A program made the position numbers and the translations under genes. The notes beneath the pieces are model-generated. The model searched no databases and was not told the origin of the DNA. It was given only the letters and a program-made list of their open reading frames with translations. Of a stretch of DNA of 32,000 nt, positions 1 through 32,000 are shown piece after piece. Origin of the DNA: Flavobacteriaceae bacterium (GTDB lineage Bacteria > Bacteroidota > Bacteroidia > Flavobacteriales > Flavobacteriaceae). How positions within the stretch are numbered: position 1 is the stretch's first letter; the number at the start of each line of letters is the position of its first letter. The DNA is taken from positions 2,130,001 through 2,162,000 of the forward strand of contig OZ245049.1 in assembly GCA_965224465.1 (NCBI GenBank). Direction: 5' to 3'.

Positions 1-102
1 TAAACCCCTTTTTACATCTATTATTCGCCTAGAAAAAACAACAAACAACTTATTAAACACATTTTTTTTAAAAGTCGTCTCGGTTTATAGCACAGATAAG
101 AA

Positions 103-110
103 TATATTTG
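103..110 (+). promoter_or_regulatory. candidate Bacteroidetes -7 promoter box (TATATTTG) upstream of dcp
   Basis: Matches TAnnTTTG about 28 nt upstream of the ATG at 139. No clear -33 TTG. Confidence 0.35.
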
Positions 111-138
111 TTCAAAAATAACTTTAGTAAAATTGATT

Positions 139-2166
139 ATGAACAACCCGCTGTTACAACCTTTCGGTACACCCTTTACGTCTGCCCCCTTCTCTAAGAT
201 AGAAAACAAACATTTTAAACCCGCTTTTCGTAAAGCAATTGAATTAGCAAAAGCTGAAATTGACAGCATTGTATCAAACCCATTGCCTGCTACTTATGAG
301 AACGTAATAGAAGCCATGGAATTTTCAGGAGAGATTTTAGACCGAATCTCTAGTATATTTTTTAACTTGAATTCCGCAGAAACAACTGACGAAATCCAAA
401 AAATAGCACAAGAAATATCGCCATTACTAACAGATTTCTCTAATGATGTCCGACTAAATCTTGAATTATTCAATAAAATAAAAACACTCTATCTTCAAAA
501 AGACGGGCTAAAACTAAACAGTGAACAACTGATGGTTTTGGAAAAGAAATATCATGGGTTCACTAGAAACGGCGCTAATTTAAATAACAAAAACAAAGAG
601 ATACTTCGTAAAATAGACACTGAACTTTCTCAAGTCTCCCTAAAATTTGGAGAAAACGTATTGGCAGAAACAAACGCTTACCAGTTAATAATCACCGAAG
701 AAAAACAATTAGAAGGTATTCCCTCAACAGCTATTGAGACCGCCAAATCATTGGCCAAAAGCAATAACACTAAAGGATGGATTTTCACCTTAGATTATCC
801 AAGTTACATCCCTGTAGTAACCTATGCAAAAGACAGAGAACTCAGAAAAAAAATAACAATCGCCGCAGGTAAAAAAGGATTTCAAAAAAACGAATTCAAC
901 AACGAGGCTATTGTATTAAAAATAGTAAACCTACGTTACAAAAGAGCTCAATTACTAGGTTATAAATCTCATGCACATTTCGTACTAGAAGAACGCATGT
1001 CAGAAACTCCAGAAAACGTAATGTCTTTTTTAAATGATTTACTTGAAAAAGCCAAGCCAACTGCTTTAAAACAATTCAAACAATTACAAGATTTTGCCCA
1101 TAAAGACGGAATTAAAATATTTGAAAAATGGGACAGTGCCTATTATTCCGAAAAATTAAAAAAGGAATTATTTAATTTAGACGACGAAGCCCTCAAACCA
1201 TATTTCCAATTAGACAACGTAGTTGCTGGAGTATTTACAATTGCACAAAAACTATACGATTTGCATTTCGAAGAAATAGTTGATATAGATACGTATCACA
1301 AAGACGTAAAGACATACAAAGTTACAGACAAAAACAACAAAGAAATAGCCTTGTTCTATACCGATTTTTTTCCAAGAAAAGGAAAACGAAATGGAGCATG
1401 GATGACCTCTTATAAAAACCAGTATATATATAAAGGAGTAAATAGTCGCCCGCATGTATCCATTGTCTGTAATTTCAGTAAGCCAACATCCAGCACTCCA
1501 GCCTTATTAACTTTTAACGAAGTTACCACGCTTTTTCATGAATTTGGACATGCTTTACACGGAATGCTTGCCAATACCACCTACCCCAGTTTATCTGGTA
1601 CATCTGTCCAATGGGATTTTGTAGAACTTCCAAGTCAAGTATTAGAAAACTGGTGTTTTGAAAAAGAAGCATTGAGCTTATTTGCAAAACACTATAAAGA
1701 CAACAGTCCGCTTCCAATGGAATATATAGAAAAAATCAAGGAACTAGGATCCTTTATGGAAGGACTACAGACATTACGCCAATTAAGTTTTGGAATGCTA
1801 GACATGCAATGGCATGGAAAAGACCCTTCTGAAATTAAAAACGTAAAAACTTTTGAAACCAAAGCCTTTAAAAACACGCAACTTTTTTCAGATACTCCAG
1901 AAAACTGTATGAGTACCGCATTTTCCCATATTTTTCAAGGAGGATATTCTGCTGGCTATTACTCTTACAAATGGGCAGAAGTACTAGACGCAGATGCTTT
2001 TTCTTTTTTTAAAGAGACAGGGATTTTTAATAAAGAAACCGCTACTCTTTTTAAAGACAATATCCTTTCTAAAGGAGGTACCGTAAAACCAATGGATTTA
2101 TACATCGCCTTTAGAGGTAAGAAACCAACCAATCAAGCTTTATTAAAACGTGCTCGGCTACTCTAA
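139..2166 (+). CDS. dcp: M3 family zinc metallopeptidase, peptidyl-dipeptidase Dcp-like
   Basis: Long ORF. The track start at 133 is TTG; the ATG at 139 is more likely. HEFGH zinc motif (TLFHEFGHALHG). Collinear with E. coli Dcp from the N-terminus through the C-terminal GGYSAGYYSYKW. Confidence 0.9.
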   Translation: MNNPLLQPFGTPFTSAPFSKIENKHFKPAFRKAIELAKAEIDSIVSNPLPATYENVIEAMEFSGEILDRISSIFFNLNSAETTDEIQKIAQEISPLLTDFSNDVRLNLELFNKIKTLYLQKDGLKLNSEQLMVLEKKYHGFTRNGANLNNKNKEILRKIDTELSQVSLKFGENVLAETNAYQLIITEEKQLEGIPSTAIETAKSLAKSNNTKGWIFTLDYPSYIPVVTYAKDRELRKKITIAAGKKGFQKNEFNNEAIVLKIVNLRYKRAQLLGYKSHAHFVLEERMSETPENVMSFLNDLLEKAKPTALKQFKQLQDFAHKDGIKIFEKWDSAYYSEKLKKELFNLDDEALKPYFQLDNVVAGVFTIAQKLYDLHFEEIVDIDTYHKDVKTYKVTDKNNKEIALFYTDFFPRKGKRNGAWMTSYKNQYIYKGVNSRPHVSIVCNFSKPTSSTPALLTFNEVTTLFHEFGHALHGMLANTTYPSLSGTSVQWDFVELPSQVLENWCFEKEALSLFAKHYKDNSPLPMEYIEKIKELGSFMEGLQTLRQLSFGMLDMQWHGKDPSEIKNVKTFETKAFKNTQLFSDTPENCMSTAFSHIFQGGYSAGYYSYKWAEVLDADAFSFFKETGIFNKETATLFKDNILSKGGTVKPMDLYIAFRGKKPTNQALLKRARLL

Positions 2167-2186
2167 AAGGTATAAAACCTAATTAC

Positions 2187-2234
2187 AAAAATCCGATACT
2201 AGTTCTTTTAAAAATGATCTAGTATCGGATTTTT
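2187..2234 (+). terminator. rho-independent terminator after dcp
   Basis: Inverted repeat AAAATCCGATACTAG ... CTAGTATCGGATTTT followed by a T run, about 20 nt after the stop codon. Confidence 0.65.
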
Positions 2235-2752
2235 AGATTTTTACTATACGCTACTAAATAGAATAACAAACACAATTCTATACACCCTTTCTCTACAACA
2301 TCTTGATTCCCATTAAAATAGAATAGCTTCCTTTTATAGCAAATACATTTCTGTAATAAACTATTTCTATCGGTTATTTTGGATTGTAATTGACATTAAT
2401 ACATTCATTCAACAACCCCAGCCCAAGGAATCTAGTAATACACCTAAAGATTATATTCTATTTCAAGGCAGAACCTAGAGGAATAAATCTCACCCTAAGG
2501 AATGAAACAGTTCGTTTCTTTAACAACTCACAAAAACCCAAACCATTTTACGCTATAAAACTACTTTATCTTAAGAAGTTAAACTCAAAAAAGAACTTTT
2601 AAACACAATAAAACCCAACTTAAAACAAAAAAACACATCATTTTTCACAAAACAACTGAAATAATTTATTTTTATAAACGCTACGAAAACCATTAAGCAG
2701 TACGTTTTCGACTGCAAACGGTAAGTTTTCTTTAATAAACGGTATAATTAAC

Positions 2753-2783
2753 TTGTGTTAACCAATAATTCATTGTAACTTTG
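2753..2783 (+). promoter_or_regulatory. candidate Bacteroidetes promoter (-33 TTG / -7 TAACTTTG) for the CAP-domain gene
   Basis: TTG at 2753, 20 nt spacer, then TAACTTTG at 2776-2783. About 128 nt upstream of the ATG at 2911. Confidence 0.35.
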
Positions 2784-2910
2784 CAATGTCAAAAAGAAAC
2801 ACATTACAATTTTGACACAAAAAAAAGCTACTTAAATAACAAATTGAATCTGATCAATCCAACTGTTATTAAGACTATCAAAAACTAAAATTCTTCTAAA
2901 ATTTTACACT

Positions 2911-3450
2911 ATGAAAGCAACAGTAAAAAATTTCTTGATCATTTCTTTAATCACTATTAGTTCTATTTCTTTCACTTCTTGCTCTAAAGACGGAGCTACC
3001 GAAGACATCTACTTAAACGAAGACCAAACAAGCGCAGTTAACAACGCTACAGGAAACACCACTACATATACTTACACTTCTATAGAAAGTAAAACCATTA
3101 ACGCAGTTAACACATACAGAGCATCTATTGGACTAAACAGCCTTACAAAAATAAGTTTGATCTCTGAACAAGCAGCAACTCACACAAACTACATTATTAA
3201 GGAAGGAAAAATAAGCCACGACAACTTTAATCAACGTTCAAAATCCTTAAAAAATAACATACGCGCAAAGTCTGTAGGTGAAAATGTTGCTTCTGGATTC
3301 TCTACTGCTAAATCTGTTCTAAACGGATGGTTAAACAGCCCTACACACAGAGCAATTATAGAAGACCCGAAATACACACACACTGGAATAGCTATCAAAA
3401 CTGATGAAAATGGCAAAAAATATTTTGTTCAGATGTTTGTTGTAAAATAA
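2911..3450 (+). CDS. CAP/SCP (PR-1-like, YkwD-type) domain lipoprotein
   Basis: Signal peptide ending in a lipobox (SFTSC). The C-terminal half has the CAP pattern: NxYRxxxGL, HxxxM-like, GENVASG, GWLNSPTHRAII, HTGIA. Confidence 0.85.
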   Translation: MKATVKNFLIISLITISSISFTSCSKDGATEDIYLNEDQTSAVNNATGNTTTYTYTSIESKTINAVNTYRASIGLNSLTKISLISEQAATHTNYIIKEGKISHDNFNQRSKSLKNNIRAKSVGENVASGFSTAKSVLNGWLNSPTHRAIIEDPKYTHTGIAIKTDENGKKYFVQMFVVK

Positions 3451-3488
3451 TAAAACCCCGTAATAATTCAATCAGATTACTGATGCTG

Positions 3489-3525
3489 TCAGCCTTTCAT
3501 ATCAAATGAAAGGCTGTTTGTTTTT
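3489..3525 (+). terminator. rho-independent terminator after the CAP gene
   Basis: Hairpin CAGCCTTTCAT-ATCAA-ATGAAAGGCTG followed by TTTGTTTTT. The IS66 element is inserted right behind it. Confidence 0.65.
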
Positions 3526-3555
3526 AAGTAAGCGTACGGTAAAGTACACCCTTGA

Positions 3556-5058
3556 TTATTTATCAACAGGCTTCCAATTTTGAGGCAGTAACTCCGAAAG
3601 TTTATTAGCCTTATGTTCTGGTAATCTATTAAGGACATCACATAGCCACGTATGTGGGTTTACGTTATTCTTTTTGCAAGTAGCAAAAAAGCTATAAAAT
3701 AGAGCTATGTTTTGTGCGGACTCATGACTGCCAGCAAAGAGATAATTTTTTCTGCCAATAGCTAAAGGTCTTATGGCATTTTCTATATTATTGTTGTCTA
3801 TTTCAAACCTGCCATCATCGATGTATAGTTTTAGGTTTTGCCATATTTTAAGAGTATAAGCAATTGCTTTTCCTATGGCACTTTTAGGCAGTACGTTTTT
3901 TCGCTCTTTTGTAAGATAAATTTCTATTCCGTCTAAAACAGGTGATGCATGTTTTTCTCTATATGCTTTAGTTTGCTCAATAGTTAATTCTTGTTCTTTT
4001 ATTTTACGTTCTATCTTGTATAGCTTTTGAATTTCCAACAAAACAACATCCGCTCTTTTAGGATCATTATCCAGCGCCTTCTCAAAATACCGCCTAGCAT
4101 GAGCCATGCAACCTAAAAGAGTAATTTCTCCTTTTGTTGTTAAGTTTTGGTATGCAGCATACCCATCGGACTGTAGTGTCCCATTGAAATCTTTAAAAAA
4201 CTCTTCTGGAACAACTTTTCCTCTCCCTTTATTGTATTCAAAAAGAACTAAATTTTTAACAGGATTTCGATACACCCACATATACCCTCTGTGTGTTGAT
4301 TTTTTCTTGTCTTTATCTAAAACCTTTATAGGAGATTCGTCTGCTTGAATATAATTGGCATTTTCTAAAAACTGAGCCTTAAATGTATCGTATAAAGGAG
4401 CGATAAGCTCCGAACTTTTAGATACCCATCCTCCAATTGTTGATTTACTTACTTTTAAATCTTGTCGTTTAAAAATTTGAATTAATCTGTAAAGTGGTAA
4501 ATGGTCTACAAATTTTGAAATAAGTATAAAGGCCAATAAACTTGCTGATGCATTTCCTTTAGGTATCGGTAAGCTTGGTAATTCTGCTATAACAACGCCT
4601 TTTTCTTCCGGAAGTGCATATTTAGGTCTTACAATTCGTCTTACAAAAACGGAAAGAGGCGTTATTTCTAAAAGTTCTGTAACTTCTTCTCCTATTTTTA
4701 CAGCTCCTTCTTCTATGTGCTTAGGCTCTATAATCTCTTCTACTCGCGGAAAATGCGCAGGTATAGAAGAGCGAACAGGTTTTTTCTTTCCTTTCTTCTT
4801 TTGTTTTCTTTCGTAGATTACAATATGTTTTTTGTATGCCTCTTCTTTCTCAGCTATTATTTTTCCGAAAAGCGACAATTGATTTGTGTCAACAGGGATA
4901 AAACGTTCGCTTTTAGACCCGAAAACCATTCTTTTAAGCTGCTCGTATTGCTGCTTAATTTCAGCTAGTTCTTGAGCTGTTTTTTCAAGTTCAATCTTTA
5001 AAATTACCAGCTCTTTTTGTATGTCTATTGTATTGTTTTCCACACTATAAATATACAA
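3556..5058 (-). CDS. IS66 family transposase (TnpC)
   Basis: 500 aa. N-terminal coiled-coil/leucine-zipper region and a DDE core typical of IS66 (PLYRL, GYMWVY, LQSDGYAAY, GCMAHARRYF, ENAIRPLAIGRKNYLFAGS). Confidence 0.9.
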   Translation of the reverse strand: MYIYSVENNTIDIQKELVILKIELEKTAQELAEIKQQYEQLKRMVFGSKSERFIPVDTNQLSLFGKIIAEKEEAYKKHIVIYERKQKKKGKKKPVRSSIPAHFPRVEEIIEPKHIEEGAVKIGEEVTELLEITPLSVFVRRIVRPKYALPEEKGVVIAELPSLPIPKGNASASLLAFILISKFVDHLPLYRLIQIFKRQDLKVSKSTIGGWVSKSSELIAPLYDTFKAQFLENANYIQADESPIKVLDKDKKKSTHRGYMWVYRNPVKNLVLFEYNKGRGKVVPEEFFKDFNGTLQSDGYAAYQNLTTKGEITLLGCMAHARRYFEKALDNDPKRADVVLLEIQKLYKIERKIKEQELTIEQTKAYREKHASPVLDGIEIYLTKERKNVLPKSAIGKAIAYTLKIWQNLKLYIDDGRFEIDNNNIENAIRPLAIGRKNYLFAGSHESAQNIALFYSFFATCKKNNVNPHTWLCDVLNRLPEHKANKLSELLPQNWKPVDK

Positions 5059-5101
5059 AAAACAAGACTAAATAGCAGGTAAAACCTACAGTTTTATTGA
5101 A

Positions 5102-5455
5102 TTATTTAGCCTCTAAATAACGTTCGTTTTTCTGAGTATTTATAATACTAATTCCGTCTAAAACCATAACCATTTGGGTATAACTCAAAACTACTAATCC
5201 ATCTTCAATGTCGTATTTTGGAAGCTCAAAAATACCTCGTTCCAATCGTTTATAATACAGTACAAATCCTCCAGGTCGCCAATGAAGAAGTTTTAGTTTA
5301 TTTTTTTGCTTATTGATAAATGCATAAACACTATTTCTATCTCGCTCTTGTTCCATGTGCTCACTAACTAATCCACTTAATCCATTAAATCCTTTTCGCA
5401 TATCAACTGCAGATAAGTGATAATAATACGTGTGTTCTGTACCTAATCCTAACAT
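5102..5455 (-). CDS. IS66 Orf2 (TnpB) accessory protein
   Basis: 117 aa with VDMRKGFNGL ... KLLHWRPGGFVLYYKRLERGIF, the hallmark of IS66 TnpB. Sits directly upstream of the transposase. Confidence 0.85.
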   Translation of the reverse strand: MLGLGTEHTYYYHLSAVDMRKGFNGLSGLVSEHMEQERDRNSVYAFINKQKNKLKLLHWRPGGFVLYYKRLERGIFELPKYDIEDGLVVLSYTQMVMVLDGISIINTQKNERYLEAK

Positions 5456-5620
5456 TTATATTTTCGTTTTTGTTTAGATGCAAAAATTAGATTATTTTTA
5501 ACTTCTTACAAGATGTAGTTCTCCGTACGCTTACGTTTTTAATACGTTTGCGCCTATTTATCACGCCATGTCTAAACAACCTCTTCAACTCTTTATAATA
5601 GAACAACTTCCTTTTACACC

Positions 5621-5676
5621 CTTAAATTCAACTAATAAACGCAACTTTTCGATTTGATTCTATGATGGTTATATTT
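5621..5676 (+). mobile_element. solo terminal remnant of the IS30-family element (inverted relative to the full copy)
   Basis: About 56 nt identical to the reverse complement of 29324-29379, the right end of the complete IS30 copy. No transposase is attached. The inner boundary is uncertain by about 10 nt. Confidence 0.6.
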
Positions 5677-5778
5677 GGAATTATTGACACCAGAAATCAT
5701 ATTCACATTCTTATCATAAGAAGTATCACCCCCTGTATTTGTCCGTCTTTAAAGCCGTAGGTTTTGCCTTTTCTTTTT

Positions 5779-5940
5779 AAAAATGATACAGGGAAATGTA
5801 TGTGTAGCCAGAGCATGTAAAAAACCACAACATTATTGCTGTGTTTTTTTTGTTTTATAAAAGCCTGCTTAACCGTTACACTTAATGGCTGCGTGGCTTA
5901 ACGTTGACAACACACAATAAAATCGTGCGACAGCGAGGGC
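5779..5940. repeat. repeat R, copy 1 (carries an internal ~24-nt deletion)
   Basis: Shares AAAAATGATACAGG..CATGTAAAAAACCACAACATTATTGCTGTG..AAAGCCTGCTTAACC..GGCTTAACGTTGAC..AAAATCGTGCG with the copies at 17731, 23877, 26002 and 29611. Confidence 0.8.
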
Positions 5941-6071
5941 GGGAATAGTTCATTGTTATTCAGCGTAGTTCAGCGCAACAAAACGATAAAATCAGTAGAA
6001 CCTTTGGGTTCACTAATTTTAATCGCTAGTCGTTAATAAACTTTATTTTTTCAGAGTGTAAGATGAATTTC

Positions 6072-7486
6072 GGTTGTGTAATTTAAACTCTGTCTGCTTG
6101 TTTTTTTCTACGTTTTAAAATAGTTCGATTTTCTCTTCATAAGGCTGCTTTAAAAATCGAACTATTTTAAAATGAGCCCCAGCGGCTAGCGTCACGAATT
6201 GCTTCCGTTTTTATGTAAATCCAACGTTATTCGATCTTCAAATTTAATATATAATTGTTGAATTGTCAAGCACCAATTATGTAAAGGGTTTGTCCATTTT
6301 TTTTCGATATTTTTTGTTGCTAAGTAAACAAGCTTTAATAGTGCCATATCACTGGTAAAAGCCCCTTTTGTTTTAGTTACTTTTCTTACCTGTCTATGAA
6401 AACCTTCTACTGCATTTGTTGTGTAAATTATTTTTCTGATAGGTTCTGTATACTGAAAAAACTGAGATAACTCTTCCCAATTACGGTTCCAACTTTCTAA
6501 AACTACAGGGTATTTTTCTCCCCATTTTTCTTCTAATTTCAATAACTCCAACTCAGCAATATCCTTATTAACAGCCTTGTAAACAAGCTTTAAATCTCGA
6601 ATAAATTCTTTTTGGTCTTTGGAAGCTATATACTTTAAAGAATTACGAATTTGATGAACAATACACTTTTGAATTTGTGTTTTAGGAAATACACTCAAGA
6701 TAGCTTCTGAAAACCCTTTTAAGTTGTCTGTACAGGCAATTAGGATATCCTTAAGCCCTCTGTTATTAAGGTCTGTCAATACTTGAAGCCAAAAATTTGC
6801 GCCTTCACTTTCTGAAATATACATTCCTAAAACCTCTTTGATCCCTTCTTTATTTACTCCTAAAACATTGTAAAGTGCTTTGTGTTGTATTTTACCGTCT
6901 ACTTTTACCTTGTAATGCATAGCGTCAAGCCAAACAATGCAGTACATCTGTTCTATTGGACGACTTTGCCATTGTTTTATATCTGGTATGATCTTATCTG
7001 TAATTTGACTTAAAACAGTGTGTGATATATCTGTATCATACATCTCTTTTATATGACCAGAAATATCGCGTAAGCTCATTCCTAGGCCGTATAATCCAAT
7101 GATCTTATCTGATAAATTATCTGCTAAAATGGTTTGACGCTTTTTTATCAGAACAGGCTCGAAACTACTATTTCTATCCGCTGGCGTGCTTATTTCAAAA
7201 CTACCAATACTAGTTTTAACAGTCTTTTTGCCCTTTCCATTACGTTTATTCCCTTTAGAACATTCCTCTTCACTAAGGTGTGATTCCATTTCTGCTTCCA
7301 ATGCTTTCTCAAGAAATTGTTTCATTAAAGGAGCAAAGGCACCTTCTTTTCCGAATAAACTTTTTCCTGATAATAATTGATCCAATGCCTTTTTTTCAAT
7401 GTTGGCTAACTCGTCTTTTGTCATGTTTTCTGTTTGAATAAAGTTAATACTTTTTTTTATTCAGACAGAGTTGAGTTTACAGTCCC
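6072..7486 (-). mobile_element. IS256-family insertion sequence, copy 1 (1415 bp) with 8-bp TSD
   Basis: Imperfect IRs GGTTGTGTAATTTAAACTCTGTCTG and (reverse complement) GGGACTGTAAACTCAACTCTGTCTG. TSD TGAATTTC at 6064-6071 and 7487-7494. Same length as copy 2. Confidence 0.9.
6192..7424 (-). CDS. IS256 family (Mutator-like) transposase
   Basis: 410 aa with the typical IS256 N-terminus (GKEGAFAPLMKQFLEKALEAEMESHL) and DDE core (WLDAMHYKV, ACTDNLKGF, QKCIVHQIRN, TTNAVEGFHRQVRKVTK). Confidence 0.95.
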   Translation of the reverse strand: MTKDELANIEKKALDQLLSGKSLFGKEGAFAPLMKQFLEKALEAEMESHLSEEECSKGNKRNGKGKKTVKTSIGSFEISTPADRNSSFEPVLIKKRQTILADNLSDKIIGLYGLGMSLRDISGHIKEMYDTDISHTVLSQITDKIIPDIKQWQSRPIEQMYCIVWLDAMHYKVKVDGKIQHKALYNVLGVNKEGIKEVLGMYISESEGANFWLQVLTDLNNRGLKDILIACTDNLKGFSEAILSVFPKTQIQKCIVHQIRNSLKYIASKDQKEFIRDLKLVYKAVNKDIAELELLKLEEKWGEKYPVVLESWNRNWEELSQFFQYTEPIRKIIYTTNAVEGFHRQVRKVTKTKGAFTSDMALLKLVYLATKNIEKKWTNPLHNWCLTIQQLYIKFEDRITLDLHKNGSNS

Positions 7487-8059
7487 TGAATTTCTTAAAA
7501 GAAAATCAAAAGTCTCAAAGTAAGGTAAACTCCAATTTGGTCTATAGTCAAGAAAGCTACCTCCATCATATTCTTTATCATCTAAAGAATAGTAATACCA
7601 GTAATCATCAGATTTAAACCGATATTCAGGTTCATATCGTTTTGTGTATATTAAATAATGTATTGTAGGTGTTTTTTTAAAAAAAAGAAAAACTCGATTT
7701 ACACTAAATTCATATAAGTTATTATTATACGTAGTTTCTGTATAATAGAACCCTTTTTTTATTAAATATTTTGAAATTGAAATTATATCACTATCATTTG
7801 TGATTTTTTCAATTTCAGTTAGGTTAATGCGACAATAATTATCAGTTTTTAATTTGTTTACACGATCATAATTTTTAATAGAAAATGATTTAATTTTATC
7901 TAAATATCCTGTGTTATAGACTTCGGTATATATTTCACCATATTGATGTCTATTCTGATACACTTTATCGAATTTTATTTTTTTGTATTGAACATATATA
8001 CCTAAAAAAAACAAAGCAGATAACAGTGTAACGATTGTATTTTTCTTATTAATTTTCAT
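7457..8059 (-). CDS. membrane-anchored immunity candidate for the 426-aa effector; 3' end replaced by the IS256 insertion
   Basis: N-terminal TM helix (IVTLLSALFFLGIYV). The start overlaps the effector stop (TAATG). The last 10 codons (GTVNSTLSE + stop, 7457-7486) are IS256 sequence. Reading across the TSD restores the original tail ...FLLRNSSYTLKK*. Confidence 0.6.
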   Translation of the reverse strand: MKINKKNTIVTLLSALFFLGIYVQYKKIKFDKVYQNRHQYGEIYTEVYNTGYLDKIKSFSIKNYDRVNKLKTDNYCRINLTEIEKITNDSDIISISKYLIKKGFYYTETTYNNNLYEFSVNRVFLFFKKTPTIHYLIYTKRYEPEYRFKSDDYWYYYSLDDKEYDGGSFLDYRPNWSLPYFETFDFLLRNSGTVNSTLSE

Positions 8060-9339
8060 TAATCTTTATTTATTTCTATTTCATTGGTAGTCAAGTTACC
8101 GTTAAAACTATATATAATTGGAACATAAGTTATAAAAGGCTTATATCCTCTTAAATGCTGAAGTATATACCAACAAATAAATTCTTCATTCTTTCTTATA
8201 TAATCTTTTAAAATATCTCCAGAATCTAAACCAAAATGGTCAGATATTTCTAATCTAAATTTTCCTTTATAAGAATTGTTATCAAAATAAAATTCAGTTA
8301 GAGATATATCATAAGCTTGTGTTCCATCAATTGAAACACCAAGACCACCAAATTTATCTGGGTATTTAAGGCTGTTAAGTTCCTGTAAACCTTTAATCCC
8401 TAAAACATCAGGATTACCTCCGGATTTTTTTTCATACTCTTTTCTTAAAAATTGATTTTTAGTGTTTTTAACCTTTAAATTAAATATGCTATTAGTATTT
8501 TCTTTTATTGCATTTTTCAATAACGGAGAAAAACCATTTATAAAATCTTTTGTTCTTTGATGATCTGAAACAGCATTTGTTAATCTAATATCTTGGTATT
8601 TGCTGCTTGTATCAATGTTTTTCTTAAAGTAATCAATCATGCTATGTAAATTGTCATCTAGTACTCCTAGTGCCCAATCATCGAGGTCATACTTAAGAAT
8701 CTCAAATAATTTATCATTTGAATATTCACTATATTCTTTAATAACATCCATTGCATAATTAACTCTTGAGTCTTTATCCACAACATCAACACTCTTACCT
8801 ATGTCGTCAAACCCTTTTTCTAAAGCAGTCTTTAATCTCGTTTTCTCTTTTGGATAGTCAATACCCAAGTTTTTTATATCTTGTCTAGTGCAGTTTTTTC
8901 CATTAGTATCATAACAAACACCCGCTCTTTTAACAGAGCGAGCAATTATCATTGGTAAATTAAGTATATTTACTTCTACAAAAACATCCTTATGAGGTAG
9001 GCCCCCTGCATAAGCGTATATCTTAAATTTTTCTTTCGGTTTCTCCGTTTTTATCTTAACTTTTAGTGTATCACCGTCTAGTTCTCCTCCCGAAAAAAGC
9101 TTATACGATTTACAATGGTCATCTTTATCATAGGAGATAGCCCAGTTAATTTTTTTGGGATTGACATTATTATTTCTTAAAGTAGCAACATAAATGTACT
9201 CTTTTTCTTTTTCTATATATTCTAACTTATTGTTAACTGTGTCAAAAGGCCCTTCTACTTTAACAACTACTCTTACAACCTTAGGCAGTTTAATCGTAGT
9301 TTTAGTATTTGGATACCCTTTTATTATTACTGTTGCCAT
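8059..9339 (-). CDS. T6SS-type effector: shared N-terminal 128-aa module plus DUF3289-like C-terminal toxin domain
   Basis: 426 aa. The N-terminal ~128 aa are almost identical to ORF 19287..19952. The C-terminal DHFGLD ... WYILQHLRGYKPF motif is shared with ORF 18559..19197. The start lies 2 nt after the ext2 stop. Confidence 0.65.
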   Translation of the reverse strand: MATVIIKGYPNTKTTIKLPKVVRVVVKVEGPFDTVNNKLEYIEKEKEYIYVATLRNNNVNPKKINWAISYDKDDHCKSYKLFSGGELDGDTLKVKIKTEKPKEKFKIYAYAGGLPHKDVFVEVNILNLPMIIARSVKRAGVCYDTNGKNCTRQDIKNLGIDYPKEKTRLKTALEKGFDDIGKSVDVVDKDSRVNYAMDVIKEYSEYSNDKLFEILKYDLDDWALGVLDDNLHSMIDYFKKNIDTSSKYQDIRLTNAVSDHQRTKDFINGFSPLLKNAIKENTNSIFNLKVKNTKNQFLRKEYEKKSGGNPDVLGIKGLQELNSLKYPDKFGGLGVSIDGTQAYDISLTEFYFDNNSYKGKFRLEISDHFGLDSGDILKDYIRKNEEFICWYILQHLRGYKPFITYVPIIYSFNGNLTTNEIEINKD

Positions 9340-9341
9340 AA

Positions 9342-9848
9342 TTAATTTTCTTGTAAAATTGCTTTTAATGGGATGGATTCAATATCGTTAGTGATTTGAA
9401 CTTCTAACGTATCGTTTTCTAGTTTTATTCCATTATGTTCATAATCTAATTTCTGATCATCTAAGTTAAACTTAAACGTTTTCCCCACAGCGTTGCTACT
9501 TTCTATTACGAGCATAATTTCTTCATCAACATCAATATCATTTTTTTCAAGTTCATTCCCCTCTAAATCTTCTATATGATATTTATTGATCTCTGGTTCA
9601 TCATTTAAAACTGTTGGTTCAACAGTATCTTCCTTAAAAGTTTCTCTCCAAGAGGCAGAATACACACCAAACGAGTTAGAATCTTCTACACCAGCACAGG
9701 TAATTTCTAAAGTTTCCGTCATTGGATCTGAGCCTGTAGAAGAAAAATTGGTTTTCCAATTTACAAGATGACAGTCATAGAAAAATATTTTTCTTGTTTT
9801 CCCTCCCAGAATAAATATTGCTTTTAATGGAGTCGTTACATTTATCTG
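9342..9848 (-). pseudogene. tssD: 5'-truncated tssD (from about codon 72) fused to C-terminal extension type 2
   Basis: The frame reads ...ILGGKTRKIFFYDCHLVNWKTNFSSTGSDPMTETLEITCAGVEDSNSFGVYSASWRETFKEDTVEPTVL, as in the full hcp genes, then a different 84-aa tail. It is open upstream to 9848. No start codon before the internal ATG at 9722 (track ORF 9342..9722). Confidence 0.75.
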
Positions 9849-10534
9849 TCAAATATAATATCTCCAAATAAATTAATTTCAAACTCTTTTTTAATAGAAA
9901 ACAACAAGTTAAACTCATTTGTTTTCTTGTTGTATTTTCTAACAAAATAAGTGTTGTTTTTTACTGTTTTTAAAAATTTTACATTTTTTAATTCATCTAT
10001 TCTATGATTGGTTTCTTTCCATGTTTTTCCATAATCACTAGAGTAATAAGTAACGTTTTTATCAAAGTCATAACATTCTAAAATTCCACTATTGATTGAA
10101 AGAGATTCATTTGAAAGGTTTCTATTAAAAGGTAAAATTTTCTCTATGTTTTTTTTGCTCCAATTACTACCATTATCAGTACTTATATATAAATATTGAG
10201 GAGACGTATCACCATCTGAATTCTTTTTAGAAACAAAAGAGATTGTTTCTTTAATTGTACCTAAGCCATCAAAGATATTTTCATATTCATTGAGGTTAAA
10301 CATTTTTATACTCCATGTTTTTCCTGCGTCATTTGAGATAAATAAATAAGGATTTATTGTTGTGAAAATAATTAAATCACCTTTTTCAATAACACCAGAC
10401 ATTCCTTGTATTTCATATATCTTACTAATAGCATAGTTATTCCATTCATATCTAAACAATCCATATATAAAAATACAGATAAGTATAATTACCATGGTTA
10501 CTATCGTAATTACCATTTTATATCTATTTTTCAT
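9842..10534 (-). CDS. membrane-anchored BNR/Asp-box repeat protein (immunity candidate for the NodB effector)
   Basis: N-terminal TM helix. Three SxDxGxTW-type Asp boxes (SNDAGKTWS, STDNGSNWS, SSDYGKTWK). The start is 1 nt after the deacetylase stop. Confidence 0.6.
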   Translation of the reverse strand: MKNRYKMVITIVTMVIILICIFIYGLFRYEWNNYAISKIYEIQGMSGVIEKGDLIIFTTINPYLFISNDAGKTWSIKMFNLNEYENIFDGLGTIKETISFVSKKNSDGDTSPQYLYISTDNGSNWSKKNIEKILPFNRNLSNESLSINSGILECYDFDKNVTYYSSDYGKTWKETNHRIDELKNVKFLKTVKNNTYFVRKYNKKTNEFNLLFSIKKEFEINLFGDIIFDR

Positions 10535-11315
10535 TTTAATAGTTACTTATAACATCAAAGTTATAGTTTTTCTTTTTAAGTTTTTTTATGAGTGCTTTTA
10601 GTTTGTCAGCTTCATTATTTCTAAAAGCTCTATCATGCATTAATAAAACAATTTTATTTTGTTTTTGAGAATTATCATATTCGAACCACCAGTGAGATGA
10701 AACATCTTCAATTTTATCAAAAACATCATCTGGTGAATCAGTAAGTTTATCAAAATCTTTGTATTCGTCAGAATAAAAATCTATAAAAGGATGCATTTCT
10801 GATTCATTACTCCAATTTAATGTATTGTTTGCTGCTTTTGTTTTAACTTGCTTAACTGCTTCATCATGTGCCTCAAAAGACATACTCCATTCTGTGTCCC
10901 ATCCATAAATAACATACTCTTTTTGGTGTAATAAATCGGCTTCGTCTAATGTATCCATATTGTTATCACTATCAGTAATTTGTATTTTAGGGTATCGCCA
11001 AGTGTTTCGCCCAGGGAATCTTGCTAATTTAATCTGATTACCTCCTAATAATTTATCAGTTTTTCTAAAATCTTCAAGAACACTTCTTCGTTCAAATGTC
11101 CCATCAGGTTTCTTACCTATTTTTAATCCCTCATTATAATAGTGTTTATAGAAATCATTTGCGTGGGAATAACTGTGATTAGCAATTTCATGATTTTCTT
11201 TTATTTCATTCAAAAGGGTTTCCTTTTCATCATTGCCGTAATGTATTCCATAATTAACAATATTGATGCCTGTTAAGAAAAACGTAGCTCTCACTCCTGT
11301 TTCTTTTAATACTTT

Positions 11316-12583
11316 GGTTCTACCACGATTTGTGTGGGTATAAATCTAAACCTCCATTAAAAAACAGTATTGCACTTCTAAAATTCACGAAAGTCCTGTA
11401 GCCTTTACCAATAGATTTTATTTCTTGTATTTTACCATTTAGTCTTTCTGCCATTGCATTAGAAGCAGTCTCAACCATTGCATTACACACCCCTTCTATA
11501 TGGTTATTAAACATCCTAGCAACCTTTATAATTTCTTTAATTTTTGTTTCCAAAACACTTGCTCCCCATTTGATAAAAAGACCTAAAGCAACTTTCAAGG
11601 ATGGACTTCTAAATATATTTTTAAAATTTTCTTTAGCTAACCATGCTTTACTTGCTTGATAATTTGCTTCTTGTATTTTGTCAAATAATACTCTTTGTTT
11701 ATCCGTTAAGTTTTCTTTATTTTTAAGCAATACAAATCTACTATTTTTAAGACCTTCTTCTTTTTTCACTTCACGTCTGCGAACTTTATCTATAGCATCA
11801 TTTAAGTACTTTACTAAGTGAAATCGATCATGGACAACTTTCGCTTTTGGAAAAACTTCTTTTACTGACGATAAATAGGCCTTCCACATGTCAATAGAGA
11901 CAGTCTCTACTTCATCTCTATTTATCTCATTTACAATCTTTTCAAGTAAAATTTTAGTCTCTTTTTTAGTCCTACCTTCTGCAACATCAATTACAATTCC
12001 TGTACTCGGATCACTAACTACAGTCACATAGTTATGCCCCTTTTTGAAAGCTTTTTCATCTATACTTAGATGAGAAAATCTTTGGTTTTCTGACCTATTA
12101 GAAAGCCCTCTTTTTACAGAAGTATGTATGATTCGGTTTACAATATTAAAGCCACAACGTAATAGTTTAGCCGTTTGAGTTTGATTTCTTGTTGCTTTCA
12201 ATAAGTCTATAGTTAGCCTTTCAAATAGGTAAGTATGACGATAAAAATTACTAGCCCATGGTACCGTTATCGTTTTAACGCCTTTAGTTGACTTAACTCT
12301 TGGGACTTTACAATTAATGTAGGTTTTGAATTGTAAGGTGTCTAAATGACGCCATCTACGAGTACTTCTATGATCATAAATACTACACAACTCTTCTGTG
12401 TCTGGACAAGATGCTCTTGTTGGTAGATAGTCTATAAATATGTCTATTTCTGAATCTAGATAATTAACTTTTACATCACAAACCTTCCAATCTGTTCCTA
12501 AATTTAATAGTAACTCAAACAGTTTTGTTGAAAACATCTTTTTGAGGTAAAGATACTAATTCCACAACATTCGTGGTAGAACC
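11316..12583 (-). mobile_element. ISL3-family insertion sequence (1268 bp) with 8-bp TSD
   Basis: IRs GGTTCTACCACGATTTGTGTGG and (reverse complement) GGTTCTACCACGAATGTTGTGG. TSD AATACTTT at 11308-11315 and 12584-12591. Confidence 0.9.
11320..12537 (-). CDS. ISL3 family transposase
   Basis: 405 aa. Has an RRWRHLDT zinc-finger-proximal region, SIDEKAFKKGHNYVTVV, SIDMWKAY, HDRFHLVKYL and MAERLNGKIQEIK motifs, as in ISL3 transposases. Confidence 0.9.
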   Translation of the reverse strand: MFSTKLFELLLNLGTDWKVCDVKVNYLDSEIDIFIDYLPTRASCPDTEELCSIYDHRSTRRWRHLDTLQFKTYINCKVPRVKSTKGVKTITVPWASNFYRHTYLFERLTIDLLKATRNQTQTAKLLRCGFNIVNRIIHTSVKRGLSNRSENQRFSHLSIDEKAFKKGHNYVTVVSDPSTGIVIDVAEGRTKKETKILLEKIVNEINRDEVETVSIDMWKAYLSSVKEVFPKAKVVHDRFHLVKYLNDAIDKVRRREVKKEEGLKNSRFVLLKNKENLTDKQRVLFDKIQEANYQASKAWLAKENFKNIFRSPSLKVALGLFIKWGASVLETKIKEIIKVARMFNNHIEGVCNAMVETASNAMAERLNGKIQEIKSIGKGYRTFVNFRSAILFFNGGLDLYPHKSW

Positions 12584-12722
12584 AATACTTTTAATATTTC
12601 CTTTGTTCCTGGCTGAATTCCATCATCAAATGTAAGAAAAACAGTTTTTTTCTTAGACACCTTAGGCAGTTTAATCGTAGTTTTAGTATTTGGATACCCT
12701 TTTATTATTACTGTTGCCATAA

Positions 12723-12998
12723 TTAATTTTCTTGTAAAATTGCTTTTAATGGAATGGATTCAATATCGTTAGTGATCTGAACTTCTAACGTATCGTTTTC
12801 TAGTTTTATTCCATTATGTTCATAATCTAATTTCTGATCATCTAAGTTAAATTTAAACGTTTTCCCCACAGCGTTGCTACTTTCTATTACGAGCATAATT
12901 TCTTCATCAACATCAATATCATTTTTTTCAAGTTCATTCCCCTCTAAATCTTCTATATGATATTTATTGATCTCTGGTTCATCATTTAAAACTGTTGG
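12723..12998 (-). pseudogene. orphan extension-2 fragment (no hcp core, no start codon)
   Basis: Frame PTVLNDEPEINKYHIEDLEG...IPLKAILQEN*, preceded directly by an in-frame TGA (12999-13001). Near-identical to 9342..9617 and 19955..20230. Confidence 0.75.
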
Positions 12999-13090
12999 TC
13001 ATAATTACTCAGCTTTCAGTGCAACAAGACGATAAAATTAGTCGAAGCCCACGAACCTACGTAATTTCAATCGCTAGGTATTAGGCAACG
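12999..13090. repeat. inter-cassette element S, copy 1
   Basis: 92 nt, by eye identical to 20231..20322. Contains the imperfect inverted repeat CGATTGAAATTA / TAATTTTATCG (read on the - strand). Diverged relatives at about 5955-6043 and 24095-24175. Confidence 0.6.
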
Positions 13091-13663
13091 TTATAATATT
13101 CCTAATTTTTTTTTAAATTCTTCTGTTATGTAGTGTTCTAGTTCATCGAAAGTAAAGAATACTTCATATAATGAAAAATCATTATCAGAGTCTCTTAAAT
13201 TTTCCACTAACCCATTCGTGAATTTTATTCCTAATACTTTTTTTTGATTTTTAGTGATAATCCATGGCACTGGAATTTCACTAATGGTAAACTCATCAGG
13301 GTATTCTTTATTTATTCTTTTTTGAATTGTATTTACAAGTTTATTATCTGTATTATTAAAGAAATCTTTAATTGTTATCAATTCTGAATTATCAATATTA
13401 AAATTATATATGTAAGAATATCCTGTTAGATATGCTGTATATGTTTCGATGTCTAATTGAATACTAACAATATGCTTATTAAGGAAATGAATTGCATAAT
13501 TACTATTATTAAATGAATAGCAATTATTTGAACAACATTTAGTATTCAAATAATCAGTAAAATTATTAATGGTCTTTTTTAAACTAATTGAATCAATTAT
13601 GTTTGCTTTATTAATAAAGACAAACTCTTCAACTTCCTTTTTTATAATATAATTAAGAATATC

Positions 13664-15078
13664 GGTTGTGTAATTTAAACTCTGTCTGCTTGTTTTTTTC
13701 TACGTTTTAAAATAGTTCGATTTTCTCTTCATAAGGCTGCTTTAAAAATCGAACTATTTTAAAATGAGCCCCAGCGGCTAGCGTCACGAATTGCTTCCGT
13801 TTTTATGTAAATCCAACGTTATTCGATCTTCAAATTTAATATATAATTGTTGAATTGTCAAGCACCAATTATGTAAAGGGTTTGTCCATTTTTTTTCGAT
13901 ATTTTTTGTTGCTAAGTAAACAAGCTTTAATAGTGCCATATCACTGGTAAAAGCCCCTTTTGTTTTAGTTACTTTTCTTACCTGTCTATGAAAACCTTCT
14001 ACTGCATTTGTTGTGTAAATTATTTTTCTGATAGGTTCTGTATACTGAAAAAACTGAGATAACTCTTCCCAATTACGGTTCCAACTTTCTAAAACTACAG
14101 GGTGTTTTTCTCCCCATTTTTCTTCTAATTTCAATAACTCCAACTCAGCAATATCCTTATTAACAGCCTTGTAAACAAGCTTTAAATCTCGAATAAATTC
14201 TTTTTGGTCTTTGGAAGCTATATACTTTAAAGAATTACGAATTTGATGAACAATACACTTTTGAATTTGTGTTTTAGGAAATACACTCAAGATAGCTTCT
14301 GAAAACCCTTTTAAGTTGTCTGTACAGGCAATTAGGATATCCTTAAGCCCTCTGTTATTAAGGTCTGTCAATACTTGAAGCCAAAAATTTGCGCCTTCAC
14401 TTTCTGAAATATACATTCCTAAAACCTCTTTGATCCCTTCTTTATTTACTCCTAAAACATTGTAAAGTGCTTTGTGTTGTATTTTACCGTCTACTTTTAC
14501 CTTGTAATGCATAGCGTCAAGCCAAACAATGCAGTACATCTGTTCTATTGGACGACTTTGCCATTGTTTTATATCTGGTATGATCTTATCTGTAATTTGA
14601 CTTAAAACAGTGTGTGATATATCTGTATCATACATCTCTTTTATATGACCAGAAATATCGCGTAAGCTCATTCCTAGGCCGTATAATCCAATGATCTTAT
14701 CTGATAAATTATCTGCTAAAATGGTTTGACGCTTTTTTATCAGAACAGGCTCGAAACTACTATTTCTATCCGCTGGCGTGCTTATTTCAAAACTACCAAT
14801 ACTAGTTTTAACAGTCTTTTTGCCCTTTCCATTACGTTTATTCCCTTTAGAACGTTCCTCTTCACTAAGGTGTGATTCCATTTCTGCTTCCAATGCTTTC
14901 TCAAGAAATTGTTTCATTAAAGGAGCAAAGGCACCTTCTTTTCCGAATAAACTTTTTCCTGATAATAATTGATCCAATGCCTTTTTTTCAATGTTGGCTA
15001 ACTCGTCTTTTGTCATGTTTTCTGTTTGAATAAAGTTAATACTTTTTTTTATTCAGACAGAGTTGAGTTTACAGTCCC
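13664..15078 (-). mobile_element. IS256-family insertion sequence, copy 2 (1415 bp) with 8-bp TSD
   Basis: Same ends as copy 1. TSD AGAATATC at 13656-13663 and 15079-15086. The intact paralog has a single AGAATATC at about 20888-20895. Confidence 0.95.
13784..15016 (-). CDS. IS256 family transposase (copy 2)
   Basis: 410 aa. Differs from copy 1 at two residues (C55R, Y304H). Confidence 0.95.
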   Translation of the reverse strand: MTKDELANIEKKALDQLLSGKSLFGKEGAFAPLMKQFLEKALEAEMESHLSEEERSKGNKRNGKGKKTVKTSIGSFEISTPADRNSSFEPVLIKKRQTILADNLSDKIIGLYGLGMSLRDISGHIKEMYDTDISHTVLSQITDKIIPDIKQWQSRPIEQMYCIVWLDAMHYKVKVDGKIQHKALYNVLGVNKEGIKEVLGMYISESEGANFWLQVLTDLNNRGLKDILIACTDNLKGFSEAILSVFPKTQIQKCIVHQIRNSLKYIASKDQKEFIRDLKLVYKAVNKDIAELELLKLEEKWGEKHPVVLESWNRNWEELSQFFQYTEPIRKIIYTTNAVEGFHRQVRKVTKTKGAFTSDMALLKLVYLATKNIEKKWTNPLHNWCLTIQQLYIKFEDRITLDLHKNGSNS

Positions 15079-15284
15079 AGAATATCAGATGATTTTTTTG
15101 AATCAAAATTAAAAAACGGAAGATTATAATTACTGAGGATTTCTCCATCACATACTATTGTATCTTTTATAGAACTAACTACAATTTTTGTTTTATTAGT
15201 AGTATTAATTTGACTTTTACAAGAAGTGGTCAATAATACTACTAGCAGAAAAATAATATAATTATTTATCTTTTTCATCTTCGT

Positions 15285-16559
15285 TTATTTTAGTTGTATT
15301 GGTTTTAATTTTAAATCTGAAGTAATTTCAAAAGGGATAACATTAATACCTTTGACGGTTGTTTTAATAGGATTTTGTTTGCGTAATTCTTTTAATAGGA
15401 TTTCTGCTTTTGGGTCTTTTAAATTTACAGTTACTGTTTTTCCTTTCACTTTAGTTTTAACCAATATATCTTTTGAAATAGCTAACAAGATATTTTCAAT
15501 TTCATCTTTTTGCTCTTTTGTTCCAGTCTTATGAATCTCTTTGTAATGTTTGTAAACTTTAAAAGCTTCATCGTCTTTTGCTTTTAATGTATAATCTTTT
15601 CTTTCTTCTATACCATTGGTTCCTCCATTAATTCTTTTGGACACTTTTTTTATACTATCTTTATTGGAATATTCATAAACCTTTCCATTGCCAATCATCC
15701 AATACCAAAGTGCAGATTGAGTAGCATAGATTGGATTTGCTTTGTCTTCTATTTTTTTTGAGTTTATAGCTTTAGTGAAATCTAAATTTACTGAAGCATC
15801 ATTAGAAAAAGGATGTTTTTTTCTGTAATCAGAAAAAATAGTGTAATTATTCTTTCCTGTTAATTGAATGATACCTCTACCTAGAAAATTGTAACCATCA
15901 TCACCTCCATTATGTCCCAAGTCTTTTCTGTTTGAATATTTCCTATTGGCTATTTCTTTTTCATTGTGAGAATGAGATAATACTTGAACATAAATAGTTT
16001 TCTCTTCGTTAAGGTAAATTTTTTCTTGATATTTCTTTTTTTTAGTATAACCATAAATATATGCTGGATTTAGCTTATCACAATTAGCATATTTATCTTT
16101 TTTATCTTTATCCTTTTTTTTATCAGCTTCTTTTCTGTTATCTATAATTTTGAATTTATCTTTATATGTCTTAATATTAGCGTCAGTAAGTTTTATTAGT
16201 TCGCTCTCTGTATAGTATTTCTTAAGACTAGATGGCTTATAAGCCATATCTTCTTTTAGAGTATAAAACTTTTTACTTTCAACTAGACATTGAGAAATAA
16301 AATGAGCTTTACGTAAGCAAGTATCTAGTTTATAAGTTTTTCTGTAGTCATTGAGGTACTTTATGATTTTTTTTGCTAAAATTTCGTTTACATTAGGTTC
16401 AATGTGTTTTATTTGCTCTATTGTTATTTCTTCTTTGCAGTAAGGGCAAGGTTCTGTTTTTTTTATGGTAAGAGGTGTTTCTTTGTACGGAAGTAACTCA
16501 CCGTTGTAATATACCCTTGGTATATAAGTTATTGTTTTAAGCTTTTTCTTTTCAGCCAT
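15285..16559 (-). CDS. GH19/COG3179-type (chitinase/lysozyme-like) peptidoglycan hydrolase effector, copy 1
   Basis: 424 aa. Pattern ITIEQIKHI-P-...LNDYRKTYKLDT-LRKAHFISQCLVESKKF...YSNRKDLGHNGGDDGYNFLGRGIIQLTGKNNY...ATQSALWYWM...RINGGTNGIEERK matches the phage/T6SS GH19-like lysozyme family. The start is 4 nt after the hcp stop. Confidence 0.75.
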   Translation of the reverse strand: MAEKKKLKTITYIPRVYYNGELLPYKETPLTIKKTEPCPYCKEEITIEQIKHIEPNVNEILAKKIIKYLNDYRKTYKLDTCLRKAHFISQCLVESKKFYTLKEDMAYKPSSLKKYYTESELIKLTDANIKTYKDKFKIIDNRKEADKKKDKDKKDKYANCDKLNPAYIYGYTKKKKYQEKIYLNEEKTIYVQVLSHSHNEKEIANRKYSNRKDLGHNGGDDGYNFLGRGIIQLTGKNNYTIFSDYRKKHPFSNDASVNLDFTKAINSKKIEDKANPIYATQSALWYWMIGNGKVYEYSNKDSIKKVSKRINGGTNGIEERKDYTLKAKDDEAFKVYKHYKEIHKTGTKEQKDEIENILLAISKDILVKTKVKGKTVTVNLKDPKAEILLKELRKQNPIKTTVKGINVIPFEITSDLKLKPIQLK

Positions 16560-16563
16560 GATT

Positions 16564-17232
16564 TTATTGTTTTAAAATTACTTCTCCATTTTCGTTAACG
16601 ATTCCTTTAAGTTCTATATTGTTTGTAGGATCATCATCTGCATCTTCTAATATTATTTTTAGTTCTTCACCTTCTTCTATATCTTTTACTTTTAAAAACA
16701 GTTGAGAATTAGAACTAATTTCAGCTTCTTTTATAGAGTTACCTTCTTCGTCTTTCCATTCTGTTTTTAGGATTTTAGGATTTTTTTCAATTTCTTGCTC
16801 TCTCTCTAATACTGTTGGTTCAACAGTATCTTCTTTAAAAGTTTCTCTCCAAGAGGCAGAATACACACCAAACGAGTTAGAATCTTCTACACCAGCACAG
16901 GTAATTTCTAAAGTTTCCGTCATTGGATCTGAGCCTGTAGAAGAAAAATTGGTTTTCCAATTTACAAGATGACAGTCATAGAAAAATATTTTTCTTGTTT
17001 TCCCTCCCACAATAACGGAATTAATATGTAATACTAGCTGTTTTGTTTGCCTGGAGGAAAAAGACCATTCCGTAAGATTTATGTCTTTTCTAGTTTCTAT
17101 AATTAGTTTAAAACCTAGAAATATAGGTGTCTGTGAGGGTCTGCCGTTAGGGTTTGCTCCTTGATTAAATCTGATCGTAAACAATAGTGCGTTTACTTCT
17201 TTTCCATCTATTATTAATGTTGCTTTTACCAT
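16564..17232 (-). CDS. tssD: T6SS-iii tube protein TssD (Hcp) with ~85-aa C-terminal extension type 1, copy 1
   Basis: 222 aa. Residues 1-~135 follow the Bacteroidetes TssD pattern (KATLIIDGKE, GRPSQ, IIETRKD, DPMTETLEI, SASW). The acidic beta-rich tail is not found in canonical ~130-aa TssD. Confidence 0.75.
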   Translation of the reverse strand: MVKATLIIDGKEVNALLFTIRFNQGANPNGRPSQTPIFLGFKLIIETRKDINLTEWSFSSRQTKQLVLHINSVIVGGKTRKIFFYDCHLVNWKTNFSSTGSDPMTETLEITCAGVEDSNSFGVYSASWRETFKEDTVEPTVLEREQEIEKNPKILKTEWKDEEGNSIKEAEISSNSQLFLKVKDIEEGEELKIILEDADDDPTNNIELKGIVNENGEVILKQ

Positions 17233-17294
17233 CGTTATTTTTTTCGTTTTAGGAAGGTGTTTTTAATGTTGCCAATAACCAGTGTCCAACATTG

Positions 17295-17302
17295 CAAAGC
17301 TA
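17295..17302 (-). promoter_or_regulatory. candidate -7 promoter box TAGCTTTG upstream of hcp copy 1
   Basis: TAnnTTTG match on the - strand about 55 nt upstream of the ATG. The same box is conserved at 23103-23110 and 25427-25434. Confidence 0.45.
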
Positions 17303-17659
17303 CCATCATTGAGTATCCATTTATCCTACAATGCAGCATTACGTTTATTATCCAGACACATATACCTGTAAGCGACTATCAAAGTTACATAAAATAGATA
17401 TATGCAATAATTGTTCTTTGACTGTATTTCCCTGTTTTTTTAGATACTTAAAAACCGTTACCTCAATATAGGCAATGCTTCAAAAAAGATAAAATTTAGA
17501 ACTAGACACTTATTTTTAGCTGTTTTTAACAGATAAAATTACAAATCGTTTACTCACAACGCTGAATTATCTGCACCTACTTATTAAAAAGGAAGGAAAC
17601 AATTTATATGAGCCATGTTGCTTTTTAGACAACAATTTAGTTAAACTTGATCTTTTAGA

Positions 17660-17730
17660 GTGGCACAAGTTGAACCATAAACACTGGCACTAAGCAACCA
17701 TAATCGGTGGCACAAATAGAACCGTGGTAG
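17660..17730. repeat. three tandem ~23-24 bp repeats (GTGGCACAAGTTGAACCATAAAC-like)
   Basis: Units start at 17660, 17684 and 17707. The paralogous regions at about 23465 and about 25978 carry one unit only. Confidence 0.7.
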
Positions 17731-17910
17731 CCAATAAGGAGAAGGAAAATGCATCTGTATCCAGATCATGTAAAAAATCACAACATTATTGCTGTGGTTT
17801 TATTGTTTCACAAAAGCCTGCTTAACCATTACACTTAATGGCTGTGCGGCTTAACGTTGACGACACACAATAAAATCGTGCGTTAGCGATGGCGGTTATT
17901 CGTGCTACGA
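17731..17910. repeat. repeat R, copy 2
   Basis: See copy 1. Includes a hairpin at about 17773-17801 which, read on the - strand, is followed by a U run (terminator-like). Confidence 0.8.
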
Positions 17911-17990
17911 GACTGTAAACTAAACTCTGTCTGAATAAAAAAAAATATTAACTTTATTCAAACAGAAAACATGACCCAAGACAGGTAGCG
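17911..17990 (+). mobile_element. remnant of the 5' end of a diverged IS256-family element
   Basis: GACTGTAAACTAAACTCTGTCTGAATAAAAAAAAATATTAACTTTATTCAAACAGAAAACATGAC matches the reverse complement of 7422-7484 with a few mismatches. It breaks off after a few transposase codons. Confidence 0.7.
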
Positions 17991-18116
17991 ATCCATTTAG
18001 GTCTTTGTCGACAGCCTCTTAATTGGCATAACTTCGCACCCCCATAGGAACAGTTTTTAAGGCAGTATAGTCAACAAGACGTTCATGCTGTGCACTCTGT
18101 ATACCGCAACAAAACC

Positions 18117-18578
18117 TTATTTTTCGTTTAAAGTAATTGTATCTTTAATGTTTTCAGGGTAGGTTAAATACCAAATATTAGGGTTACTTTCGGATCTTAA
18201 ATAACTTAAAGTCTCCCAATAGTCTTCTTCGCATCTTTCAATTATACTTTCAACATTTTTGAGATGTTTATAGTTCGCAAAATATCCTCTTGTGCAAGAG
18301 TTGTTTTCGAAAAACACAAAACCTAGTTCATTCACAGTAGTATTTGCAACAAGTATTTCTTTTATTCTTTTTCTTGCAAAAAATAAAAGAATAGAATCAT
18401 TATCTGTAGAGCTATAAGATAAACTATTTATTAAATAGGTCTCATAGATTGCTCCATTAGTTTGTTTTTCAGATAATATCTTTTTAGCATTAAAACTGTT
18501 ATCACAACTTATTAGAATAGTCATTAAGAAAAAAAAGCCTATTCTAATAATTATATTTTTATATTTTGTTTCTCTCAT
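18117..18578 (-). CDS. lipoprotein immunity candidate for the frameshifted DUF3289-like effector
   Basis: 153 aa. Signal peptide plus lipobox (MTILISC). The start overlaps the effector 3' end by 20 nt. Confidence 0.6.
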   Translation of the reverse strand: MRETKYKNIIIRIGFFFLMTILISCDNSFNAKKILSEKQTNGAIYETYLINSLSYSSTDNDSILLFFARKRIKEILVANTTVNELGFVFFENNSCTRGYFANYKHLKNVESIIERCEEDYWETLSYLRSESNPNIWYLTYPENIKDTITLNEK

Positions 18579-19952
18579 ATTTACCTTTATTTAGATTACC
18601 AGTAAATTTTTTTGTAAATTTTATATGAGTAATAAATGGTTTATAGCCTCTTAAATGTTGTAGTGTAAACCATGAAGAAAAAATGACTCTAGCACCTTTA
18701 AATAAGTTAAAGTATTTTTCTAAATCAGATTTATCTAATCCAAAGTGATCCCATAAAGTTACATCATACTTTATGTTGTATATATTATTTTCTAATTTAT
18801 ATTCTGTAACCTCAACTTTAGTAGCCCAAATATCATTTAATGCAATCCTTTGTCCTGCCAGTAAGTCTTCAAAAGAATCAAATTGTGGACGCATAAAGAA
18901 AATTTCTTTTCTTGTTGTTTTACTTATCTGAGTAGTTGTTTTTCCTTTTTTCCTACGATTTTTCAAATTGCTTGTTCCCATAAAGTCAATTTCATTTTCA
19001 ATTAGTCCTGACAGTTTCCCTTTGCTGTTTTTTAGTTTTTCAGCAATATAATCTTCTACTTCTTTGCAATAAGTAAGAGTAGATTGATGGTTTTTAATTG
19101 CATTTGTAAGTATATTAGATCGATAAACTCCTCCCTTATTTCTTTTAAATTTGGAAATCATATCTTTTATGTTAATTTCTAATTTCCCTTCAGCCATTAA
19201 GAGTACAACACCTTTTTCAAATTTTACGAAAAGCTCATTATCTGTGTAATTTTCGTTAAGATGTTTTATCTCTTCTCCAGCAGTATCTACAATAAGTTCT
19301 CAACTTTTAAGTACCATGGTACATTTTTGTAATCTATTTTATATATCTCTTCTTTACTATATAATGTTTTATCATATTTATCATCTTTATTGCTTAATGT
19401 AGAAGTAAAAAAAGTATTTGAAATATAATCTTTTTTTAGTTTATTTATAAAGTTATCAGGGTAAACTCTTCTAACTATATTTTCACCCTTTCCATATGTT
19501 AGGTCCTCTGCTATATCTGTTCCCTCATTATTTAATCCAGGCATCCTGAACATATCTATACAAATTGGTAAATTAAGTATATTTACTTCTACAAAAACAT
19601 CCTTATGAGGTAGGTTCCCTGCATAAGCGTATATCTTAAATTTTTCTTTCGGTTTCTCCGTTTTTATCTTAACTTTTAATGTATCACCGTCTAGTTCTCC
19701 TCCCGAAAAAAGCTTATACGATTTACAATGGTCATCTTTATCATAGGAGATAGCCCAGTTAATTTTTTTGGGATTGACATTATTATTTCTTAAAGTAGCA
19801 ACATAAATGTACTCTTTTTCTTTTTCTATATATTCTAACTTATTGTTAACTGTGTCAAAAGGCCCTTCTACTTTAACAACTACTCTTACAACCTTAGGCA
19901 GTTTAATCGTAGTTTTAGTATTTGGATACCCTTTTATTATTACTGTTGCCAT
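18559..19952 (-). pseudogene. DUF3289-like effector paralog split by a frameshift (track ORFs 19287..19952 and 18559..19197)
   Basis: The upstream ORF ends at TAG 19287-19289. The downstream frame is already open from 19299, 34 codons before its ATG. One indel within 19290-19299 would fuse them into a ~460-aa protein built like the 426-aa paralog. Confidence 0.7.
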
Positions 19953-19954
19953 AA

Positions 19955-20230
19955 TTAATTTTCTTGTAAAATTGCTTTTAATGGGATGGATTCAATATCG
20001 TTAGTGATTTGAACTTCTAACGTATCGTTTTCTAGTTTTATTCCATTATGTTCATAATCTAATTTCTGATCATCTAAGTTAAACTTAAACGTTTTCCCCA
20101 CAGCGTTGCTACTTTCTATTACGAGCATAATTTCTTCATCAACATCAATATCATTTTTTTCAAGTTCATTCCCCTCTAAATCTTCTATATGATATTTATT
20201 GATCTCTGGTTCATCATTTAAAACTGTTGG
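19955..20230 (-). pseudogene. orphan extension-2 fragment (no hcp core, no start codon), second copy
   Basis: Same breakpoint as 12723..12998: an in-frame TGA at 20231-20233 immediately precedes CCA ACA GTT. Confidence 0.75.
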
Positions 20231-20322
20231 TCATAATTACTCAGCTTTCAGTGCAACAAGACGATAAAATTAGTCGAAGCCCACGAACCTACGTAATTTC
20301 AATCGCTAGGTATTAGGCAACG
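20231..20322. repeat. inter-cassette element S, copy 2
   Basis: By eye identical to 12999..13090. Confidence 0.6.
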
Positions 20323-21087
20323 TTATAATATTCCTAATTTTTTTTTAAATTCTTCTGTTATGTAGTGTTCTAGTTCATCGAAAGTAAAGAATACTTCATA
20401 TAATGAAAAATCATTATCAGAGTCTCTTAAATTTTCCACTAACCCATTCGTGAATTTTATTCCTAATACTTTTTTTTGATTTTTAGTGATAATCCATGGC
20501 ACTGGAATTTCACTAATAGTAAACTCATCAGGGTATTCTTTATTTATTCTTTTTTGAATTGTATTTACAAGTTTATTATCTGTATTATTAAAGAAATCTT
20601 TAATTGTTATCAATTCTGAATTATCAATATTAAAATTATATATGTAAGAATATCCTGTTAGATATGCTGTATATGTTTCGATGTCTAATTGAATACTAAC
20701 AATATGCTTATTAAGGAAATGAATTGCATAATTACTATTATTAAATGAATAGCAATTATTTGAACAACATTTAGTATTCAAATAATTAGTAAAATTATTA
20801 ATGGTCTTTTTTAAACTAATTGAATCAATTATGTTTGCTTTATTAATAAAGACAAACTCTTCAACTTCCTTTTTTATAATATAATTAAGAATATCAGATG
20901 ATTTTTTTGAATCAAAATTAAAAAACGGAAGATTATAATTACTGAGGATTTCTCCATCACATACTATTGTATCTTTTATAGAACTAACTACAATTTTTGT
21001 TTTATTAGTAGTATTAATTTGACTTTTACAAGAAGTGGTCAATAATACTACTAGCAGAAAAATAATATAATTATTTATCTTTTTCAT
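20323..21087 (-). CDS. lipoprotein immunity protein for the GH19-like effector (intact copy); possibly RsiV/DUF3298-like
   Basis: 254 aa. Signal peptide plus lipobox (LLTTSC). Sits 6 nt downstream of the effector. The central ETYTAYLTGYSYIYNFNIDNSELITIKDFF resembles the DUF3298 core; this is a low-certainty, by-eye call. Confidence 0.7.
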   Translation of the reverse strand: MKKINNYIIFLLVVLLTTSCKSQINTTNKTKIVVSSIKDTIVCDGEILSNYNLPFFNFDSKKSSDILNYIIKKEVEEFVFINKANIIDSISLKKTINNFTNYLNTKCCSNNCYSFNNSNYAIHFLNKHIVSIQLDIETYTAYLTGYSYIYNFNIDNSELITIKDFFNNTDNKLVNTIQKRINKEYPDEFTISEIPVPWIITKNQKKVLGIKFTNGLVENLRDSDNDFSLYEVFFTFDELEHYITEEFKKKLGIL

Positions 21088-21093
21088 CTTCGT

Positions 21094-22368
21094 TTATTTT
21101 AGTTGTATTGGTTTTAATTTTAAATCTGAAGTAATTTCAAAAGGGATAACATTAATACCTTTGACGGTTGTTTTAATAGGATTTTGTTTGCGTAATTCTT
21201 TTAATAGGATTTCTGCTTTTGGGTCTTTTAAATTTACAGTTACTGTTTTTCCTTTCACTTTAGTTTTAACCAATATATCTTTTGAAATAGCTAACAAGAT
21301 ATTTTCAATTTCATCTTTTTGCTCTTTTGTTCCAGTCTTATGAATCTCTTTGTAATGTTTGTAAACTTTAAAAGCTTCATCGTCTTTTGCTTTTAATGTA
21401 TAATCTTTTCTTTCTTCTATACCATTGGTTCCTCCATTAATTCTTTTGGACACTTTTTTTATACTATCTTTATTGGAATATTCATAAACCTTTCCATTGC
21501 CAATCATCCAATACCAAAGTGCAGATTGAGTAGCATAGATTGGATTTGTTTTGTCTTCTATTTTTTTTGAGTTTATAGCTTTAGTGAAATCTAAATTTAC
21601 TGAAGCATCATTAGAAAAAGGATGTTTTTTTCTGTAATCAGAAAAAATAGTGTAATTATTCTTTCCTGTTAATTGAATGATACCTCTACCTAGAAAATTG
21701 TAACCATCATCACCTCCATTATGTCCCAAGTCTTTTCTGTTTGAATATTTCCTATTGGCTATTTCTTTTTCATTGTGAGAATGAGATAATACTTGAACAT
21801 AAATAGTTTTCTCTTCGTTAAGGTAAATTTTTTCTTGATATTTCTTTTTTTTAGTATAACCATAAATATATGCTGGATTTAGCTTATCACAATTAGCATA
21901 TTTATCTTTTTTATCTTTATCCTTTTTTTTATCAGCTTCTTTTCTGTTATCTATAATTTTGAATTTATCTTTATATGTCTTAATATTAGCGTCAGTAAGT
22001 TTTATTAGTTCGCTCTCTGTATAGTATTTCTTAAGACTAGATGGCTTATAAGCCATATCTTCTTTTAGAGTATAAAACTTTTTACTTTCAACTAAACATT
22101 GAGAAATAAAATGAGCTTTACGTAAGCAAGTATCTAGTTTATAAATTTTTCTGTATTCATTGAGGTACTTTATGATTTTTTTCGCTAAAGTTTCGTTTAC
22201 ATTAGGTTCAATGTGTTTTATTTGCTCTATTGTTATTTCTTCTTTGCAGTAAGGGCAAGGTTCTGTTTTTTTTATGGTAAGAGGTGTTTCTTTGTACGGA
22301 AGTAACTCACCGTTGTAATATACCCTTGGTATATAAGTTATTGTTTTAAGCTTTTTCTTTTCAGCCAT
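21094..22368 (-). CDS. GH19/COG3179-type peptidoglycan hydrolase effector, copy 2
   Basis: 424 aa. Four aa differences from copy 1 (I60T, D71E, T75I, A274T). Confidence 0.75.
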   Translation of the reverse strand: MAEKKKLKTITYIPRVYYNGELLPYKETPLTIKKTEPCPYCKEEITIEQIKHIEPNVNETLAKKIIKYLNEYRKIYKLDTCLRKAHFISQCLVESKKFYTLKEDMAYKPSSLKKYYTESELIKLTDANIKTYKDKFKIIDNRKEADKKKDKDKKDKYANCDKLNPAYIYGYTKKKKYQEKIYLNEEKTIYVQVLSHSHNEKEIANRKYSNRKDLGHNGGDDGYNFLGRGIIQLTGKNNYTIFSDYRKKHPFSNDASVNLDFTKAINSKKIEDKTNPIYATQSALWYWMIGNGKVYEYSNKDSIKKVSKRINGGTNGIEERKDYTLKAKDDEAFKVYKHYKEIHKTGTKEQKDEIENILLAISKDILVKTKVKGKTVTVNLKDPKAEILLKELRKQNPIKTTVKGINVIPFEITSDLKLKPIQLK

Positions 22369-22372
22369 GATT

Positions 22373-23041
22373 TTATTGTTTTAAAATTACTTCTCCATTT
22401 TCGTTAACGATTCCTTTAAGTTCTATATTGTTTGTAGGATCATCATCTGCATCTTCTAATATTATTTTTAGTTCTTCACCTTCTTCTATATCTTTTACTT
22501 TTAAAAACAGTTGAGAATTAGAACTAATTTCAGCTTCTTTTATAGAGTTACCTTCTTCATCTTTCCATTCTGTTTTTAGGATTTTAGGATTTTTTTCAAT
22601 TTCTTGCTCTCTCTCTAATACTGTTGGCTCAACAGTATCTTCCTTAAAAGTTTCTCTCCAAGAGGCAGAATACACACCAAACGAGTTAGAATCTTCTACA
22701 CCAGCACAGGTAATTTCTAAAGTTTCCGTCATTGGATCTGAGCCTGTAGAAGAAAAATTGGTTTTCCAATTTACAAGATGACAGTCATAGAAAAATATTT
22801 TTCTTGTTTTCCCTCCCAGAATAACGGAATTAATATGTAATATTAGCTGTTTTGTTTGCCTGCAGGAAAAAGACCATTCCGTAAGGTTTATGTCTTTTCT
22901 AGTTTCTATAATTAATTTAAACCCCAGAAATACGGGGATTTGTGAAGGTCTGCCATTAGGATTTGCTCCTTGATTAAATCTGATCGTAAACAATAGTACG
23001 TTTACTTCTTTTCCATCTATTATTAATGTTGCTTTTACCAT
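22373..23041 (-). CDS. tssD: TssD (Hcp) with C-terminal extension type 1, copy 2
   Basis: 222 aa. Six aa differences from copy 1, all within the first 75 residues. Confidence 0.75.
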   Translation of the reverse strand: MVKATLIIDGKEVNVLLFTIRFNQGANPNGRPSQIPVFLGFKLIIETRKDINLTEWSFSCRQTKQLILHINSVILGGKTRKIFFYDCHLVNWKTNFSSTGSDPMTETLEITCAGVEDSNSFGVYSASWRETFKEDTVEPTVLEREQEIEKNPKILKTEWKDEEGNSIKEAEISSNSQLFLKVKDIEEGEELKIILEDADDDPTNNIELKGIVNENGEVILKQ

Positions 23042-23102
23042 CGTTATTTTTTTCGTTTTAGGAAGGTGTTTTTAATGTTGCCAATATCCACGTCCAACAT
23101 TG

Positions 23103-23110
23103 CAAAGCTA
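23103..23110 (-). promoter_or_regulatory. candidate -7 promoter box TAGCTTTG upstream of hcp copy 2
   Basis: TAnnTTTG on the - strand, about 55 nt upstream of the ATG at 23041. Confidence 0.45.
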
Positions 23111-23608
23111 CCATCATTGAGTATCCATTTAACCTACAATGCAGCATTACGTTTATTATCCAGACACATATATCTAGTAAGCAACTATCAAAATTACATA
23201 AAATAGTTATATACAATAATTATTCTTTGATTGTATTTTCCTGTTTTTTTTGATACCTAAAAACCGTTACCTCAATATGGGAAATGCTTCAAAAAAGATA
23301 AAATTTAGAACTAGACACTTGTTTTTAGCTCTTTTTAACAGATAAAATTACAAATCGTTTACTCACAATGCTGAATTCTCTACACCTATTATTGAAAAGA
23401 AAGGAAACAATTTATATGAGCCATGTTGCTTTTTAGACAACAATTTAGTTAAACTTGATCTTTTAAAGCAGTAGTAATTGAACCGTGGCAACCACAATAA
23501 AACCCAACTAAAATTAGAAATACACACTGTTTTTTACAAAACAAATGAAATTATTTTATTTTTATAAATGCCCCGAAAACGATTGAACAATGCAGATTAC
23601 TGATGCTG

Positions 23609-23644
23609 TCAGCCTTTCATATCAAATGAAAGGCTGTTTGTTTT
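23609..23644 (+). terminator. relict copy of the CAP-gene terminator (no + strand gene upstream)
   Basis: Same hairpin as 3489..3525, with the same flanks. It shows the uninterrupted target of the IS66 insertion. Confidence 0.5.
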
Positions 23645-23876
23645 AATACGGTTGCCTATTCATCACGCCTCATCTAAACAACGCCTTCACCTCTTTATAA
23701 TAGAACAACTTCCTTTAACACCAAATACATTTCTAGAACAAACTATTTATATCGGTTATTTTGGATTGTAATTAGCTTTATTGGCATCAGAAATCATATT
23801 CACATTCTTATCATAAGAAATATTGTTCCCTGTATTTGTACTGTCTTTAAAACCGTAGGTTTTGCCTTTTCTTTTT

Positions 23877-24062
23877 AAAAATGATACAGGAAAATGTATG
23901 TGTAGCCAGAGCATGTAAAAAACCATAACATTATTGCTGTATTTTTTTTGTTTTATAAAAGCCTGCTTAACCATTACGCTTAATGACTGTATGGCTTAAC
24001 GCTGACGACACACGATAAAATCGTGCGTTAGCGATGGCGGTTATTCGTGCGACAGCGAGGGC
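23877..24062. repeat. repeat R, copy 3 (hairpin degenerate)
   Basis: See copy 1. Followed at 24095-24175 by an S-like sequence. Confidence 0.8.
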
Positions 24063-24237
24063 ACAAGAATATATCTCAACAACTACCGCTTATAACCACC
24101 CTAGTTTCAGTACAACAAAGCTATAGAATAGTACCTCCCCCACGTACCTACGTGATTTTAAGCGCAAGTATTTAAATCATTTTTCATTTTATTTATCGTT
24201 TAAACATTTTCAAAATAACATATAGTGACCAATATAT

Positions 24238-25326
24238 CTAGTGAATATAAGAAAATTTAATAATTGTTTTCCCTTGAGAGTCTACTACTGCTGTTAACTG
24301 TTTATATTTATTATAAATATAAAAATGCTCTTTAATTACTTCGGGTGTTGGGTTTACAAATAAATCCGTTTCTTTTACTCCAATAAAATTTTCATCTTTA
24401 AAGATATAATCTGTTGAAATAATTTTATTAGGATATTCTTTGTTAACAGTTACATCTACTGTGTTTTTAATTTGTATCATTGTAAACGTTTCTTCGGTCC
24501 TAAATCGGGAGTATTTCTCATTAACACAACGCTTCTTATCATCATACATATATTCTATCACTTCTTTAGAAACACCCTCTTCGCGTTGCGTATATATTTT
24601 CTTAGTCCGTAACAAATTATCATAAAAATCATAAAATGATATAATTTGTAAACCATCTTTATTACACTGATTTACATTAAAAAGTTGCCCTTTGGCATCG
24701 AAAACATATTCTCTAGTAAAATTATATAGTTCATTAATTCCTGTATGTTTAGATCTTTTTAAATTGTCCTGCTCATATATATATTCAACCGATTTATATG
24801 GTTCGTTTTCAAAACCTGAATAAATTTTCCGTTTTAAAATTCTTCCTAGATCATCAAATTCTCTTTTTTCATTTGCGATTTCTGTAATTTGTCCGGTTCC
24901 ATTGAACTTTAATGCGCTTGGATACCCTAAATTATTTTTAGGAATTGTTTCTACAACTTCATTTGCTGTTGCACTTGTTCCAAATTCTTCTCCATTATTA
25001 ATAATTGTTCCTGCAGGGATTATTAGAAGATCTCGGTAACAATAATAACCGTTTTTCAAATTAAACATATAATCTCTGCCAGTGTTAATTGGCGCTAATT
25101 CTCCTGTTATATTGTACTTTTTTTCTATTCTTGTATCTAAATTCAATTCATTTTTCAATGTCCCTTTATAATTGTAAAATTTAACTTTATTTCCTTCTTT
25201 TTTATAGGCTAACTGTTTGTTGTTATAATATGCACTGTCTTTCATTTTTTGAGTAGCACTATCTTTAAGCCTTGTATTACAATTACTTAATTGAAGTGTA
25301 ATTAATATTAGAATTAGATTCCTCAT
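24238..25326 (-). CDS. large lipoprotein with repeated Y/G-rich beta-hairpin-like motifs (orphan immunity candidate)
   Basis: 362 aa. Signal peptide plus lipobox (LQLSNC). Preceded by a toxin-tail remnant and a copy of the hcp promoter region. Confidence 0.6.
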   Translation of the reverse strand: MRNLILILITLQLSNCNTRLKDSATQKMKDSAYYNNKQLAYKKEGNKVKFYNYKGTLKNELNLDTRIEKKYNITGELAPINTGRDYMFNLKNGYYCYRDLLIIPAGTIINNGEEFGTSATANEVVETIPKNNLGYPSALKFNGTGQITEIANEKREFDDLGRILKRKIYSGFENEPYKSVEYIYEQDNLKRSKHTGINELYNFTREYVFDAKGQLFNVNQCNKDGLQIISFYDFYDNLLRTKKIYTQREEGVSKEVIEYMYDDKKRCVNEKYSRFRTEETFTMIQIKNTVDVTVNKEYPNKIISTDYIFKDENFIGVKETDLFVNPTPEVIKEHFYIYNKYKQLTAVVDSQGKTIIKFSYIH

Positions 25327-25329
25327 GGA

Positions 25330-25395
25330 TTAGACATTCTTTTTTATTAAGTGAAGGGCTTTCTTTATTATATCCCATTGCCATTTAAAAAACGT
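25330..25395 (-). pseudogene. remnant of a metallopeptidase-toxin 3' end (TFFKWQWDIIKKALHLIKKNV*)
   Basis: Shares FFKWQW with the C-terminus of ORF 27131..27601. The stop is 3 nt before the ATG of the 362-aa lipoprotein. Confidence 0.6.
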
Positions 25396-25426
25396 TGCTT
25401 ATTGCTAATACCCCTATCCAACATTG

Positions 25427-25434
25427 CAAAGCTA
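25427..25434 (-). promoter_or_regulatory. third copy of the hcp -7 box TAGCTTTG, now upstream of an orphan immunity gene
   Basis: 25396-25745 is homologous to 17233-17615 and 23042-23415. Homology to the hcp 5' UTR stops about 30 nt downstream of the box. Confidence 0.45.
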
Positions 25435-25706
25435 TCATCATTGAGTATCCATTTAGCCTACAATACAGCATTACGTTTATTATTATTCAAATATACATAT
25501 ATCTACTAAGCAACTATCAAAGCTACATAAAATAGTTATATACAATAATTATTCTTTGATTGTATTTTCCTGTTTTTTTTGATACCTAAAAACAGTTACC
25601 TCAATTATGAGGCAATGCTTCAAAAAAGATAAAATTTAGAACTAGACACTTATTTTTAGCTGTTTTTAACAGATAAAATTACAAATCGTTTACTCACAAC
25701 GCTGAA

Positions 25707-25913
25707 TTATCTACACCGATTTATTGAAAAGGCAGGAAACAATTTGTACAGCTCATCATAATCTAAGTCTATACGTTTATCTAGTGGATATTCGCATGCC
25801 CGAATTAACTTCATGTAATGGTTTACCGTATTTAGAGAAACACCTACCCCACTCCCGATAGAACAGTTGCTTTCTCCATTTCTATGTAATGTAATATTTT
25901 GTTTTAAATCCAT
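25707..25913 (-). pseudogene. fragment encoding an IstA-like N-terminal helix-turn-helix, inside a ~180-bp insertion
   Basis: 68-aa ORF. GESNCSIGSGVGVSLNTVNHYMKLI resembles the HTH at the N-terminus of IS21 IstA. The block at about 25747-25925 is absent from the paralogous regions at about 17620 and about 23415. Confidence 0.3.
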
Positions 25914-26001
25914 CGAACCAAGTATATGAGCCCTGTTACTCTTTAGACAACAATTTAGTTAAACTTGATCTGTTAAAGTGGTACTAATTGAAACGTGGTA
26001 G

Positions 26002-26176
26002 CCAATAAGGAGAAGGAAAATGCATCTGTATCCAGAACATGTAAAAAACCACAACATTATTGCTGTGGTTTTATTGTTTCACAAAAGCCTGCTTAACCAT
26101 TACACTTAATAGCTGTGTGGCTTAACGTTGACAACACACGATAAAACACGTTAACGACGACGGTTATTCGTGCGCC
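26002..26176. repeat. repeat R, copy 4
   Basis: See copy 1. Has the best-formed hairpin: AAAACCACAAC-ATTATT-GCTGTGGTTTT. Confidence 0.8.
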
Positions 26177-26194
26177 AGCTGGGTTTTCTTTTTA

Positions 26195-26597
26195 TTATTG
26201 TTTATTTATAGACTCTTTATACTTATTAGTTAGCAAAATAAAATATTCTGAAACATCAAGAGGTAAATTAGAACCTGGCTCAAACACCCATACTGTTTGC
26301 TTATCTTTATAATCAAATATAAATTTAAAATCTATACCATCAATACACACTCCATATCCATATTTTTCATTTTTGCTACGAATAATATTAGGTGAGTTTA
26401 TAAGCTTAATATATTCATCCTTGTTTATATTTATAGAATTACCAAATGCATAAATTGTATCAGATTTTATTGTGTAAATCTCTTGTTCTCCTCTTAAAGA
26501 AATCAAATAGCATTTTATGCTCATTGGGTGAATATTTTGTTTTTTTTCTTGTGATTGGCAAGAGGATATAATTAAAAAAATGATTAAGAGTAGTGCT
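26195..26597 (-). CDS. small lipoprotein-like orphan immunity candidate lacking a canonical start codon
   Basis: The track ORF is 26195..26524 (109 aa). The same frame stays open upstream to 26597 and encodes FIKALLLIIFLIISSCQS, a signal peptide plus lipobox, with no ATG/GTG/TTG. Confidence 0.5.
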
Positions 26598-26660
26598 TTA
26601 ATAAATTAAGCTTCTGTCAGTTCTTAAAATGCCCCATTGCCATTTGAAAAAATTATTGAT
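26598..26660 (-). pseudogene. remnant of a metallopeptidase-toxin 3' end (NNFFKWQWGILRTDRSLIY*)
   Basis: 17 of 20 residues identical to the C-terminus of ORF 27131..27601. Overlaps the stop of the 158-aa lipoprotein gene. Confidence 0.7.
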
Positions 26661-27129
26661 CTTCATCTAATTTAGCAACAATATTCCATACCAAATCACT
26701 GTAATTTTTCATATAGCCAGGAAGTCCTCCTGAAGCTAAATAGAGAACGTCTTTATTATTATAATGTACAGAAATTGTCCAATCTGGAACATCTACATCA
26801 ACTGTTGTGTGTCCAATATTTATTTTATCCCCTATTTCGTTTGGGAAAGAATCTATCAATACTTTTGCTAATAAGTATTCTTGGTGTTTTATTTTTTTTA
26901 GTTTTCCATTAATAAAATAAGACAGGGTCTTATTTGTTAGCCTATATTTTCTAGTGAAAAAATATTCTTCAGCAGGATTTTGATTAAAATCTATATATAT
27001 GATTTTTTTTATATTTTCATCCACTTGTTTAGTCGCTATTGTTTCATTAATAATATTCCCTTTCTTTGTTTTCTGAGAATTACAAAAAGTGAATAGTAAT
27101 AAACTAATTATAAAAAATATATTCTTCAT
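26653..27129 (-). CDS. lipoprotein immunity candidate for the metallopeptidase toxin
   Basis: 158 aa. Signal peptide plus lipobox (LFTFC). The ATG is 1 nt after the toxin stop. Confidence 0.65.
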   Translation of the reverse strand: MKNIFFIISLLLFTFCNSQKTKKGNIINETIATKQVDENIKKIIYIDFNQNPAEEYFFTRKYRLTNKTLSYFINGKLKKIKHQEYLLAKVLIDSFPNEIGDKINIGHTTVDVDVPDWTISVHYNNKDVLYLASGGLPGYMKNYSDLVWNIVAKLDEDQ

Positions 27130-27130
27130 T

Positions 27131-27601
27131 TTAATAAGTAAAAATTAAACTTCTATCTGTTCTTAAAATATTCCATTGCCATTTGAAAAAATTATTCATT
27201 TTATCATTCGCTTCAAAAGGATTTCTTGTGTGAACTCCTTTTTGATTGACATAATCCATGATATTATCAGTGAACCCTTTATAAAAAACATGGGGTGATT
27301 TCATGGTGCTTCTAGCTGATGTCTCTTGAAAAACATGTGTTAATGATAATGAATGTGCACCTTCATGTAATACAGTTCTTTTAGCATTTAATGCGGTGCT
27401 ATAAATAACGTAGGAGTTACCCCAAGTAATACTGGTTAAAATACCTGTTGTATTAAAATTGAACTGAGCGGAGCATGAGCCTTGAACTCTAGTACCGCTA
27501 GTTTCAGCTCTAATTGTTGTGTAAAATAAATAGGTTCGCTTATTGGCATTTGTATTTATGCCAGAAACGCTTGGAGCATGTTTGCCAAATTTTTCATACA
27601 A
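27131..27601 (-). CDS. zinc metallopeptidase toxin domain (HExxHxxxxxH) without a delivery domain or a clear start
   Basis: VLHEGAHSLSLTHVF motif. The track start is a TTG. The frame is open upstream to 27709 with no ATG. Looks like a C-terminal toxin module detached from its carrier. Confidence 0.6.
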   Translation of the reverse strand: MYEKFGKHAPSVSGINTNANKRTYLFYTTIRAETSGTRVQGSCSAQFNFNTTGILTSITWGNSYVIYSTALNAKRTVLHEGAHSLSLTHVFQETSARSTMKSPHVFYKGFTDNIMDYVNQKGVHTRNPFEANDKMNNFFKWQWNILRTDRSLIFTY

Positions 27602-27739
27602 AGCAATTAAATCGGCTTTAAAGGAGTCTGAATTTCTCCTGCCAATATTTGAAGAGGAATTAATCGCTAGGTGCTCTAAGCCGTTTTTTCTTTCTTCATT
27701 ATTATTTATTTATCGATTCTTTATATTTATTAATTAGTA

Positions 27740-28252
27740 TTATTCTATAGCGTCCAATTTTCGTTGTATTTCTATATAGTCATCATAAAAAGATTGAATT
27801 TCTTTTGGGAATCCACTTTTTCGTGGTCCTAATTTCCAAAGGATATTTTTTCCATTTCGTAAATTAATACTAACCGAAACCCCTTCTTCATCTAATCCTT
27901 CATAATAATCAAAACTTTGTTTGCCTATCAAATATTTTTTAGGAATTTTTAAAAATATCACTCTACTAGATTCTCTATTCTTATATGATTTAATAATCTT
28001 TGTTTCCGATAATACATTTTTTTTATATACATGTTCAACAAGTGAAATACTATCTAAAAAAATAATTATGCTAACATATCTATACAAATTATAATTTACT
28101 GGCTCTTGTGTGCTGAACCGATTAATAACAATATTATCTATGCTTTCCTGTTGAACACTCATCCTTTCTAATAATATTGATGATTCGTTTTTGACCTTTT
28201 TTCCACAACCATAGAAAAAAAGTAGTAATATTAACAGTATTAAATTTTTCAT
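27740..28252 (-). CDS. lipoprotein immunity candidate, separated from its toxin fragment by IS30
   Basis: 170 aa. Signal peptide plus lipobox (LFFYGC). Confidence 0.6.
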   Translation of the reverse strand: MKNLILLILLLFFYGCGKKVKNESSILLERMSVQQESIDNIVINRFSTQEPVNYNLYRYVSIIIFLDSISLVEHVYKKNVLSETKIIKSYKNRESSRVIFLKIPKKYLIGKQSFDYYEGLDEEGVSVSINLRNGKNILWKLGPRKSGFPKEIQSFYDDYIEIQRKLDAIE

Positions 28253-28255
28253 AAG

Positions 28256-29379
28256 CTGAATTCAAGTCACAAACGCAACTTTTAGTTAAATAATAATTGT
28301 TCCATTACAAATATAGGGTTTTCGTATTTATGTCTCTTCCTAGGTCTGTTATTTAATTTTGTTTCTACCTCTTTGATTCTTTGATCTGTTAGGTTTGTAA
28401 AGTCACTTCCTTTGGCAAAATATTGTCTAATCAAACCATTTAAATTTTCGTTAGATCCTCTTTCCCAAGAGTGATATGGATGCGCAAAAAAGTAATCAAT
28501 ACATAAATTTTCTGCAACCTGCTCATGGCCTGCAAATTCTTTTCCATTATCAGCTGTTATAGTATGTAGATAAGGCTTCCAGTCTTCTAATATTTCATTG
28601 ATAGCTTTAGTGACAACAACTGCTTCTTTAGAGCTTACTTTTTTCATTTTAAGCATTCCAGAAGCTCTATCGTTTACGGTAAGTATGGCTTGATTATGGT
28701 TTTTACCTATGATTAAATCGACCTCTAAATCTCCAAATCGATTTCTTTGTTCAACAACTTCAGGGCGTTGTTCTATACTAATACGATTCTTTATAACCCC
28801 TCTAGAATCCTTTGATGAGCCACGTTTTCTATATCTCCTTCCCTGTCTGCGAAGGTGTGTATGTAAATCACCATCATTCCTCTTGTCTTCCCTAATATGC
28901 TGATATATACGCTCAATAGACACCGTTTCTTTACCTTGTTTTTTTAGGACACCAACTACTTGCTCAGGACTATAATCGTCTCGCAATAACAACTCTATTG
29001 CTTGTTGAATATCTTCTGTAAAGCGTTTTCTTTTAGGCTTTTCTTTATGACGTTTAGCATACTTTTTTTGGGCTAATTCATGCTTGTAAACTCCATTTCT
29101 TTTGTCTGAATTACGCTTAATCTCTTTGCTAATAACAGACTTGTCTTTTCCTATAGCAGCTGCTATCTCAACCTGTTTATAACCTTGTTTTAACATGCAA
29201 CAAATTGTGTATCTTTGCGCTTGGGTGATGTGTTTCATACAACTTCTTTTTTCGAGATTTGAGACCGTAAGATACATATCCATCAAGACAAGAAAGGTAG
29301 GTTTTCCTACTTTTCTGTTTTGAAAATATAACCATCATAGAATCAAATCGAAAAGTTGCGTTTATTAGTTGAATTTAAG
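28256..29379 (-). mobile_element. IS30-family insertion sequence
   Basis: IRs CTGAATTCAAGTCACAAACGCAACTTTT and (reverse complement) CTTAAATTCAACTAATAAACGCAACTTTT. The TSD is too short to verify. Boundaries are good to about 3 nt. Confidence 0.8.
28282..29238 (-). CDS. IS30 family transposase
   Basis: MKHITQAQRYTICCMLKQGYKQVEIAAAIGKDKSVISKEIKRN is a typical IS30 N-terminal HTH, and a DDE core follows. The track start at 29286 is probably too far upstream. Confidence 0.9.
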   Translation of the reverse strand: MKHITQAQRYTICCMLKQGYKQVEIAAAIGKDKSVISKEIKRNSDKRNGVYKHELAQKKYAKRHKEKPKRKRFTEDIQQAIELLLRDDYSPEQVVGVLKKQGKETVSIERIYQHIREDKRNDGDLHTHLRRQGRRYRKRGSSKDSRGVIKNRISIEQRPEVVEQRNRFGDLEVDLIIGKNHNQAILTVNDRASGMLKMKKVSSKEAVVVTKAINEILEDWKPYLHTITADNGKEFAGHEQVAENLCIDYFFAHPYHSWERGSNENLNGLIRQYFAKGSDFTNLTDQRIKEVETKLNNRPRKRHKYENPIFVMEQLLFN

Positions 29380-29391
29380 TAACTTAATTAT

Positions 29392-29610
29392 TTAATAGCT
29401 CGTTATAAGACTTTCATCGTTTCTCATAATATCCCATTGCCATTTGAATAAGGAATACATTTTTCCTTTAAATTTATTATCTCCAGATGAATAATAGCCA
29501 CCACTTGGAGCACTAGCACCAATCTGCCAATCATAATCCATATAATTGTCAGTATAACCACGGTGAAATATATGAGGTGATGATATCCTTAATCTTCCTC
29601 TTGCTTCCAT
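29392..29610 (-). pseudogene. C-terminal fragment of a metallopeptidase toxin paralog
   Basis: SPHIFHRGYTDNYMDY...FKWQWDIMRNDESLITSY aligns with residues ~100-156 of ORF 27131..27601. The HExxH region upstream lies inside repeat R5 and is degenerate (LHAGYTY). Confidence 0.7.
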
Positions 29611-29790
29611 AAAAATGATAAGGAGGAGGGAAATGTATGTATATCCAGCATGTAAAAAATCACAACATTATTGCTGTGGTTTTATTGTTTCACAAAAGCC
29701 TGCTTAACTCACGCTTAATGACTGTGTGGCTTAACGTTAACGACACACGATAAAACACGTTAGCGATGGCGGTTAATCGTGCGACAGCGG
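29611..29790. repeat. repeat R, copy 5
   Basis: See copy 1. Contiguous and in frame with the toxin fragment 29392..29610. Confidence 0.8.
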
Positions 29791-29802
29791 CATTACAAAA
29801 CG

Positions 29803-30228
29803 TCATTTCGGTTTTTTAAAATTTATCCCTGTTGTGAAAAATATTTCAGCCATCTTATTATTTATTTTAAAAGATTTTGTTTTACACACACTATCTTTTC
29901 TAACCCCAAACATTCTAACTTCAGAAAAGGTTTCAATTTCTGAAATTCTATATTTTAGACTATCATTTAAATTTAATTGATAAGTATTATTTGCAAATAA
30001 ATCTTCATCTAATTCAATATTTAAATAATTATACTTGTCTTTTGAAAAATAAATACTTTTAATGTTTATTTTTTTTTGAGGAGTATCTTCAGTTACTTCA
30101 TAAATAGAAGCGTCAAAGCTTTCAATACTTGTCGCTGTTGGAAATCCAAAAATAGTTATCTTATTATTTAAATTAGCATTATTACAAGTTGTAATTGTTT
30201 TTTTACAAGAAATTAAGGCAATAGCTGT
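29803..30228 (-). pseudogene. lipoprotein (immunity-like) gene truncated at its 5' end by IS21
   Basis: Open frame ..TAIALISCKKTITTCNNANL...TTGINFKKPK*, translated by hand and absent from the ORF track because it has no start codon. The lipobox is retained; the signal-peptide start is removed at the IS21 boundary. Confidence 0.6.
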
Positions 30229-30300
30229 TTATATTAACCCAAAAGTATACCACTATTTCAGTCGAAAAGTATACCAGTAAATTTAAATAAAAAAACTGGT

Positions 30301-30348
30301 TTCACAAGACATTAAAAAAAGGGTACCCTTTTTTTAATGTCTTGTGAA
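30301..30348 (-). terminator. perfect 24-bp-arm palindrome downstream of istB (inside IS21)
   Basis: TTCACAAGACATTAAAAAAAGGGT / ACCCTTTTTTTAATGTCTTGTGAA, centred on GGTACC. Confidence 0.55.
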
Positions 30349-30376
30349 GTTGAGTTTTGGATGTTTTTTTTCATTT

Positions 30377-31146
30377 TTAGTTTGTTTTTAGGGCATTCAT
30401 TTCTTTGGTCTCTTTTAGGCGATAAGAGGCTCCATTCATATTTATTAAATGAGCCTTATGTGTGAGACGATCTACTAAAGCGGCAGTTAATATAGGGTCA
30501 CCAAATATTTCTTCCCAATGATCAAAGCCTAAGTTAGTGGTTATAATCGTTGATTTTCGACCTGTTCTTAATGAAAGGTGATTAAAGAGTAGTTCTGCGC
30601 CACTTCTGTCAAAAGAAACGTAGCCAAATTCGTCACATATCACCAAATCGTACTTTTCAAAACGGAGCTCTACTTGCCTTAATGTTCTGTTTGAGTGTGA
30701 CTCCCTCAGTAAGGTTAACAAACGGTGTACTGTTATAAAAAGCACCTTATATCCTTGCATACAAGCTTTTAATCCAAGTCCTGTTGCTATGTGTGTTTTT
30801 CCTGTTCCTGGATTCCCTGCTAGTATTATGTTTTGACCTGATTTTATAAAATCGGGCGTTCTAATATTGGAAGTTTGTCTTTTGCATCTATGGGTAGTTG
30901 TTCTAAATTCAACTCATTTAAATACATTTTTGAAGGAAAACCAGCCTGTCGTATCTGGCTTTTTTTCCTGTTTTCTAACCTTCTTTCATATTCTCTTTCC
31001 ATTAATTGCAGTAAAAATTCTTCATAAGAAGCTCCTGTTTCAGTAGACTCAATGGCGAGTTGTTCAAAGTCTCTTCCAAATATTGGTAAACGAAGATTTT
31101 TACTGTATTGTGCTATTTGTATATGTGTGTTGCTTGTCGTTATCAT
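30377..31146 (-). pseudogene. istB: IS21 helper ATPase IstB, split by a frameshift
   Basis: The N-terminal 100-aa ORF (30844..31146) ends at ...LERPIL*. The Walker A segment FIKSGQNIILAGNPGTGKTHIA lies in the frame of the downstream ORF (30377..30760) and upstream of its ATG. The frame change is near 30845-30860. Confidence 0.75.
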
Positions 31147-32000
31147 GATGATAGGTTTTGATTCATTAAACTGGTTAGTTCATATAAATGACTTTTTGCA
31201 AAATTGTAGGTTTGGTTTTTTGTAAACGCGATCACTTTTTCATCTTCGGTCTTATTCCCTAGTAATGCTTTTATTTTTTCCAAAGTAAGAGCTCCTGAGC
31301 TGCCTTTAGACAGGCGCTCTACAGTGGTTTCTAAATGCTCATTATCTATTTGATATTTCTTGCAAAAGATAAGTAACTCAATAAATTCTTTTGGTTTTTC
31401 TGTGAAAAATTGCACAAATATTTCTTTTAAATAGTCACTATTTAATAAAGCAACACTGTCACGGAGTGCTCCTGGTTTTCGCTTAAAAGTATCTAGATAA
31501 TGCTCAATATTAACAAGCCATTTATGCACTTCATAACTACGAAGATGATTAGCTACATGTTTGTTTACATGGTATATTTCTAATTTTAAACTGTATATTT
31601 TTACAGAAACAAATTCTCCTACTAAGCTGTCGGGTACTGAATATCGATTTTGTAAAAAACCAATCGTAGCGTATTTATCTACTCGATATTCCTTTGTATA
31701 ACAGCACTTAAGTGGATACGGTTGTTTGTGTAAAAAAGGCTTCTCTAAAGAGAAAAGCTCCATCGCTGTTTTTTTTGTAAGCTGTTGTTTCGTGTTATTT
31801 AAGGTGTTTAATGTTTCTAATAAATGAGACTGTGCAGACTCTATGGAGTCAAATTTAGTATCAAAACTAAAAGCTTTTCGCCTTATGTATTCGACACTTC
31901 TCTCCACATGTCCTTTTTCATTTCCTTTACGAACGTTGCAAAAACGATGTCTAAAATTATAATGCCCCTTTAAATCTAACAATGCTTGTGTAGGTTCTTT
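31143..32000 (-). CDS. istA: IS21 family transposase IstA (C-terminal part; 5' end outside the window)
   Basis: The frame is open to the window edge (the track start is a TTG). KGNEKGHVERSVEYIRRKAF is typical of the IstA DDE region. ATGA overlap with istB. Confidence 0.85.
   Translation of the reverse strand, partial: KEPTQALLDLKGHYNFRHRFCNVRKGNEKGHVERSVEYIRRKAFSFDTKFDSIESAQSHLLETLNTLNNTKQQLTKKTAMELFSLEKPFLHKQPYPLKCCYTKEYRVDKYATIGFLQNRYSVPDSLVGEFVSVKIYSLKLEIYHVNKHVANHLRSYEVHKWLVNIEHYLDTFKRKPGALRDSVALLNSDYLKEIFVQFFTEKPKEFIELLIFCKKYQIDNEHLETTVERLSKGSSGALTLEKIKALLGNKTEDEKVIAFTKNQTYNFAKSHLYELTSLMNQNLSS

What the first reader, a model, noticed from the sequence alone, without database searches (positions are those of the whole stretch)
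9342..9848. Displaced 5'-truncated hcp/extension-2 modules: Hcp behaves like the constant part of a polymorphic toxin locus
Three copies of extension-2 lack a functional hcp core. The first, 9342..9848, keeps hcp from about codon 72 onward. Its DNA by eye is nearly identical to 16810-16995 and 22620-22805 up to ...EDTVEPTVL, where it switches to NDEPEINKYH. The other two, 12723..12998 and 19955..20230, keep only PTVL plus ext2, and an in-frame TGA sits immediately upstream of them. So the 5' breakpoints of the two short copies fall within about 10 nt of the core/extension boundary. All three fragments still sit 2 nt upstream of an effector plus immunity pair. This is the layout of orphan CT/immunity modules downstream of rhs or cdiA genes. 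Here the conserved recombination handle would be the 3' end of hcp, and the swapped unit would be extension plus effector plus immunity. Recombination with an intact hcp copy would re-arm the tube with a new cargo set.
Basis: partly seen in the sequence, partly recalled or inferred. Interest (0 to 1): 0.85.

Follow-up and report, generated by a model that had tools for sequence, protein, structure and literature searches.

The report
Stranded Hcp-adaptor fragments in T6SS array
Three broken copies of a secretion-tube gene (hcp) that keep only its cargo-matching tail are leftovers of toxin cassettes being swapped between hcp genes; this suggests that marine Bacteroidota re-target their type VI secretion tube protein by exchanging a small plug-in adaptor together with its toxin and antidote genes.

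Summary
Window 9342-9822 (minus strand) is hcp/TssD codons 74-146 fused to an 87-aa "extension-2". Positions 12723-12999 and 19955-20231 keep only the last four linker codons (PTVL) plus ext2. The two short copies are one truncation event copied inside a 5.8-kb repeat, not two events.

All three sit in a tandem array of five Hcp-linked effector/immunity modules that is riddled with IS elements. New evidence:
- The same genome encodes an intact Hcp-ext2 (P0004).
- ext1 and ext2 are each found on unrelated TssD cores in other organisms.
- The extension is a separately folded beta-sandwich behind a disordered linker.
- Extension type tracks the first 20-35 residues of the downstream effector, not the Hcp core.
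- hcpA and hcpB differ by about 7% before codon 75 and about 0.6% from there to codon 21 of the next effector. This is the footprint of a cassette transfer between the hcp 3' block and ext2.

The "Hcp as constant part of a polymorphic locus" reading is therefore largely supported. The "orphan reservoir" part is only partly supported. Only the first fragment has a usable handle (about 209 nt) and an intact effector/immunity pair. Two of the three stranded effectors are broken. The stranded cargo could also be loaded in trans. I rate it a new variant of a known kind.

The parts
22373..23041 (-). hcpA-ext1: intact TssD core + linker + extension-1 (222 aa)
   Evidence: PF17642 E 4.8e-23; ORF
21094..22368 (-). 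effector 1 (424 aa), GH19-like endolysin-type muramidase domain; N-terminal tag MAEKKKLKTITYIPRVYY...
   Evidence: phmmer vs PDB 9ms7 endolysin E 3.4e-17; tag conserved after every ext1
20323..21087 (-). immunity 1 (254-aa lipoprotein-like)
   Evidence: ORF and position; homologues after eff1 in L003, L005, L007, L008
20232..20322 (-). 91-nt spacer: truncated copy of an intergenic element also present at about 5960-6075 and 24100-24240
   Evidence: alignment; identical copy at 13000-13090; no special fold, z = 0
19955..20231 (-). short stranded copy: last 13 nt of the hcp linker (PTVL) + ext2, no core
18559..19952 (-). effector 2a: ext2-type N-terminal domain + DUF3289 toxin, broken by a frameshift near 19290
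   Evidence: three-frame translation; PF11692; BLASTP to eff2b
18117..18578 (-). immunity 2a (153 aa)
   Evidence: ORF and position
16564..17232 (-). hcpB-ext1: second intact copy. The 5' 223 nt are 7% diverged from hcpA; the rest is near-identical
15285..16559 (-). effector 1' (copy of effector 1)
   Evidence: (98% repeat)
13091..15278 (-). immunity 1' interrupted by IS256 (about 13657-15083, 8-bp overlap of the flanks)
12723..12999 (-). short stranded copy (duplicate of 19955-20231): PTVL + ext2
10536..12720 (-). polysaccharide/peptidoglycan-deacetylase effector carrying only the 21-aa ext2-type tag, split by ISL3 (11316-12588, TSD AAAGTATT)
   Evidence: intact 303-aa orthologue in L001; insertion mapped
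9842..10534 (-). immunity for the deacetylase (BNR/Tli3-like, 230 aa)
   Evidence: 75% identical orthologue in L001
9342..9822 (-). the finding: hcp codons 74-146 (9606-9822) + ext2 (9342-9605). The first possible start is ATG at 9722 (126-aa ORF = P0001)
9817..9830 (-). 14-nt exact copy of the 3' end of ext2 (CCATTAAAAGCAAT) at the 5' junction of the fragment
   Evidence: 4 hits, 0.07 expected; junction alignment with L001
8059..9339 (-). effector 2b (426 aa, ext2-type N-terminal domain + DUF3289), intact
7457..8059 (-). immunity 2b (200 aa), intact
   Evidence: conserved in related strain L009
16809..16829 (.). perfect palindrome ATACTGTTG-AAC-CAACAGTAT encoding DTVEPTVL at the core/extension junction. 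Also at 22618-22638 (9 bp) and 9610-9626 (7 bp). The short copies begin in its loop
   Evidence: DNA hairpin z = -4.8
17743..17905 (-). one of five copies of a ~170-nt intergenic repeat with a terminator-like hairpin; it separates the hcpA unit from the hcpB unit

Best explanation
WHAT IT IS. The segment is a dead 3' piece of an hcp (TssD) gene still joined to its C-terminal extension-2. It is one of three such leftovers in a tandem array of five Hcp-linked type VI (T6SSiii-type) effector/immunity modules, in an IS-rich, 30% GC, Flavobacteriaceae-like genome.

HOW THE PROTEIN IS BUILT. In this protein family Hcp has three parts:
- a tube-protein core;
- a flexible linker (...EDTVEPTVL...);
- a ~75-87-aa beta-sandwich extension.
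The extension acts as a cargo adaptor. Its type matches the first 20-35 residues of the effector encoded 2-4 nt downstream, whichever Hcp core or toxin domain is attached.

HOW THE FRAGMENTS AROSE. The unit adaptor + effector + immunity moves between hcp cores by recombination, using the near-identical 3' part of the core and ext2 itself as homology.
- Placing an ext1/muramidase/immunity cassette between a core and its ext2 stranded the ext2 modules. This happened once; the product was then copied into hcpB by a double crossover.
- An earlier event placed an ext2/deacetylase module ahead of an older hcp-ext2/DUF3289 module, leaving frag1.

SHOWN: the anatomy, the module shuffling between cores, the covariation, the mosaic identity step, and the intact Hcp-ext2 elsewhere in the genome.
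INFERRED: adaptor binding of the effector tag, the order and mechanism of the events, and the present-day use of the stranded cargo. That use could be in trans via P0004. Or, for frag1 only, recombination between the 209-bp direct repeats could delete about 7.2 kb and recreate an intact hcp-ext2.
For: - Anatomy and repeats.
- TssD identity: Pfam. AF2 model of P0004 with Foldseek hits to B. fragilis and F. johnsoniae Hcp structures at E 3e-8 to 9e-7.
- Domain structure: the linker 133-143 is disordered, and ext2 is confidently folded (pLDDT ~88) both in context and alone.
- An intact 229-aa Hcp-ext2 (P0004) is encoded on the same 5.24-Mb contig. Its 5' half is hcpB-type with 1 aa difference.
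- Extensions on unrelated cores: ext2 in L001, with the intact deacetylase effector and immunity. ext1 in P0069 and in L005/L007/L008.
- Covariation: extension vs effector N-terminal 35 aa rho 0.60, p 2e-4. Core vs N-terminus rho 0.02.
- Mosaic: hcpA and hcpB have 15 differences in nt 1-217 and none in nt 224-398. They are ~99.4% identical down to codon 21 of the next effector, and homology ends there (Fisher p 4e-10).
- No IS element abuts any of the three junctions.
- Published precedent: Bacteroides minor Hcps recognise an N-terminal loading region of their effectors and cosegregate with them (PMC13035841, PMC13213661).
Against: - The layout (extension directly after an immunity gene, core physically absent) occurs only in this window among about 25 related loci. 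Generality is unproven.
- Two of the three stranded effectors and one immunity gene are inactivated, as expected for debris.
- The 91-nt spacer before the short copies is a truncated copy of an intergenic element that elsewhere precedes an hcp upstream region. A plain deletion of spacer + promoter + core would give the same product.
- Physical binding of extension to effector tag is untested.
- The covariation sample is small and partly non-independent (three modules come from one MAG).
- The rest of the genome, including the P0004 locus and any T6SS core cluster, could not be read.
Confidence: 0.6

Rival explanations
1. Plain genome decay. The fragments are pseudogene debris from deletions and rearrangements in a genome undergoing IS expansion. 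They have no role as a reservoir and no special recombination logic. The match to the core/extension boundary is chance or reflects a fragile palindrome.
For: - At least six IS elements lie in 32 kb: IS66, two IS256, ISL3, IS30-like and IS21-like.
- IS insertions hit an effector and an immunity gene of the array.
- A related strain (L009) has a further IS30/IS256 truncation of eff2b.
- The spacer is a truncated intergenic element, compatible with a deletion.
- Single-lesion hcp-ext pseudogenes are common elsewhere: L001, L006, L011, L015, L019, L022.
Against: - None of the three junctions is next to an IS end.
- The short-copy breakpoint falls within 13 nt of the end of ext1/ext2 homology, about a 3% chance for a random deletion endpoint in a 440-nt core.
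- The sharp 7% to 0.6% divergence step between hcpA and hcpB requires a homologous exchange.
- Extensions sit on unrelated cores in other organisms.
- Decay of the present copies is compatible with a recombinational origin, so this rival bears on function rather than origin.
Confidence: 0.25
2. The stranded effectors are not orphans. They are still transcribed from the upstream hcp promoters and delivered in trans by the intact Hcp-ext2 (P0004) encoded elsewhere. The ext2 fragments are irrelevant scars. A minor variant holds that they are translated from internal ATGs (126-aa and 57-aa ORFs) as free adaptor or chaperone domains.
For: - An intact Hcp-ext2 is in the same genome.
- eff2b and imm2b are intact and tightly coupled, with a 2-nt gap and an overlapping stop/start.
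- The only terminator-like repeat elements bracket the units hcpA..imm2a and hcpB..imm2b. None lies between the intact and the stranded modules. The spacer has no special fold.
Against: - There are no expression data, and promoter scans are uninformative here (85 found vs 94 expected).
- IS256 and ISL3 now sit upstream of eff2b in the same unit and may be polar.
- No bona fide free-standing extension gene was found. All five 'ext-only' ORFs checked are pieces of disrupted full-length hcp-ext genes.
- A search with the ext2 sequence alone found only 2 proteins among 5.8 billion clusters.
Confidence: 0.3
3. Assembly artefact: collapsed or mis-joined repeats created apparent truncations.
For: The region is highly repetitive, with 98-99.7% repeats of 0.3-2.6 kb. 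An independent assembly (L009) covers only window 1-8481 and so does not confirm the junctions.
Against: - The source is a single 5.24-Mb contig.
- Each junction has unique flanks. The short-copy junction occurs twice in different downstream contexts with a few SNPs between the copies.
- The IS insertions show clean target duplications.
Confidence: 0.03

Closest known systems
Orphan CT/immunity modules downstream of rhs and cdiA (own knowledge; Koskiniemi et al. 2014 on Salmonella, as cited in PMC5361080)
   Same: Tandem, same-strand modules downstream of a full-length gene. The displaced module lacks a start and the N-terminal part but keeps a stretch of the conserved region. A cognate immunity gene follows. 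Direct repeats could rejoin the module to the main gene.
   Different: The constant gene is the T6SS tube protein, not a toxin scaffold. The variable part fused to it is a non-toxic adaptor-like domain, and the toxin is a separate ORF. Only one of the three fragments keeps a usable handle (209 nt); the others keep 13 nt. Activation has not been shown.
Sequential displacement of effector genes in Vibrio cholerae T6SS auxiliary clusters (PMC5361080)
   Same: New effector/immunity modules are inserted next to a conserved T6SS gene, pushing older modules downstream. The proposed mechanism is homology-facilitated illegitimate recombination plus ordinary homologous exchange.
   Different: In Vibrio the old effector is lost and only immunity genes accumulate. 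Here whole adaptor + effector + immunity units persist. The anchor in Vibrio is not hcp.
Minor Hcps as effector-recognition particles in Bacteroidales GA2/GA3 T6SS (PMC13213661, PMC13035841)
   Same: T6SSiii-type TssD proteins encoded next to, and cosegregating with, their cargo effectors. The effectors carry an N-terminal loading region. The closest structural matches of the core are these Hcps.
   Different: In Bacteroides, specificity lies in hypervariable residues of the Hcp ring itself, and the Hcp has no extension. Here the core is nearly constant among paralogues, and specificity appears to sit in a separate C-terminal domain that is swapped as a module.
Evolved/specialised Hcp with C-terminal toxin (Hcp-ET; 10.1101/2021.10.07.463556, PMC4714493)
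   Same: Hcp core with a C-terminal extension, encoded in auxiliary loci and followed by immunity genes. True toxin fusions of the same core family exist in relatives: L004, L012, L017, L019 (HExxH metallopeptidase).
   Different: ext1 and ext2 are 75-87-aa beta-sandwiches without toxin features. The toxin is the next gene.

Membership tests
TssD/Hcp of Bacteroidota-type T6SS (PF17642) | Sequence match to the TssD profile above the curated cut-off | tested here: met
   Intact genes score 81.9 bits against a cut-off of 25.8. frag1 scores 28.9 bits, covering only profile positions 78-117.
TssD/Hcp of Bacteroidota-type T6SS (PF17642) | Hcp beta-barrel fold | tested here: met
   The AF2 model of the full-length paralogue P0004 matches 8gra, 6bdc and 7yw0 (TM to target 0.78-0.80). 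frag1 retains only about 3 of the core strands (from residue 74), so it cannot form the fold.
TssD/Hcp of Bacteroidota-type T6SS (PF17642) | Genomic linkage to T6SS core genes / ring assembly | tested here: inconclusive
   There are no tss core genes in the window. A homologous hcp-ext lies inside the main T6SSiii cluster of Cellulophaga (L022: ClpV, TssC, TssE, TssF, TssO). Assembly cannot be tested here.
rhs/cdiA-type orphan toxin-immunity module | Lies downstream of, and on the same strand as, a full-length gene; lacks start and N-terminal region | tested here: met
rhs/cdiA-type orphan toxin-immunity module | Retains a stretch of the conserved core long enough for homologous recombination | tested here: inconclusive
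   frag1 has 209-217 nt at 99-100% identity. The two short copies have 13 nt only.
rhs/cdiA-type orphan toxin-immunity module | The variable part fused to the core is the toxin domain | tested here: not met
   The fused part is an 87-aa beta-sandwich with no toxin similarity. The toxins are separate ORFs.
rhs/cdiA-type orphan toxin-immunity module | Followed by an intact cognate toxin and immunity pair | tested here: inconclusive
   Intact after frag1 only. The other two effectors are frameshifted or IS-split.
rhs/cdiA-type orphan toxin-immunity module | Can be activated by recombination with the full-length gene | not testable with these tools
   There is only indirect support: the hcpA/hcpB mosaic shows a past exchange through these blocks.
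Evolved Hcp (Hcp-ET) | C-terminal extension is a toxin neutralised by the adjacent immunity protein | tested here: not met
   See above. The gene immediately downstream of the extension is the effector, not an immunity gene.
Site-specific cassette system (integron-like) | Dedicated recombinase next to the array and a conserved recombination site at every cassette boundary | tested here: not met
   Only IS transposases are present. The junction palindrome / 13-mer occurs only at hcp-extension junctions and is not conserved in other genomes.

The most novel reading that the evidence does not exclude
The core/extension junction is a dedicated exchange point. The linker DTVEPTVL is encoded by a perfect 7-9-bp palindrome. 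The short fragments begin in its loop. The cassette (extension + effector + immunity, sometimes with the 3' 210 nt of hcp) would be a mobile unit that bacteria shuffle in and out of hcp genes by hairpin- or break-directed recombination. The stranded copies would then form a heritable reservoir, re-armed at low frequency in subpopulations. In effect this would be a shufflon/integron-like system for re-targeting the T6SS tube protein.
Probability: 0.08. Interest if true: 0.85.

Novelty: new variant of a known kind. Interest (0 to 1): 0.55.

Why it matters
How Hcp-borne T6SS cargo is chosen is an active question. In Bacteroides the answer published in 2026 is hypervariable residues inside heteromeric Hcp rings.

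This locus points to a different and simpler solution in marine Flavobacteriaceae. A near-constant Hcp core carries a plug-in C-terminal beta-sandwich that travels with its effector and immunity genes and matches a short N-terminal tag on the effector.

If this is confirmed, three things follow:
- It gives a rule for finding cargo effectors in T6SSiii genomes: read the gene after any hcp-ext and its first ~30 residues.
- It gives a portable tag/adaptor pair for engineering delivery.
- It extends the 'constant handle plus displaced modules' evolutionary logic of rhs/cdiA loci to a structural tube protein.

The stranded fragments are the visible footprints of that exchange.

Tried and rejected
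1. Recurrent truncation at codon 75. Several database proteins of 154-156 aa start MGGKTRK..., as frag1 does. In every case checked the 5' half is present upstream, with a start-codon change (L010), a nonsense codon (L011) or a frameshift (L006). They are gene-calling artefacts, not truncations.

2. Free-standing extension genes. A profile search found many 78-134-aa 'ext-only' ORFs. Those with retrievable context (L001, L006, L010, L011, L022) are pieces of disrupted full-length hcp-ext genes.

3. Spacer as terminator. The 91-nt spacer folds no better than shuffles (z = 0).

4. Conserved junction palindrome. It is absent or reduced to 4 bp in other genomes.

5. Gene conversion as the sole cause of the identical block at residues 76-128 in all paralogues. 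Against a paralogue from a related strain the block shows 8 synonymous and 1 non-synonymous change, which indicates protein-level constraint. DNA-level identity (0/0) holds only among the three window copies.

6. Effector N-terminal domain as a widespread family. A word-based search found only the window's own copy.

7. Rfam: no hits.

8. Source genome: could not be retrieved. The genome scan returned only relatives. Exact-protein look-ups for P0001, hcpA, eff2b and P0004 found no record. The metagenome scan gave 7 short loci with no arrays.

9. The 362-aa gene preceded by a third copy of the hcp upstream region is not related to an effector in L020 of the same length.

10. ext2 fold search. 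No significant match to a solved structure (best E 0.25).

Full report
OBSERVATION

All array genes lie on the minus strand of a 30% GC window. Translation of 9342-9851(-) reads ...ILGGKTRKIFFYDCHLVNW...EDTVEPTVL followed by NDEPEINKYH...QEN*. The two intact 222-aa genes at 22373-23041 and 16564-17232 match Pfam TssD over profile positions 3-117. The fragment matches only positions 78-117.

At DNA level, 9606-9814 is 99.0% identical to 22616-22824 and 98.6% identical to 16807-17015. Similarity to the ext1 genes ends inside the PTVL codons. Homology begins at gene nt ~219, which is codon 74.

The copies at 12723-12999 and 19955-20231 begin at ACCAACAGTTTTA (PTVL), directly after an in-frame TGA. 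Every ext2 stop codon is followed 2 nt later by an ATG.

CORRECTIONS

The two short copies are one event. 12651-13663 and 19884-20895 are 99.3% identical, including the 91-nt spacer before PTVL. They belong to a 5.8-kb repeat (15079-17657 matches 20888-23465) that is interrupted in one copy by IS256.

Only the effector after frag1 is intact. The one after 19955 is a DUF3289 effector with a frameshift near 19290. The one after 12723 is a deacetylase split by ISL3 at 11316-12588, with an 8-bp target duplication.

LAYOUT (gene direction, high to low coordinates)

- Unit A: hcpA-ext1, a GH19-like muramidase effector, an immunity gene, the spacer, PTVL-ext2, frameshifted DUF3289 effector 2a, and immunity 2a.
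- A ~170-nt repeat with a terminator-like hairpin follows.
- Unit B: hcpB-ext1, the same effector, the immunity gene split by IS256, the spacer, PTVL-ext2, the deacetylase effector split by ISL3, a Tli3/BNR-like immunity gene, frag1 (hcp codons 74-146 + ext2), intact DUF3289 effector 2b, and immunity 2b.
- IS256 and IS66 follow.

WHAT THE EXTENSION IS

Homologues of ~226-248 aa (TssD core plus a C-terminal ~85-aa region) are common in Flavobacteriaceae, including Tenacibaculum, Olleya, Tamlana, Psychroserpens, Aquimarina and Cellulophaga. NCBI annotates them simply as TssD. A profile of the extension alone finds 382 clusters at 50% identity.

The AF2 model of the full-length paralogue P0004 shows three parts:
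- an Hcp barrel over residues 1-128; the best Foldseek hits are B. fragilis Hcp in the Hcp-VgrG-PAAR complex (8gra), F. johnsoniae Hcp1 (6bdc) and B. fragilis Hcp5 (7yw0);
- a disordered linker over residues 133-143, exactly KEDTVEPTVLN;
- a confident all-beta domain.

Modelled alone, ext2 is a six-strand beta-sandwich (pLDDT 88.5). It has no significant solved relative. In some relatives the same core is fused directly to an HExxH toxin: L004, L012, L017, L019.

MODULARITY

An exact-cluster look-up showed that the same 5.24-Mb contig encodes an intact 229-aa Hcp-ext2, P0004. Its first 75 residues equal hcpB's apart from one residue. The same contig also encodes at least five further Hcp-ext paralogues with different extensions.

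ext2 also occurs on an unrelated TssD core in metagenome contig L001. There it precedes the intact 303-aa deacetylase effector and its immunity gene. This is the uninterrupted counterpart of window 12720-9842.

ext1 occurs on other cores too: P0069 in the same genome, and L005/L007/L008 in another MAG. In every case it is followed by an effector that starts MAExxKxKxxTYIPxVYYxGxLLPYKETPLT. Every ext2 is followed by MA(S)T(I)xIKGYPNTxTTIxLPKV. This holds even where only those 21 residues are shared and the rest is a deacetylase.

I compared 12 modules:
- extension identity against effector N-terminal 35 aa: Mantel rho 0.60, p 2e-4;
- core identity against the same N-terminus: rho 0.02, p 0.41;
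- extension against core: rho -0.05.
The caveats are the small sample and that three modules come from one MAG.

Published work on Bacteroides shows that minor Hcps bind an N-terminal loading region of their effectors and cosegregate with them (PMC13035841, PMC13213661). Taken together, this supports an adaptor role for the extension. Binding itself is inferred, not shown.

FOOTPRINT OF EXCHANGE

hcpA and hcpB differ at 15 of the first 217 nt. The last difference of that cluster is at nt 223. There are no differences between nt 224 and 398. From there to codon 21 of the effector after ext2 they are ~99.4% identical, and beyond that point homology stops (Fisher p 4e-10). The upstream regions are ~91% identical.

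The simplest reading is as follows. An hcpB-ext2-deacetylase gene set, arranged as in L001, received [ext1-effector-immunity-spacer-PTVL] from the hcpA unit. This happened by a double crossover, one in the hcp 3' block and one in ext2. hcpB was thereby re-equipped with ext1 cargo, and ext2 plus the deacetylase were stranded. P0004 carries the hcpB-type 5' half with ext2, which fits this reading.

The identical protein block at residues 76-128 in all paralogues is not by itself evidence of conversion. Against a paralogue from a related strain the block has 8 synonymous but only 1 non-synonymous change. That points to lineage-specific constraint, perhaps from co-assembly. Only the three window copies are identical at the DNA level.

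JUNCTIONS

frag1. Similarity to the L001 immunity gene ends at the stop codon. About 25 nt follow, containing an exact 14-mer from the 3' end of ext2 (4 hits in the window, 0.07 expected). Then hcp codon 74 begins. This scrap is unexplained.

Short copies. The spacer is a truncated member of an intergenic element that elsewhere precedes an hcp upstream region. Two origins fit equally well: a deletion of spacer + promoter + core, or a homology-anchored illegitimate insertion of the kind proposed for Vibrio cholerae (PMC5361080).

The breakpoint lies within 13 nt of the end of ext1/ext2 homology. It also lies in the loop of a perfect palindrome (ATACTGTTG-AAC-CAACAGTAT) that encodes DTVEPTVL. 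As a DNA hairpin this scores z = -4.8. The palindrome is not conserved in other genomes. I therefore treat it as a lead, not a mechanism.

No junction abuts an IS end.

GENERALITY AND RIVALS

In about 25 related loci I found no other case of an extension placed directly after an immunity gene with the core absent.

The nearest case is L019. It has an intact Hcp-toxin and immunity pair. This is followed by an Hcp with an in-frame deletion of codons 10-45, a frameshifted toxin and an immunity gene.

Single-lesion hcp-ext pseudogenes are frequent: L001, L006, L011, L015, and L022 in a complete Cellulophaga genome inside the main T6SSiii cluster. Lesions in L009, L010 and L021 come from an error-rich long-read assembly and should be discounted.

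Present-day decay is therefore real and competes with a 'reservoir' function. Because an intact Hcp-ext2 exists and no terminator-like element separates intact from stranded modules, trans-loading of eff2b is also plausible.

Only frag1 could be rejoined to a core by ordinary homologous recombination. It has 209-bp direct repeats and a 7.2-kb interval to hcpB.

COMPARISON AND VERDICT

The system works like rhs/cdiA orphan arrays and like Vibrio effector displacement. It fails one defining feature of the former: the fused variable part is an adaptor, not the toxin. It differs from the latter in that whole modules persist.

It belongs to the TssD family. It extends the recent Bacteroides 'minor Hcp as recognition particle' idea to a modular C-terminal adaptor.

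Literature searches found no description of Hcp-anchored displaced modules or of this extension family. The library is incomplete, so prior description cannot be excluded.

I rate it a new variant of a known kind, with interest 0.55.

Noticed in passing
window 16809-16829, 22618-22638, 9610-9626: The linker peptide DTVEPTVL at the core/extension boundary is encoded by a perfect palindrome (9-bp stem, 3-nt loop; 7 bp in the ext2 version). The two short fragments start inside its loop. It is not conserved in homologues from other genomes.
   Followed up: partly
window 9817-9830: An exact 14-nt copy of the 3' end of ext2 (CCATTAAAAGCAAT) sits between the stop codon of the upstream immunity gene and hcp codon 74 of the fragment. 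Its origin is unexplained; it may be the scar of an earlier rearrangement.
   Followed up: partly
window 5790-5942, 17743-17905, 23888-24050, 26014-26179, 29618-29788: Five copies (86-91% identical) of a ~170-nt intergenic repeat containing a terminator-like hairpin plus T-run. They appear to bracket transcription units. There is no Rfam match and no covariation.
   Followed up: partly
window 25402-25745 (also 17269-17605, 23078-23413): The ~340-nt region immediately upstream of both hcp genes occurs a third time (about 90% identity) in front of an unrelated 362-aa ORF with a signal-peptide-like start (24238-25326). It is a shared promoter/leader or a repeat element.
   Followed up: no
L001 1380-1460; L006 360-380; L011 about 9899; L015 about 1690; L022 about 9854; L019 10001-11780: Accessory hcp-extension genes in other genomes very often carry a single inactivating lesion: a frameshift in an A-run, a nonsense codon, or an in-frame deletion. 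One example is in the main T6SSiii cluster of a complete Cellulophaga genome. This may reflect frequent silencing or turnover of cargo adaptors.
   Followed up: partly
L019 10001-10040: An Hcp-toxin gene downstream of an intact Hcp-toxin/immunity pair has lost codons 10-45 by an in-frame deletion between two KLII-encoding direct repeats. This is a second, different way of disabling the core of a downstream module.
   Followed up: yes
window 3528-5534 vs L009; window 8481 vs L009 755-1918: A 99.3-99.9% identical strain in metagenome ERZ25073217 lacks the IS66 insertion seen here. It has instead an IS30-like + IS256 junction that truncates effector 2b. IS activity is therefore reshaping this array between close strains.
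   Followed up: yes
P0080, P0096, P0109, P0113, P0120: The extension-type beta-sandwich also occurs as tandem repeats. It also occurs near the N-terminus of large (446-852-aa) proteins that lack an Hcp core, possibly effectors that carry the same fold.
   Followed up: no
P0020 (source genome) vs P0022 (L021 5270-5878): Two Hcp-ext proteins share the core, the linker and the first 7 extension residues (…VEPTIRDDNEPNF) and then switch to unrelated extension sequence. This suggests a breakpoint just inside the extension. The L021 assembly is of poor quality.
   Followed up: no

Follow-up and report, generated by a model that had tools for sequence, protein, structure and literature searches.

What the minus strand of this 32,000-nucleotide stretch (the whole of which we call the window) encoded before an insertion sequence broke into one of its genes is the question raised by this locus. 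In particular, we asked whether the broken gene was a T6SS toxin, what such a toxin would act on and whether the intact gene behind it could be the antidote. All cassette features lie on the minus strand, at coordinates that agreed with those of the first-pass annotation, and they are summarized in Table 1.

Table 1. Features of the interrupted deacetylase cassette and its borders in the window
Feature	Position	Strand	Description
Hcp/TssD 'ext2' 3΄ fragment	12723..~13000	–	Last ~92 codons, promoterless, directly upstream of the putative effector start
Predicted deacetylase gene, 5΄ fragment	12584..12720	–	Codons 1–46: 21-aa leader and NodB motif 1 TFDDG
Target-site duplication AATACTTT	11308–11315 (left), 12584–12591 (right)		Perfect 8-bp direct repeat
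ISL3-family insertion sequence	11316..12583	–	1268 bp; transposase intact, terminal inverted repeats
Predicted deacetylase gene, 3΄ fragment	10536..11315	–	Codons 47–302, NodB motifs 2–5
Immunity candidate, 230 aa	9842..10534	–	Intact; signal-anchor helix and all-β domain with three Asp-boxes
Hcp-ext2, 5΄-truncated	9342..9800	–	From ~Hcp residue 75; heads the next cassette (DUF3289 effector)

The gene is split by an ISL3 element that inserted between NodB motifs 1 and 2. The inverted repeats of the element read GGTTCTACCACGA(T/A)T(T/G)TGTGG, and its ORF (11320..12537) encodes an intact 405-aa transposase, for which Pfam returned DDE_Tnp_ISL3 (PF01610, E=1.3e-67), the ISL3 Zn-ribbon (PF14690, 29.7 bits with a cut-off of 25.5, E=8.3e-07) and, below its cut-off of 27.4, HTH_Tnp_ISL3 (PF13542, 18.5 bits, E=0.0014). 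The transposase, the Zn-ribbon, the inverted repeats and the 8-bp duplication together assign the element to the ISL3 family, the HTH match being sub-threshold. When the element and one copy of the duplication were deleted, positions 12720..12592 joined 11315..10536 in a single uninterrupted ORF of 302 codons, matching the ORF of about 300 aa that had been predicted previously. Because a perfect 8-bp duplication and matching inverted repeats coincide with the exact restoration of a conserved ORF, chance is not a reasonable explanation. At present, the 5΄ fragment reads through into the element (a 54-aa ORF at 12556..12720), and the 3΄ fragment cannot be active alone because the catalytic-base and metal-binding Asp residues of motif 1 are missing. 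The putative toxin gene has been inactivated in this genome by a recent ISL3 insertion.

We next consider the product of the restored gene. Its assignment to the CE4 family in the first-pass annotation was borne out by Pfam, in which the reconstructed ORF matched Polysacc_deac_1 (PF01522; 71.1 bits with a cut-off of 23.1, E=1.1e-19, residues 22–144), as did 91 of 92 homologues. All five NodB motifs listed in that annotation were present (TFDDG at 30–34, HSYSH at 90–94, RFPG at 142–145, DTEW at 183–186 and LLMHD at 267–271), and the catalytic residues were conserved in a 52-sequence family alignment, in which D32, D33, H90, H94, R142, P144, W182, W186, L268 and H270 were invariant. Motif 4 has the variant form DxxW or GWDxEW (GWDTEW), not the textbook DxxDW, and similarly reads GWDVDW in Vibrio COD. 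The AlphaFold2 model (pLDDT 93.3, pTM 0.89) predicted a deformed (β/α) barrel, and all 50 PDB fold matches listed (57 in total at E≤0.001) were CE4-type deacetylases/esterases. The best were Vibrio chitooligosaccharide deacetylases (E~1e-13, TM ~0.5–0.57), followed by the peptidoglycan deacetylases Bc1974, PdaC and SpPgdA, and also by Bdellovibrio Bd3279. Judged from sequence and model, the reconstructed protein is a CE4/NodB deacetylase with the full set of catalytic and metal residues, and deacetylase activity is predicted.

The Vibrio enzymes VcCDA/COD (PDB 4ny2, 3wx7 and 8yfp) have in common with the window protein variants of the RxP..N.WR and GWDxxW motifs and long active-site loops. They differ in that they are secreted by Sec, measure ~400 aa, have carbohydrate-binding domains at the C-terminus and function in chitin catabolism, whereas the window protein consists of one domain behind a T6SS leader. 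Membership of the Vibrio COD subfamily was rejected on account of 18–20% identity, a length of 302 versus ~400 aa and the lack of both a signal peptide and an additional domain. PgdA, PdaA, PdaC, Bc1960/Bc1974 and Bd3279 share the CE4 fold and catalytic residues with the window deacetylase; however, they are exported by Sec and modify their own wall, or a prey wall from the prey periplasm, and none of them is known as T6SS cargo or to have an immunity partner. Bd3279 reportedly deacetylates the wall of another bacterium during antagonism and provides a precedent in this respect.

The upstream flank bears on delivery. As previously proposed, the gene begins with an effector leader and occupies an effector slot behind an ext2 fragment: the 21-aa leader MATVIIKGYPNTKTTIKLPKV, a predicted β-hairpin in the deacetylase model, is identical in two DUF3289-type effectors of the window (8059..9339 and 19287..19952). 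The ext2 segment and the leader form a 99%-identical repeat that occurs in three copies within the window; the array also has two full extended Hcp genes, and its neighbouring cassettes include an endolysin-like muramidase effector. The deacetylase/BNR cassette is bounded downstream by the truncated Hcp-ext2 gene with which the next cassette starts. The description 'Hcp-linked' in the first-pass annotation stands insofar as Hcp-ext2 lies upstream, but the link consists only of a promoterless 3΄ fragment of the extended Hcp, and for this reason the window copy was an orphan cassette before the insertion sequence arrived; it is now a dead one. Extended TssD proteins are common among marine Flavobacteriaceae, and Hcp-ext2 is intact elsewhere (P0251, 231 aa); in this genome, no identical intact copy turned up.

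This arrangement resembles two known systems. In Bacteroides fragilis, specialized Hcp genes likewise lie by a variable effector slot, and a common N-terminal module precedes differing toxin domains; Hcp2–Hcp3 heterohexamers bind the conserved N-terminal regions of the adjacent V1 effectors (PMC13035841). Here, by contrast, there is one extended Hcp with a C-terminal extension of ~95 aa, the module is a 21-aa hairpin and the interaction is a presumed one. In orphan arrays of Rhs and CdiA, too, the repeated unit is a promoterless piece from the 3΄ end of the delivery gene with a toxin gene and an immunity gene behind it, and the near-identical repeat of ext2 and leader can act as a recombination handle as in those arrays; in the window, however, the toxin would have an ORF and a start codon to itself instead of forming a C-terminal tip, and the delivery gene is Hcp.

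Homologues placed the deacetylase in comparable settings. A search for uninterrupted alleles in relatives found one (L001) with 89% identity and the same gene order, Hcp-ext2, deacetylase and BNR, as in the window. A full T6SSiii locus (L003) contained VgrG, a 268-aa protein, a DUF4280-deacetylase fusion and BNR in this order, and in L004, L085, L090, L091 and L098 the deacetylase directly followed VgrG. Among the seven retrieved loci with at least 41% deacetylase identity, the gene directly followed Hcp or VgrG in six (L001, L003, L004, L085, L090 and L091), in agreement with the antagonism-locus setting of the first-pass annotation; the exception, L092, had PAAR, DUF4123, Tlde1 and VgrG as neighbours, with a divergently oriented VgrG ~0.5 kb from the deacetylase. 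The closest ~48 homologues lacked a signal peptide or hydrophobic N-terminus and carried varied N-termini on one conserved catalytic domain, namely Hcp-type leaders, MSRTRIV.. modules, MAGKIL.. modules and four DUF4280 PAAR-like fusions. One homologue, P0176, combined a signal peptide and PG_binding_1 with the deacetylase domain; farther away, one group consisted of lipoproteins with a signal peptide, and Chitinophaga homologues (36% identity), which were not T6SS-linked, sat between an overlapping GT51 transglycosylase gene and a NodS-like methyltransferase gene. These results show that the deacetylase clade is T6SS-linked, and the reading of the deacetylase as an effector is well supported by such comparisons.

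The gene behind the deacetylase begins after a single spacer base (10535) past the deacetylase stop (10536–10538), and its product is the membrane-anchored protein with three Asp-boxes that had been described. We found these boxes (SNDAGKTWS, STDNGSNWS and SSDYGKTWK) at positions 67–74, 118–125 and 165–172, and the protein matched Pfam BNR (PF02012; 33.8 bits with a cut-off of 27). The family is rare, with six clusters found, and the D, G and W of all three boxes were invariant across the six homologues. A signal-anchor helix at residues ~7–27 gave a predicted N-in/C-out topology, and the resulting periplasm-facing BNR domain fits an immunity role against a periplasm-acting toxin. The model was all-β (pLDDT 74.6 from a 6-sequence alignment, a moderate confidence), with partial fold matches to the sortilin Vps10 and Ycf48 propellers (TM 0.30–0.38); its ectodomain of ~195 aa falls short of the size of a full propeller. 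Although the first-pass annotation regarded β-propeller immunity as unusual, a precedent exists in Tsi1, a partial β-propeller that blocks Tse1 (PMC3391265). Identity with Tli3 (PF24316) was rejected: the score of 28.3 bits against 27 came from ~22 residues (160–181, one Asp-box), no stretch passed singly, and the partner is a deacetylase and not the Tle3 lipase.

Where the context of the BNR gene was known, a deacetylase was its neighbour in four of four loci, and the pair was syntenic with that of the window in L001, L003 and L090; BNR is both syntenic with the deacetylase and envelope-located. Between the window and L001, omega was 0.37 for BNR and 0.12 for the deacetylase, indicating that BNR evolves faster, and identities to the window were uncoupled (toxin 42% and BNR 54% in L090; toxin 62% and BNR 37% in L003). 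A small TM protein took the place of BNR in L085 and L091, whereas neither a BNR gene nor an alternative partner was found beside the deacetylase of L092. Other subclades likewise had envelope proteins as downstream partners, namely a small TM protein rich in Cys and lipoproteins with Asp-boxes.

We consider it probable that the locus is an orphan effector–immunity cassette of a Bacteroidota-type T6SS (T6SSiii) in a Flavobacteriaceae genome of low GC content (30%), with a CE4 toxin directed at peptidoglycan or lipid II and a BNR immunity protein. The effector would be a metal-dependent CE4/NodB de-N-acetylase without a Sec signal. We infer that the leader docks on Hcp-ext2, that the enzyme acts in the periplasm on peptidoglycan or lipid II and that direct binding inhibits it. 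The leader is always encoded right behind ext2, the C-terminal extension of one extended Hcp tube protein, and the most likely route is that it would dock the enzyme on its cognate extended Hcp, from which the enzyme would be fired into neighbours. In the target periplasm, the enzyme would probably strip the GlcNAc/MurNAc backbone of peptidoglycan, or lipid II as its precursor, of N-acetyl groups, and the lytic and synthetic enzymes needing these groups may then be disturbed. The membrane-anchored BNR protein would probably protect the producer by binding and blocking the enzyme; its gene has been kept intact, as expected if it is useful against neighbours with a live toxin. Peptidoglycan or lipid II appears the most likely substrate because of the nearest structures and one fusion to a peptidoglycan-binding domain. 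Hints of peptidoglycan recur around the family in the P0176 fusion, the GT51 overlap in Chitinophaga and the muramidase effector in the neighbouring cassettes; as a counterpoint, chitin oligosaccharides and not peptidoglycan are the substrate of the nearest structural relatives. Moreover, peptidoglycan de-N-acetylation normally shields against lysozyme rather than kills, which counts against the toxin mechanism. The reading is also weakened by the state of the window copy, which is dead and lies behind a fragment of Hcp-ext2, by the uncoupled identities of toxin and BNR, by the loci that lack BNR and by the moderate confidence and partial fold matches of the BNR model.

It is rather unlikely that an antibacterial T6SS deacetylase of this kind has another target, that is, an N- or O-acetylated envelope glycan or a lipid-linked intermediate. 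Proposed targets are O-antigen or capsule units on undecaprenyl phosphate, the LPS core and periplasmic chitooligosaccharides, with death by carrier-lipid trapping or outer-membrane damage. The best folds, which belong to enzymes acting on short GlcNAc oligomers, the long loops of a type usual in CE4 enzymes with short substrates and the multi-segment sequence similarity to 4ny2 (RLPYTNGWR, GWDVDW) are consistent with such a target, and the immunity candidates, all periplasmic, are compatible with any envelope substrate. However, the fusion of P0176 to PG_binding_1, the GT51 linkage of the Chitinophaga homologues, the rank of peptidoglycan deacetylases as second-best structural matches and the attack on peptidoglycan by neighbouring effectors argue for the wall.

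It is improbable that the protein turns chitin or chitooligosaccharides into chitosan, be it as an effector against eukaryotes or fungi or as an enzyme of nutrient acquisition, with BNR an unrelated or accessory envelope protein. Chitin is a plausible environmental substrate for marine Flavobacteriaceae-type organisms, from which the relatives come, and Vibrio chitin oligosaccharide deacetylases are the nearest enzymes of solved structure; on the other hand, the periplasm-facing BNR gene has been kept with the toxin at a 1-nt spacing across 37–75% BNR identity, the differing yet envelope-located partners in other subclades are a signature of antibacterial effector–immunity pairs, and the single-domain protein has no counterpart of the chitin-binding domains found behind the catalytic domain of the Vibrio enzymes. 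Finally, a housekeeping or T6SS-accessory deacetylase that modifies the producer's own wall, for example for apparatus assembly or against incoming lysozyme-type effectors, is highly improbable: distant members are not T6SS-linked (Chitinophaga with GT51/NodS-like neighbours; signal-peptide lipoproteins) and, peptidoglycan deacetylation reportedly aids type IV secretion in Legionella (PMC10266036), but neither the window protein nor the ~48 proteins closest to it have a signal peptide, which puts the producer's periplasm out of their reach by the Sec route, the delivery modules are polymorphic and include PAAR-like DUF4280, a component of the spike that is expelled, the variable slot right behind Hcp or VgrG is occupied and the leader of the window copy is common to DUF3289 toxins.

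An effector–immunity cassette directed at the wall agrees in layout with the Tae amidases/Tai, the Tge muramidases/Tgi, the L,D-transpeptidase-type Tlde1 and Tse1–Tsi1, in which an effector without a signal peptide likewise lies beside Hcp, VgrG or PAAR, with a periplasmic immunity gene immediately downstream; these effectors act in the target periplasm, as is probable for the deacetylase. In contrast to these pairs, the predicted enzyme is a metal-dependent CE4/NodB de-N-acetylase and no bond-cleaving hydrolase, and the BNR candidate has no sequence match among solved immunity proteins. The view that deacetylases are not a described class of T6SS cargo agrees with the searchable literature, in which no experimentally characterized T6SS deacetylase effector was found. 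A PgdA-like candidate effector with a polysaccharide-deacetylase domain, CLA-10-1_4787 of Salmonella SPI-21, has been proposed from genomic context (PMC13304343). By its description there, it differs from the present clade in being an in-silico prediction from a proteobacterial T6SSi, and the available text gives neither an immunity partner nor a family analysis.

Tentatively, de-N-acetylation of peptidoglycan or lipid II may be a new mode of T6SS killing, carried out by a multi-module CE4 clade and countered by a new BNR/Asp-box immunity family, a possibility that we put at somewhat below even. If this is the case, a small CE4 clade has been wired to at least four modules (an extended-Hcp leader, a VgrG-adjacent form, a PAAR-like DUF4280 domain and an 842–1050-aa carrier), and the lethal effect of the toxin would lie not in cleavage of the wall but in leaving it unreadable for the remodelling enzymes of the target. 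This marine-type member of the Flavobacteriaceae carries a candidate T6SS toxin gene of an enzyme class without experimental precedent among such toxins in the searchable literature, disrupted by an insertion sequence, with its likely antidote gene still intact.

When the ISL3 element and one copy of its target duplication were deleted, joining 12720..12592 to 11315..10536, a single minus-strand ORF of 302 codons with no further lesions was obtained, much as the first-pass annotation had predicted (about 300 aa). The rebuilt protein contains all five NodB motifs claimed for it and matched the Polysacc_deac_1 model (PF01522) at 71 bits (E=1e-19), in line with the proposed model-based check. In an alignment of 52 homologues, residues D32, D33, H90, H94, R142, P144, W182, W186, L268 and H270 were invariant. 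These positions supply the catalytic base and the Asp-His-His metal triad, Arg and Pro of motif 3, both Trp of motif 4 and, in motif 5, the Leu and the His that serves as catalytic acid. The element is bounded by imperfect inverted repeats (GGTTCTACCACGA(T/A)T(T/G)TGTGG), and on either side of it the 8-bp sequence AATACTTT is repeated directly and without mismatch (11308-11315 and 12584-12591). Its transposase is intact (405 aa), with Pfam matches to DDE_Tnp_ISL3 (E=1.3e-67) and the ISL3 zinc ribbon (E=8.3e-07) and an ISL3 HTH match below the cut-off (18.5 bits vs 27.4). Because insertion occurred after codon 46, between motif 1 and the other NodB motifs, neither deacetylase fragment can be active.

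Coordinates of features in the window and in homologue loci (L0xx)
Feature	Location	Strand	Remarks
ISL3 insertion sequence	11316..12583	minus	1268 bp
BNR ORF, 230 aa	9842..10534	minus	one base after deacetylase stop; basic N-terminus, ~21-residue hydrophobic helix, three Asp-boxes
Extended Hcp/TssD, full, 222 aa	16564..17232 and 22373..23041		PF17642 at residues 2-116, then ~95-aa C-terminal extension
424-aa effector after each full Hcp	15285..16559 and 21094..22368		phage endolysin matches
ext2 3' fragments	9342..9800, 12723..13000, ~19955..20232
DUF3289 effector, single 426-aa ORF	8059..9339
DUF3289 effector, second copy, split	19287..19952 and 18559..19197		221 aa with leader; 212 aa with DUF3289
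IS256-like copies, 1422 bp	6070..7491 and 13662..15083		same orientation, 3 mismatches
Deacetylase region, L086/L087 (Chitinophaga pendula)	4840..8502		deacetylase overlaps 3' end of 727-aa GT51 transglycosylase gene; NodS-like methyltransferase next
842-1050-aa protein before deacetylase	L088 4467..6995; L093 3711..6863; L094 3161..6058		conserved, without Pfam domain
Small Cys-rich TM protein (83-132 aa, CGESPLC)	L085 8109..8360; L091 8414..8686; L090 8445..8843; L098 ~8013..8261		directly after deacetylase

The window has a GC content of 30% and carries a T6SS effector array full of insertion sequences. Two full extended Hcp genes head duplicated cassettes, the block 15079-17277 being repeated at 20888-23086 with 25 mismatches. 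The effector that follows each of them matched the phage endolysins 9ms7 and 4ok7 in a PDB sequence search (E 1.8e-16 to 5e-11), a Pfam search gave no domain match, and the protein is, by its sequence, of the muramidase type. A GH19 identity was discarded, since it had no Pfam support and the PDB search returned endolysin-like matches instead.

Another C-terminal Hcp extension, ext2, which differs from that of the two full genes, occurs in the window as 3' fragments only. A triple repeat with 99% identity (9278-9619, 12658-13000 and 19890-20232) spans the last ~92 ext2 codons and the initial ~21 codons of the effector behind them; the resulting leader, MATVIIKGYPNTKTTIKLPKV, is common to the three effectors behind the repeat, namely two DUF3289 toxins and the deacetylase, whose sequences diverge past it. 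This repeat looks like a recombination handle for effector-cassette swaps. The two DUF3289 effector copies diverge past ~128 aa. The segment 12658-13667 is copied at 19890-20899 with 5 mismatches, and the IS256-like pair brackets 7492-13661 (6.2 kb), containing a DUF3289 cassette and the deacetylase/BNR cassette, in an arrangement that resembles the layout of a composite transposon. The ORFs at 3556..5455, 28282..29286 and 30377..31982 read like transposases in translation only (IS66-type with a small accessory ORF, IS30-type and IS21-type); should these three ORF sets be insertion sequences, the IS density here would be unusually high. Scanning for sigma-70 promoters and terminators yielded fewer sites than in shuffled sequence, the model not being applicable to Bacteroidota promoters. 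The deacetylase cassette, located behind a promoterless Hcp-ext2 fragment, is an orphan; the window locus is an ISL3-inactivated orphan cassette and its deacetylase copy a pseudogene.

Extended TssD proteins of 227-236 aa were common across marine Flavobacteriaceae (Tenacibaculum, Tamlana, Psychroserpens, Cellulophaga, Olleya and Algibacter), with at least five extended variants in the source genome itself (5.24-Mb contig), and an intact Hcp-ext2 was found elsewhere (P0251).

A homologue search returned 118 relatives of the deacetylase. The closest, P0001 (89% identity), lies on a metagenomic contig (L001) in the order Hcp-ext2, deacetylase and BNR protein (75% identical). It supplies the uninterrupted allele that had been sought in related genomes; in this intact-looking locus, the Hcp-ext2 and deacetylase genes are each broken by 1-nt indels in A-runs (~1190-1270 and ~2530-2545), and the conserved C-terminus NYHFDIISNY lies in another reading frame. 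These indels are probably assembly errors, although they could be real. P0003 (62%) is a fusion of DUF4280 (PAAR-like) and deacetylase inside a complete T6SSiii locus (TssF, gp25, TssN, TssD and VgrG), and its gene is followed by that of a 217-aa BNR homologue. Directly behind VgrG, we found P0002 (78%), P0016 (41%, Chryseobacterium taeanense), P0030 (42%, Flavivirga aquatica) and P0013 (44%, also a DUF4280 fusion), and P0004 (53%) is located on a GC-rich contig with PAAR, DUF4123, Tlde1 and VgrG. Among the closest ~48 of 92 homologues, a signal peptide was absent and the same catalytic domain was joined to six or more types of N-terminal module. Such interchangeable N-terminal adaptors, a hallmark of secreted toxins, support the reading as a T6SS effector, and the placement of close homologues directly after Hcp or VgrG, or fused to a PAAR-like domain, bears out the effector slot assigned in the first-pass annotation.

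The alternative that the orthologues are ordinary housekeeping deacetylases outside antagonism loci does not fit these close relatives, but a Chitinophaga group (36% identity) is located beside GT51 and methyltransferase genes, and its members start at the catalytic domain without the N-extension. The loci L086/L087 may represent a glycan-modifying biosynthetic cluster; lanthipeptide genes were observed upstream of the deacetylase there. The group more distant than the Chitinophaga homologues consists of lipoproteins. When 1.84 billion representatives were searched with a profile, 302 proteins were obtained at E<=1e-30, with whole-length matches for ~45 among the best 150 of them, and the subfamily is small as judged from these sequence counts. 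Scanning genome contigs with the family alignment, which captures a generic CE4 pattern, gave no close relatives, the best matches listed being ~30% identical (Rhizobium, Chitinophagaceae and Clostridia), and a scan with the back-translated ARFPGRNTW pattern retrieved true family members at 2 of 12 loci (L098, and L100, which is identical to L092).

A further conserved protein of 842-1050 aa precedes the deacetylase in three loci and looks like another polymorphic delivery protein. In L093, orphan copies of its C-terminal ~150 aa (91-96% identical) were observed at 8600..9059 and 12911..13372, and L094 has an eCIS_core neighbour. A Peptidase_M74 match in the 1008-aa fusion P0138 was below threshold (E=0.023) and was not used as evidence.

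The 230-aa Asp-box protein was found as first described, one base past the deacetylase stop; the original observation was confirmed in every detail and its interpretation supported. The protein matched Pfam BNR at 33.8 bits, with Sortilin-Vps10 sub-threshold (31.8 bits; cut-off 33). Its family is rare, with six clusters among 5.8 billion proteins searched, and a metagenome-contig scan with the BNR alignment gave no relatives. In all four loci with known context (window, L001, L003 and the VgrG-type locus L090), the BNR gene adjoins a deacetylase of the same clade. Between the window and L001, omega was 0.37 for the BNR protein and 0.12 for the deacetylase, indicating that the former evolves faster. 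A second copy on the same source-genome contig (P0120, 87% identical) may be another orphan immunity gene, as no intact deacetylase from that contig was present among the 118 homologues.

Other deacetylase subclades have other envelope partners: in one of them (L085, L091, L098 and L090) the deacetylase is followed by the small Cys-rich TM protein, and in L088 and L093 the partners are Asp-box lipoproteins weakly similar to the BNR protein. The immunity type seems to track the toxin subclade. In L090, the small TM protein occurs together with a BNR gene; identity to the window is higher there for BNR (54%) than for the toxin (42%), which suggests that the BNR copy of this locus is an orphan immunity gene. 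From the charge distribution and the helix at 2-35, the all-beta domain of the BNR protein is predicted to lie in the periplasm, and the predicted periplasmic orientation of all immunity candidates speaks for that compartment as the site of toxin action. The structural model (pLDDT 74.6) matched sortilin and Ycf48 with TM 0.30-0.38, and the modeled fold appears propeller-like only in part. No sequence relation to solved immunity proteins was found, and an identification as Tli3 was rejected because the Pfam match rests on one Asp-box and is motif-level only.

The deacetylase model, which is confident (pLDDT 93.3), best matched Vibrio chitooligosaccharide deacetylases in PDB, followed by the peptidoglycan deacetylases Bc1974, PdaC and SpPgdA, with Bdellovibrio Bd3279 also listed. 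Peptidoglycan or lipid II is the favoured candidate substrate, on the grounds that in P0176 this deacetylase is accompanied by a signal peptide and a PG_binding_1 domain, that the Chitinophaga homologues are linked to GT51, and that peptidoglycan is the target of the effectors next to it in the window. As a plausible route to killing, de-N-acetylation could block lytic transglycosylases and other acetamido-requiring enzymes.

Known T6SS cell-wall toxins are bond cutters, namely amidases, muramidases and L,D-carboxypeptidase/transpeptidase enzymes, whereas the candidate deacetylase toxin would act by chemical modification of the wall instead. Consistent with the view that deacetylases lie outside the common T6SS cargo classes, the openly available full-text literature contained no experimentally characterised T6SS deacetylase effector. 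A PgdA-like T6SS effector candidate was described in silico for Salmonella SPI-21 (PMC13304343), and a putative polysaccharide deacetylase is listed among T6SS effector genes of Aliivibrio; a Yersinia pestis polysaccharide deacetylase proved to be merely an unrelated proteomics-table entry. The accessible portion of the 2012 polymorphic-toxin catalogue makes no mention of deacetylase or NodB and, according to it, no beta-propeller had yet been encountered in an immunity protein (PMC3482391). A propeller partner had been noted as unusual; a partial beta-propeller is, however, known in Tsi1 (PMC3391265).

T6SS effector-immunity is a known theme, of which the deacetylase family is an enzymatically new version. 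If the toxin reading is true, it raises a testable question, namely which essential step in Gram-negative cells requires peptidoglycan or lipid II to be N-acetylated, and the BNR partner would be a ready-made CE4 inhibitor. The interest of such an inhibitor lies in the role of bacterial peptidoglycan deacetylases as factors of lysozyme resistance and virulence. With one catalytic domain on several delivery adaptors, the family amounts to a clean natural experiment on the modularity of effectors, and it points to a delivery scheme in Flavobacteriaceae that pairs an extended Hcp with a matching effector leader. The value of the window pseudogene lies in being a pointer to this family and an example of immunity kept after toxin loss.

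Follow-up and report, generated by a model that had tools for sequence, protein, structure and literature searches.

In Bacteroidales, effectors need a cognate variable Hcp encoded beside them and minor Hcps form heteromers, examples being Hcp1/Hcp2-Bte1 of B. fragilis GA3 and the requirement of hcp2/3 for Bfe1 (PMC13213661, PMC13402684). The locus described here lies in a window of 32,000 nt (the whole stretch of DNA that was analysed) from a Flavobacteriaceae bacterium, and it shares this layout, with an effector gene directly downstream of a variable Hcp gene, the immunity gene next and specificity expected in the Hcp variant. The layout, with a spacer of 1–2 nt, was found in the window and at L001/L013, L005, L006, L011, L012 and L019. 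Unlike the Bacteroidales systems, the variable part is a discrete C-terminal domain of 80–87 aa on an otherwise identical core, and unrelated toxins have a discrete 21-residue effector leader in common. Neither a discrete Hcp tail nor a 21-residue leader was found described in PMC13213661 or PMC13402684. Our search found no published account in which an Hcp tail domain is paired with a leader of about 21 residues.

Like the MIX, FIX, RIX, PIX and WHIX modules, which are mostly linked to VgrG or adaptors, the leader is a conserved N-terminal module ahead of alternative C-terminal toxins with adjacent immunity genes, and no fewer than six bodies have only residues 1 to ~22 in common. RIX, PIX, WHIX and similar N-terminal delivery domains are proteobacterial, and the toxins of WHIX effectors include DUF3289 (PMC10435454, PMC12135965). 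Unlike these folded domains, which form families of their own, the leader has 21 residues, is predicted to be flexible and is linked to an Hcp tail. Pfam gave no match to the first 130 residues of the window effectors, nor to the leader proteins of L004, L005, L006 and L011.

Hcp-ET proteins of Enterobacteriaceae likewise consist of an Hcp core with a C-terminal extension of more than 60 aa, and direct TssD-Ig-lipase fusions occur among the relatives of a module found here (P0139, P0142). The extensions of the window, ext1 and ext2, are instead small beta-sandwiches without a toxin signature, the toxin being encoded by a separate downstream gene, and the whole resembles an Hcp-ET in split, non-covalent form. 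Variable C-terminal regions of VgrG select cognate effectors encoded downstream. The locus similarly pairs a structural T6SS protein, through its variable C-terminal part, with a downstream effector, although its carrier is the tube protein, not the spike, and the partner is a short linear leader. The orphan arrays of Rhs and CdiA consist of 5′-truncated tips that retain a short stretch of the core, each with an alternative toxin and its immunity gene, downstream of a full-length gene, and direct repeats could restore expression by deletion. The same traits are seen here, two tips (A and B) starting at the core/extension junction and a third copy (C) retaining 209 nt of core that are ~99% identical to the intact genes, but what has been displaced is an Hcp tail together with a separate effector gene, not the C-terminus of a giant toxin. 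The locus is a case of orphan cassette stacking in the style of Rhs/CdiA, on Hcp tails.

T6SS effectors are commonly described as having no canonical secretion signal (PMC10435454), and no N- or C-terminal determinant was found in Hcp-borne cargo of Pseudomonas (PMC8262886). From genetic linkage and modularity, we lean somewhat towards reading the 21-residue leader as a short loading tag that would be recognised by ext2. Strictly coupled to a defined Hcp tail domain, such a leader would be shorter and more portable than any T6SS loading determinant described so far. The ext2 domain and the peptide would then give a concrete, testable pair for cargo choice by the tube, and the leader would be a simple marker for new toxins in Flavobacteriia-like genomes and might serve as a tag in engineered cargo delivery.

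The repeated leader block and the state of its cassettes

All relevant genes of the locus lie on the minus strand of the window, which has a G+C content of 30.4%. From high to low coordinates, the order is Hcp-ext1, effector gene E1, immunity candidate I1, cassette A, ~880 nt of non-coding DNA, a second Hcp-ext1/E1 module with a split I1, and cassettes B and C. Cassette A runs from an ext2 fragment (19958–20218) through the DUF3289b gene (18559..19952) to a 153-aa gene, and cassette B from an ext2 fragment (12726–12986) through the NodB gene, which starts at 12720, to a 230-aa gene (9842..10534). Cassette C comprises, in order, a truncated Hcp core with ext2, the 426-aa DUF3289a gene (8059..9339), a 200-aa gene and IS256. 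The features are as follows.

19890..19952, minus: leader copy A, opening the frameshifted DUF3289b effector
12658..12720, minus: leader copy B, 21 codons (MATVIIKGYPNTKTTIKLPKV), opening the NodB effector
9277..9339, minus: leader copy C, opening the intact 426-aa DUF3289a effector
19958..20218, minus: orphan ext2 tip A, built like tip B
12726..12986, minus: orphan ext2 tip B, 87 codons, followed by a stop (12723–12725), a 2-nt spacer and the leader ATG
9345..9605, minus: ext2 copy C, on a 5′-truncated Hcp core; predicted beta-sandwich (AlphaFold2, pLDDT ~85)
9606..9814, minus: Hcp (TssD) core fragment, final ~69 codons, 98.6–99% identical to 16807–17015 and 22616–22824 in the intact Hcp-ext1 genes
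19566..19889, minus: Ig-like module of DUF3289b, ~99.5% identical in DNA to copy C (668-nt block)
8953..9276, minus: Ig-like beta-sandwich module, DUF3289a residues 22–129
18559..19565, minus: DUF3289b toxin body (PF11692, other subfamily), a pseudogene as sequenced
8059..8952, minus: DUF3289a toxin body (PF11692)
12584..12657, minus: 5′ part of the NodB body, with the TFDDG motif, ending at the ISL3 junction
10536..11307, minus: 3′ part of the NodB body; joined to the 5′ part, it gives a 302-aa PF01522 protein
18117..18578, minus: candidate DUF3289b immunity gene, 153 aa, assigned by position only
9842..10534, minus: candidate NodB immunity gene, 230 aa, which adjoins NodB also in L001 and L013
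7457..8059, minus: candidate DUF3289a immunity gene, 200 aa, assigned by position only
16564..17232, minus: intact Hcp(TssD)-ext1 copy 1 with an 80-aa ext1; same core as fragment C, other extension, E1 next
22373..23041, minus: intact Hcp(TssD)-ext1 copy 2
15285..16559, minus: E1 effector with a GH19-like endolysin domain; second copy at 21094..22368
20323..21087, minus: immunity candidate I1, intact
11316..12583, minus: ISL3-family element, 1268 bp, with a 405-aa transposase, splitting the NodB gene
13631..15086, minus: IS256-family element, splitting the I1 of cassette B; second copy at 6039–7494

The same 21 codons open three minus-strand genes (9277–9339, 12658–12720 and 19890–19952), and the peptide is MATVIIKGYPNTKTTIKLPKV in all three copies. 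Self-BLAST and a three-way alignment place these codons in a block of ~348 nt (9271–9618, 12651–12999 and 19884–20231), 98.6–99.6% identical between the copies, which holds the last 13 nt of the Hcp core, the 87-aa ext2, a TAA stop, a 2-nt spacer and the 21 codons; the identity extends to the stop codon, the spacer and synonymous sites. For the DUF3289 pair, 99.55% identity is reached over 668 nt (8951–9618 and 19564–20231). These are large exact repeats, well beyond chance. An earlier first-pass annotation of the window had described a constant 5′ segment joined to variable toxin bodies at two homology depths, and the alignments bear this out. As it had stated, the NodB gene shares only the 21 codons, splitting at LPKV/SKKK versus LPKV/VRVV, and the two DUF3289 genes split at NILNLP/MIIARS versus NILNLP/ICIDMF, after codon 129, beyond which they are unalignable. 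The coordinate at which that annotation ended the NodB stretch, 12584, is the junction of the ISL3 element.

The DUF3289 bodies pass the PF11692 gathering cutoff of 25 (63.6 and 68.4 bits), and the NodB halves score 22 and 29.3 bits against PF01522. Hcp-ext1 matches PF17642 over residues 2–116 with 82.4 bits, above the gathering score, and E1 residues ~195–330 match GH19-like endolysins.

The first-pass annotation had treated the three genes as working effectors, which does not hold: two are disrupted and all three stand behind orphan ext2 fragments. The ISL3 element, whose transposase scores 228.6 bits against PF01610 (DDE_Tnp_ISL3), interrupts the NodB gene. It is bounded by terminal inverted repeats of 22–24 nt (the 24-nt repeats are 88% complementary) and by an 8-bp target duplication, AAAGTATT, at 11308–11315 and 12584–12591. 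Excising the element in silico restores a 302-aa NodB ORF with the motifs TFDDG and HSYSH, 89% identical to P0009. The DUF3289b gene (18559..19952) is frameshifted near 19290. Tips A and B lack an Hcp core and have an in-frame TAA and TGA immediately upstream, and copy C retains only ~69 core residues, so no ext2 copy of the window belongs to a working Hcp. The system in this window is degraded, consisting of displaced, partly broken gene cassettes.

Insertion sequences are unusually dense around the effector island, with six elements per 32 kb. The two IS256 copies are 99% identical, the pieces of the split I1 lying at 15069..15278 and 13091..13549. An IS66 element (transposase and TnpB-like ORF, 3556..5455), an IS30-like element (28282..29286) and an IS21-like element (30377..31982) are also present. 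A non-coding element of ~150–400 nt occurs in five copies (5537–5942, 17269–17908, 23078–24057, 25402–26179 and 29610–29789) with 83–91% identity, mostly upstream of Hcp/effector modules, and could be a shared promoter, a 5′ leader or a mobile repeat; an Rfam search of the window, this element included, gave no match. Separately, the ORFs at 27131..27601 and 29392..29610 have a C-terminal tail in common (FKWQWNILRTDRSLIFTY and FKWQWDIMRNDESLITSY), and the longer one contains a HEGAH motif. They probably represent a further toxin family, with one copy truncated beside IS30.

The leader in other genomes and its linkage to ext2

Six or more unrelated effector bodies, in several low-GC Bacteroidota-type genomes or metagenome contigs, begin with variants of the leader, of the form M-x2-3-[IVL]-x-I-K-G-Y-[PS]-N-[TS]...[IL]-x-[LV]-P-x-V. 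NodB bodies stand behind it in L013, in P0009, the homologue that is 89% identical to the rebuilt NodB of the window and begins MASTIKIKGYPNTETTIQLPKV, and in the more distant P0056, which begins MPATVTIKGYSNTKTPIQLPKV. A degenerate DNA pattern of the leader retrieved two metagenome loci, L005, encoding a 264-aa protein that begins MGQSIQIKGYPNTKITIKLPKV, and L004, encoding a 395-aa protein that begins MAWIEIKGYPNTRMEIKLPEV. The context of ext2 homologues yielded L011 (MGQSLKIKGYSNTKTSIQLPLV on a body of at least 417 aa), L012, which matches P0151 (MGQSIQIKGYPNSKISIQVPTV and then the Ig-like module), and L006–L010 (M*QSIQIKGYPNTKISLKLPKV on a body of ~340 aa). In an all-against-all BLASTP comparison, similarity between the leader proteins was confined to residues 1 to ~22, and four of the leader-linked bodies have no Pfam match. 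The DNA pattern was too strict (P in GYPN, I at one position) and missed L006, L011 and L019, so the number of leader loci is a lower bound. Between the independent loci compared, 3–9 of 19 aligned leader codons differ only synonymously, which argues that the peptide, and not merely a DNA site, is under conservation. The leader opens several unrelated toxins in other genomes, and neither of the two findings that the first-pass annotation had named as contrary to its proposal (a single toxin type in all carriers, or a recent duplication local to this genome) was obtained. Searches with the leader DNA pattern and the ext2 profile gave 0 matches in 185,579 GTDB species-representative genomes; the ext2/leader family is rare.

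Only five clusters were recovered by an ext2 profile search of 5.8 billion proteins, and at every locus with an ext2-type cluster a leader gene begins 1–2 nt after the ext2 stop. The junction occurs three times in the window and at L001/L002/L013/L014 (ext2 84% identical to that of the window), L005 (51%), L011 (55%), L012 (54%) and L006–L010 (53%); at L019 a remnant of ~25 codons from the ext2 3′ end adjoins the leader, again with a spacer of 1–2 nt. The proposal that a constant address is set on variable toxins is thus supported and coupled to ext2, given that all ext2-type tails found directly precede a leader gene. As an N-terminal module the leader is real, conserved and portable, and it is tied to ext2. 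Three Hcp core types bear ext2, cores A and B being ~24% identical and that of L012 being a third type, which makes the extension, rather than the core, the constant partner of the leader. The Hcp-ext2 of L005 scores 76.1 bits against PF17642.

AlphaFold2 models ext2 (~85 aa) as a beta domain of six to seven strands with a pLDDT of ~85. Foldseek gave nothing significant against the PDB; the best match, a donor-strand-complemented pilin (E 0.12), was not used as evidence. In the scanned proteins, Pfam matched neither the ext1 nor the ext2 region, and NCBIfam matched neither Hcp-ext1 nor the L005 Hcp-ext2. In a single comparison, ext1 and ext2 showed weak similarity over 31 residues (E 0.004). 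E1, the GH19-like muramidase effector behind Hcp-ext1, has its own N-terminus of ~35 residues, MAEKKKLKTITYIPRVYYNGELLPYKETPLTIKK, and ext1 with this N-terminus may be a second extension/leader pair on one Hcp core.

Most of the ext2 cassettes seen are damaged, the only fully intact one being that of L005. L012 has a TAA inside the Hcp core (~967), L019 (2560–3300) combines the ext2 remnant with a frameshifted NodB gene, and L006 has a TGA at codon 2 of the leader gene (560–565; GGA in relatives), on a contig that recurs in several samples. Reassignment of TGA to Gly in L006 was rejected, the long ORFs of the contig being normal under the standard code.

These observations best fit a mechanism in which the leader acts as a separate N-terminal module of Bacteroidota-type (T6SSiii) effectors, genetically paired with ext2 on Hcp/TssD. 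Since the effector gene starts 1–2 nt after the ext2 stop, Hcp-ext2 and the effector are probably made together, by what we infer to be co-translation. The flexible leader would then dock on ext2, most simply by adding beta-strands, and this binding would tether the toxin that follows the leader, whether or not an Ig-like spacer lies between them, to a specialised Hcp for export. Six 87-aa extensions plus cargo cannot be accommodated within one Hcp ring; heteromeric rings, or rings at the tip, would be required, which we assume. The linkage of ext2 and leader could also reflect joint inheritance of one recombination block, which counts against the tag reading.

The leader could instead be a loading tag for another receptor, the Hcp lumen, VgrG or an unseen adaptor, with ext2 merely adjacent and serving another job, a reading that we regard as unlikely. 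L004 is the exception that speaks for it, its leader gene having no ext2 or Hcp within 13 kb and lying beside an integrase fragment, 1.7 kb from a divergent vgrG; in addition, a NodB protein with a similar short leader (P0025) is encoded directly after VgrG, and known Pseudomonas cargo binds the Hcp lumen (PMC8262886, PMC13323088). Against another receptor, the leader stands behind ext2 on the three Hcp cores, and the 1–2-nt ext2/leader junction is retained in all lineages. The window also contains its own control, in which the same core A with ext1 precedes E1, whose N-terminus (MAEKKKLKTITYIPRV...) is unrelated to the leader. A broader form of the tag reading is a two-part, swappable address code, in which the C-terminal beta-sandwich of an Hcp would capture a leader of ~21 residues, and ext1, ext2 and others would each have their own leader class; we put this forward tentatively, as possible and somewhat short of an even chance. 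If it is true, a signal-sequence-sized peptide would suffice to direct any protein into the T6SS, which to our knowledge is not known for any T6SS.

Module borders and cassette exchange

AlphaFold2, run on DUF3289a residues 1–134 with 20 homologues, predicts an eight-strand beta-sandwich for residues 22–126 (pLDDT above 93) and leaves leader residues 1–20 without secondary structure (pLDDT 56–69). With the 129-aa N-terminal module as query, a search of 5.8 billion proteins returned the genome's own protein only. HMMER, run in full over 1.84 billion representatives with residues 1–129, found 26 relatives, with alignments that start at query residues 22–25. Since the predicted borders and the alignment starts coincide with them, the homology breaks correspond to domain borders, and the predicted effector plan is a leader (1–21), an optional Ig-like spacer (22–129) and a toxin. 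Foldseek against the PDB gave generic Ig-like neighbours only (best E 7e-3), which were not used as evidence. The kinship with the Hcp extensions that the first-pass annotation had suggested for this module, which it counted as 128 aa, was not borne out: hhalign gave a probability of 0.3% for ext2 and the Ig module, homology was rejected, and only a predicted beta-sandwich character is common to them.

In its relatives, the Ig module is joined to DUF3289, GHSLGGWNGAHLS lipase-like, VasX_N-like, Peptidase_M91-like and other toxins, and is preceded by other short N-termini, by the PAAR-like DUF4280 or directly by the TssD core. P0139 and P0142 combine a TssD core, an Ig-like module and a lipase-like toxin in a single polypeptide, and these fusions are the covalent counterpart of the window's split arrangement. 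In P0131, the first ~70 residues look to the eye like an Hcp-extension-type domain; behind them come two Ig-like modules and then a Cys-peptidase-like toxin, similar to the body of the leader protein of L004.

L013 has a cassette collinear with the ext2-leader-NodB-immunity cassette of the window. Nucleotide identity is 85% in ext2, 80% in the leader, 89% in NodB and 86% in the immunity gene, which indicates that the leader-NodB junction is ancestral. Within the genome, the ext2-leader block is ~99% identical between cassettes with different toxins, which points to recent duplication or gene conversion ending at module borders. A role as a recombination handle, the other function proposed in the first-pass annotation, is thus supported, the copies being ~99% identical within this genome and only 80–85% identical to the NodB cassette of L013. 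Cassettes A and B form the ends of a longer duplication, which starts upstream of Hcp-ext1 and stops 7 nt beyond the leader, in the pieces 15079–17676/20888–23484 (97.8%) and 12651–13663/19884–20895 (99.3%). Being constant where the toxin and immunity genes vary, ext2 and the leader would also provide homology for cassette exchange. Such exchange would here have produced the nested breakpoints at module borders, the ~99% homogenised copies and the orphan cassettes stacked behind two Hcp-ext1 modules. We infer further that deletion between the 209-nt core repeats (9606–9814 and 16807–17015) could rebuild an Hcp-ext2-DUF3289a operon and so switch the cassette in use.

Much of this would also be expected if the shared block were a recombination handle or duplication scar and nothing more, its peptide having no role in secretion. 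The near-identity of the window copies down to stop, spacer and synonymous sites, the far longer duplication shared by cassettes A and B, and the likeness to orphan toxin arrays all agree with that account. It is nonetheless weakened by the leader peptide, conserved and synonymously diverged across at least seven independent loci with unrelated bodies, by the age of the leader-NodB junction, common to L013 at 80–89% nucleotide identity, and by breakpoints that match predicted domain borders, and we judge it quite improbable. That the leader is just the first strand or strands of the downstream domain, or a translation-initiation or mRNA feature, might be suspected from its short, beta-prone sequence and its place at a termination-reinitiation junction in an AT-rich genome, but this is most improbable, considering that the AlphaFold2 model leaves it unstructured and detached from the Ig module, that it is found on folds as unlike as NodB, DUF3289 and bodies without a Pfam match, that homologues of the Ig module bear other N-termini, and that its codons vary synonymously with the residues kept.

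Other delivery routes of the NodB toxin

NodB bodies also occur on other addresses, at 42–78% identity to the NodB of the window. They are fused to the PAAR-like DUF4280 in P0011 and P0021; in P0010 (L018) and P0038, an N-terminus of ~65 aa plus an Ig module replaces the leader, the P0010 gene lying directly after vgrG; and P0025 (L003), whose gene is also directly after vgrG, has a different short leader. The same toxin with varied N-termini is the pattern expected if the N-terminal parts are delivery addresses.

Across the NodB family, at least five other N-terminal address types were seen (L003, L015, L017, L018 and P0013–P0043). One further leader class, NIFxFxxKF...SPFxDWL, lies downstream of proteins of 842–1050 aa that have no Pfam or NCBIfam match. 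Other NodB leaders of ~20–25 residues are MGDTKILAIRELKDTKPVKIV, MEKRIFRIKEVDGCTDFQHVTLTIV and MMRTLKIKSVNGNTDLEIKTINV, the last encoded directly after vgrG.

Follow-up and report, generated by a model that had tools for sequence, protein, structure and literature searches.

Which of its neighbours a bacterium can kill, and which it can survive, depends on its arrays of toxin and immunity genes. The gain and loss of modules in such arrays is understood mainly for coding homology, as in Rhs, CDI and the T6SS of Vibrio, and for the arrays of gut Bacteroidales an integron-like mode has merely been suspected. Effector–immunity arrays of T6SS, Rhs and CDI loci grow and change by recombination, 5'-truncated toxin genes are kept in them together with immunity genes, and homologous recombination between repeated segments has been put forward as the driver of these changes (Kirchberger et al. 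2017, PMC5361080, who also cite Koskiniemi et al. 2014). The rAID-1 arrays of Bacteroidales hold almost only orphan immunity genes, and the system is defined by an XerD-family tyrosine recombinase at the array head (Ross et al. 2019; bioRxiv 10.1101/471110; PMC12247911). Together with the attC repeats of chromosomal integrons, the rAID-1 orphan-immunity arrays are the closest analogues of the repeat described here, which we call R.

R was found in a 32-kb stretch of DNA (hereafter the window) from a marine Flavobacteriaceae bacterium. We propose that R is a lineage-specific repeat at the junctions between cassettes of a T6SS-iii Hcp–effector–immunity island, that its copies recombine with each other, and that its hairpin terminates transcription of the upstream cassette. 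Taking these three statements as one joint claim, we place slightly better than even confidence in it.

A discrete repeat between cassettes

Repeat search and alignment identified five copies of a repeat of ~175–185 nt in the window, and a profile HMM built from them gave exactly five matches in the 32 kb (nhmmer, E 2e-59 to 2e-66), none of them outside the island. The five copies at these places had already been listed in the original prediction, which had been made from the sequence alone. All five have the same orientation, on the minus strand. Since nearly all genes of the region are also found on the minus strand, R is best read on this gene strand, and 5' and 3' are used accordingly.

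In the direction of the genes R5 (29610..29791) is the first copy. It combines a 5' part of subtype x, the most divergent of all 5' parts, with a 3' part of subtype A, starts ~10 nt past the stop of an IS21-truncated lipoprotein gene and abuts a 5'-truncated toxin gene fragment. R4 (26005..26183; 5' subtype x, 3' subtype A) also starts ~10 nt past a stop codon, here of a 109-aa ORF, and is followed by an hcp-type leader. R3 (23876..24060; subtypes y and B) lies ~175 nt from the preceding stop and is followed by a copy of a tail sequence and then by an hcp leader. For R2 (17734..17910; subtypes y and A, then an hcp leader) the distance to the stop amounts to ~205 nt, and 80 nt of it are the remnant of an IS256 end (17911..17989, minus strand; 92.5% identical to the IS256 ends at 7405–7484 and 14997–15076), which abuts R2, truncates its 5' end and replaces its first ~10 nt. 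R1 (5778..5943; subtypes y and B) lies ~120 nt from the stop when the IS256 copy is left out of the count, and it carries a decayed hairpin and a 24-nt deletion in its 5' part. Both the distances and the position of this deletion between CGCACGA repeats had been recognized correctly before, and the deletion is evident in the alignment. R1 is the last copy of the array, and the shared tail comes next.

Counting two further copies, L2a and L2b, on a 4403-nt Logan short-read contig of a related strain (L002, from ERR13605529), seven copies of R are known from two genomes. R is a discrete unit of ~180 nt with constant 5' and 3' limits in unrelated contexts. The 5' limit, CC..GCTGTCGCACGA, is common to at least five unrelated upstream sequences, and the 3' limit is found within ~10 nt beside three different downstream sequences. 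The motif TGGCTACCACGGTTCTATTTGTGCC follows R2 and R4 on the 3' side and is present without R in locus L009, so that the 3' limit of R is a real boundary. R is also set apart by its composition. The G+C content is 0.39–0.41 compared to 0.30 for the window, which bears out its earlier description as relatively GC-rich, and the 5' 100 nt reach a G+C content of 0.43–0.50 and a CpG observed/expected ratio of 1.5–1.8 compared to 0.78 for the window.

Without exception, R comes after the final gene of a cassette and in one orientation. The array begins with the IS21-truncated lipoprotein gene and R5; its upstream end is cut off by an IS21 copy and by the edge of the window (position 32000). R5 and R4 enclose the 5'-truncated HExxH toxin fragment (29392..29610, minus strand), which is joined directly to the 3' end of R5, followed by IS30, a 170-aa lipoprotein, an orphan toxin, a 158-aa ORF and the 109-aa ORF. 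R4 to R3 comprises the hcp-type leader and a 362-aa lipoprotein. Between R3 and R2 the tail, the leader, Hcp, a 424-aa effector and a 254-aa immunity gene are followed by an hcp fragment, an effector fragment, a DUF3289 toxin and a 153-aa ORF. The longest interval, R2 to R1, starts with the leader, Hcp, the 424-aa effector, the 254-aa immunity gene (split by IS256) and ISL3, and continues with a deacetylase pair, an hcp fragment, a 426-aa effector, a 200-aa ORF and IS256. Past R1 the tail, IS66 and a convergent CAP gene are found, with a Dcp gene at the far end. This gene order demonstrates that R closes multi-gene cassettes.

Several products of the array were assigned by Pfam, namely TssD/Hcp (16564–17232, with a duplicate at 22373–23041), two DUF3289 effectors (8059–9339 and 18559–19197), a polysaccharide deacetylase (10536–11294) and a Tli3/BNR-type immunity protein (9842–10534). 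The ORFs directly upstream of R have no match in Pfam, and for them the label "immunity" is based on position. The 362-aa, 170-aa and 109-aa ORFs are seemingly orphan genes of the array, which also contains complete Hcp–effector–immunity cassettes.

Not every cassette junction has R, which is absent from the junction of the 254-aa immunity gene (imm254) with the hcp fragment. A spacer of ~85 nt that precedes R1 (5950..6035, minus strand) is shared with the region upstream of R3 (24105–24190). It also occurs at 20231–20314 and 12999–13082, 3' of two imm254 copies, where the hcp fragment stands in the place of R. The hcp fragment itself occurs three times in the window and represents a repeat of the coding-homology type. 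The tail that follows the copies of subtype B (5535..5777 after R1, minus strand; 23588–23875 after R3; 3216–3526 in L002) includes the remnant of an IS30 end, and after R3 and in L002 it leads into the terminator of the CAP gene. This tail had been taken for a decayed toxin remnant after R1 and R3, a view we could not sustain, since BLASTP and tblastn searches of the tail against the toxins gave nothing significant.

Exact patterns from two conserved segments of R had no match in JGI metagenomes or in 185,579 species genomes, Bacteroidales included; as not even the window's own R was matched there, this collection lacks the source genome. R was likewise absent from viral contigs in a pattern scan and from plasmids and phages in BLASTN searches. 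Rfam gave no match over the whole window, and a permissive scan of R4 remained at chance level (E 1.7–7.4). Related Hcp loci (L001, with 81% Hcp identity, L003, L008 and L009) do not contain R, and neither do the Dcp-anchored syntenic loci L004–L007. The nearest relatives, with Dcp proteins 84–90% identical, show the gene order Dcp-CAP-pyr_redox without the array and without R, and the island is therefore accessory. No tRNA or tmRNA usable as an att site was found.

Breakpoints inside R and mosaic copies

The related strain provides a direct comparison. L002 is without the IS30 and IS66 insertions of the window and otherwise differs from it by two rearrangements, both of which have their breakpoints inside R. 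In the first, positions 960–3211 of L002 match window positions 28262–26024 at 96.6%; inside R the match then jumps to window positions 5922–5535, that is R1 and its tail, and runs on into the CAP gene. This switch from R4 to R1 means that ~20 kb, comprising three Hcp cassettes with R2 and R3, are absent from that strain. The copy at the switch, L2b (3053–3215 of L002), is a chimaera with an R4-like 5' part and an R1-like 3' part, and its crossover interval spans alignment columns 74–137. The second rearrangement is found at the position of R5, where the genes upstream of R are unrelated between L002 and the window. R5 and L2a differ at 11 positions, all in the 5' ~75 nt of R, and 3' of these the two strains are 100% identical over ~325 nt, across the junction of R5 with the toxin fragment and through this fragment to the IS30 insertion site. 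Here the switch lies at alignment columns 122/123.

Since R makes up ~8% of L002, it is unlikely that both non-IS rearrangements end in R by chance. That L002 is an assembly chimaera is also improbable, given that no 31-mer is common to R4 and R1 and that L2b shows substitutions found in no other copy. The strain differences in cassette content thus begin and end inside R, as far as two breakpoints, a small number, can represent them. Whether cassette breakpoints fall in R was a question that the original prediction had raised for a comparison of strains.

The copies of R are mosaics of one another. Subtype x of the 5' part, marked by a 3-nt deletion, is found in R4, R5, L2a and L2b, and subtype y in R1, R2 and R3. 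For the 3' part, R2, R4, R5 and L2a belong to subtype A and R1, R3 and L2b to subtype B. All four combinations of 5' x or y with 3' A or B are present, and within the 5' half of R several site pairs fail the four-gamete test. The 3' halves group by what comes next, with an identity of 97% for R2 and R4 (leader), 96% for R1 and R3 (tail) and 100% for R5 and L2a (toxin fragment); in their 5' half the orthologous R5 and L2a are just 87% identical. R is furthermore better conserved than its neighbourhood, as R2 and R4 show 86–97% identity compared to 68–78% for the adjoining hcp leader. Mosaic copies with context-linked halves are the pattern expected of repeats that swap sequence and flanking DNA. 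Together with the two breakpoints in L002, this supports the earlier suggestion that R is the homology used to add or shuffle cassettes.

We propose that R may serve as portable homology for RecA-type recombination and for gene conversion between copies. Copies of R would recombine within one chromosome, or incoming DNA would recombine with the resident array, and such events would delete, duplicate, insert or exchange whole cassettes. After an exchange the upstream gene would keep its 5' half of R, and the 3' half would remain attached to whatever comes next. The junction of R5 with the toxin fragment looks as if it was formed when the 5' part of a resident toxin gene was displaced by an incoming segment ending in R. 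General homologous recombination with gene conversion would be the simplest route for these exchanges. The precise limits of R on both sides in independent contexts count against this, since they are not what passive homology alone predicts.

The hairpin of R and alternative explanations

About 110 nt into R the gene strand carries an A-tract, a hairpin and a T-tract. In R4 the terminator-like hairpin (26045..26072, minus strand) has the form AAAACCACAGC-AATAAT-GTTGTGGTTTT followed by TT, and its stem of 12 bp with a T-run next to it is, at −14.5 kcal/mol, the best of all copies. The equivalent stems of R2 (17779–17796) and R5 (29661–29678), both on the minus strand, have an energy of −7.8 kcal/mol each, and these two copies were flagged on the minus strand by a pattern scan for intrinsic terminators. 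The A-type copies thus cover a range of −7.8 to −14.5 kcal/mol, which corresponds to weak stems, and the other strand folds about equally. For R2 and R5 the hairpin is even slightly more stable on the antisense strand; in R4 it favours the gene strand, because a G-U pair there becomes an A-C mismatch on the other strand. In the B-type copies the minus-strand hairpins are decayed (~5821–5848 in R1 and 23919–23946 in R3), with a weakened hairpin of −10.4 kcal/mol in R1 and only −2.8 kcal/mol in R3.

A stem-loop with a U-run is therefore present 3' of a same-strand stop codon, in agreement with the original prediction and evident from both the pattern scan and folding; in R2 and R5 the stem has little stability, and the motif as a whole is close to symmetric. 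Judged from these features, the hairpin is a plausible intrinsic terminator. As a second role of R, the A-tract, hairpin and T-tract of its 3' half would end the transcript of the upstream cassette ahead of the promoter that belongs to the next one. No promoter of the Bacteroidetes type (TTTG...TAnnTTTG) was found inside R, and Bacteroidetes-type −7 boxes are present in the hcp leaders, 70–155 nt upstream of the hcp start codons. The hairpin is intact in copies that lead into a further cassette. The three B-type copies R1, R3 and L2b, in which it has decayed, are followed by the shared tail, and in R3 and L2b a strong CAP terminator comes after it. The decay of the B-type hairpin would fit relaxed selection where a second terminator comes next.

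The main rival explanation is a dedicated site-specific system, attC-like or rAID-like, for which R would be the site and whose tyrosine recombinase would be encoded outside the window. Each cassette would then move in and out of the array as a whole, by a crossover always at the same central position of R. Both inter-strain switches fit one central site, GGTTAAGCAGGCTTTT, within the intervals given above (columns 122/123 and 74–137), but these intervals are wide, and the fine patchwork in the 5' half resembles gene conversion. The position of R directly 3' of cassette ORFs, its single orientation, its sharp limits beside unrelated genes and the association of the 5' half with the upstream gene and of the 3' half with the downstream sequence would all be expected of such a site. 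However, R does not fold into a single extended imperfect hairpin, and an inverted pair of RYYYAAC and GTTRRRY is missing from it. The array head is situated past the window end, and among the ORFs of the 32-kb window no tyrosine or serine recombinase was found, only DDE transposases, which belong to IS66, IS256 (two copies), ISL3 and IS30, plus IS21 fragments. On this evidence we consider a dedicated system unlikely. Its more specific form, in which R would be the site of an undescribed integron-like system of the Flavobacteriaceae that reshuffles whole T6SS Hcp–effector–immunity cassettes by means of a recombinase encoded outside the window and a fixed cut in the middle of R, seems distinctly unlikely to us.

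Another explanation concerns the origin of R, which could be the 3' end of an ancestral gene, consisting of the last ~28 codons, the stop, a short 3' UTR and the terminator, and copied together with cassette ends. Such an origin is compatible with a role in recombination. In all seven copies one frame of the 5' part is open (..AVARITAIANxxFYRVSSTLSHTAIKCNG*), and in six of them it stops at the same TAA, which lies ~25 nt 5' of the hairpin; by chance alone, however, 28 open codons in a row are no rarity, and this frame has neither a consistent start nor an upstream extension. Indels of 3 nt and 24 nt in the 5' part, compared to 1, 2 and 5 nt in the 3' part, and a 5' G+C content that is coding-like or higher would also fit a former coding region. 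By contrast, the substitutions fall 9/8/5 on codon positions 1/2/3, which argues for no coding constraint. The peptides of R match nothing in the window or in the related loci retrieved, and a concatenated query of R-derived peptides had no match at E ≤ 0.001 among 5.8 billion predicted proteins. We consider this origin unlikely.

It is improbable that R is a small non-autonomous mobile element, MITE-like or REP-like and bearing a terminator, which accumulated in the island by happenstance. An inverted-repeat search and the aligned flanks revealed no terminal inverted repeats and no target-site duplications, although R, as a discrete unit, ends at the same two points in different surroundings and contains internal hairpins. 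The island is rich in IS elements and their remnants, but R resembles none of the IS ends that the window contains. All copies moreover share one orientation and one kind of position, and R is missing from all the species genomes, metagenomes, viral contigs, plasmids, phages and syntenic loci of relatives mentioned above.

Even more doubtful is a functional RNA on the gene strand, such as a 3'-UTR-derived sRNA or stabiliser, or a small protein encoded by R. R does stand out from an AT-rich genome as an island rich in G+C and CpG, and on the gene strand seven one-sided changes leave their pairs intact as G-U. Folding z-scores of the gene strand go down to −3.2, but they are modest and inconsistent between copies (+0.4 to −3.2 against dinucleotide shuffles), Rfam has no match, and RNAalifold detected no compensatory pairs on either strand. 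A hand-built model with four helices also contained no compensatory pair and was no better than shuffles. The small protein would be a peptide of 27–38 aa on the opposite strand (M..HVKNHNIIAVVLLFHKSLLN..), preceded by AAGGAG. This plus-strand ORF is uninterrupted in the four A-type copies, of which R5 and L2a use a different ATG for it after a 2-nt deletion; it is stopped in R1, R3 and L2b, the differences between A and B within it are all non-synonymous, and its hydrophobic run comprises just 8 residues. The AAGGAG carries little weight, since Flavobacteriia rarely use Shine-Dalgarno sequences.

Very improbable, and close to refuted, is the original prediction's own view of R as the decayed 5' part of the metallopeptidase toxin gene, which was rejected by alignment, tblastn, co-linear identity and stop codons: R5 is indeed contiguous with the toxin fragment and reads FLHAGYTYISLLLIIF as described, the repeat is in frame with the fragment in R5 and L2a, and in both TTACATGnnGG (L-H-x-G) lies at most 3 nt from the co-linear position of LHEG in the toxin, but in all five copies the local alignment to the toxin 5' region stays at chance level and never scores above the average of dinucleotide-shuffled sequences, a tblastn search with the toxin as query matches R at E > 0.7 although the database is tiny, the co-linear identity of 35–42% lies within the range of the background (27 ± 6%, maximum 48%), stop codons occur in all frames of R, and "LH-G" is found in R5 and not in the other copies of the window, as R2, R4, R1 and R3 read FLHDLD, FLHVLD and FLHALA.

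Comparison with described systems

Our preferred reading remains that of a junction repeat between cassettes whose copies recombine and whose hairpin acts as a terminator. The island resembles rAID-1 arrays in several respects. Both come from the same phylum and consist of co-oriented, T6SS-immunity-linked genes including toxin remnants, with a conserved repeat between genes; both are accessory, horizontally acquired and integron-like in their look. In contrast to rAID-1, the 32-kb window encodes no XerD-type recombinase, the array head being beyond the window. The array is also not made up mostly of orphan immunity genes, but has complete Hcp–effector–immunity cassettes with their own promoters, and R is found between multi-gene cassettes and not between every gene.

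The attC repeats of sedentary chromosomal integrons, e.g. of Vibrio cholerae, are likewise repeats of 120–180 nt that closely resemble each other. They are placed directly 3' of cassette ORFs that are unrelated, all point the same way, and are the places where cassettes are gained and lost. All five window copies of R share this location directly 3' of a cassette ORF and the single orientation. The fold of R differs, since it consists of three or four local hairpins with unpaired ends and is not a single imperfect palindrome with R''/L''-L'/R' sites. An inverted-repeat search of R found only the central hairpin and a pair of 9–10 nt, and GTTAAGC occurs twice in the middle of R, in direct orientation. 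Unlike integron cassettes, those of the R island are multi-gene and promoter-bearing, and no IntI integrase was found in the window.

REPs are short (~35 nt), palindromic and present in hundreds of copies per genome, and REP/BIME elements can double as terminators or mRNA stabilisers. R shares with them that it is intergenic, repeated, hairpin-bearing and located 3' of genes. It differs by its length of 180 nt and its mostly non-palindromic sequence, and it is known from one island only.

In the orphan modules of T6SS, Rhs and CDI systems the shared homology is coding, being provided by the conserved toxin N-terminus, vgrG or the rhs core. In the R island the main homology is instead a non-coding unit of 180 nt after the immunity gene. 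The junction of R5 with the toxin fragment parallels the effector-displacement model of Kirchberger et al. (PMC5361080).

The R locus offers a compact and testable case from another class of the phylum, in which a non-coding 180-nt unit marks the breakpoints of both rearrangements examined. If a recombinase is involved, integron-like gene capture would extend to complete weapon cassettes of a secretion system; if not, the locus would show how a spacer with a terminator can become the point at which an arsenal is recombined. Immunity arrays with conserved repeats (rAID-1), repeats of the attC type and effector/immunity arrays driven by recombination are already known. What appears to be new, as far as the compared sequences indicate, is a lineage-restricted repeat that separates complete Hcp–effector–immunity cassettes in a flavobacterium, with natural breakpoints mapped inside it.

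Coding segments and spacers shared between cassettes

Homology between the Hcp-effector-immunity cassettes, which are read on the minus strand, extends beyond R, the ~180-nt repeat found 3' of the last gene of T6SS cassettes. A segmental duplication (15079-17676 and 20888-23484, offset 5809 nt, 91-100% identity) runs from the leader through Hcp and the 424-aa effector into the beginning of the 254-aa immunity gene, and is recent. Of its two copies, one is preceded by the repeat copy R2, the other by R3 and its tail, the sequence 3' of B-type R copies. In addition, a 300-nt segment, which spans the C-terminal extension of hcp and reaches into the beginning of the MATVIIKGYPNTK effector, is present in three copies with 99% identity (9278-9577, 12659-12958, and 19891-20190). 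It is a second homology block, consisting of coding sequence, where cassettes seem to have been joined. A 'pre-R' spacer of ~85 nt is common to four places (5950-6035, 24105-24190, 20231-20314, and 12999-13082): it precedes R1 and R3, and it also follows each of the two copies of the 254-aa immunity gene. Since 3' of both 254-aa immunity genes this spacer joins an hcp C-terminal fragment in place of R, the junction after this gene has either lost R or never had it.

The R3 tail and IS remnants beside R

The gene CAP at the array end has a strong terminator hairpin (CAGCCTTTCA..TGAAAGGCTG; window 3490-3516 and 23610-23636), also found at 3479-3505 of L002, a 4403-nt contig of a related strain. 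The second hairpin of the window lies in the R3 tail without a CAP gene, and therefore the array end was copied into the array interior. The R3 tail also contains a conserved motif (..CAATTACAATCCAAAATAACCGATA..; 23695-23780), whose other place in the window is between Dcp and CAP (2313-2398). In another assembly, at the related Hcp locus L008 (742-792 and 3314-3364), the motif is located ~120 nt upstream of hcp, and a possible role for it is the regulation of T6SS-linked genes.

An inverted 80-nt remnant of an IS256 terminus (17911-17989; 92.5% identity to 7405-7484 and 14997-15076) adjoins R2 without a gap and replaces its first ~10 nt, which in part explains the long distance between the immunity gene stop codon and R2. 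The terminus of the IS30 element (29324-29379) has solo remnants of 25-56 nt in the tail 3' of R1 (5625-5649) and in L002 (3334-3389; 56 nt at 100% identity).

An antisense small ORF within R

R contains a small ORF of 27-38 aa (M..HVKNHNIIAVVLLFHKSLLN..), preceded by AAGGAG and antisense to the cassettes, on the plus strand of the window (17737-17835, 26008-26106, and 29637-29753) and the minus strand of L002 (632-727). It is uninterrupted in all four copies with the A-type 3' end, in R5 and the L002 copy L2a by use of another ATG after a 2-nt deletion, and stopped in the B-type copies R1, R3 and L2b. The ORF is probably spurious.

The locus in other assemblies

In the Dcp-anchored loci of the nearest relatives (L004-L007, all MAGs; Dcp proteins 84-90% identical), CAP is directly followed by a gene for a pyridine-nucleotide-disulfide oxidoreductase (e.g. 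L004 12028-13972). The whole T6SS cassette island of >29 kb is an insertion beside CAP in the source lineage. At L008, an Hcp-effector pair is followed downstream by a tandem array (5594-9980) of genes for 109, 124 and 80 aa in ~3 repeats with a period of ~1.67 kb. No R-like element is present in this array, which represents a different route to multiplying presumed immunity genes.

Follow-up and report, generated by a model that had tools for sequence, protein, structure and literature searches.

A TssD (Hcp) with a putative cargo-adaptor extension, encoded in an orphan toxin-immunity array of a Flavobacteriaceae bacterium

VgrG and PAAR can bear C-terminal adaptor extensions, e.g., TTR-like domains, and orphan toxin-immunity arrays are found in Rhs and CdiA systems. 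The matching of large effectors to the T6SS tube is still under study; lumen loading and minor-Hcp heteromers were resolved only recently (PMC13323088, PMC13213661). In B. fragilis, minor Hcps were shown experimentally to recognize the adjacent effector, and for the minor Hcps of the GA3 system (Hcp1-4), which form heterohexamers, an effector-recognition particle was proposed that sits on the tube tip or within mixed rings (PMC13213661). For extended Hcps, a steric argument allows at most one such subunit per ring (PMC13323088). Evolved Hcp-toxin fusions are known in Bacteroidales GA2 (PMC4714493), and a "hidden adaptor in C-termini of T6SS cores" was proposed in general terms (bioRxiv 10.1101/2021.10.07.463556).

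Here, the hcp-ext1 gene (copy A) was analyzed, an open reading frame (ORF) of 222 aa confirmed at 22373..23041 on the minus strand of a 32-kb window, i.e., the whole stretch of DNA that was analyzed. Its product, a TssD of the Bacteroidetes type, is extended at the C-terminus by a non-toxic stretch, and effector and immunity genes follow close downstream. With the B. fragilis minor Hcps, the system shares several divergent Hcp paralogues per genome and an hcp gene directly upstream of an effector-immunity pair (PMC13213661). The B. fragilis proteins are 15-16 kDa in size, lack an extension and hold their specificity in the Hcp body, whereas a C-terminal domain has been added here; moreover, the modules described below form scattered orphan islands, unlike the T6SS-locus variable regions of Bacteroidales minor Hcps (PMC13213661). 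Hcp-ET and the evolved Hcp of GA2 (PMC4714493) likewise start with Hcp and continue into a C-terminal extension. Unlike in Hcp-ET, the extension counts 72 aa without a toxin signature, and a separate effector gene and then an immunity gene follow.

As in the VgrG and PAAR adaptor extensions, a small non-toxic C-terminal domain is placed on a secreted structural part and is genetically paired with a cargo effector, and members of the ext1 family also occur on PAAR-like and gpD/VgrG-like proteins. In contrast to those adaptors, neither fold nor sequence gave a match to TTR or to a described adaptor, and a hexameric tube protein as carrier raises a stoichiometry problem that is absent from the spike proteins. 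The window contains hcp-linked orphan cassettes, an arrangement so far tied to Rhs and CdiA toxins: a full-length gene precedes 5′-truncated copies, which have a short stretch of retained homology and other C-terminal, toxin and immunity modules. Unlike in Rhs and CdiA, the displaced unit is not the tip of a toxin polypeptide; it consists of the linker of the tube protein, a putative adaptor domain and a separate effector gene. The domain likely belongs to an undescribed family that is portable and borne by secreted parts of the T6SS.

Residues 1-128 were assigned to the T6SS-iii TssD proteins, with a predicted Hcp β-barrel fold. The five landmarks listed in an earlier, sequence-only note were recovered in the order given there (KATLIIDGKE, GRPSQ, IIETRKD, DPMTETLEI and YSASW, ending at W128), and its TssD assignment was borne out by a match to PF17642 over residues 2-116 (E = 4.8e-23, 81.9 bits; Pfam cut-off 25.8 bits). 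An AlphaFold2 model of the complete protein (mean pLDDT 79.3) consisted of a confident Hcp core, a linker and a β domain. When the core model was compared with the PDB using Foldseek, 8gra_B was matched (E = 1.5e-8, TM-target 0.81), as were 6bdc (F. johnsoniae Hcp1) and 7yw0 (B. fragilis Hcp5); sequence comparison to the PDB also returned 6bdc_A (E = 1.8e-5). The same note had counted about 85 residues after the tryptophan; the extension is present, but its length after W128 is 94 residues. At least nine TssD cluster members were found on the 5.24-Mb source contig (P0001, P0066, P0004, P0006, P0007, P0008, P0056 and P0067; plus the fragments P0065 and P0068). Exact look-ups of P0001, P0006 and P0008 gave no match, and that of P0056 led only to a separate contig of 10.6 kb. 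The Bacteroidetes -7 motif TANNTTTG was counted 48 times versus 57 expected and, not being enriched, was set aside as promoter evidence.

The linker is flexible and carries a conserved V-E-P-T motif, occurring as VEPT, VEAT or IEPT in 30 of 65 homologues. For the β domain behind it, pLDDT values of ~80-90 were obtained in the full-length model and a value of 79 when it was modeled alone, from a shallow alignment. No Pfam or NCBIfam family was found for the extension, the whole protein matching TssD only, and the domain modeled alone gave no significant fold match in the PDB or BFVD (Foldseek). SpyCatcher was the best PDB match and was rejected as its fold (E = 0.66, TM 0.26); a transthyretin-like fold was absent among the Foldseek matches. 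Because the PDB and BFVD matches were all non-significant, the domain was left without fold assignment. A toxin signature was likewise absent from the 72-aa β domain as judged by Pfam and PDB fold, the toxin being encoded by a separate gene. In the literature, of which the searchable part is incomplete, no description was found of the ext1 domain or of extended TssDs in Flavobacteriaceae.

The stop codon of hcp-ext1 lies 4 nt before the effector ATG, as noted before (junction TAA-AATC-ATG); judging by this spacing, the two genes may be translationally coupled, as the earlier note proposed. From its sequence, effector copy A is a predicted GH19-like peptidoglycan hydrolase of 49 kDa. A profile of its family matched 8xcl_A (E = 1.7e-19), 9ms7 (PWe2 endolysin; E = 8.6e-19) and 4ok7 (E = 1.9e-13) in the PDB, and the catalytic match in copy A starts at about residue 45, leaving the leader of ~44 aa before it. 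The effector gene intervenes between the Hcp gene and that of the immunity candidate (order hcp-ext1, effector, immunity). Homologues of the latter share 25-33% identity and an invariant S19-C20 lipobox, and are encoded after the effector in four other loci (L001-L004). The coordinates of all features are collected in Table 1.

Table 1. Positions of the hcp, effector and immunity features in the window.
Feature	Position	Strand	Basis or remark
TssD core of hcp-ext1 copy A, residues 1-128	22658..23041	-	Pfam TssD, AF2 model, Foldseek
Linker, residues 129-150, 22 aa, conserved V-E-P-T motif	22592..22657	-	pLDDT <50 at residues 134-150
ext1 β domain, residues 151-222, 72 aa	22376..22591	-	five predicted strands
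Effector copy A, 424 aa, ~44-aa N-terminal leader and predicted GH19-like peptidoglycan glycoside hydrolase	21094..22368	-	family profile vs. PDB
Immunity candidate copy A, 254-aa lipoprotein	20323..21087	-	6 nt past effector stop
Conserved region upstream of both hcp-ext1 copies	23042..23465	-	inside 98.1% repeat
hcp-ext1 copy B, 222 aa	16564..17232	-	97% protein identity to copy A
Effector copy B	15285..16559	-	counterpart of effector copy A in repeat
Immunity copy B, split into 15069..15278 and 13091..13549 by IS256-like element (transposase 13784..15016)	13091..15278	-	
Orphan 5′-truncated hcp (core residues 73-142) joined to ext2	9342..9814	-	9606-9814 matches 22616-22824 at 99%
ext2-partner effector, DUF3289, 426 aa, leader MATVIIKGYPNTKTTIKLPKV, and immunity candidate of 200 aa	7457..9339	-	Pfam DUF3289 E = 2.8e-17
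ext2-only orphan fragment, begins in linker, without core	12723..12999	-	12651-12999 matches 9271-9618 at 98.6%
Effector with leader MATVIIKGYPNTKTTIKLPKV fused to polysaccharide deacetylase (12556..12720 and 10536..11294); immunity candidate 9842..10534	9842..12720	-	
ext2-only orphan fragment, begins in linker, without core	19955..20231	-	19564-20231 matches 8951-9618 at 99.6%
DUF3289 effector variant, two ORFs (19287..19952 and 18559..19197); immunity candidate 18117..18578	18117..19952	-	Pfam DUF3289 E = 9.5e-19

Self-comparison of the window yielded five tandem modules, all on the minus strand. Two of these are full hcp-ext1/effector/immunity cassettes (20323-23465 and 13091-17657) that share a 2580-bp repeat of 98.1% identity, containing the hcp-ext1 copies (15079-17657 = 20888-23465). 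The second copy of hcp-ext1 reported earlier was thereby recovered, its extension being identical to that of copy A; ~340 bp of the conserved upstream region recur once more at 25402-25745. The remaining three modules are the ext2 orphans, all of which precede effectors with the leader MATVIIKGYPNTKTTIKLPKV but with unlike toxins: one has DUF3289, one a DUF3289 variant and one a polysaccharide deacetylase. The deacetylase effector is split by an ISL3-like transposase gene at 11320..12537. As the region is full of IS elements (at least six transposase genes of IS type, whole or in part, within 32 kb), some of the cassettes are decaying. By a housekeeping peptidase, the organism falls within Flavobacteriaceae: this protein shares 84-90% identity with that of Flavobacteriaceae MAGs and about 70% with that of Polaribacter, Lutibacter and Aureibaculum.

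The ext2 tail had been described as unrelated to ext1, which did not hold. After the shared linker was removed, hhalign aligned the two over ~50 residues (48 columns; probability 82%, E = 1.1e-5, score 30.6), whereas 20 column-shuffled controls scored at most 12.5 (E ≥ 0.08). The ext1-type HMM also matched ext2-type Hcps (E = 7e-5 to 2e-3). The first three strands are common to both and the C-terminal halves differ. Judged by these profile comparisons, ext1 and ext2 are variants within one domain family. The match between their genes stops at nt 22616/9606, just past the linker EPTVL, which marks the swap junction. The statement that ext2 is attached to the same core was only partly correct for the window, where ext2 is joined to nothing longer than a 5′-truncated hcp fragment; a full-length case lies elsewhere on the source contig (P0067, a 229-aa ext2 Hcp, the first 142 residues of which differ from the copy at 16564..17232 at one position). 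One genome thus encodes the same core with ext1 (P0001) or with ext2 (P0067), a different effector following each.

A C-terminal extension turned out to be common in marine Flavobacteriaceae, where it is the rule within this TssD clade, and not private to this gene as the earlier note had it: in a survey of lengths, 47 of the 65 homologue clusters were 220-240 aa long with an aligned extension. Extended homologues with a named source occur in Tenacibaculum, Olleya, Tamlana, Psychroserpens and Aquimarina, where their annotation is just TssD. A genome scan built on 19 closer sequences (one genome per species) returned 31 loci in Flavobacteriaceae, at most 6-7 per genome, relatives carrying 4-7. 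One further extended Hcp was found in a Tannerellaceae MAG (L037). There, the extension seemed to be a separate gene; this was ruled out, as Hcp and extension form one reading frame broken by a single in-frame TAA.

The ext1-type domain was also found on other carriers. A profile search with the domain in a set of 5.8 billion proteins gave just two hits, probably owing to the word filter. When 1.84 billion representatives were searched by phmmer with the single ext1 sequence, 12 hits were obtained, about six of them real and the rest acidic low-complexity sequences. Together with Pfam scans, the phmmer search placed the domain on other TssDs (P0189, P0198), in two copies on a DUF4280 PAAR-like protein (P0191; DUF4280 E = 5.1e-20) and on a YQBQ/gpD-like (VgrG-like) spike protein (P0197), the gene of which is followed by an Amidase_2 gene. 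Using a local HMM, it was further detected at residues 24-75 of separate effectors in L007 and L024, inside an M23-peptidase protein of L038, and between Hcp and toxin in fusions of 581-650 aa (L009, L014, L013). True Hcp-toxin fusions in the same clade range from 501 to 650 aa, some of them containing such an ext1-like domain in between.

Linkage between extension and cargo was assessed in relatives. An ext1-type extension is carried by four Hcp cores that are 33-46% identical to the window core (L001, from Aquimarina, and L002, L003 and L039), by a closer Hcp core (L004) and by the DUF4280 PAAR-like protein of L038. In the five Hcp loci, a homologue of the GH19-like effector starts 2-5 nt past hcp. 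The effector homologues are 39-53% identical with a conserved leader, the four full-length Hcp-linked ones 45-53%, and among 40 loci and the window an HMM of this effector family matched ext1 sources only. L038 is built differently: VgrG, a 288-aa gene, the PAAR-like gene with two ext1-like domains (42% identity to ext1, E = 5e-13), two lipoprotein genes, a GH19-like effector (39% identical to the window effector, E = 1e-79) with its immunity gene, and a DUF3289 effector (48% identical to the ext2 partner in the window, E = 2e-142). The linkage of ext1 to one effector family is therefore independent of the carrier.

Pairwise similarities were compared by Mantel tests (Spearman) over 19 loci with a separate effector. 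The extension correlated with effector residues 1-50 (rho 0.51, p = 0.0005; partial correlation with the core held constant, 0.58) and the Hcp core did not (rho -0.04, p = 0.68), nor did the extension correlate with the remainder of the effector (rho 0.04), these loci not being phylogenetically independent and some having been fetched for carrying ext1. In B. fragilis, the Hcp type segregates with effector type (PMC13213661); in the loci compared here, and with the same reservation, the extension does so and the core does not. L007 and L024 illustrate the pattern, with similarities of 0.92 for the extension, 0.97 for the leader and 0.27 for the toxin. By these sequence comparisons, the extension co-varies with the ~45-50-aa N-terminal leader of the effector, but with neither the core nor the toxin. 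The proposal that extension type co-varies with cargo was thus upheld for seven ext1 loci, one of them with the PAAR-like carrier, and for the 19 loci above, and failed as far as the toxin family is concerned. Similarly, ext2 was said to always precede a different effector family; the leader behind it is indeed shared, but either DUF3289 or a polysaccharide deacetylase may follow that leader.

Because the tail consistently travels with one toxin family, it is probably a built-in cargo adaptor. The reading that we favor, and hold to be fairly probable, is a cargo-dedicated TssD paralogue whose tail acts as a portable adaptor domain that recognizes the effector leader and is swapped as part of a cassette. 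The 72-aa domain would recognize the ~45-aa leader, probably a β-hairpin, of the effector encoded just downstream and would tether this effector to the tube for export. By estimate, a 49-kDa GH19-like effector is probably too large for a single Hcp ring. The lipoprotein encoded after the effector would protect the producer cell. As six extensions plus cargo would not fit one ring, extended subunits probably make up a terminal ring or are interspersed among ordinary Hcps, which matches the argument made for extended Hcps (PMC13323088) and the B. fragilis heterohexamers (PMC13213661). Linker, extension, effector and immunity gene would be exchanged jointly, as a cassette that recombines at the conserved linker, and such swaps would explain the row of 5′-truncated orphan modules in the window. 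More speculatively, leader and domain may pair by strand complementation; the leaders resemble β-hairpins.

Co-inheritance of ext1 and effector could also reflect linkage alone, since the 3′ end of the extension and the 5′ end of the effector gene are 4 nt apart. In that case, the domain would be a passive spacer, or else a remnant of Hcp-toxin fusions that have split, and would ride along with the adjacent effector, specificity residing elsewhere (Hcp lumen, VgrG or a chaperone). The fusions in which an ext1-like domain separates Hcp from toxin fit this explanation, as do the block-wise recombination seen in the window array and the position of the effector ORF, only -11 to +12 nt from the extended hcp at every hcp locus compared. 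The two-gene arrangement, however, is kept across many genera, so it does not stem from a recent fusion split, and breakpoints recur where core meets extension and where leader meets toxin, but not between extension and leader. In L038, moreover, the domain sits on another carrier, and ext1-like domain and GH19-like effector of the same family are 1.9 kb and two genes apart, which weakens the objection of adjacent-DNA linkage and does not remove it. Overall, we regard a spacer or relic as unlikely.

Less likely again is a role of the domain after delivery, either by binding a target (cell wall or carbohydrate) or by capping or plugging the tube, so that it would help the effectors without prior recognition. 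Several of its partner genes do have wall-degrading or wall-modifying products (GH19-like hydrolase, polysaccharide deacetylase, Amidase_2 and the M23 peptidase with the internal domain), and the domain is small, acidic and β-structured, without an enzyme signature. Against such a role, extension subtype tracks the leader of the effector and not its catalytic domain, and no likeness to known binding modules was found in Pfam or the PDB.

The least probable explanation, that the cassettes are left over, without function, in a decaying IS-rich island or belong to a phage-tail-like system other than T6SS, draws on the transposase genes, on three of five modules without an intact Hcp core and two interrupted genes, on one YQBQ/gpD-like domain carrier, and on the T6SS core genes, none of which were seen within the 32-kb window or in the relatives' flanks examined, yet is opposed by two full-length hcp-effector cassettes (98% identical, with intact ORFs, one with an intact immunity gene), by conservation of the arrangement in Aquimarina, Tamlana, Olleya, Psychroserpens and other genera, by best sequence and fold matches to T6SS-iii Hcps with eCIS tube proteins scoring lower, and by the VgrG and PAAR-like genes beside the same effectors in L038.

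If the tail is indeed a cargo adaptor, it would explain the Hcp dependence of effectors that are too big for the Hcp lumen. A simple genomic rule would then be available to find effectors in marine Flavobacteriaceae, the T6SS cargo of which is largely uncharted. The domain itself would be a compact handle with which to engineer cargo delivery. A wider proposal is put forward tentatively, with somewhat less confidence than the adaptor function itself: the tail may found an undescribed portable cargo-loading domain of the Bacteroidota T6SS, present on Hcp, PAAR-like and VgrG-like carriers and pairing with β-hairpin leaders, possibly by strand complementation. If so, domain and leader would make up a readable adaptor-leader code, which would predict which protein leaves via which carrier and could be rewired by cassette swaps at the conserved V-E-P-T linker.

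As a separate observation, scattered orphan islands were also seen in the flanks of relatives, one of them with Tle1-like and DUF2931 genes nearby.

The junction at which ext1 and ext2, two types of the same C-terminal extension domain, are swapped lay directly after a V-E-P/A-T motif in the linker between the Hcp core (residues 1-128) and the ext1 domain (residues 151-222). This motif, present as VEPT, VEAT or IEPT in 30 of the 65 homologues, was conserved within the linker, which is predicted to be disordered, and it could mark a hotspot of recombination, provide a docking strand or be cleaved. Domains of ext1-like type were found in the VgrG island of L038, a homologous locus in another genome, where a DUF4280 PAAR-like protein carries two of them. 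The island also encoded a GH19-like and a DUF3289 effector, the two effector families of the window, each with an immunity-like gene, and because two adaptor-like domains occur beside two effectors, one domain per cargo is suggested for L038.

Features in the window and at homologous loci (A1, alignment containing the linker motif; L037 and L038, loci in other genomes)
Feature	Coordinates	Strand	Source
V-E-P/A-T motif in linker	22616-22657 (residues 129-142)		window and alignment A1
~340-bp element, three copies	17269-17605, 23078-23413, 25402-25745		window
Lipoprotein-like ORF, 362 aa, unrelated	24238..25326	minus	window
~165-bp repeat, five copies	5790-5942, 17743-17905, 23888-24056, 26014-26179, 29627-29789		window
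IS elements, heavy load	3556-7424, 11320-12537, 13784-15016, 28282-31982		window
Four consecutive small ORFs, 109-170 aa	26195-28252	minus	window
Hcp-extension gene	7653-8360		L037, Tannerellaceae MAG
VgrG island	116-9685		L038, GCA_947492285.1, CANLMU010000036.1

Hcp-toxin fusions of 501-650 aa were found in the same TssD clade at seven loci (L009, L012, L013, L014, L019, L021 and L034; Hcp at ~6000 in each), and evolved Hcps therefore also occur in Flavobacteriaceae. Every one of these fusions was followed by a lipoprotein gene, and the toxin was zinc-metallopeptidase-like (HExxH) in three of the seven (L013, L021 and L034). The clade also contained short TssDs of 135-156 aa without the beta domain (L011, L025, L028 and L033). 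The effectors encoded downstream of these all started with MPxFIPLGIPxFNG, which looks like a separate pairing mode in which the extension is not used.

The family reaches Bacteroidales through L037. Its Hcp-extension gene was annotated as two genes owing to one in-frame TAA, which either marks a pseudogene or was introduced by an assembly error. The nearest non-self locus was L004 (JBLWWJ010000015.1), encoding an Hcp-ext1 with 81% identity and the same effector. This closest locus comes from a MAG carrying the label Ancylomarina (Marinifilaceae), which points either to misbinning or to the cassette having been transferred horizontally.

Both hcp-ext1 copies were preceded by the ~340-bp element, the third copy of which (90% identical) was located upstream of the lipoprotein-like ORF, a protein without a match in Pfam. 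TAGCTTTG was preserved in every copy, ~62 nt upstream of the ATG of each hcp and ~100 nt upstream of that of the third gene. The element could be a common promoter or regulatory region, but the Bacteroidetes -7 promoter motif TANNTTTG was not enriched across the window.

The five copies of the ~165-bp repeat, 85-91% identical and dispersed in intergenic positions, may correspond to a MITE or an IS end. An IS256-like element was present in two copies (99.7% identity over 1427 bp), together with ISL3-like, IS66 (tnpB and tnpC) and IS30-like elements and an IS21 istB plus istA fragment. Two of the window's IS elements interrupted one effector gene and one immunity gene. The four small ORFs, which gave no matches in the family search, may be orphan immunity genes; within this region, a 69-bp stretch (26599-26667) was 85.5% identical to 27139-27205.

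What the first reader, a model, noticed from the sequence alone, without database searches (positions are those of the whole stretch)
24238..30228. Array of orphan metallopeptidase-toxin tails, each followed by a different lipoprotein: an immunity-gene collection resembling acquired interbacterial defence clusters
Reading the - strand from 30228 to 24238, the array has five units. Unit 1 is a lipoprotein truncated by IS21 (29803..30228), followed by R5. Unit 2 is a 72-aa toxin tail (29392..29610), IS30, and a 170-aa lipoprotein. Unit 3 is a 156-aa HExxH toxin domain with no start codon or carrier (27131..27601) and a 158-aa lipoprotein. Unit 4 is a 20-aa tail remnant (NNFFKWQWGILRTDRSLIY*) followed by a ~130-aa lipoprotein whose start codon is missing, then R4 and a copy of the hcp promoter region. 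Unit 5 is a 21-aa tail remnant (TFFKWQWDII...) and a 362-aa lipoprotein. The toxin parts are homologous to one another and progressively 5'-deleted. The downstream lipoproteins are unrelated to one another. No delivery domain (Hcp, VgrG, PAAR, Rhs) is attached to any of these toxins. The pattern fits accumulation of immunity genes that retain short 3' effector stubs, as in the orphan-immunity (AID/rAID) islands of gut Bacteroidales. No recombinase gene is visible in this window.
Basis: partly seen in the sequence, partly recalled or inferred. Interest (0 to 1): 0.8.

Follow-up and report, generated by a model that had tools for sequence, protein, structure and literature searches.

The report
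Orphan immunity genes with toxin stubs
This stretch is the decayed end of a bacterial type VI secretion weapon island: the metallopeptidase toxin genes are cut down to short 3' stubs while the lipoprotein genes that neutralise them are kept, a known kind of defensive leftover array seen here with a toxin family that has no curated Pfam or NCBIfam model.

Summary
Four FKWQW-ending toxin tails lie on the minus strand at the stated coordinates (0 expected by chance). Each precedes a lipoprotein gene.

Full-length relatives (434-600 aa) have a conserved N-terminal part and a metzincin-like HExxHxxxxxH domain. They sit directly after Hcp, DUF4280/PAAR-like or VgrG-DUF4123 genes in Flavobacteriia, Bacteroides, Chitinophaga, Acinetobacter, Gilliamella and Moraxella.

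Homologs of the unit 2, 3, 4 and 5 lipoproteins sit immediately downstream of such full-length toxins. The unit 5 stub matches the tail of its own cognate toxin subtype. The orphan-immunity reading therefore holds.

Corrections:
- The unit 2-4 lipoproteins are probably remote homologs, not unrelated.
- The truncations are not progressive (72, about 178, 20 and 21 codons).
- This is not an AID/rAID cluster. The window has no recombinase and no GC skew, and R repeats flank whole Hcp modules rather than single genes.

The best fit is sequential effector displacement plus deletion and IS insertion inside a T6SS(iii) Hcp-effector island, as described for Vibrio cholerae.

One point is unexplained. 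In five independent lineages the short stubs begin 0-21 nt before the FKWQW codons.

Verdict: new member of a known kind; interest about 0.4.

The parts
30229..32000 (-). IS21-family element, cut by the window end. It holds istA (31143-31982) and istB in two pieces (30844-31146, 30377-30760). Its end truncates the unit 1 gene.
   Evidence: Pfam IstB_IS21 and Mu-transpos_C_2. The terminal repeats are read directly. The element is absent from the related contig L004.
29803..30228 (-). Unit 1: 5'-truncated lipoprotein gene (141 codons, lipobox LISC). Its cognate toxin is unknown.
   Evidence: Translation. L004 holds a 32% identical homolog at the same position upstream of R5. No relatives were found in the loci or in the metagenome scan.
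29612..29790 (-). R5: inter-module repeat with a terminator-like hairpin. Its distal end is fused to the middle of a toxin gene.
29392..29610 (-). Unit 2 toxin remnant: 72 C-terminal codons of the 'long-loop' subtype, with no HExxH motif left.
   Evidence: It is identical in L004.
28263..29379 (-). IS30-type insertion (transposase 28282-29286) that separates the unit 2 stub from its lipoprotein gene.
   Evidence: Pfam HTH_38 and rve. In L004 the stub and the lipoprotein gene are 11 nt apart and there is no IS.
27740..28252 (-). Unit 2 lipoprotein, 170 aa (lipobox FYGC): orphan immunity candidate of family f170.
   Evidence: There are 29 family representatives. The family HMM hits the gene directly after a full-length 514-aa toxin in Capnocytophaga catalasegens L013, E 3.7e-10. 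It also follows an orphan tail in L003.
27131..27672 (-). Unit 3 toxin remnant: about 178 C-terminal codons with HEGAHSLSLTH (27335-27367), NIMDY and the FFKWQW tail. About 300 N-terminal codons and the start codon are missing.
26653..27129 (-). Unit 3 lipoprotein, 158 aa (lipobox FTFC): immunity candidate of family f158.
   Evidence: Homologs follow a full 475-aa toxin after TssD in Patiriisocius marinistellae L034, and a 251-aa toxin in L001. AF2 model pLDDT is 77, with no meaningful PDB fold match.
26598..26663 (-). Unit 4 stub: the last 20 codons of a toxin (NNFFKWQWGILRTDRSLIY*). It begins at the stop codon of the 158-aa gene.
   Evidence: (D12, 87% identical to the unit 3 tail).
26195..26605 (-). 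Unit 4 lipoprotein, family f109. The ATG and the first codons were removed by a 16-nt deletion; the gene is intact (137 aa) in L004.
   Evidence: Homologs lie directly after full-length toxins in L002, L005, L006 and L007.
25999..26179 (-). R4: inter-module repeat with a terminator hairpin.
25407..25994 (-). Partial copy of the region upstream of hcp, including the small IS21-IstA-like ORF at 25707-25913. It ends about 35 nt before the point where the hcp ATG would be.
   Evidence: (D4, D10, D11).
25330..25398 (-). Unit 5 stub: the last 21 codons of a toxin of a distant subtype (TFFKWQWDIIKKALHLIKKNV*).
   Evidence: It matches the tails TTFFKWQWDIIKKDPHIKEINV* of the 541-553-aa toxins encoded upstream of lipo362 homologs.
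24238..25326 (-). Unit 5 lipoprotein, 362 aa (signal peptide, Cys16): orphan immunity candidate.
   Evidence: Homologs (37-68% identity) lie immediately downstream of TssD-toxin (L029, L032) or PAAR-toxin (L033).
23873..24053 (-). R3: inter-module repeat that closes the unit 5 module. It is followed by a copy of the array-terminal region and the next intact hcp module (hcp 22373-23041).

Best explanation
Window 24238-30228 holds the remains of at least three Hcp-effector-immunity modules of a T6SS(iii)-type island; unit 1, cut by IS21, is the tail of one, and units 2-4 and unit 5 are the other two. The whole 32-kb window is that island. The effectors belonged to one family of about 450-570-aa periplasm-acting, metzincin-like zinc peptidases that end in FFKWQW..R.D.SL.

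The module between R5 and R4 first grew by sequential displacement. A new effector-immunity pair replaced most of the resident effector but left its 3' end and its immunity gene behind. That gives the series tail72-lipo170, toxin remnant-lipo158, stub-lipo109. Later a deletion fused R5 to the middle of the newest toxin, removing hcp and the toxin 5' part.

In the module between R4 and R3, a deletion running from the hcp leader to codon -21 of the toxin left the hcp upstream region directly in front of the stub and lipo362.

IS30, IS21 and a 16-nt deletion are recent damage.

The retained lipoproteins are periplasm-facing immunity proteins. They would protect the cell against relatives that still fire these toxin variants.

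Shown:
- the anatomy;
- the homology of the tails;
- the pairing of each lipoprotein family with full-length toxins elsewhere;
- the delivery contexts.

Inferred:
- peptidase activity and periplasmic target;
- protective function;
- the order of events.
For: - Four homologous tails.
- The window is an Hcp island. It holds TssD genes, DUF3289 and other effectors, lipoprotein genes and five IS families.
- Full-length toxins have H, E, H, H and M-D-Y invariant in 17 divergent sequences. They give weak reprolysin, pappalysin and ulilysin matches at the zinc motif.
- These toxins lie directly after TssD (L002, L029, L032, L034), fused to TssD (L034), after or fused to DUF4280, or after VgrG-DUF4123.
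- Cognate pairs exist for units 2-5.
- The unit 5 stub matches the tail of its own toxin subtype.
- The unit 5 junction lies inside the hcp leader.
- The close relative L004 (96-97% identical) keeps the same truncated-toxin and intact-lipoprotein series without IS30 or IS21, and with an intact unit 4 gene.
- Similar orphan series occur in L003, L006, L034, L035, and Moraxella L022 and L027.
- The displacement model, including retained effector 3' ends, is published for V. cholerae (PMC5361080).
Against: - No experiment shows toxicity or protection.
- Two of the five lipoprotein genes are damaged (unit 1 by IS21; unit 4 has lost its start), so selection for retention is not uniform.
- pN/pS between the window and L004 (0.08, 0.24 and 0.41 for the lipoproteins, 0.65 for the toxin remnant) rests on 4-11 differences per gene and is not significant.
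- Whether an intact cognate toxin exists elsewhere in the 5.24-Mb genome could not be checked. Only the remnant from that contig appeared in the homolog search.
- The AF2 model of the toxin failed (pLDDT 39), so the metzincin fold is not confirmed.
- Displacement by random illegitimate joining does not explain why the short stubs begin at the same place in five lineages.
Confidence: 0.7

Rival explanations
1. Plain decay. A tandem set of paralogous effector-immunity modules is being eroded by IS elements and deletions. The lipoprotein genes are simply the parts not yet destroyed, with no selection for an orphan-immunity function.
For: The region is IS-rich, with IS21, IS30, IS256, IS66 and ISL3 in 32 kb. 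Unit 1 is truncated and unit 4 has lost its start. The pN/pS values are underpowered. Units 2-4 are probably one superfamily.
Against: All four toxin copies are truncated from the 5' side, while three lipoprotein ORFs are full length. The same asymmetry recurs in unrelated genomes (L003, L035, L022, L027). The deletion boundaries fall exactly at ORF ends and just before the tail. lipo170 and lipo158 differ from L004 mostly at synonymous sites.
Confidence: 0.15
2. Integron-like or rAID-like capture. A site-specific (tyrosine) recombinase encoded outside the window inserts immunity cassettes, using R or the toxin tail as the attachment site.
For: Five R copies lie at module ends. The stub boundary is recurrent. 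rAID-1 clusters have intergenic repeats and orphan immunity genes (10.1101/471110).
Against: The 32 kb holds no recombinase. R flanks whole hcp modules, carries a terminator hairpin, and does not separate units 2, 3 and 4. R was found only in this lineage. GC is uniform. The difference between the window and L004 is what homologous R x R recombination would give. The same stub boundary occurs in Moraxella, where there is no R.
Confidence: 0.05
3. Tail-anchored cassette exchange. The conserved 60-70-nt toxin tail is the homology anchor for RecA-type recombination, so that [tail + immunity gene] units are duplicated, captured and stacked. This rival addresses the mechanism of array growth, not the orphan-immunity reading.
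For: Stub homology begins 0-21 nt before FKWQW in five independent places, including a 95% identical tandem [tail + immunity] duplication in M. bovis L027. The tail is the most conserved DNA block, with some excess identity at synonymous sites.
Against: Amino-acid conservation alone explains most of the DNA conservation. A first stub still needs an illegitimate join. Longer remnants (72, 105 and 178 codons) and arrays without stubs (Acinetobacter L020) also exist. A minimal expression element would give the same boundary.
Confidence: 0.2

Closest known systems
Orphan immunity gene arrays formed by sequential displacement of T6SS effectors in Vibrio cholerae (Kirchberger et al. 2017, PMC5361080)
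   Same: The array lies inside the T6SS effector locus. Old immunity genes are kept while the effector is replaced. An effector 3' end is shifted back together with its immunity gene. The orphan genes have cognate pairs in other strains. No integrase is involved.
   Different: The setting here is a Bacteroidota-type Hcp(TssD)-linked cargo module rather than vgrG/tap clusters. The last effector has itself been deleted, so whole modules are effector-less. The array is heavily invaded by IS elements. The short stubs end at one recurrent boundary.
AID-1/AID-2 and recombinase-associated rAID-1 clusters of gut Bacteroidales (Ross et al. 2019; preprint 10.1101/471110; PMC12247911)
   Same: Co-oriented arrays of short orphan immunity genes without a working cognate effector in the cluster. 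The presumed role is defence against T6SS attack by neighbours.
   Different: The window has no XerD-like recombinase, no GC skew, no repeat between each ORF and no mobile-element genes. The array is part of the cell's own effector island.
Orphan Rhs/CdiA C-terminal toxin-immunity cassettes (C-terminal displacement; cited in PMC5361080)
   Same: Strings of displaced toxin 3' fragments, each with its immunity gene, downstream of a main toxin locus.
   Different: In those systems the conserved recombination junction lies N-terminal to a variable toxin domain, and the orphan keeps a complete toxin domain. Here the conserved block is the extreme C-terminus, and most remnants have lost the catalytic domain.
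Predicted VgrG/DUF4123-linked 'M12 family' zinc metalloprotease toxins of Acinetobacter guillouiae and A. bereziniae (PMC6838775), and the Tpe1/VgrG2b-C-terminal T6SS metallopeptidase effectors (PMC6899460)
   Same: All are T6SS cargo or fused zinc-peptidase effectors with envelope-located immunity proteins. The A. bereziniae locus L020 (VgrG, DUF4123, 434-aa toxin, lipoproteins) is a full-length member of the family found here and fits the island type listed in that paper.
   Different: No sequence match to the solved VgrG2b C-terminal domain. The motif here is metzincin-like, HExxHxxxxxH. No Pfam or NCBIfam model covers the family.

Membership tests
T6SS orphan-immunity array (effector displacement type) | Lies within or contiguous with a T6SS effector locus | tested here: met
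   TssD genes are at 22373-23041 and 16564-17232, with a truncated copy at 9342-9722. Effector and lipoprotein genes lie on the same strand throughout the window.
T6SS orphan-immunity array (effector displacement type) | The orphan genes are homologs of immunity genes that sit next to intact effectors elsewhere | tested here: met
   Unit 2: L013. Unit 3: L034 and L001. Unit 4: L002, L005, L006, L007. Unit 5: L029, L032, L033. Unit 1: no partner found.
T6SS orphan-immunity array (effector displacement type) | The cognate effector is absent or truncated in the locus | tested here: met
   Only remnants of 72, about 178, 20 and 21 codons are present. No other HExxH/FKWQW ORF occurs in the window.
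T6SS orphan-immunity array (effector displacement type) | No intact cognate effector anywhere in the genome | not testable with these tools
   Only 32 kb is available. The homolog search returned only the remnant from the 5.24-Mb contig. Look-ups of the genome record failed.
T6SS orphan-immunity array (effector displacement type) | The orphan genes protect against the matching toxin | not testable with these tools
   This needs co-expression or competition experiments.
rAID-1 (recombinase-associated acquired interbacterial defence) | A XerD-like tyrosine recombinase gene at the 5' end of the array | tested here: not met
   None of the ORFs scanned with Pfam has an integrase domain, and the remaining ORFs of 80 aa or more read as effector, lipoprotein or transposase genes by eye; only IS transposases were found. 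Beyond position 32000 this could not be tested.
rAID-1 (recombinase-associated acquired interbacterial defence) | GC content skewed relative to the surroundings | tested here: not met
   GC is 0.28-0.34 in the array, the same as the rest of the window.
rAID-1 (recombinase-associated acquired interbacterial defence) | A conserved repeat motif in the intergenic spaces between the ORFs | tested here: not met
   R occurs at module ends only (29612-29790, 25999-26179, 23873-24053). Units 2, 3 and 4 are separated by toxin remnants, not by R.
rAID-1 (recombinase-associated acquired interbacterial defence) | Two or more co-oriented short genes encoding immunity-like proteins | tested here: met
   Five co-oriented lipoprotein genes.
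Metzincin zinc metallopeptidases (toxin domain) | Extended zinc motif HExxHxxGxxH/D | tested here: met
   HEGAHSLSLTH is present. H, E, H and the third H are invariant in 17 divergent homologs. The Gly position is Ser, Gly or Asn.
Metzincin zinc metallopeptidases (toxin domain) | Met-turn and metzincin fold | tested here: inconclusive
   M-D-Y is invariant 19 residues after the motif, but the AF2 model is unusable (pLDDT 39).
Metzincin zinc metallopeptidases (toxin domain) | Match to a curated family model (M12, M10, M43) | tested here: not met
   Reprolysin_3/4/5 and Peptidase_M10 hits are all below the gathering scores. PDB profile hits to pappalysin, ulilysin and ADAMTS have E 0.004-0.2 and cover the zinc motif only.
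Tpe1 / VgrG2b C-terminal T6SS metallopeptidase effectors | Sequence similarity to the solved VgrG2b C-terminal domain | tested here: not met
   That chain was not hit with the family profile among the 60 of 61 matches shown (E up to 1), nor with the Acinetobacter member (E up to 10).
One immunity superfamily for units 2-4 | Profile-level similarity beyond the signal peptides | tested here: inconclusive
   hhalign on mature regions gives f170-f109 E 4e-5, f170-f158 E 3e-4 and f158-f109 E 1e-3. Scores are 27-36, against a column-shuffle mean of 12 and a maximum of 22. The f170 HMM hits only immunity-position ORFs among 657 ORFs. hhalign probabilities are only 22-70%. An earlier value of 92.7% was driven by the signal peptides.

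The most novel reading that the evidence does not exclude
The extreme 3' end of these toxin genes (TTYAARTGGCARTGG plus about 50 nt) works as a cassette junction. Units of [tail + immunity gene] are duplicated, captured and stacked by recombination at this block. This would happen in both Bacteroidota and Moraxellaceae, and would give a recombinase-free, integron-like way of collecting immunity genes whose anchor lies at the C-terminal end of the toxin rather than before the toxin domain.
Probability: 0.2. Interest if true: 0.65.

Novelty: new member of a known kind. Interest (0 to 1): 0.4.

Why it matters
Orphan immunity arrays are best documented in Vibrio cholerae and gut Bacteroidales. This example shows the same outcome in a Flavobacteriia-type Hcp-linked effector island.

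It also links four lipoprotein families to a widespread T6SS metzincin-like effector family that has no curated Pfam or NCBIfam model. The family is found after Hcp, PAAR-like or VgrG carriers in two phyla, which gives concrete toxin-immunity pairs to test.

The recurrent stub boundary, if it reflects a mechanism, would show how immunity genes are stacked without a dedicated recombinase.

Tried and rejected
- **AF2 of the toxin.** An 8-sequence alignment gave pLDDT 39, so no fold search was made on it.
- **Fold search of lipo158.** The model (pLDDT 77) gave no meaningful PDB match. The top hits, DUF600/EsaG immunity proteins, have TM about 0.25.
- **First hhalign result.** The 92.7% probability for f158 versus f170 collapsed to 4% once signal peptides were removed, and was discarded.
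- **R repeats.** Rfam gave nothing for the window or for R. R shows no covariation. R was not found in the other loci or in JGI metagenomes.
- **Unit 1.** The metagenome scan for relatives found none.
- **Identifying the genome.** Exact look-ups failed or carried no names. The plasmid search with the IS elements was empty. The genome scan did not return the window's own genome.
- **Promoters.** Sigma-70 and Bacteroidetes-type consensus scans were not above chance. The single TTTG-N22-TAtaTTTG match before unit 5 is not used as evidence.
- **Selection.** pN/pS against L004 is underpowered.
- **P0041 and P0059.** These multi-repeat hits to lipo170 were not used; P0041 is a repeat protein (its lectin-like look is by eye, no domain scan was run) and P0059 was not inspected.
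- **Tpe1/VgrG2b membership.** Considered and rejected.

Full report
**Observation**

On the minus strand, the motif FKWQW (TTYAARTGGCARTGG) occurs four times, at 29448, 27187, 26648 and 25389. None is expected in shuffled sequence. The four C-terminal segments align, with K-W-Q-W, L and I invariant.

The gene order read by the first stage is correct:
- IS21 end
- truncated lipoprotein (29803-30228)
- R5
- 72-aa tail (29392-29610)
- IS30 (28263-29379)
- 170-aa lipoprotein (27740-28252)
- HExxH remnant (ORF 27131-27601, homology to about 27672)
- 158-aa lipoprotein (26653-27129)
- 20-aa stub, starting at that gene's stop codon
- a lipoprotein without a start codon (26195-26605)
- R4
- a copy of the hcp upstream region
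- 21-aa stub (25330-25398)
- 362-aa lipoprotein (24238-25326)
- R3

Signal peptides with a lipobox cysteine are read directly from the translations.

**Surroundings**

The whole window is a low-GC (about 0.30) Bacteroidota-type T6SS effector island on the minus strand. It holds:
- three TssD/Hcp genes, one of them truncated (Pfam PF17642);
- DUF3289 effectors, a deacetylase-like effector and a duplicated 424-aa effector;
- lipoprotein or BNR immunity-like genes;
- IS21, IS30, IS256 (two copies), IS66 and ISL3 elements.

A repeat of about 180 nt, R, occurs five times and always at a module end. It contains a terminator-like hairpin, has no Rfam match and shows no covariation.

**What the toxin is**

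The closest database relatives are few, and five of the seven are themselves truncated ORFs.

A scan of representative genomes found 24 loci. Full-length proteins are 434-600 aa. They have a conserved N-terminal part (KKFLVHFRRP..Y.GEYGFDWLRDEYIYP) and a C-terminal domain in which H, E, H, H of HExxHxxxxxH and M-D-Y are invariant in 17 divergent sequences.

No Pfam or NCBIfam model covers the family. Only sub-threshold reprolysin and matrixin hits appear, plus zinc-motif matches to pappalysin, ulilysin and ADAMTS in the PDB. The solved VgrG2b C-terminal (Tpe family) domain is not matched. The AF2 model was unusable.

I read it as a metzincin-like zinc peptidase (inference from the motif). Because its partners are lipoproteins, it probably acts in the periplasm (inference).

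**Delivery context**

The toxin gene lies in these positions:
- directly after an Hcp with a C-terminal extension (L002, L029, L032, L034);
- fused to Hcp (L034, 694 aa);
- after a DUF4280 PAAR-like gene (Sinomicrobium, Bacteroides sp. 224, Aequorivita);
- fused to DUF4280 (Aquimarina);
- after a PAAR gene (L033);
- after VgrG-DUF4123 (Acinetobacter) or near vgrG genes (Gilliamella), with Moraxella members on short contigs that lack upstream context.

The Acinetobacter locus fits the 'M12 family' toxin island listed in PMC6838775. So the absence of a carrier in the window reflects deletion. It is not a property of the toxins.

**The lipoproteins are the cognate partners**

| Unit | Lipoprotein family | Where homologs follow a toxin |
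|---|---|---|
| 4 | f109 | full-length toxins in L002, L005, L006, L007 |
| 3 | f158 | a 475-aa toxin after TssD in Patiriisocius marinistellae, and a 251-aa toxin in L001 |
| 2 | f170 | a 514-aa toxin of the same long-loop subtype as the 72-aa tail in Capnocytophaga catalasegens (HMM E 3.7e-10), and an orphan tail in L003 |
| 5 | lipo362 | 541-553-aa toxins after TssD or PAAR |

The toxins upstream of the unit 5 homologs end in TTFFKWQWDIIKKDPHIKEINV*. This is the same variant tail as the unit 5 stub, ATFFKWQWDIIKKALHLIKKNV*.

No partner was found for unit 1.

**Are the lipoproteins unrelated?**

Pairwise comparison finds no similarity among the window lipoproteins.

With deeper family alignments and signal peptides removed, hhalign gives co-linear matches over the C-terminal half:
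- f170 versus f109: E 4e-5
- f170 versus f158: E 3e-4
- f158 versus f109: E 1e-3
- scores of 27-36, against a column-shuffled mean of 12 and a maximum of 22

The f170 HMM hits only immunity-position ORFs of other families among 657 ORFs. An earlier 92.7% probability was a signal-peptide artefact.

I conclude that the unit 2-4 lipoproteins are probably one old superfamily that diversified together with the toxin. Unit 5 and unit 1 are different. The AF2 model of lipo158 is good (pLDDT 77) but has no meaningful PDB neighbour.

**How the array arose**

Units 2, 3 and 4 lie between R5 and R4 with no R between them. They therefore form one module: tail72-lipo170, toxin remnant-lipo158, stub-lipo109. 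This is the pattern expected from sequential displacement, in which each incoming effector-immunity pair replaces most of the resident effector and pushes its 3' end and its immunity gene downstream. The model is published for V. cholerae (PMC5361080).

R5 is fused to the middle of the newest toxin, so hcp and the 5' part of that toxin were lost later.

In the next module the hcp upstream region is intact up to about 35 nt before the hcp start. It then joins the last 21 codons of the toxin.

A contig from a close relative, L004 (96-97% identical), has the same R5-to-R4 series. It differs as follows:
- IS30 and IS21 are absent.
- The unit 4 gene is intact.
- It carries a diverged allele of the unit 1 gene upstream of R5.
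- R4 joins directly to the array-terminal region next to the CAP gene.

Homologous R x R recombination would interconvert the two arrangements. This points to R as a substrate for module gain and loss, not as a site for a dedicated recombinase.

**Comparison with AID/rAID**

rAID-1 is defined by a 5' XerD-like recombinase, co-oriented short ORFs, skewed GC and intergenic repeat motifs (10.1101/471110 and PMC12247911). Only the co-oriented ORFs are present here.

The function is probably the same: a store of immunity genes without the weapon. The structure and origin are those of an in-locus displacement array.

**Unexplained**

Short stubs begin 0-21 nt upstream of the FKWQW codons in five independent places:
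- window unit 4;
- window unit 5;
- a metagenomic array, L003;
- Moraxella boevrei;
- M. bovis, where [tail + immunity gene] is tandemly duplicated at 95% identity.

In three of these the preceding immunity ORF ends at or within the first bases of the stub. The tail is the most conserved DNA block of the gene, with a modest excess of identity at synonymous sites.

Two explanations remain open. The tail may be a homology anchor for cassette exchange. Alternatively, the stub may be the minimal upstream element the immunity gene needs, with remnants trimmed down to it. I could not separate them. Longer remnants and arrays without stubs also exist.

**Selection**

Between the window and L004, pN/pS is 0.08 for lipo170, 0.24 for lipo158, 0.41 for lipo109 and 0.65 for the toxin remnant. 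These rest on 4-11 differences per gene, so they are only a hint.

**Verdict**

The finding is real and its core reading is right. The details about unrelated lipoproteins, progressive deletion and rAID likeness need correcting. It is a new member of a known kind of system. Its extra value lies in defining a widespread T6SS metallopeptidase-immunity family that lacks a curated model, and in the recurrent stub boundary.

Noticed in passing
window 22373-23041 and 16564-17232; L005 8634-9320, L008 8612-9307, L035 4034-4726: The window Hcp (222 aa) has a C-terminal extension of about 80 aa beyond the TssD domain. The same extension is found at the C-terminus of DUF4280/PAAR-like proteins that precede FKWQW toxins in other genera. 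It may be a shared carrier-to-effector adaptor domain.
   Followed up: partly
window 8059-9339 and 19287-19952; L029 3183-4817; L032 1929-3554: Effectors with unrelated toxin domains (DUF3289 in the window, the metallopeptidase in L029 and L032) share the N-terminal leader MA(T/Q)..IKGY(P/S)NTKTTIK.P.V when they follow Hcp. This may be an Hcp-loading signal.
   Followed up: no
L034 1014-3098 (Patiriisocius marinistellae): A 694-aa protein fuses an N-terminal TssD domain to a toxin of this family, making it an 'evolved Hcp'. The same locus also holds a toxin fragment before another lipoprotein gene, and an intact TssD-toxin-immunity module.
   Followed up: partly
window 25707-25913: A 68-aa ORF inside the hcp-upstream copy looks by eye like the HTH N-terminus of an IS21 IstA transposase, with no Pfam hit. 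The two intact hcp upstream regions lack about 170 nt of it.
   Followed up: no
window 23490-24053 versus 5535-5955, 3473-3524 and 2313-2673: The array-terminal region next to the CAP-domain gene is duplicated inside the array, between unit 5 and the next hcp. In L004, R4 joins directly to that terminal region, so about 20 kb (window 5.9-26.0 kb) is present in one strain and absent in the other.
   Followed up: partly
window 15285-17232 and 20323-23041; 13091-15016: The module of hcp, a 424-aa effector and a 254-aa lipoprotein is duplicated nearly identically. In one copy the lipoprotein gene is split by an IS256-type element. The effector has GH19-like motifs by eye (GRGIIQLTGKNNY, SALWYWM) but no Pfam or NCBIfam hit.
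   Followed up: no
L035 7070-9099 (Aequorivita MAG); L003 717-2182: Members of the f170 and f158 lipoprotein families are neighbours in three unrelated arrays: window/L004, L003 and L035/L036. In L003 the junction piece is 81% identical in DNA to the window, while the f170 genes are only about 30% identical in protein. This suggests mosaic or en bloc transfer of array pieces.
   Followed up: partly
window 2911-3450: The CAP-domain lipoprotein that flanks the array has two paralogs more than 90% identical on the same 5.24-Mb contig. The genome may hold further copies of this array boundary.
   Followed up: no
P0021, P0029, P0040 and L001 1768-2301: Several database gene calls for f158 and f170 lipoproteins start inside the out-of-frame toxin tail (for example MAMEHNENRSKFNFKLL......FLNGNGKIL...). 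The public annotations therefore extend these immunity genes into the toxin 3' end.
   Followed up: no

Follow-up and report, generated by a model that had tools for sequence, protein, structure and literature searches.

In Rhs and CDI loci, toxin fragments followed by intact immunity genes are found downstream of or beside the active locus. Such orphans usually keep a conserved 5′ stretch of the toxin gene, which allows recombination back, and they are usually promoterless. For the T6SS, orphan immunity genes left after the loss or displacement of an effector were described in the auxiliary clusters of Vibrio cholerae, where illegitimate or short-homology recombination was invoked (Kirchberger et al., 2017, PMC5361080). 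The AID-1 and rAID-1 elements of gut Bacteroidales are T6SS orphan immunity arrays which protect against the toxins of competitors, rAID-1 being defined by a XerD-like recombinase gene at its 5′ end (Ross et al., 2019, bioRxiv 10.1101/471110). In Bacteroides fragilis, orphan immunity arrays are co-regulated with the T6SS through TetR orthologues (PNAS 2026, PMC13080023).

The locus described here belongs to a Flavobacteriaceae bacterium and was analyzed within a stretch of 32,000 nt (contig OZ245049.1, positions 2,130,001 to 2,162,000), in the following called the window. It probably represents the remains of a third hcp-effector-immunity cassette of the Bacteroidota type (T6SSiii), the immunity gene of which would be expressed from the upstream region that was retained.

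The hcp Cassettes of the Window

The window has a GC content of 30%. Nearly all of its genes, including all those relevant here, are encoded on the minus strand. Two almost identical cassettes were found, each consisting of an hcp gene, a gene for a 424-aa effector and a lipoprotein immunity gene. The genes hcp1 (17232-16564) and hcp2 (23041-22373) are 97.2% identical in their coding sequences and encode products of 222 aa each, which match the Pfam family TssD (PF17642, E = 3.4e-23). The two 424-aa effectors are 99.5% identical. The nearest relatives of these Hcp proteins are located on marine Flavobacteriia-type contigs, and the source genome encodes the further Hcp paralogues P0009 and P0011. 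Besides the two cassettes, the window contains displaced hcp fragments, further effector-immunity pairs and copies of the insertion sequences IS66, IS256, ISL3, IS30, and IS21.

In the hcp1 cassette the effector gene (16559-15285) is intact, and an IS256 copy (15016-13784) interrupts the immunity gene, leaving an N-terminal part at 15278-15069 and a C-terminal part at 13549-13091. Protection is presumably provided by the 254-aa immunity gene of the hcp2 cassette (21087-20323), which is intact. Upstream of hcp2, a MITE-like element of ~290 nt without transposase genes (23880-23593) is inserted. Its sequence is composed of matches to the two ends of the IS66 copy (5783-3473), with its right end identical to 3473-3524 at 52 of 52 positions. 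A related piece is located at 2313-2673. The unrelated locus L017 has two stretches of similar sequence, one of them ~130 nt before its hcp gene.

Two C-terminal Hcp fragments lacking the N-terminal TssD domain (9722-9342 and 20128-19955) precede effector genes or fragments of them (9339-8059 and 19952-19287, respectively), which suggests that they are traces of earlier displacement events anchored in hcp. The C-terminal extension of ~100 aa in Hcp proteins of this fragment type varies with the downstream effector. Both of these effectors share the N-terminal motif MAxTVxIKGYxNTKTTIKxPxV with the effectors of the loci L001 (3183-4817) and L004 (1929-3554), so that the motif is common to proteins with unrelated toxin domains, namely of DUF3289 type and metallopeptidases. 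It is missing from the 424-aa effector and may serve for loading or recognition in Hcp-linked delivery.

A Third Copy of the hcp Upstream Region

The features of the locus are listed in Table 1. The block of ~345 nt in front of the effector remnant is 92-93% identical to the sequence preceding both hcp genes. In detail, 25748-25396 aligns with 17606-17268 before hcp1 and with 23414-23076 before hcp2. Counted over ungapped columns, the block is 92.0% identical to the hcp1 region and 93.2% to the hcp2 region, compared to 93.5% between these two. An earlier, sequence-only reading of this DNA had claimed homology of 25396-25745 to the upstream regions of both hcp genes, and the alignments bear this out. 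The homologous spans are slightly shorter than the ones it had given (17233-17615 and 23042-23415), because the last ~35 nt directly before each hcp ATG (17267-17233 and 23075-23042) have no counterpart in the third copy. As the homology is to sequence in front of bona fide tssD genes, the block can be regarded as a paralogue of the hcp upstream region. It is a putative promoter region.

Table 1. Coordinates of the features of the third cassette locus within the window.
Feature	Position	Strand	Basis
Repeat of ~170 nt, ending in a terminator-like hairpin (26072-26045) and T-run	26019..26185	-	5 copies in the window
IS21-family left end and first ~62 codons of istA	25737..26004	-	tblastn, IstA alignment
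Third paralogue of the non-coding hcp upstream region (presumed promoter and leader)	25402..25745	-	92-93% identity
Terminator-like hairpin and T-run inside the block, upstream of all three boxes	25596..25615	-	Terminator scan
Distal candidate -7 box TAGCTTTG	25518..25525	-	Exact in 3/3 copies
Copy-specific candidate box TATATTTG	25488..25495	-	Made by a 5-nt insertion
Proximal candidate -7 box of sigma-A type TAGCTTTG	25427..25434	-	Exact TAnnTTTG, identical in 3/3 copies
Putative deletion junction AGCAATAAGCAACGT	25391..25405	-	Alignable to both parents, short microhomology
Effector tail stub ATFFKWQWDIIKKALHLIKKNV (22 codons and TAA)	25330..25398	-	77-79% nt identity to effector 3′ ends
Intact 362-aa lipoprotein gene, putative cognate immunity gene	24238..25326	-	Homologues directly downstream of effectors

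The sequence-only reading had also considered that the similarity might be confined to low-complexity AT-rich sequence. The block reached a local alignment score of 501 compared to 22.4±3.4 (maximum 41) in 200 shuffles, and 307 of its 348 6-mers are distinct. The block is therefore not low-complexity AT-rich sequence, and similarity by chance or low complexity was ruled out. A small conserved ORF in the block was rejected, as the reading frames differ between the copies. A structured RNA, riboswitch or sRNA was rejected as well, since Rfam gave no match at gathering or E-value thresholds. The folding of the block is not significant (z = 0.13), and the consensus fold of the three sequences is essentially without covariation.

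The promoter-proximal 29-mer had no match in the genome-contig and metagenome-contig collections, and the ~345-nt block was found neither in the plasmid collection nor in any of the fetched loci. Nor was it found before the hcp genes of L009 and L016, which are the closest outside relatives (81% and 83% Hcp identity, respectively), and a scan of metagenome contigs based on Hcp yielded no relatives. The block was thus found in the source genome only, and conservation across species is therefore not usable as evidence of function. With the nearest outside hcp genes, the similarity is limited to (TT)GGCAACATTA within the last ~45-60 nt before the ATG, and the block GGCAACATTAA is the sole upstream sequence which hcp1 and hcp2 have in common with the hcp genes of L009, L016, L010, and L017. 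An imperfect 12-nt inverted repeat, TTTGCAATGTTG and CAACATTAAAAA, is located at 17298-17260 before hcp1 and at 23106-23069 before hcp2. In both regions the proximal -7 box and the predicted start overlap with this repeat, and its downstream arm, which is lost at the junction of the third copy, coincides with GGCAACATTAA. This repeat may be an operator.

The IS21 Remnant and the Origin of the Third Copy

Directly upstream of the block lies an IS21 remnant which contains a 68-aa ORF (25913-25707). In a tblastn search of the plasmid collection with this ORF, 8 of 8 matches were located on the N-terminus of istA (best E = 5e-6), and it aligns to residues 5-66 of the IstA protein of Microscilla. 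The counterpart before hcp1 (17736-17659) is 75% identical to the left end of the Microscilla IS21. All three copies of the upstream region have such a left-end remnant between the ~170-nt repeat and the block, the counterparts spanning 17736-17610 and ~23484-23405. In the hcp1 and hcp2 copies the IS21 end is kept and ~175 nt including the start of istA are gone at an identical junction (CATATA/AATTG). The left end together with the istA start codon is intact in the third copy only. Since this copy keeps an istA remnant which the other two have lost, it was not derived from hcp1 or hcp2. The block had been read as a copy of the hcp promoter region, and this needs the correction that it was not taken from either hcp gene, because the remnant retained here was removed from both hcp regions by a shared deletion. 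The third copy is therefore the more ancestral form, standing at the head of its own cassette instead of being recently pasted in front of the immunity gene.

The block was also considered as degenerate istA coding sequence, which was rejected as the similarity to IstA ends at residue 66, and as an IS21 right end or MITE, which was rejected as its ends show no inverted-repeat relation and no similarity to the right end of the Microscilla IS21. The IS21 remnant stops at ~25737, which does not fit an outward promoter borne by the insertion sequence. The 8-nt direct repeat TTATTGGC is located at the junction of the ~170-nt repeat and IS21 as well as in the hcp leader. Since it extends across the IS21 terminus, it is not a target-site duplication.

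The Effector Remnant and the Lipoprotein Gene

The block is followed by a stub without an in-frame start codon (25398-25330). It had been described as a toxin-tail stub of 21 codons; it comprises 22 sense codons and a stop, and its assignment to an effector tail is upheld by homology at the 3′ end. Blastn aligned 25400-25330 at 77-79% identity with the last ~70 nt of the effector genes of L001-L004, which come from other Flavobacteriia, and this was the sole significant match between the 874-nt query 26200-25327 and these loci. At the protein level, ATFFKWQWDIIKKALHLIKKNV agrees in 15 of 22 residues with effector tails ending in TTFFKWQWDIIKKDPHIKEINV. The C-termini of the effectors read either TTFFKWQWDIIKKDPHIKEINV or TTFFKWQWDTIKKDPHIKKINV, with the consensus TTFFKWQWD(I/T)IKKDPHIK(E/K)INV before the stop codon. 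This homology identifies the stub as a real effector tail. An ATG within the stub opens another frame (ATGGCAATGGGATAT...) of ~33 codons, which overlaps the start of the lipoprotein gene (25384-25283, minus strand).

The 362-aa lipoprotein gene which had been noted behind the stub was found as claimed. Its product starts with MRNLILILITLQLSNC, a lipoprotein-type signal, and belongs to no Pfam or NCBIfam family. A search of the protein database gave only five relatives. The homologues show 37-39% identity at 99% coverage, by which the ORF is of full length, while many neighboring genes are interrupted by insertion sequences. In L001 and L004 the gene order is TssD (231 and 228 aa), a protein of 544 and 541 aa, and a lipoprotein homologue of 365 and 367 aa, respectively. 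The ATG of the homologue abuts the stop codon of the 544- or 541-aa gene. These lipoproteins correspond to the immunity homologues P0005 in L001 and P0003 in L004 (38-39% identity). The 544- and 541-aa proteins carry an HExxH motif and match Reprolysin_4 with 23.2 bits (cut-off 22). From the two loci, an ancestral unit of hcp, effector and immunity gene can be deduced. The intact cassette was seen in distant relatives only, as reflected by the 37-39% identity of the immunity proteins. The closest immunity homologue, P0002 (68% identity), is found on four short contigs, which are uninformative because all of them start 98 nt upstream of the gene, without an effector tail.

Homologues of the lipoprotein are thus encoded directly downstream of T6SS effector genes elsewhere, and the adjacent cognate effector is reduced to a 22-codon tail here, as expected for an orphan T6SS immunity gene. 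By conserved adjacency, the 362-aa lipoprotein is the putative immunity partner of a lost metallopeptidase effector. A protein search with the L004 effector gave 7 matches and none from the 5.24-Mb source contig, the word-based prefilter of this search being of limited sensitivity. Within the window, relatives of the effector are present only as 3′ fragments with the FKWQW tail, each before a different lipoprotein gene. It is likely that the gene is an orphan in the sense that the genome contains no intact cognate effector.

The Junction and the Presumed Deletion

Similarity of the hcp type extends to ~25402 (..GGTATTAGCAA) and fades within 25405-25391, and similarity of the effector type begins at ~25400. 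The sequence-only reading had let the similarity end about 30 nt downstream of the proximal box and had proposed a junction at about 25395-25400, to be defined by aligning the three regions. In this alignment the similarity ends 22-36 nt past the box, and the junction falls within the interval given in Table 1. The 15-nt sequence AGCAATAAGCAACGT can be aligned either to the hcp leader (TTGGCAACATT and GGCAACATT) or to the 3′ coding sequence of the effectors (AATAAAACxACxTT), the microhomology GCAAC.TT being shared by the endpoints. Such an alignment to both parents is the expected remainder of a deletion between short homologies. The missing DNA amounts to ~2.3 kb, as estimated from L001 and L004, and comprises ~35 nt of leader, ~690 nt of hcp and ~1,560 nt of effector sequence.

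The homologies, the junction, the intact immunity ORF and the gene order in the relatives are directly observed, and from them we infer the following history. The ancestral order would have been the ~170-nt terminator-bearing repeat, the IS21 left-end remnant, the ~345-nt upstream block, hcp (~230 aa), a metzincin-like effector (~540 aa, ending in FFKWQWDIIKK...NV) and the 362-aa lipoprotein. A single deletion of ~2.3 kb, with its endpoints in the hcp leader, ~20-30 nt behind the proximal -7 box, and in the 3′ end of the effector gene, would have taken the remaining leader, hcp and all of the effector except its last 22 codons. It was claimed before that Hcp and the effector had been replaced and the immunity gene left behind. 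Their loss and the intact immunity gene agree with this claim, and a deletion in place appears more likely than a replacement. The structural part of this history, i.e., a third cassette, a deletion in place and a junction at microhomology, is considered very likely.

By the deletion, the intact immunity gene would have come to lie ~95-100 nt downstream of the promoter candidates of its own cassette, and the upstream terminator hairpin would insulate it against read-through. Given these retained candidates and the insulation, the gene is probably transcribed alone from the retained region. The outcome would be a cell which is protected from the metallopeptidase toxin of competitors and does not make the toxin itself.

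The Orphan Array and the 170-nt Repeat

Upstream of the lipoprotein unit, and separated from it by the ~170-nt repeat at 26185-26019, an array of orphan modules is located (29610-26195). It contains 3′ fragments of metallopeptidase toxin genes with the conserved FKWQW tail, namely remnants of 72 aa (29610-29392), of 156 aa with the motif HEGAH (27601-27131) and of ~20 codons (~26663-26603). The small immunity-like genes which follow these remnants are all different (28252-27740, 27129-26653, and 26524-26195), and an IS30 copy (29286-28282) is inserted in the array. Two of four toxin remnants, one of them the 22-codon stub, are cut within a few nt of each other just before FFKWQW.

The ~170-nt repeat occurs five times within 24 kb, always at unit boundaries (minus strand, 5955-5795, 17915-17748, 24062-23893, 26185-26019, and 29795-29630). 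It is relatively GC-rich, ends in the hairpin CCACAGCAATAATGTTGTGG and a T-run, and lies a short way behind the final immunity-type gene of a unit in the copies examined. At its 3′ edge (..CTCCTTAT) it continues into an IS21 left end twice, into an IS66-type end twice and into a toxin 3′ fragment once. Neither an Rfam match nor covariation was found for the repeat. Its surroundings suggest that it is a hot spot of insertion or recombination or a cassette boundary.

Promoter Candidates

In the transcription start site map of F. psychrophilum, the sigma-A box TAnnTTTG is located at -12 to -5 (PMC9723704). Exact matches to this Bacteroidota sigma-A type -7 box start at 25434, 25495, and 25525 in the retained region. 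The proximal one, TAGCTTTG at 25434-25427, is where the sequence-only reading had placed it. Use of this box predicts a start near 25422 and a leader of ~96 nt, with the junction at about +20 to +30. The distal box differs between the copies at its two free positions only (TAGC, TAAC, or TAAT followed by TTTG), and the box TATATTTG is missing from the hcp1 and hcp2 copies. The published consensus of the -33 element is TTG or TTTG ~19-21 nt upstream of the -7 box. A canonical element with this spacing is absent for all three boxes: the nearest upstream TTG is 26 nt away from the proximal box, which has none at a spacing of 17-21 nt, and 17 nt away from the distal box. On the minus strand of the window TAnnTTTG occurs 31 times compared to ~20 expected occurrences, and a single match therefore has little predictive value. 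A sigma-70 promoter scan was discarded, as its counts equaled those of shuffles and its model is not relevant to this phylum. Three hcp paralogues of another Flavobacteriaceae MAG have an exact box in the place of the proximal box, 47 nt before the ATG, and a near-box is similarly placed in L009.

The preceding unit is closed by a terminator-like hairpin and T-run at 26072-26045. A further one at 25615-25596 has a longer stem in the third copy due to a 2-nt insertion, and no terminator-like site was detected between 25434 and the ATG of the lipoprotein gene. Taken together, transcription of the lipoprotein gene from the retained region has a slightly better than even chance. The inverted repeat lost its downstream arm in the deletion, which also splits GGCAACATTAA, and the regulation of the third copy may therefore differ from that of hcp. 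According to a further reading, which is improbable, the loss of half of the operator-like repeat would have made the orphan constitutive, with hcp still being regulated.

Alternative Readings of the Locus

The structure could be as reconstructed and the gene nevertheless a silent relic, if the deletion took a part of the leader on which promoter activity or the stability of the mRNA depends and decay is still pending. This would fit the breakpoint, which removes the downstream arm of TTTGCAATGTTG and CAACATTAAAAA overlapping the proximal box in hcp1 and hcp2 and splits the sequence shared with the four outside hcp genes, and it would fit surroundings which are rich in decaying genes and insertion sequences. 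Against such decay, the 362-aa ORF is complete including its lipoprotein signal, none of the three -7 boxes is disrupted, and the path from the boxes to the ATG is free of terminators. A silent gene appears unlikely. Somewhat less doubtful, though still on the improbable side, is expression from another start than the proximal one, i.e., from the distal box at 25525, the copy-specific box at 25495 or the istA promoter. The distal box is conserved save for its free positions and is preceded by a TTG at 17 nt, the box TATATTTG is unique to the third copy, and so is the intact IS21 left end with the istA start codon. A start at the istA promoter is opposed by the hairpin at 25615-25596, which separates the boxes from the IS21 remnant, and by the remnant having no exact -7 box. 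For the proximal box speaks, moreover, that other hcp loci have exact or near-exact boxes at this place, 47-70 nt before the ATG.

The deletion itself would be dispensable if the repeat, the IS21 remnant and the upstream region had been recombined in front of a pre-existing orphan belonging to an array from 29610 to 24238, with the ~170-nt repeat serving as a cassette boundary. The array of FKWQW-tailed toxin 3′ fragments and immunity-like lipoprotein genes does stand immediately upstream, its stub at ~26663-26603 is cut at nearly the same position of the toxin gene, and the repeat bounds every unit, the copy at 29638 being joined straight to a toxin fragment. The right edge of the block, on the other hand, falls in the middle of sequence which runs continuously from the leader into hcp in the hcp1 and hcp2 regions, and is therefore no natural end of an element. 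This edge shows neither an IS21 right end nor an inverted terminal repeat, no recombinase gene was found among the larger ORFs of the window, and relatives have hcp directly upstream of this effector family. Recombination onto a pre-existing orphan, including the boundary role which it assigns to the repeat, is hence given little credence. Equally small is the chance that the repeat, the IS21 remnant and the ~345-nt leader form a dedicated head of T6SSiii cassettes, which would be an insulated promoter and a recombination substrate yielding promoter-driven orphans. If true, this would amount to an integron-like or rAID-like accumulation of defense genes without a recognizable recombinase. The deletion in place, with expression from the retained region, is therefore kept as the preferred reading.

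Comparison With Known Orphan Immunity Systems

If the retained region is active, the locus represents a direct genetic route from being armed to being shielded only, in which one deletion drops the tube and toxin genes and the antidote stays under weapon-type control. The case is clean enough for a reconstruction at the sequence level and comes from a T6SSiii island of environmental Flavobacteriia, a setting that has received much less attention than Vibrio or gut Bacteroides. With its three paralogous upstream regions, the window moreover offers a natural allelic series in which an hcp promoter of this group could be mapped. The current understanding remains unchanged, since orphans with effector remnants and co-regulation with the T6SS are already documented. 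The case adds to the known orphan T6SS immunity genes, and its particular features are the presumed origin by internal deletion and the hcp-type upstream region that was kept.

The orphans of V. cholerae are alike in that an immunity gene without effector has a 3′ piece of the effector in front of it and that the cluster contains several effector-immunity modules and further orphans. The present orphan differs from them, as it appears to have been made by an internal deletion which kept its own upstream region, and not by displacement by a new module. Moreover, the system is of Bacteroidota type and Hcp-linked, unlike the VgrG-linked cassettes of V. cholerae. With the AID arrays the locus shares the phylum, the pseudogenized remnants and the repeated intergenic sequences. 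A Pfam scan of the larger ORFs in the 32-kb window revealed no tyrosine recombinase and only transposases of IS66, IS256, ISL3, IS30, and IS21, and the definition of rAID-1 therefore does not apply. AID arrays are furthermore carried on mobile elements apart from hcp cassettes, whereas the present orphans are situated among live hcp-effector-immunity cassettes and insertion sequences.

In comparison to Rhs and CDI orphans, only the extreme 3′ tail of the toxin gene is left here, and a promoter-like region is attached. The arrays of B. fragilis resemble the locus in that orphan immunity is under the transcriptional control of weapon genes, as a retained hcp-type promoter would bring about. There, the link is a trans-acting repressor with a diffusible ligand and was demonstrated by RNA-seq, whereas in the present locus it would be a duplicated cis-acting promoter region.
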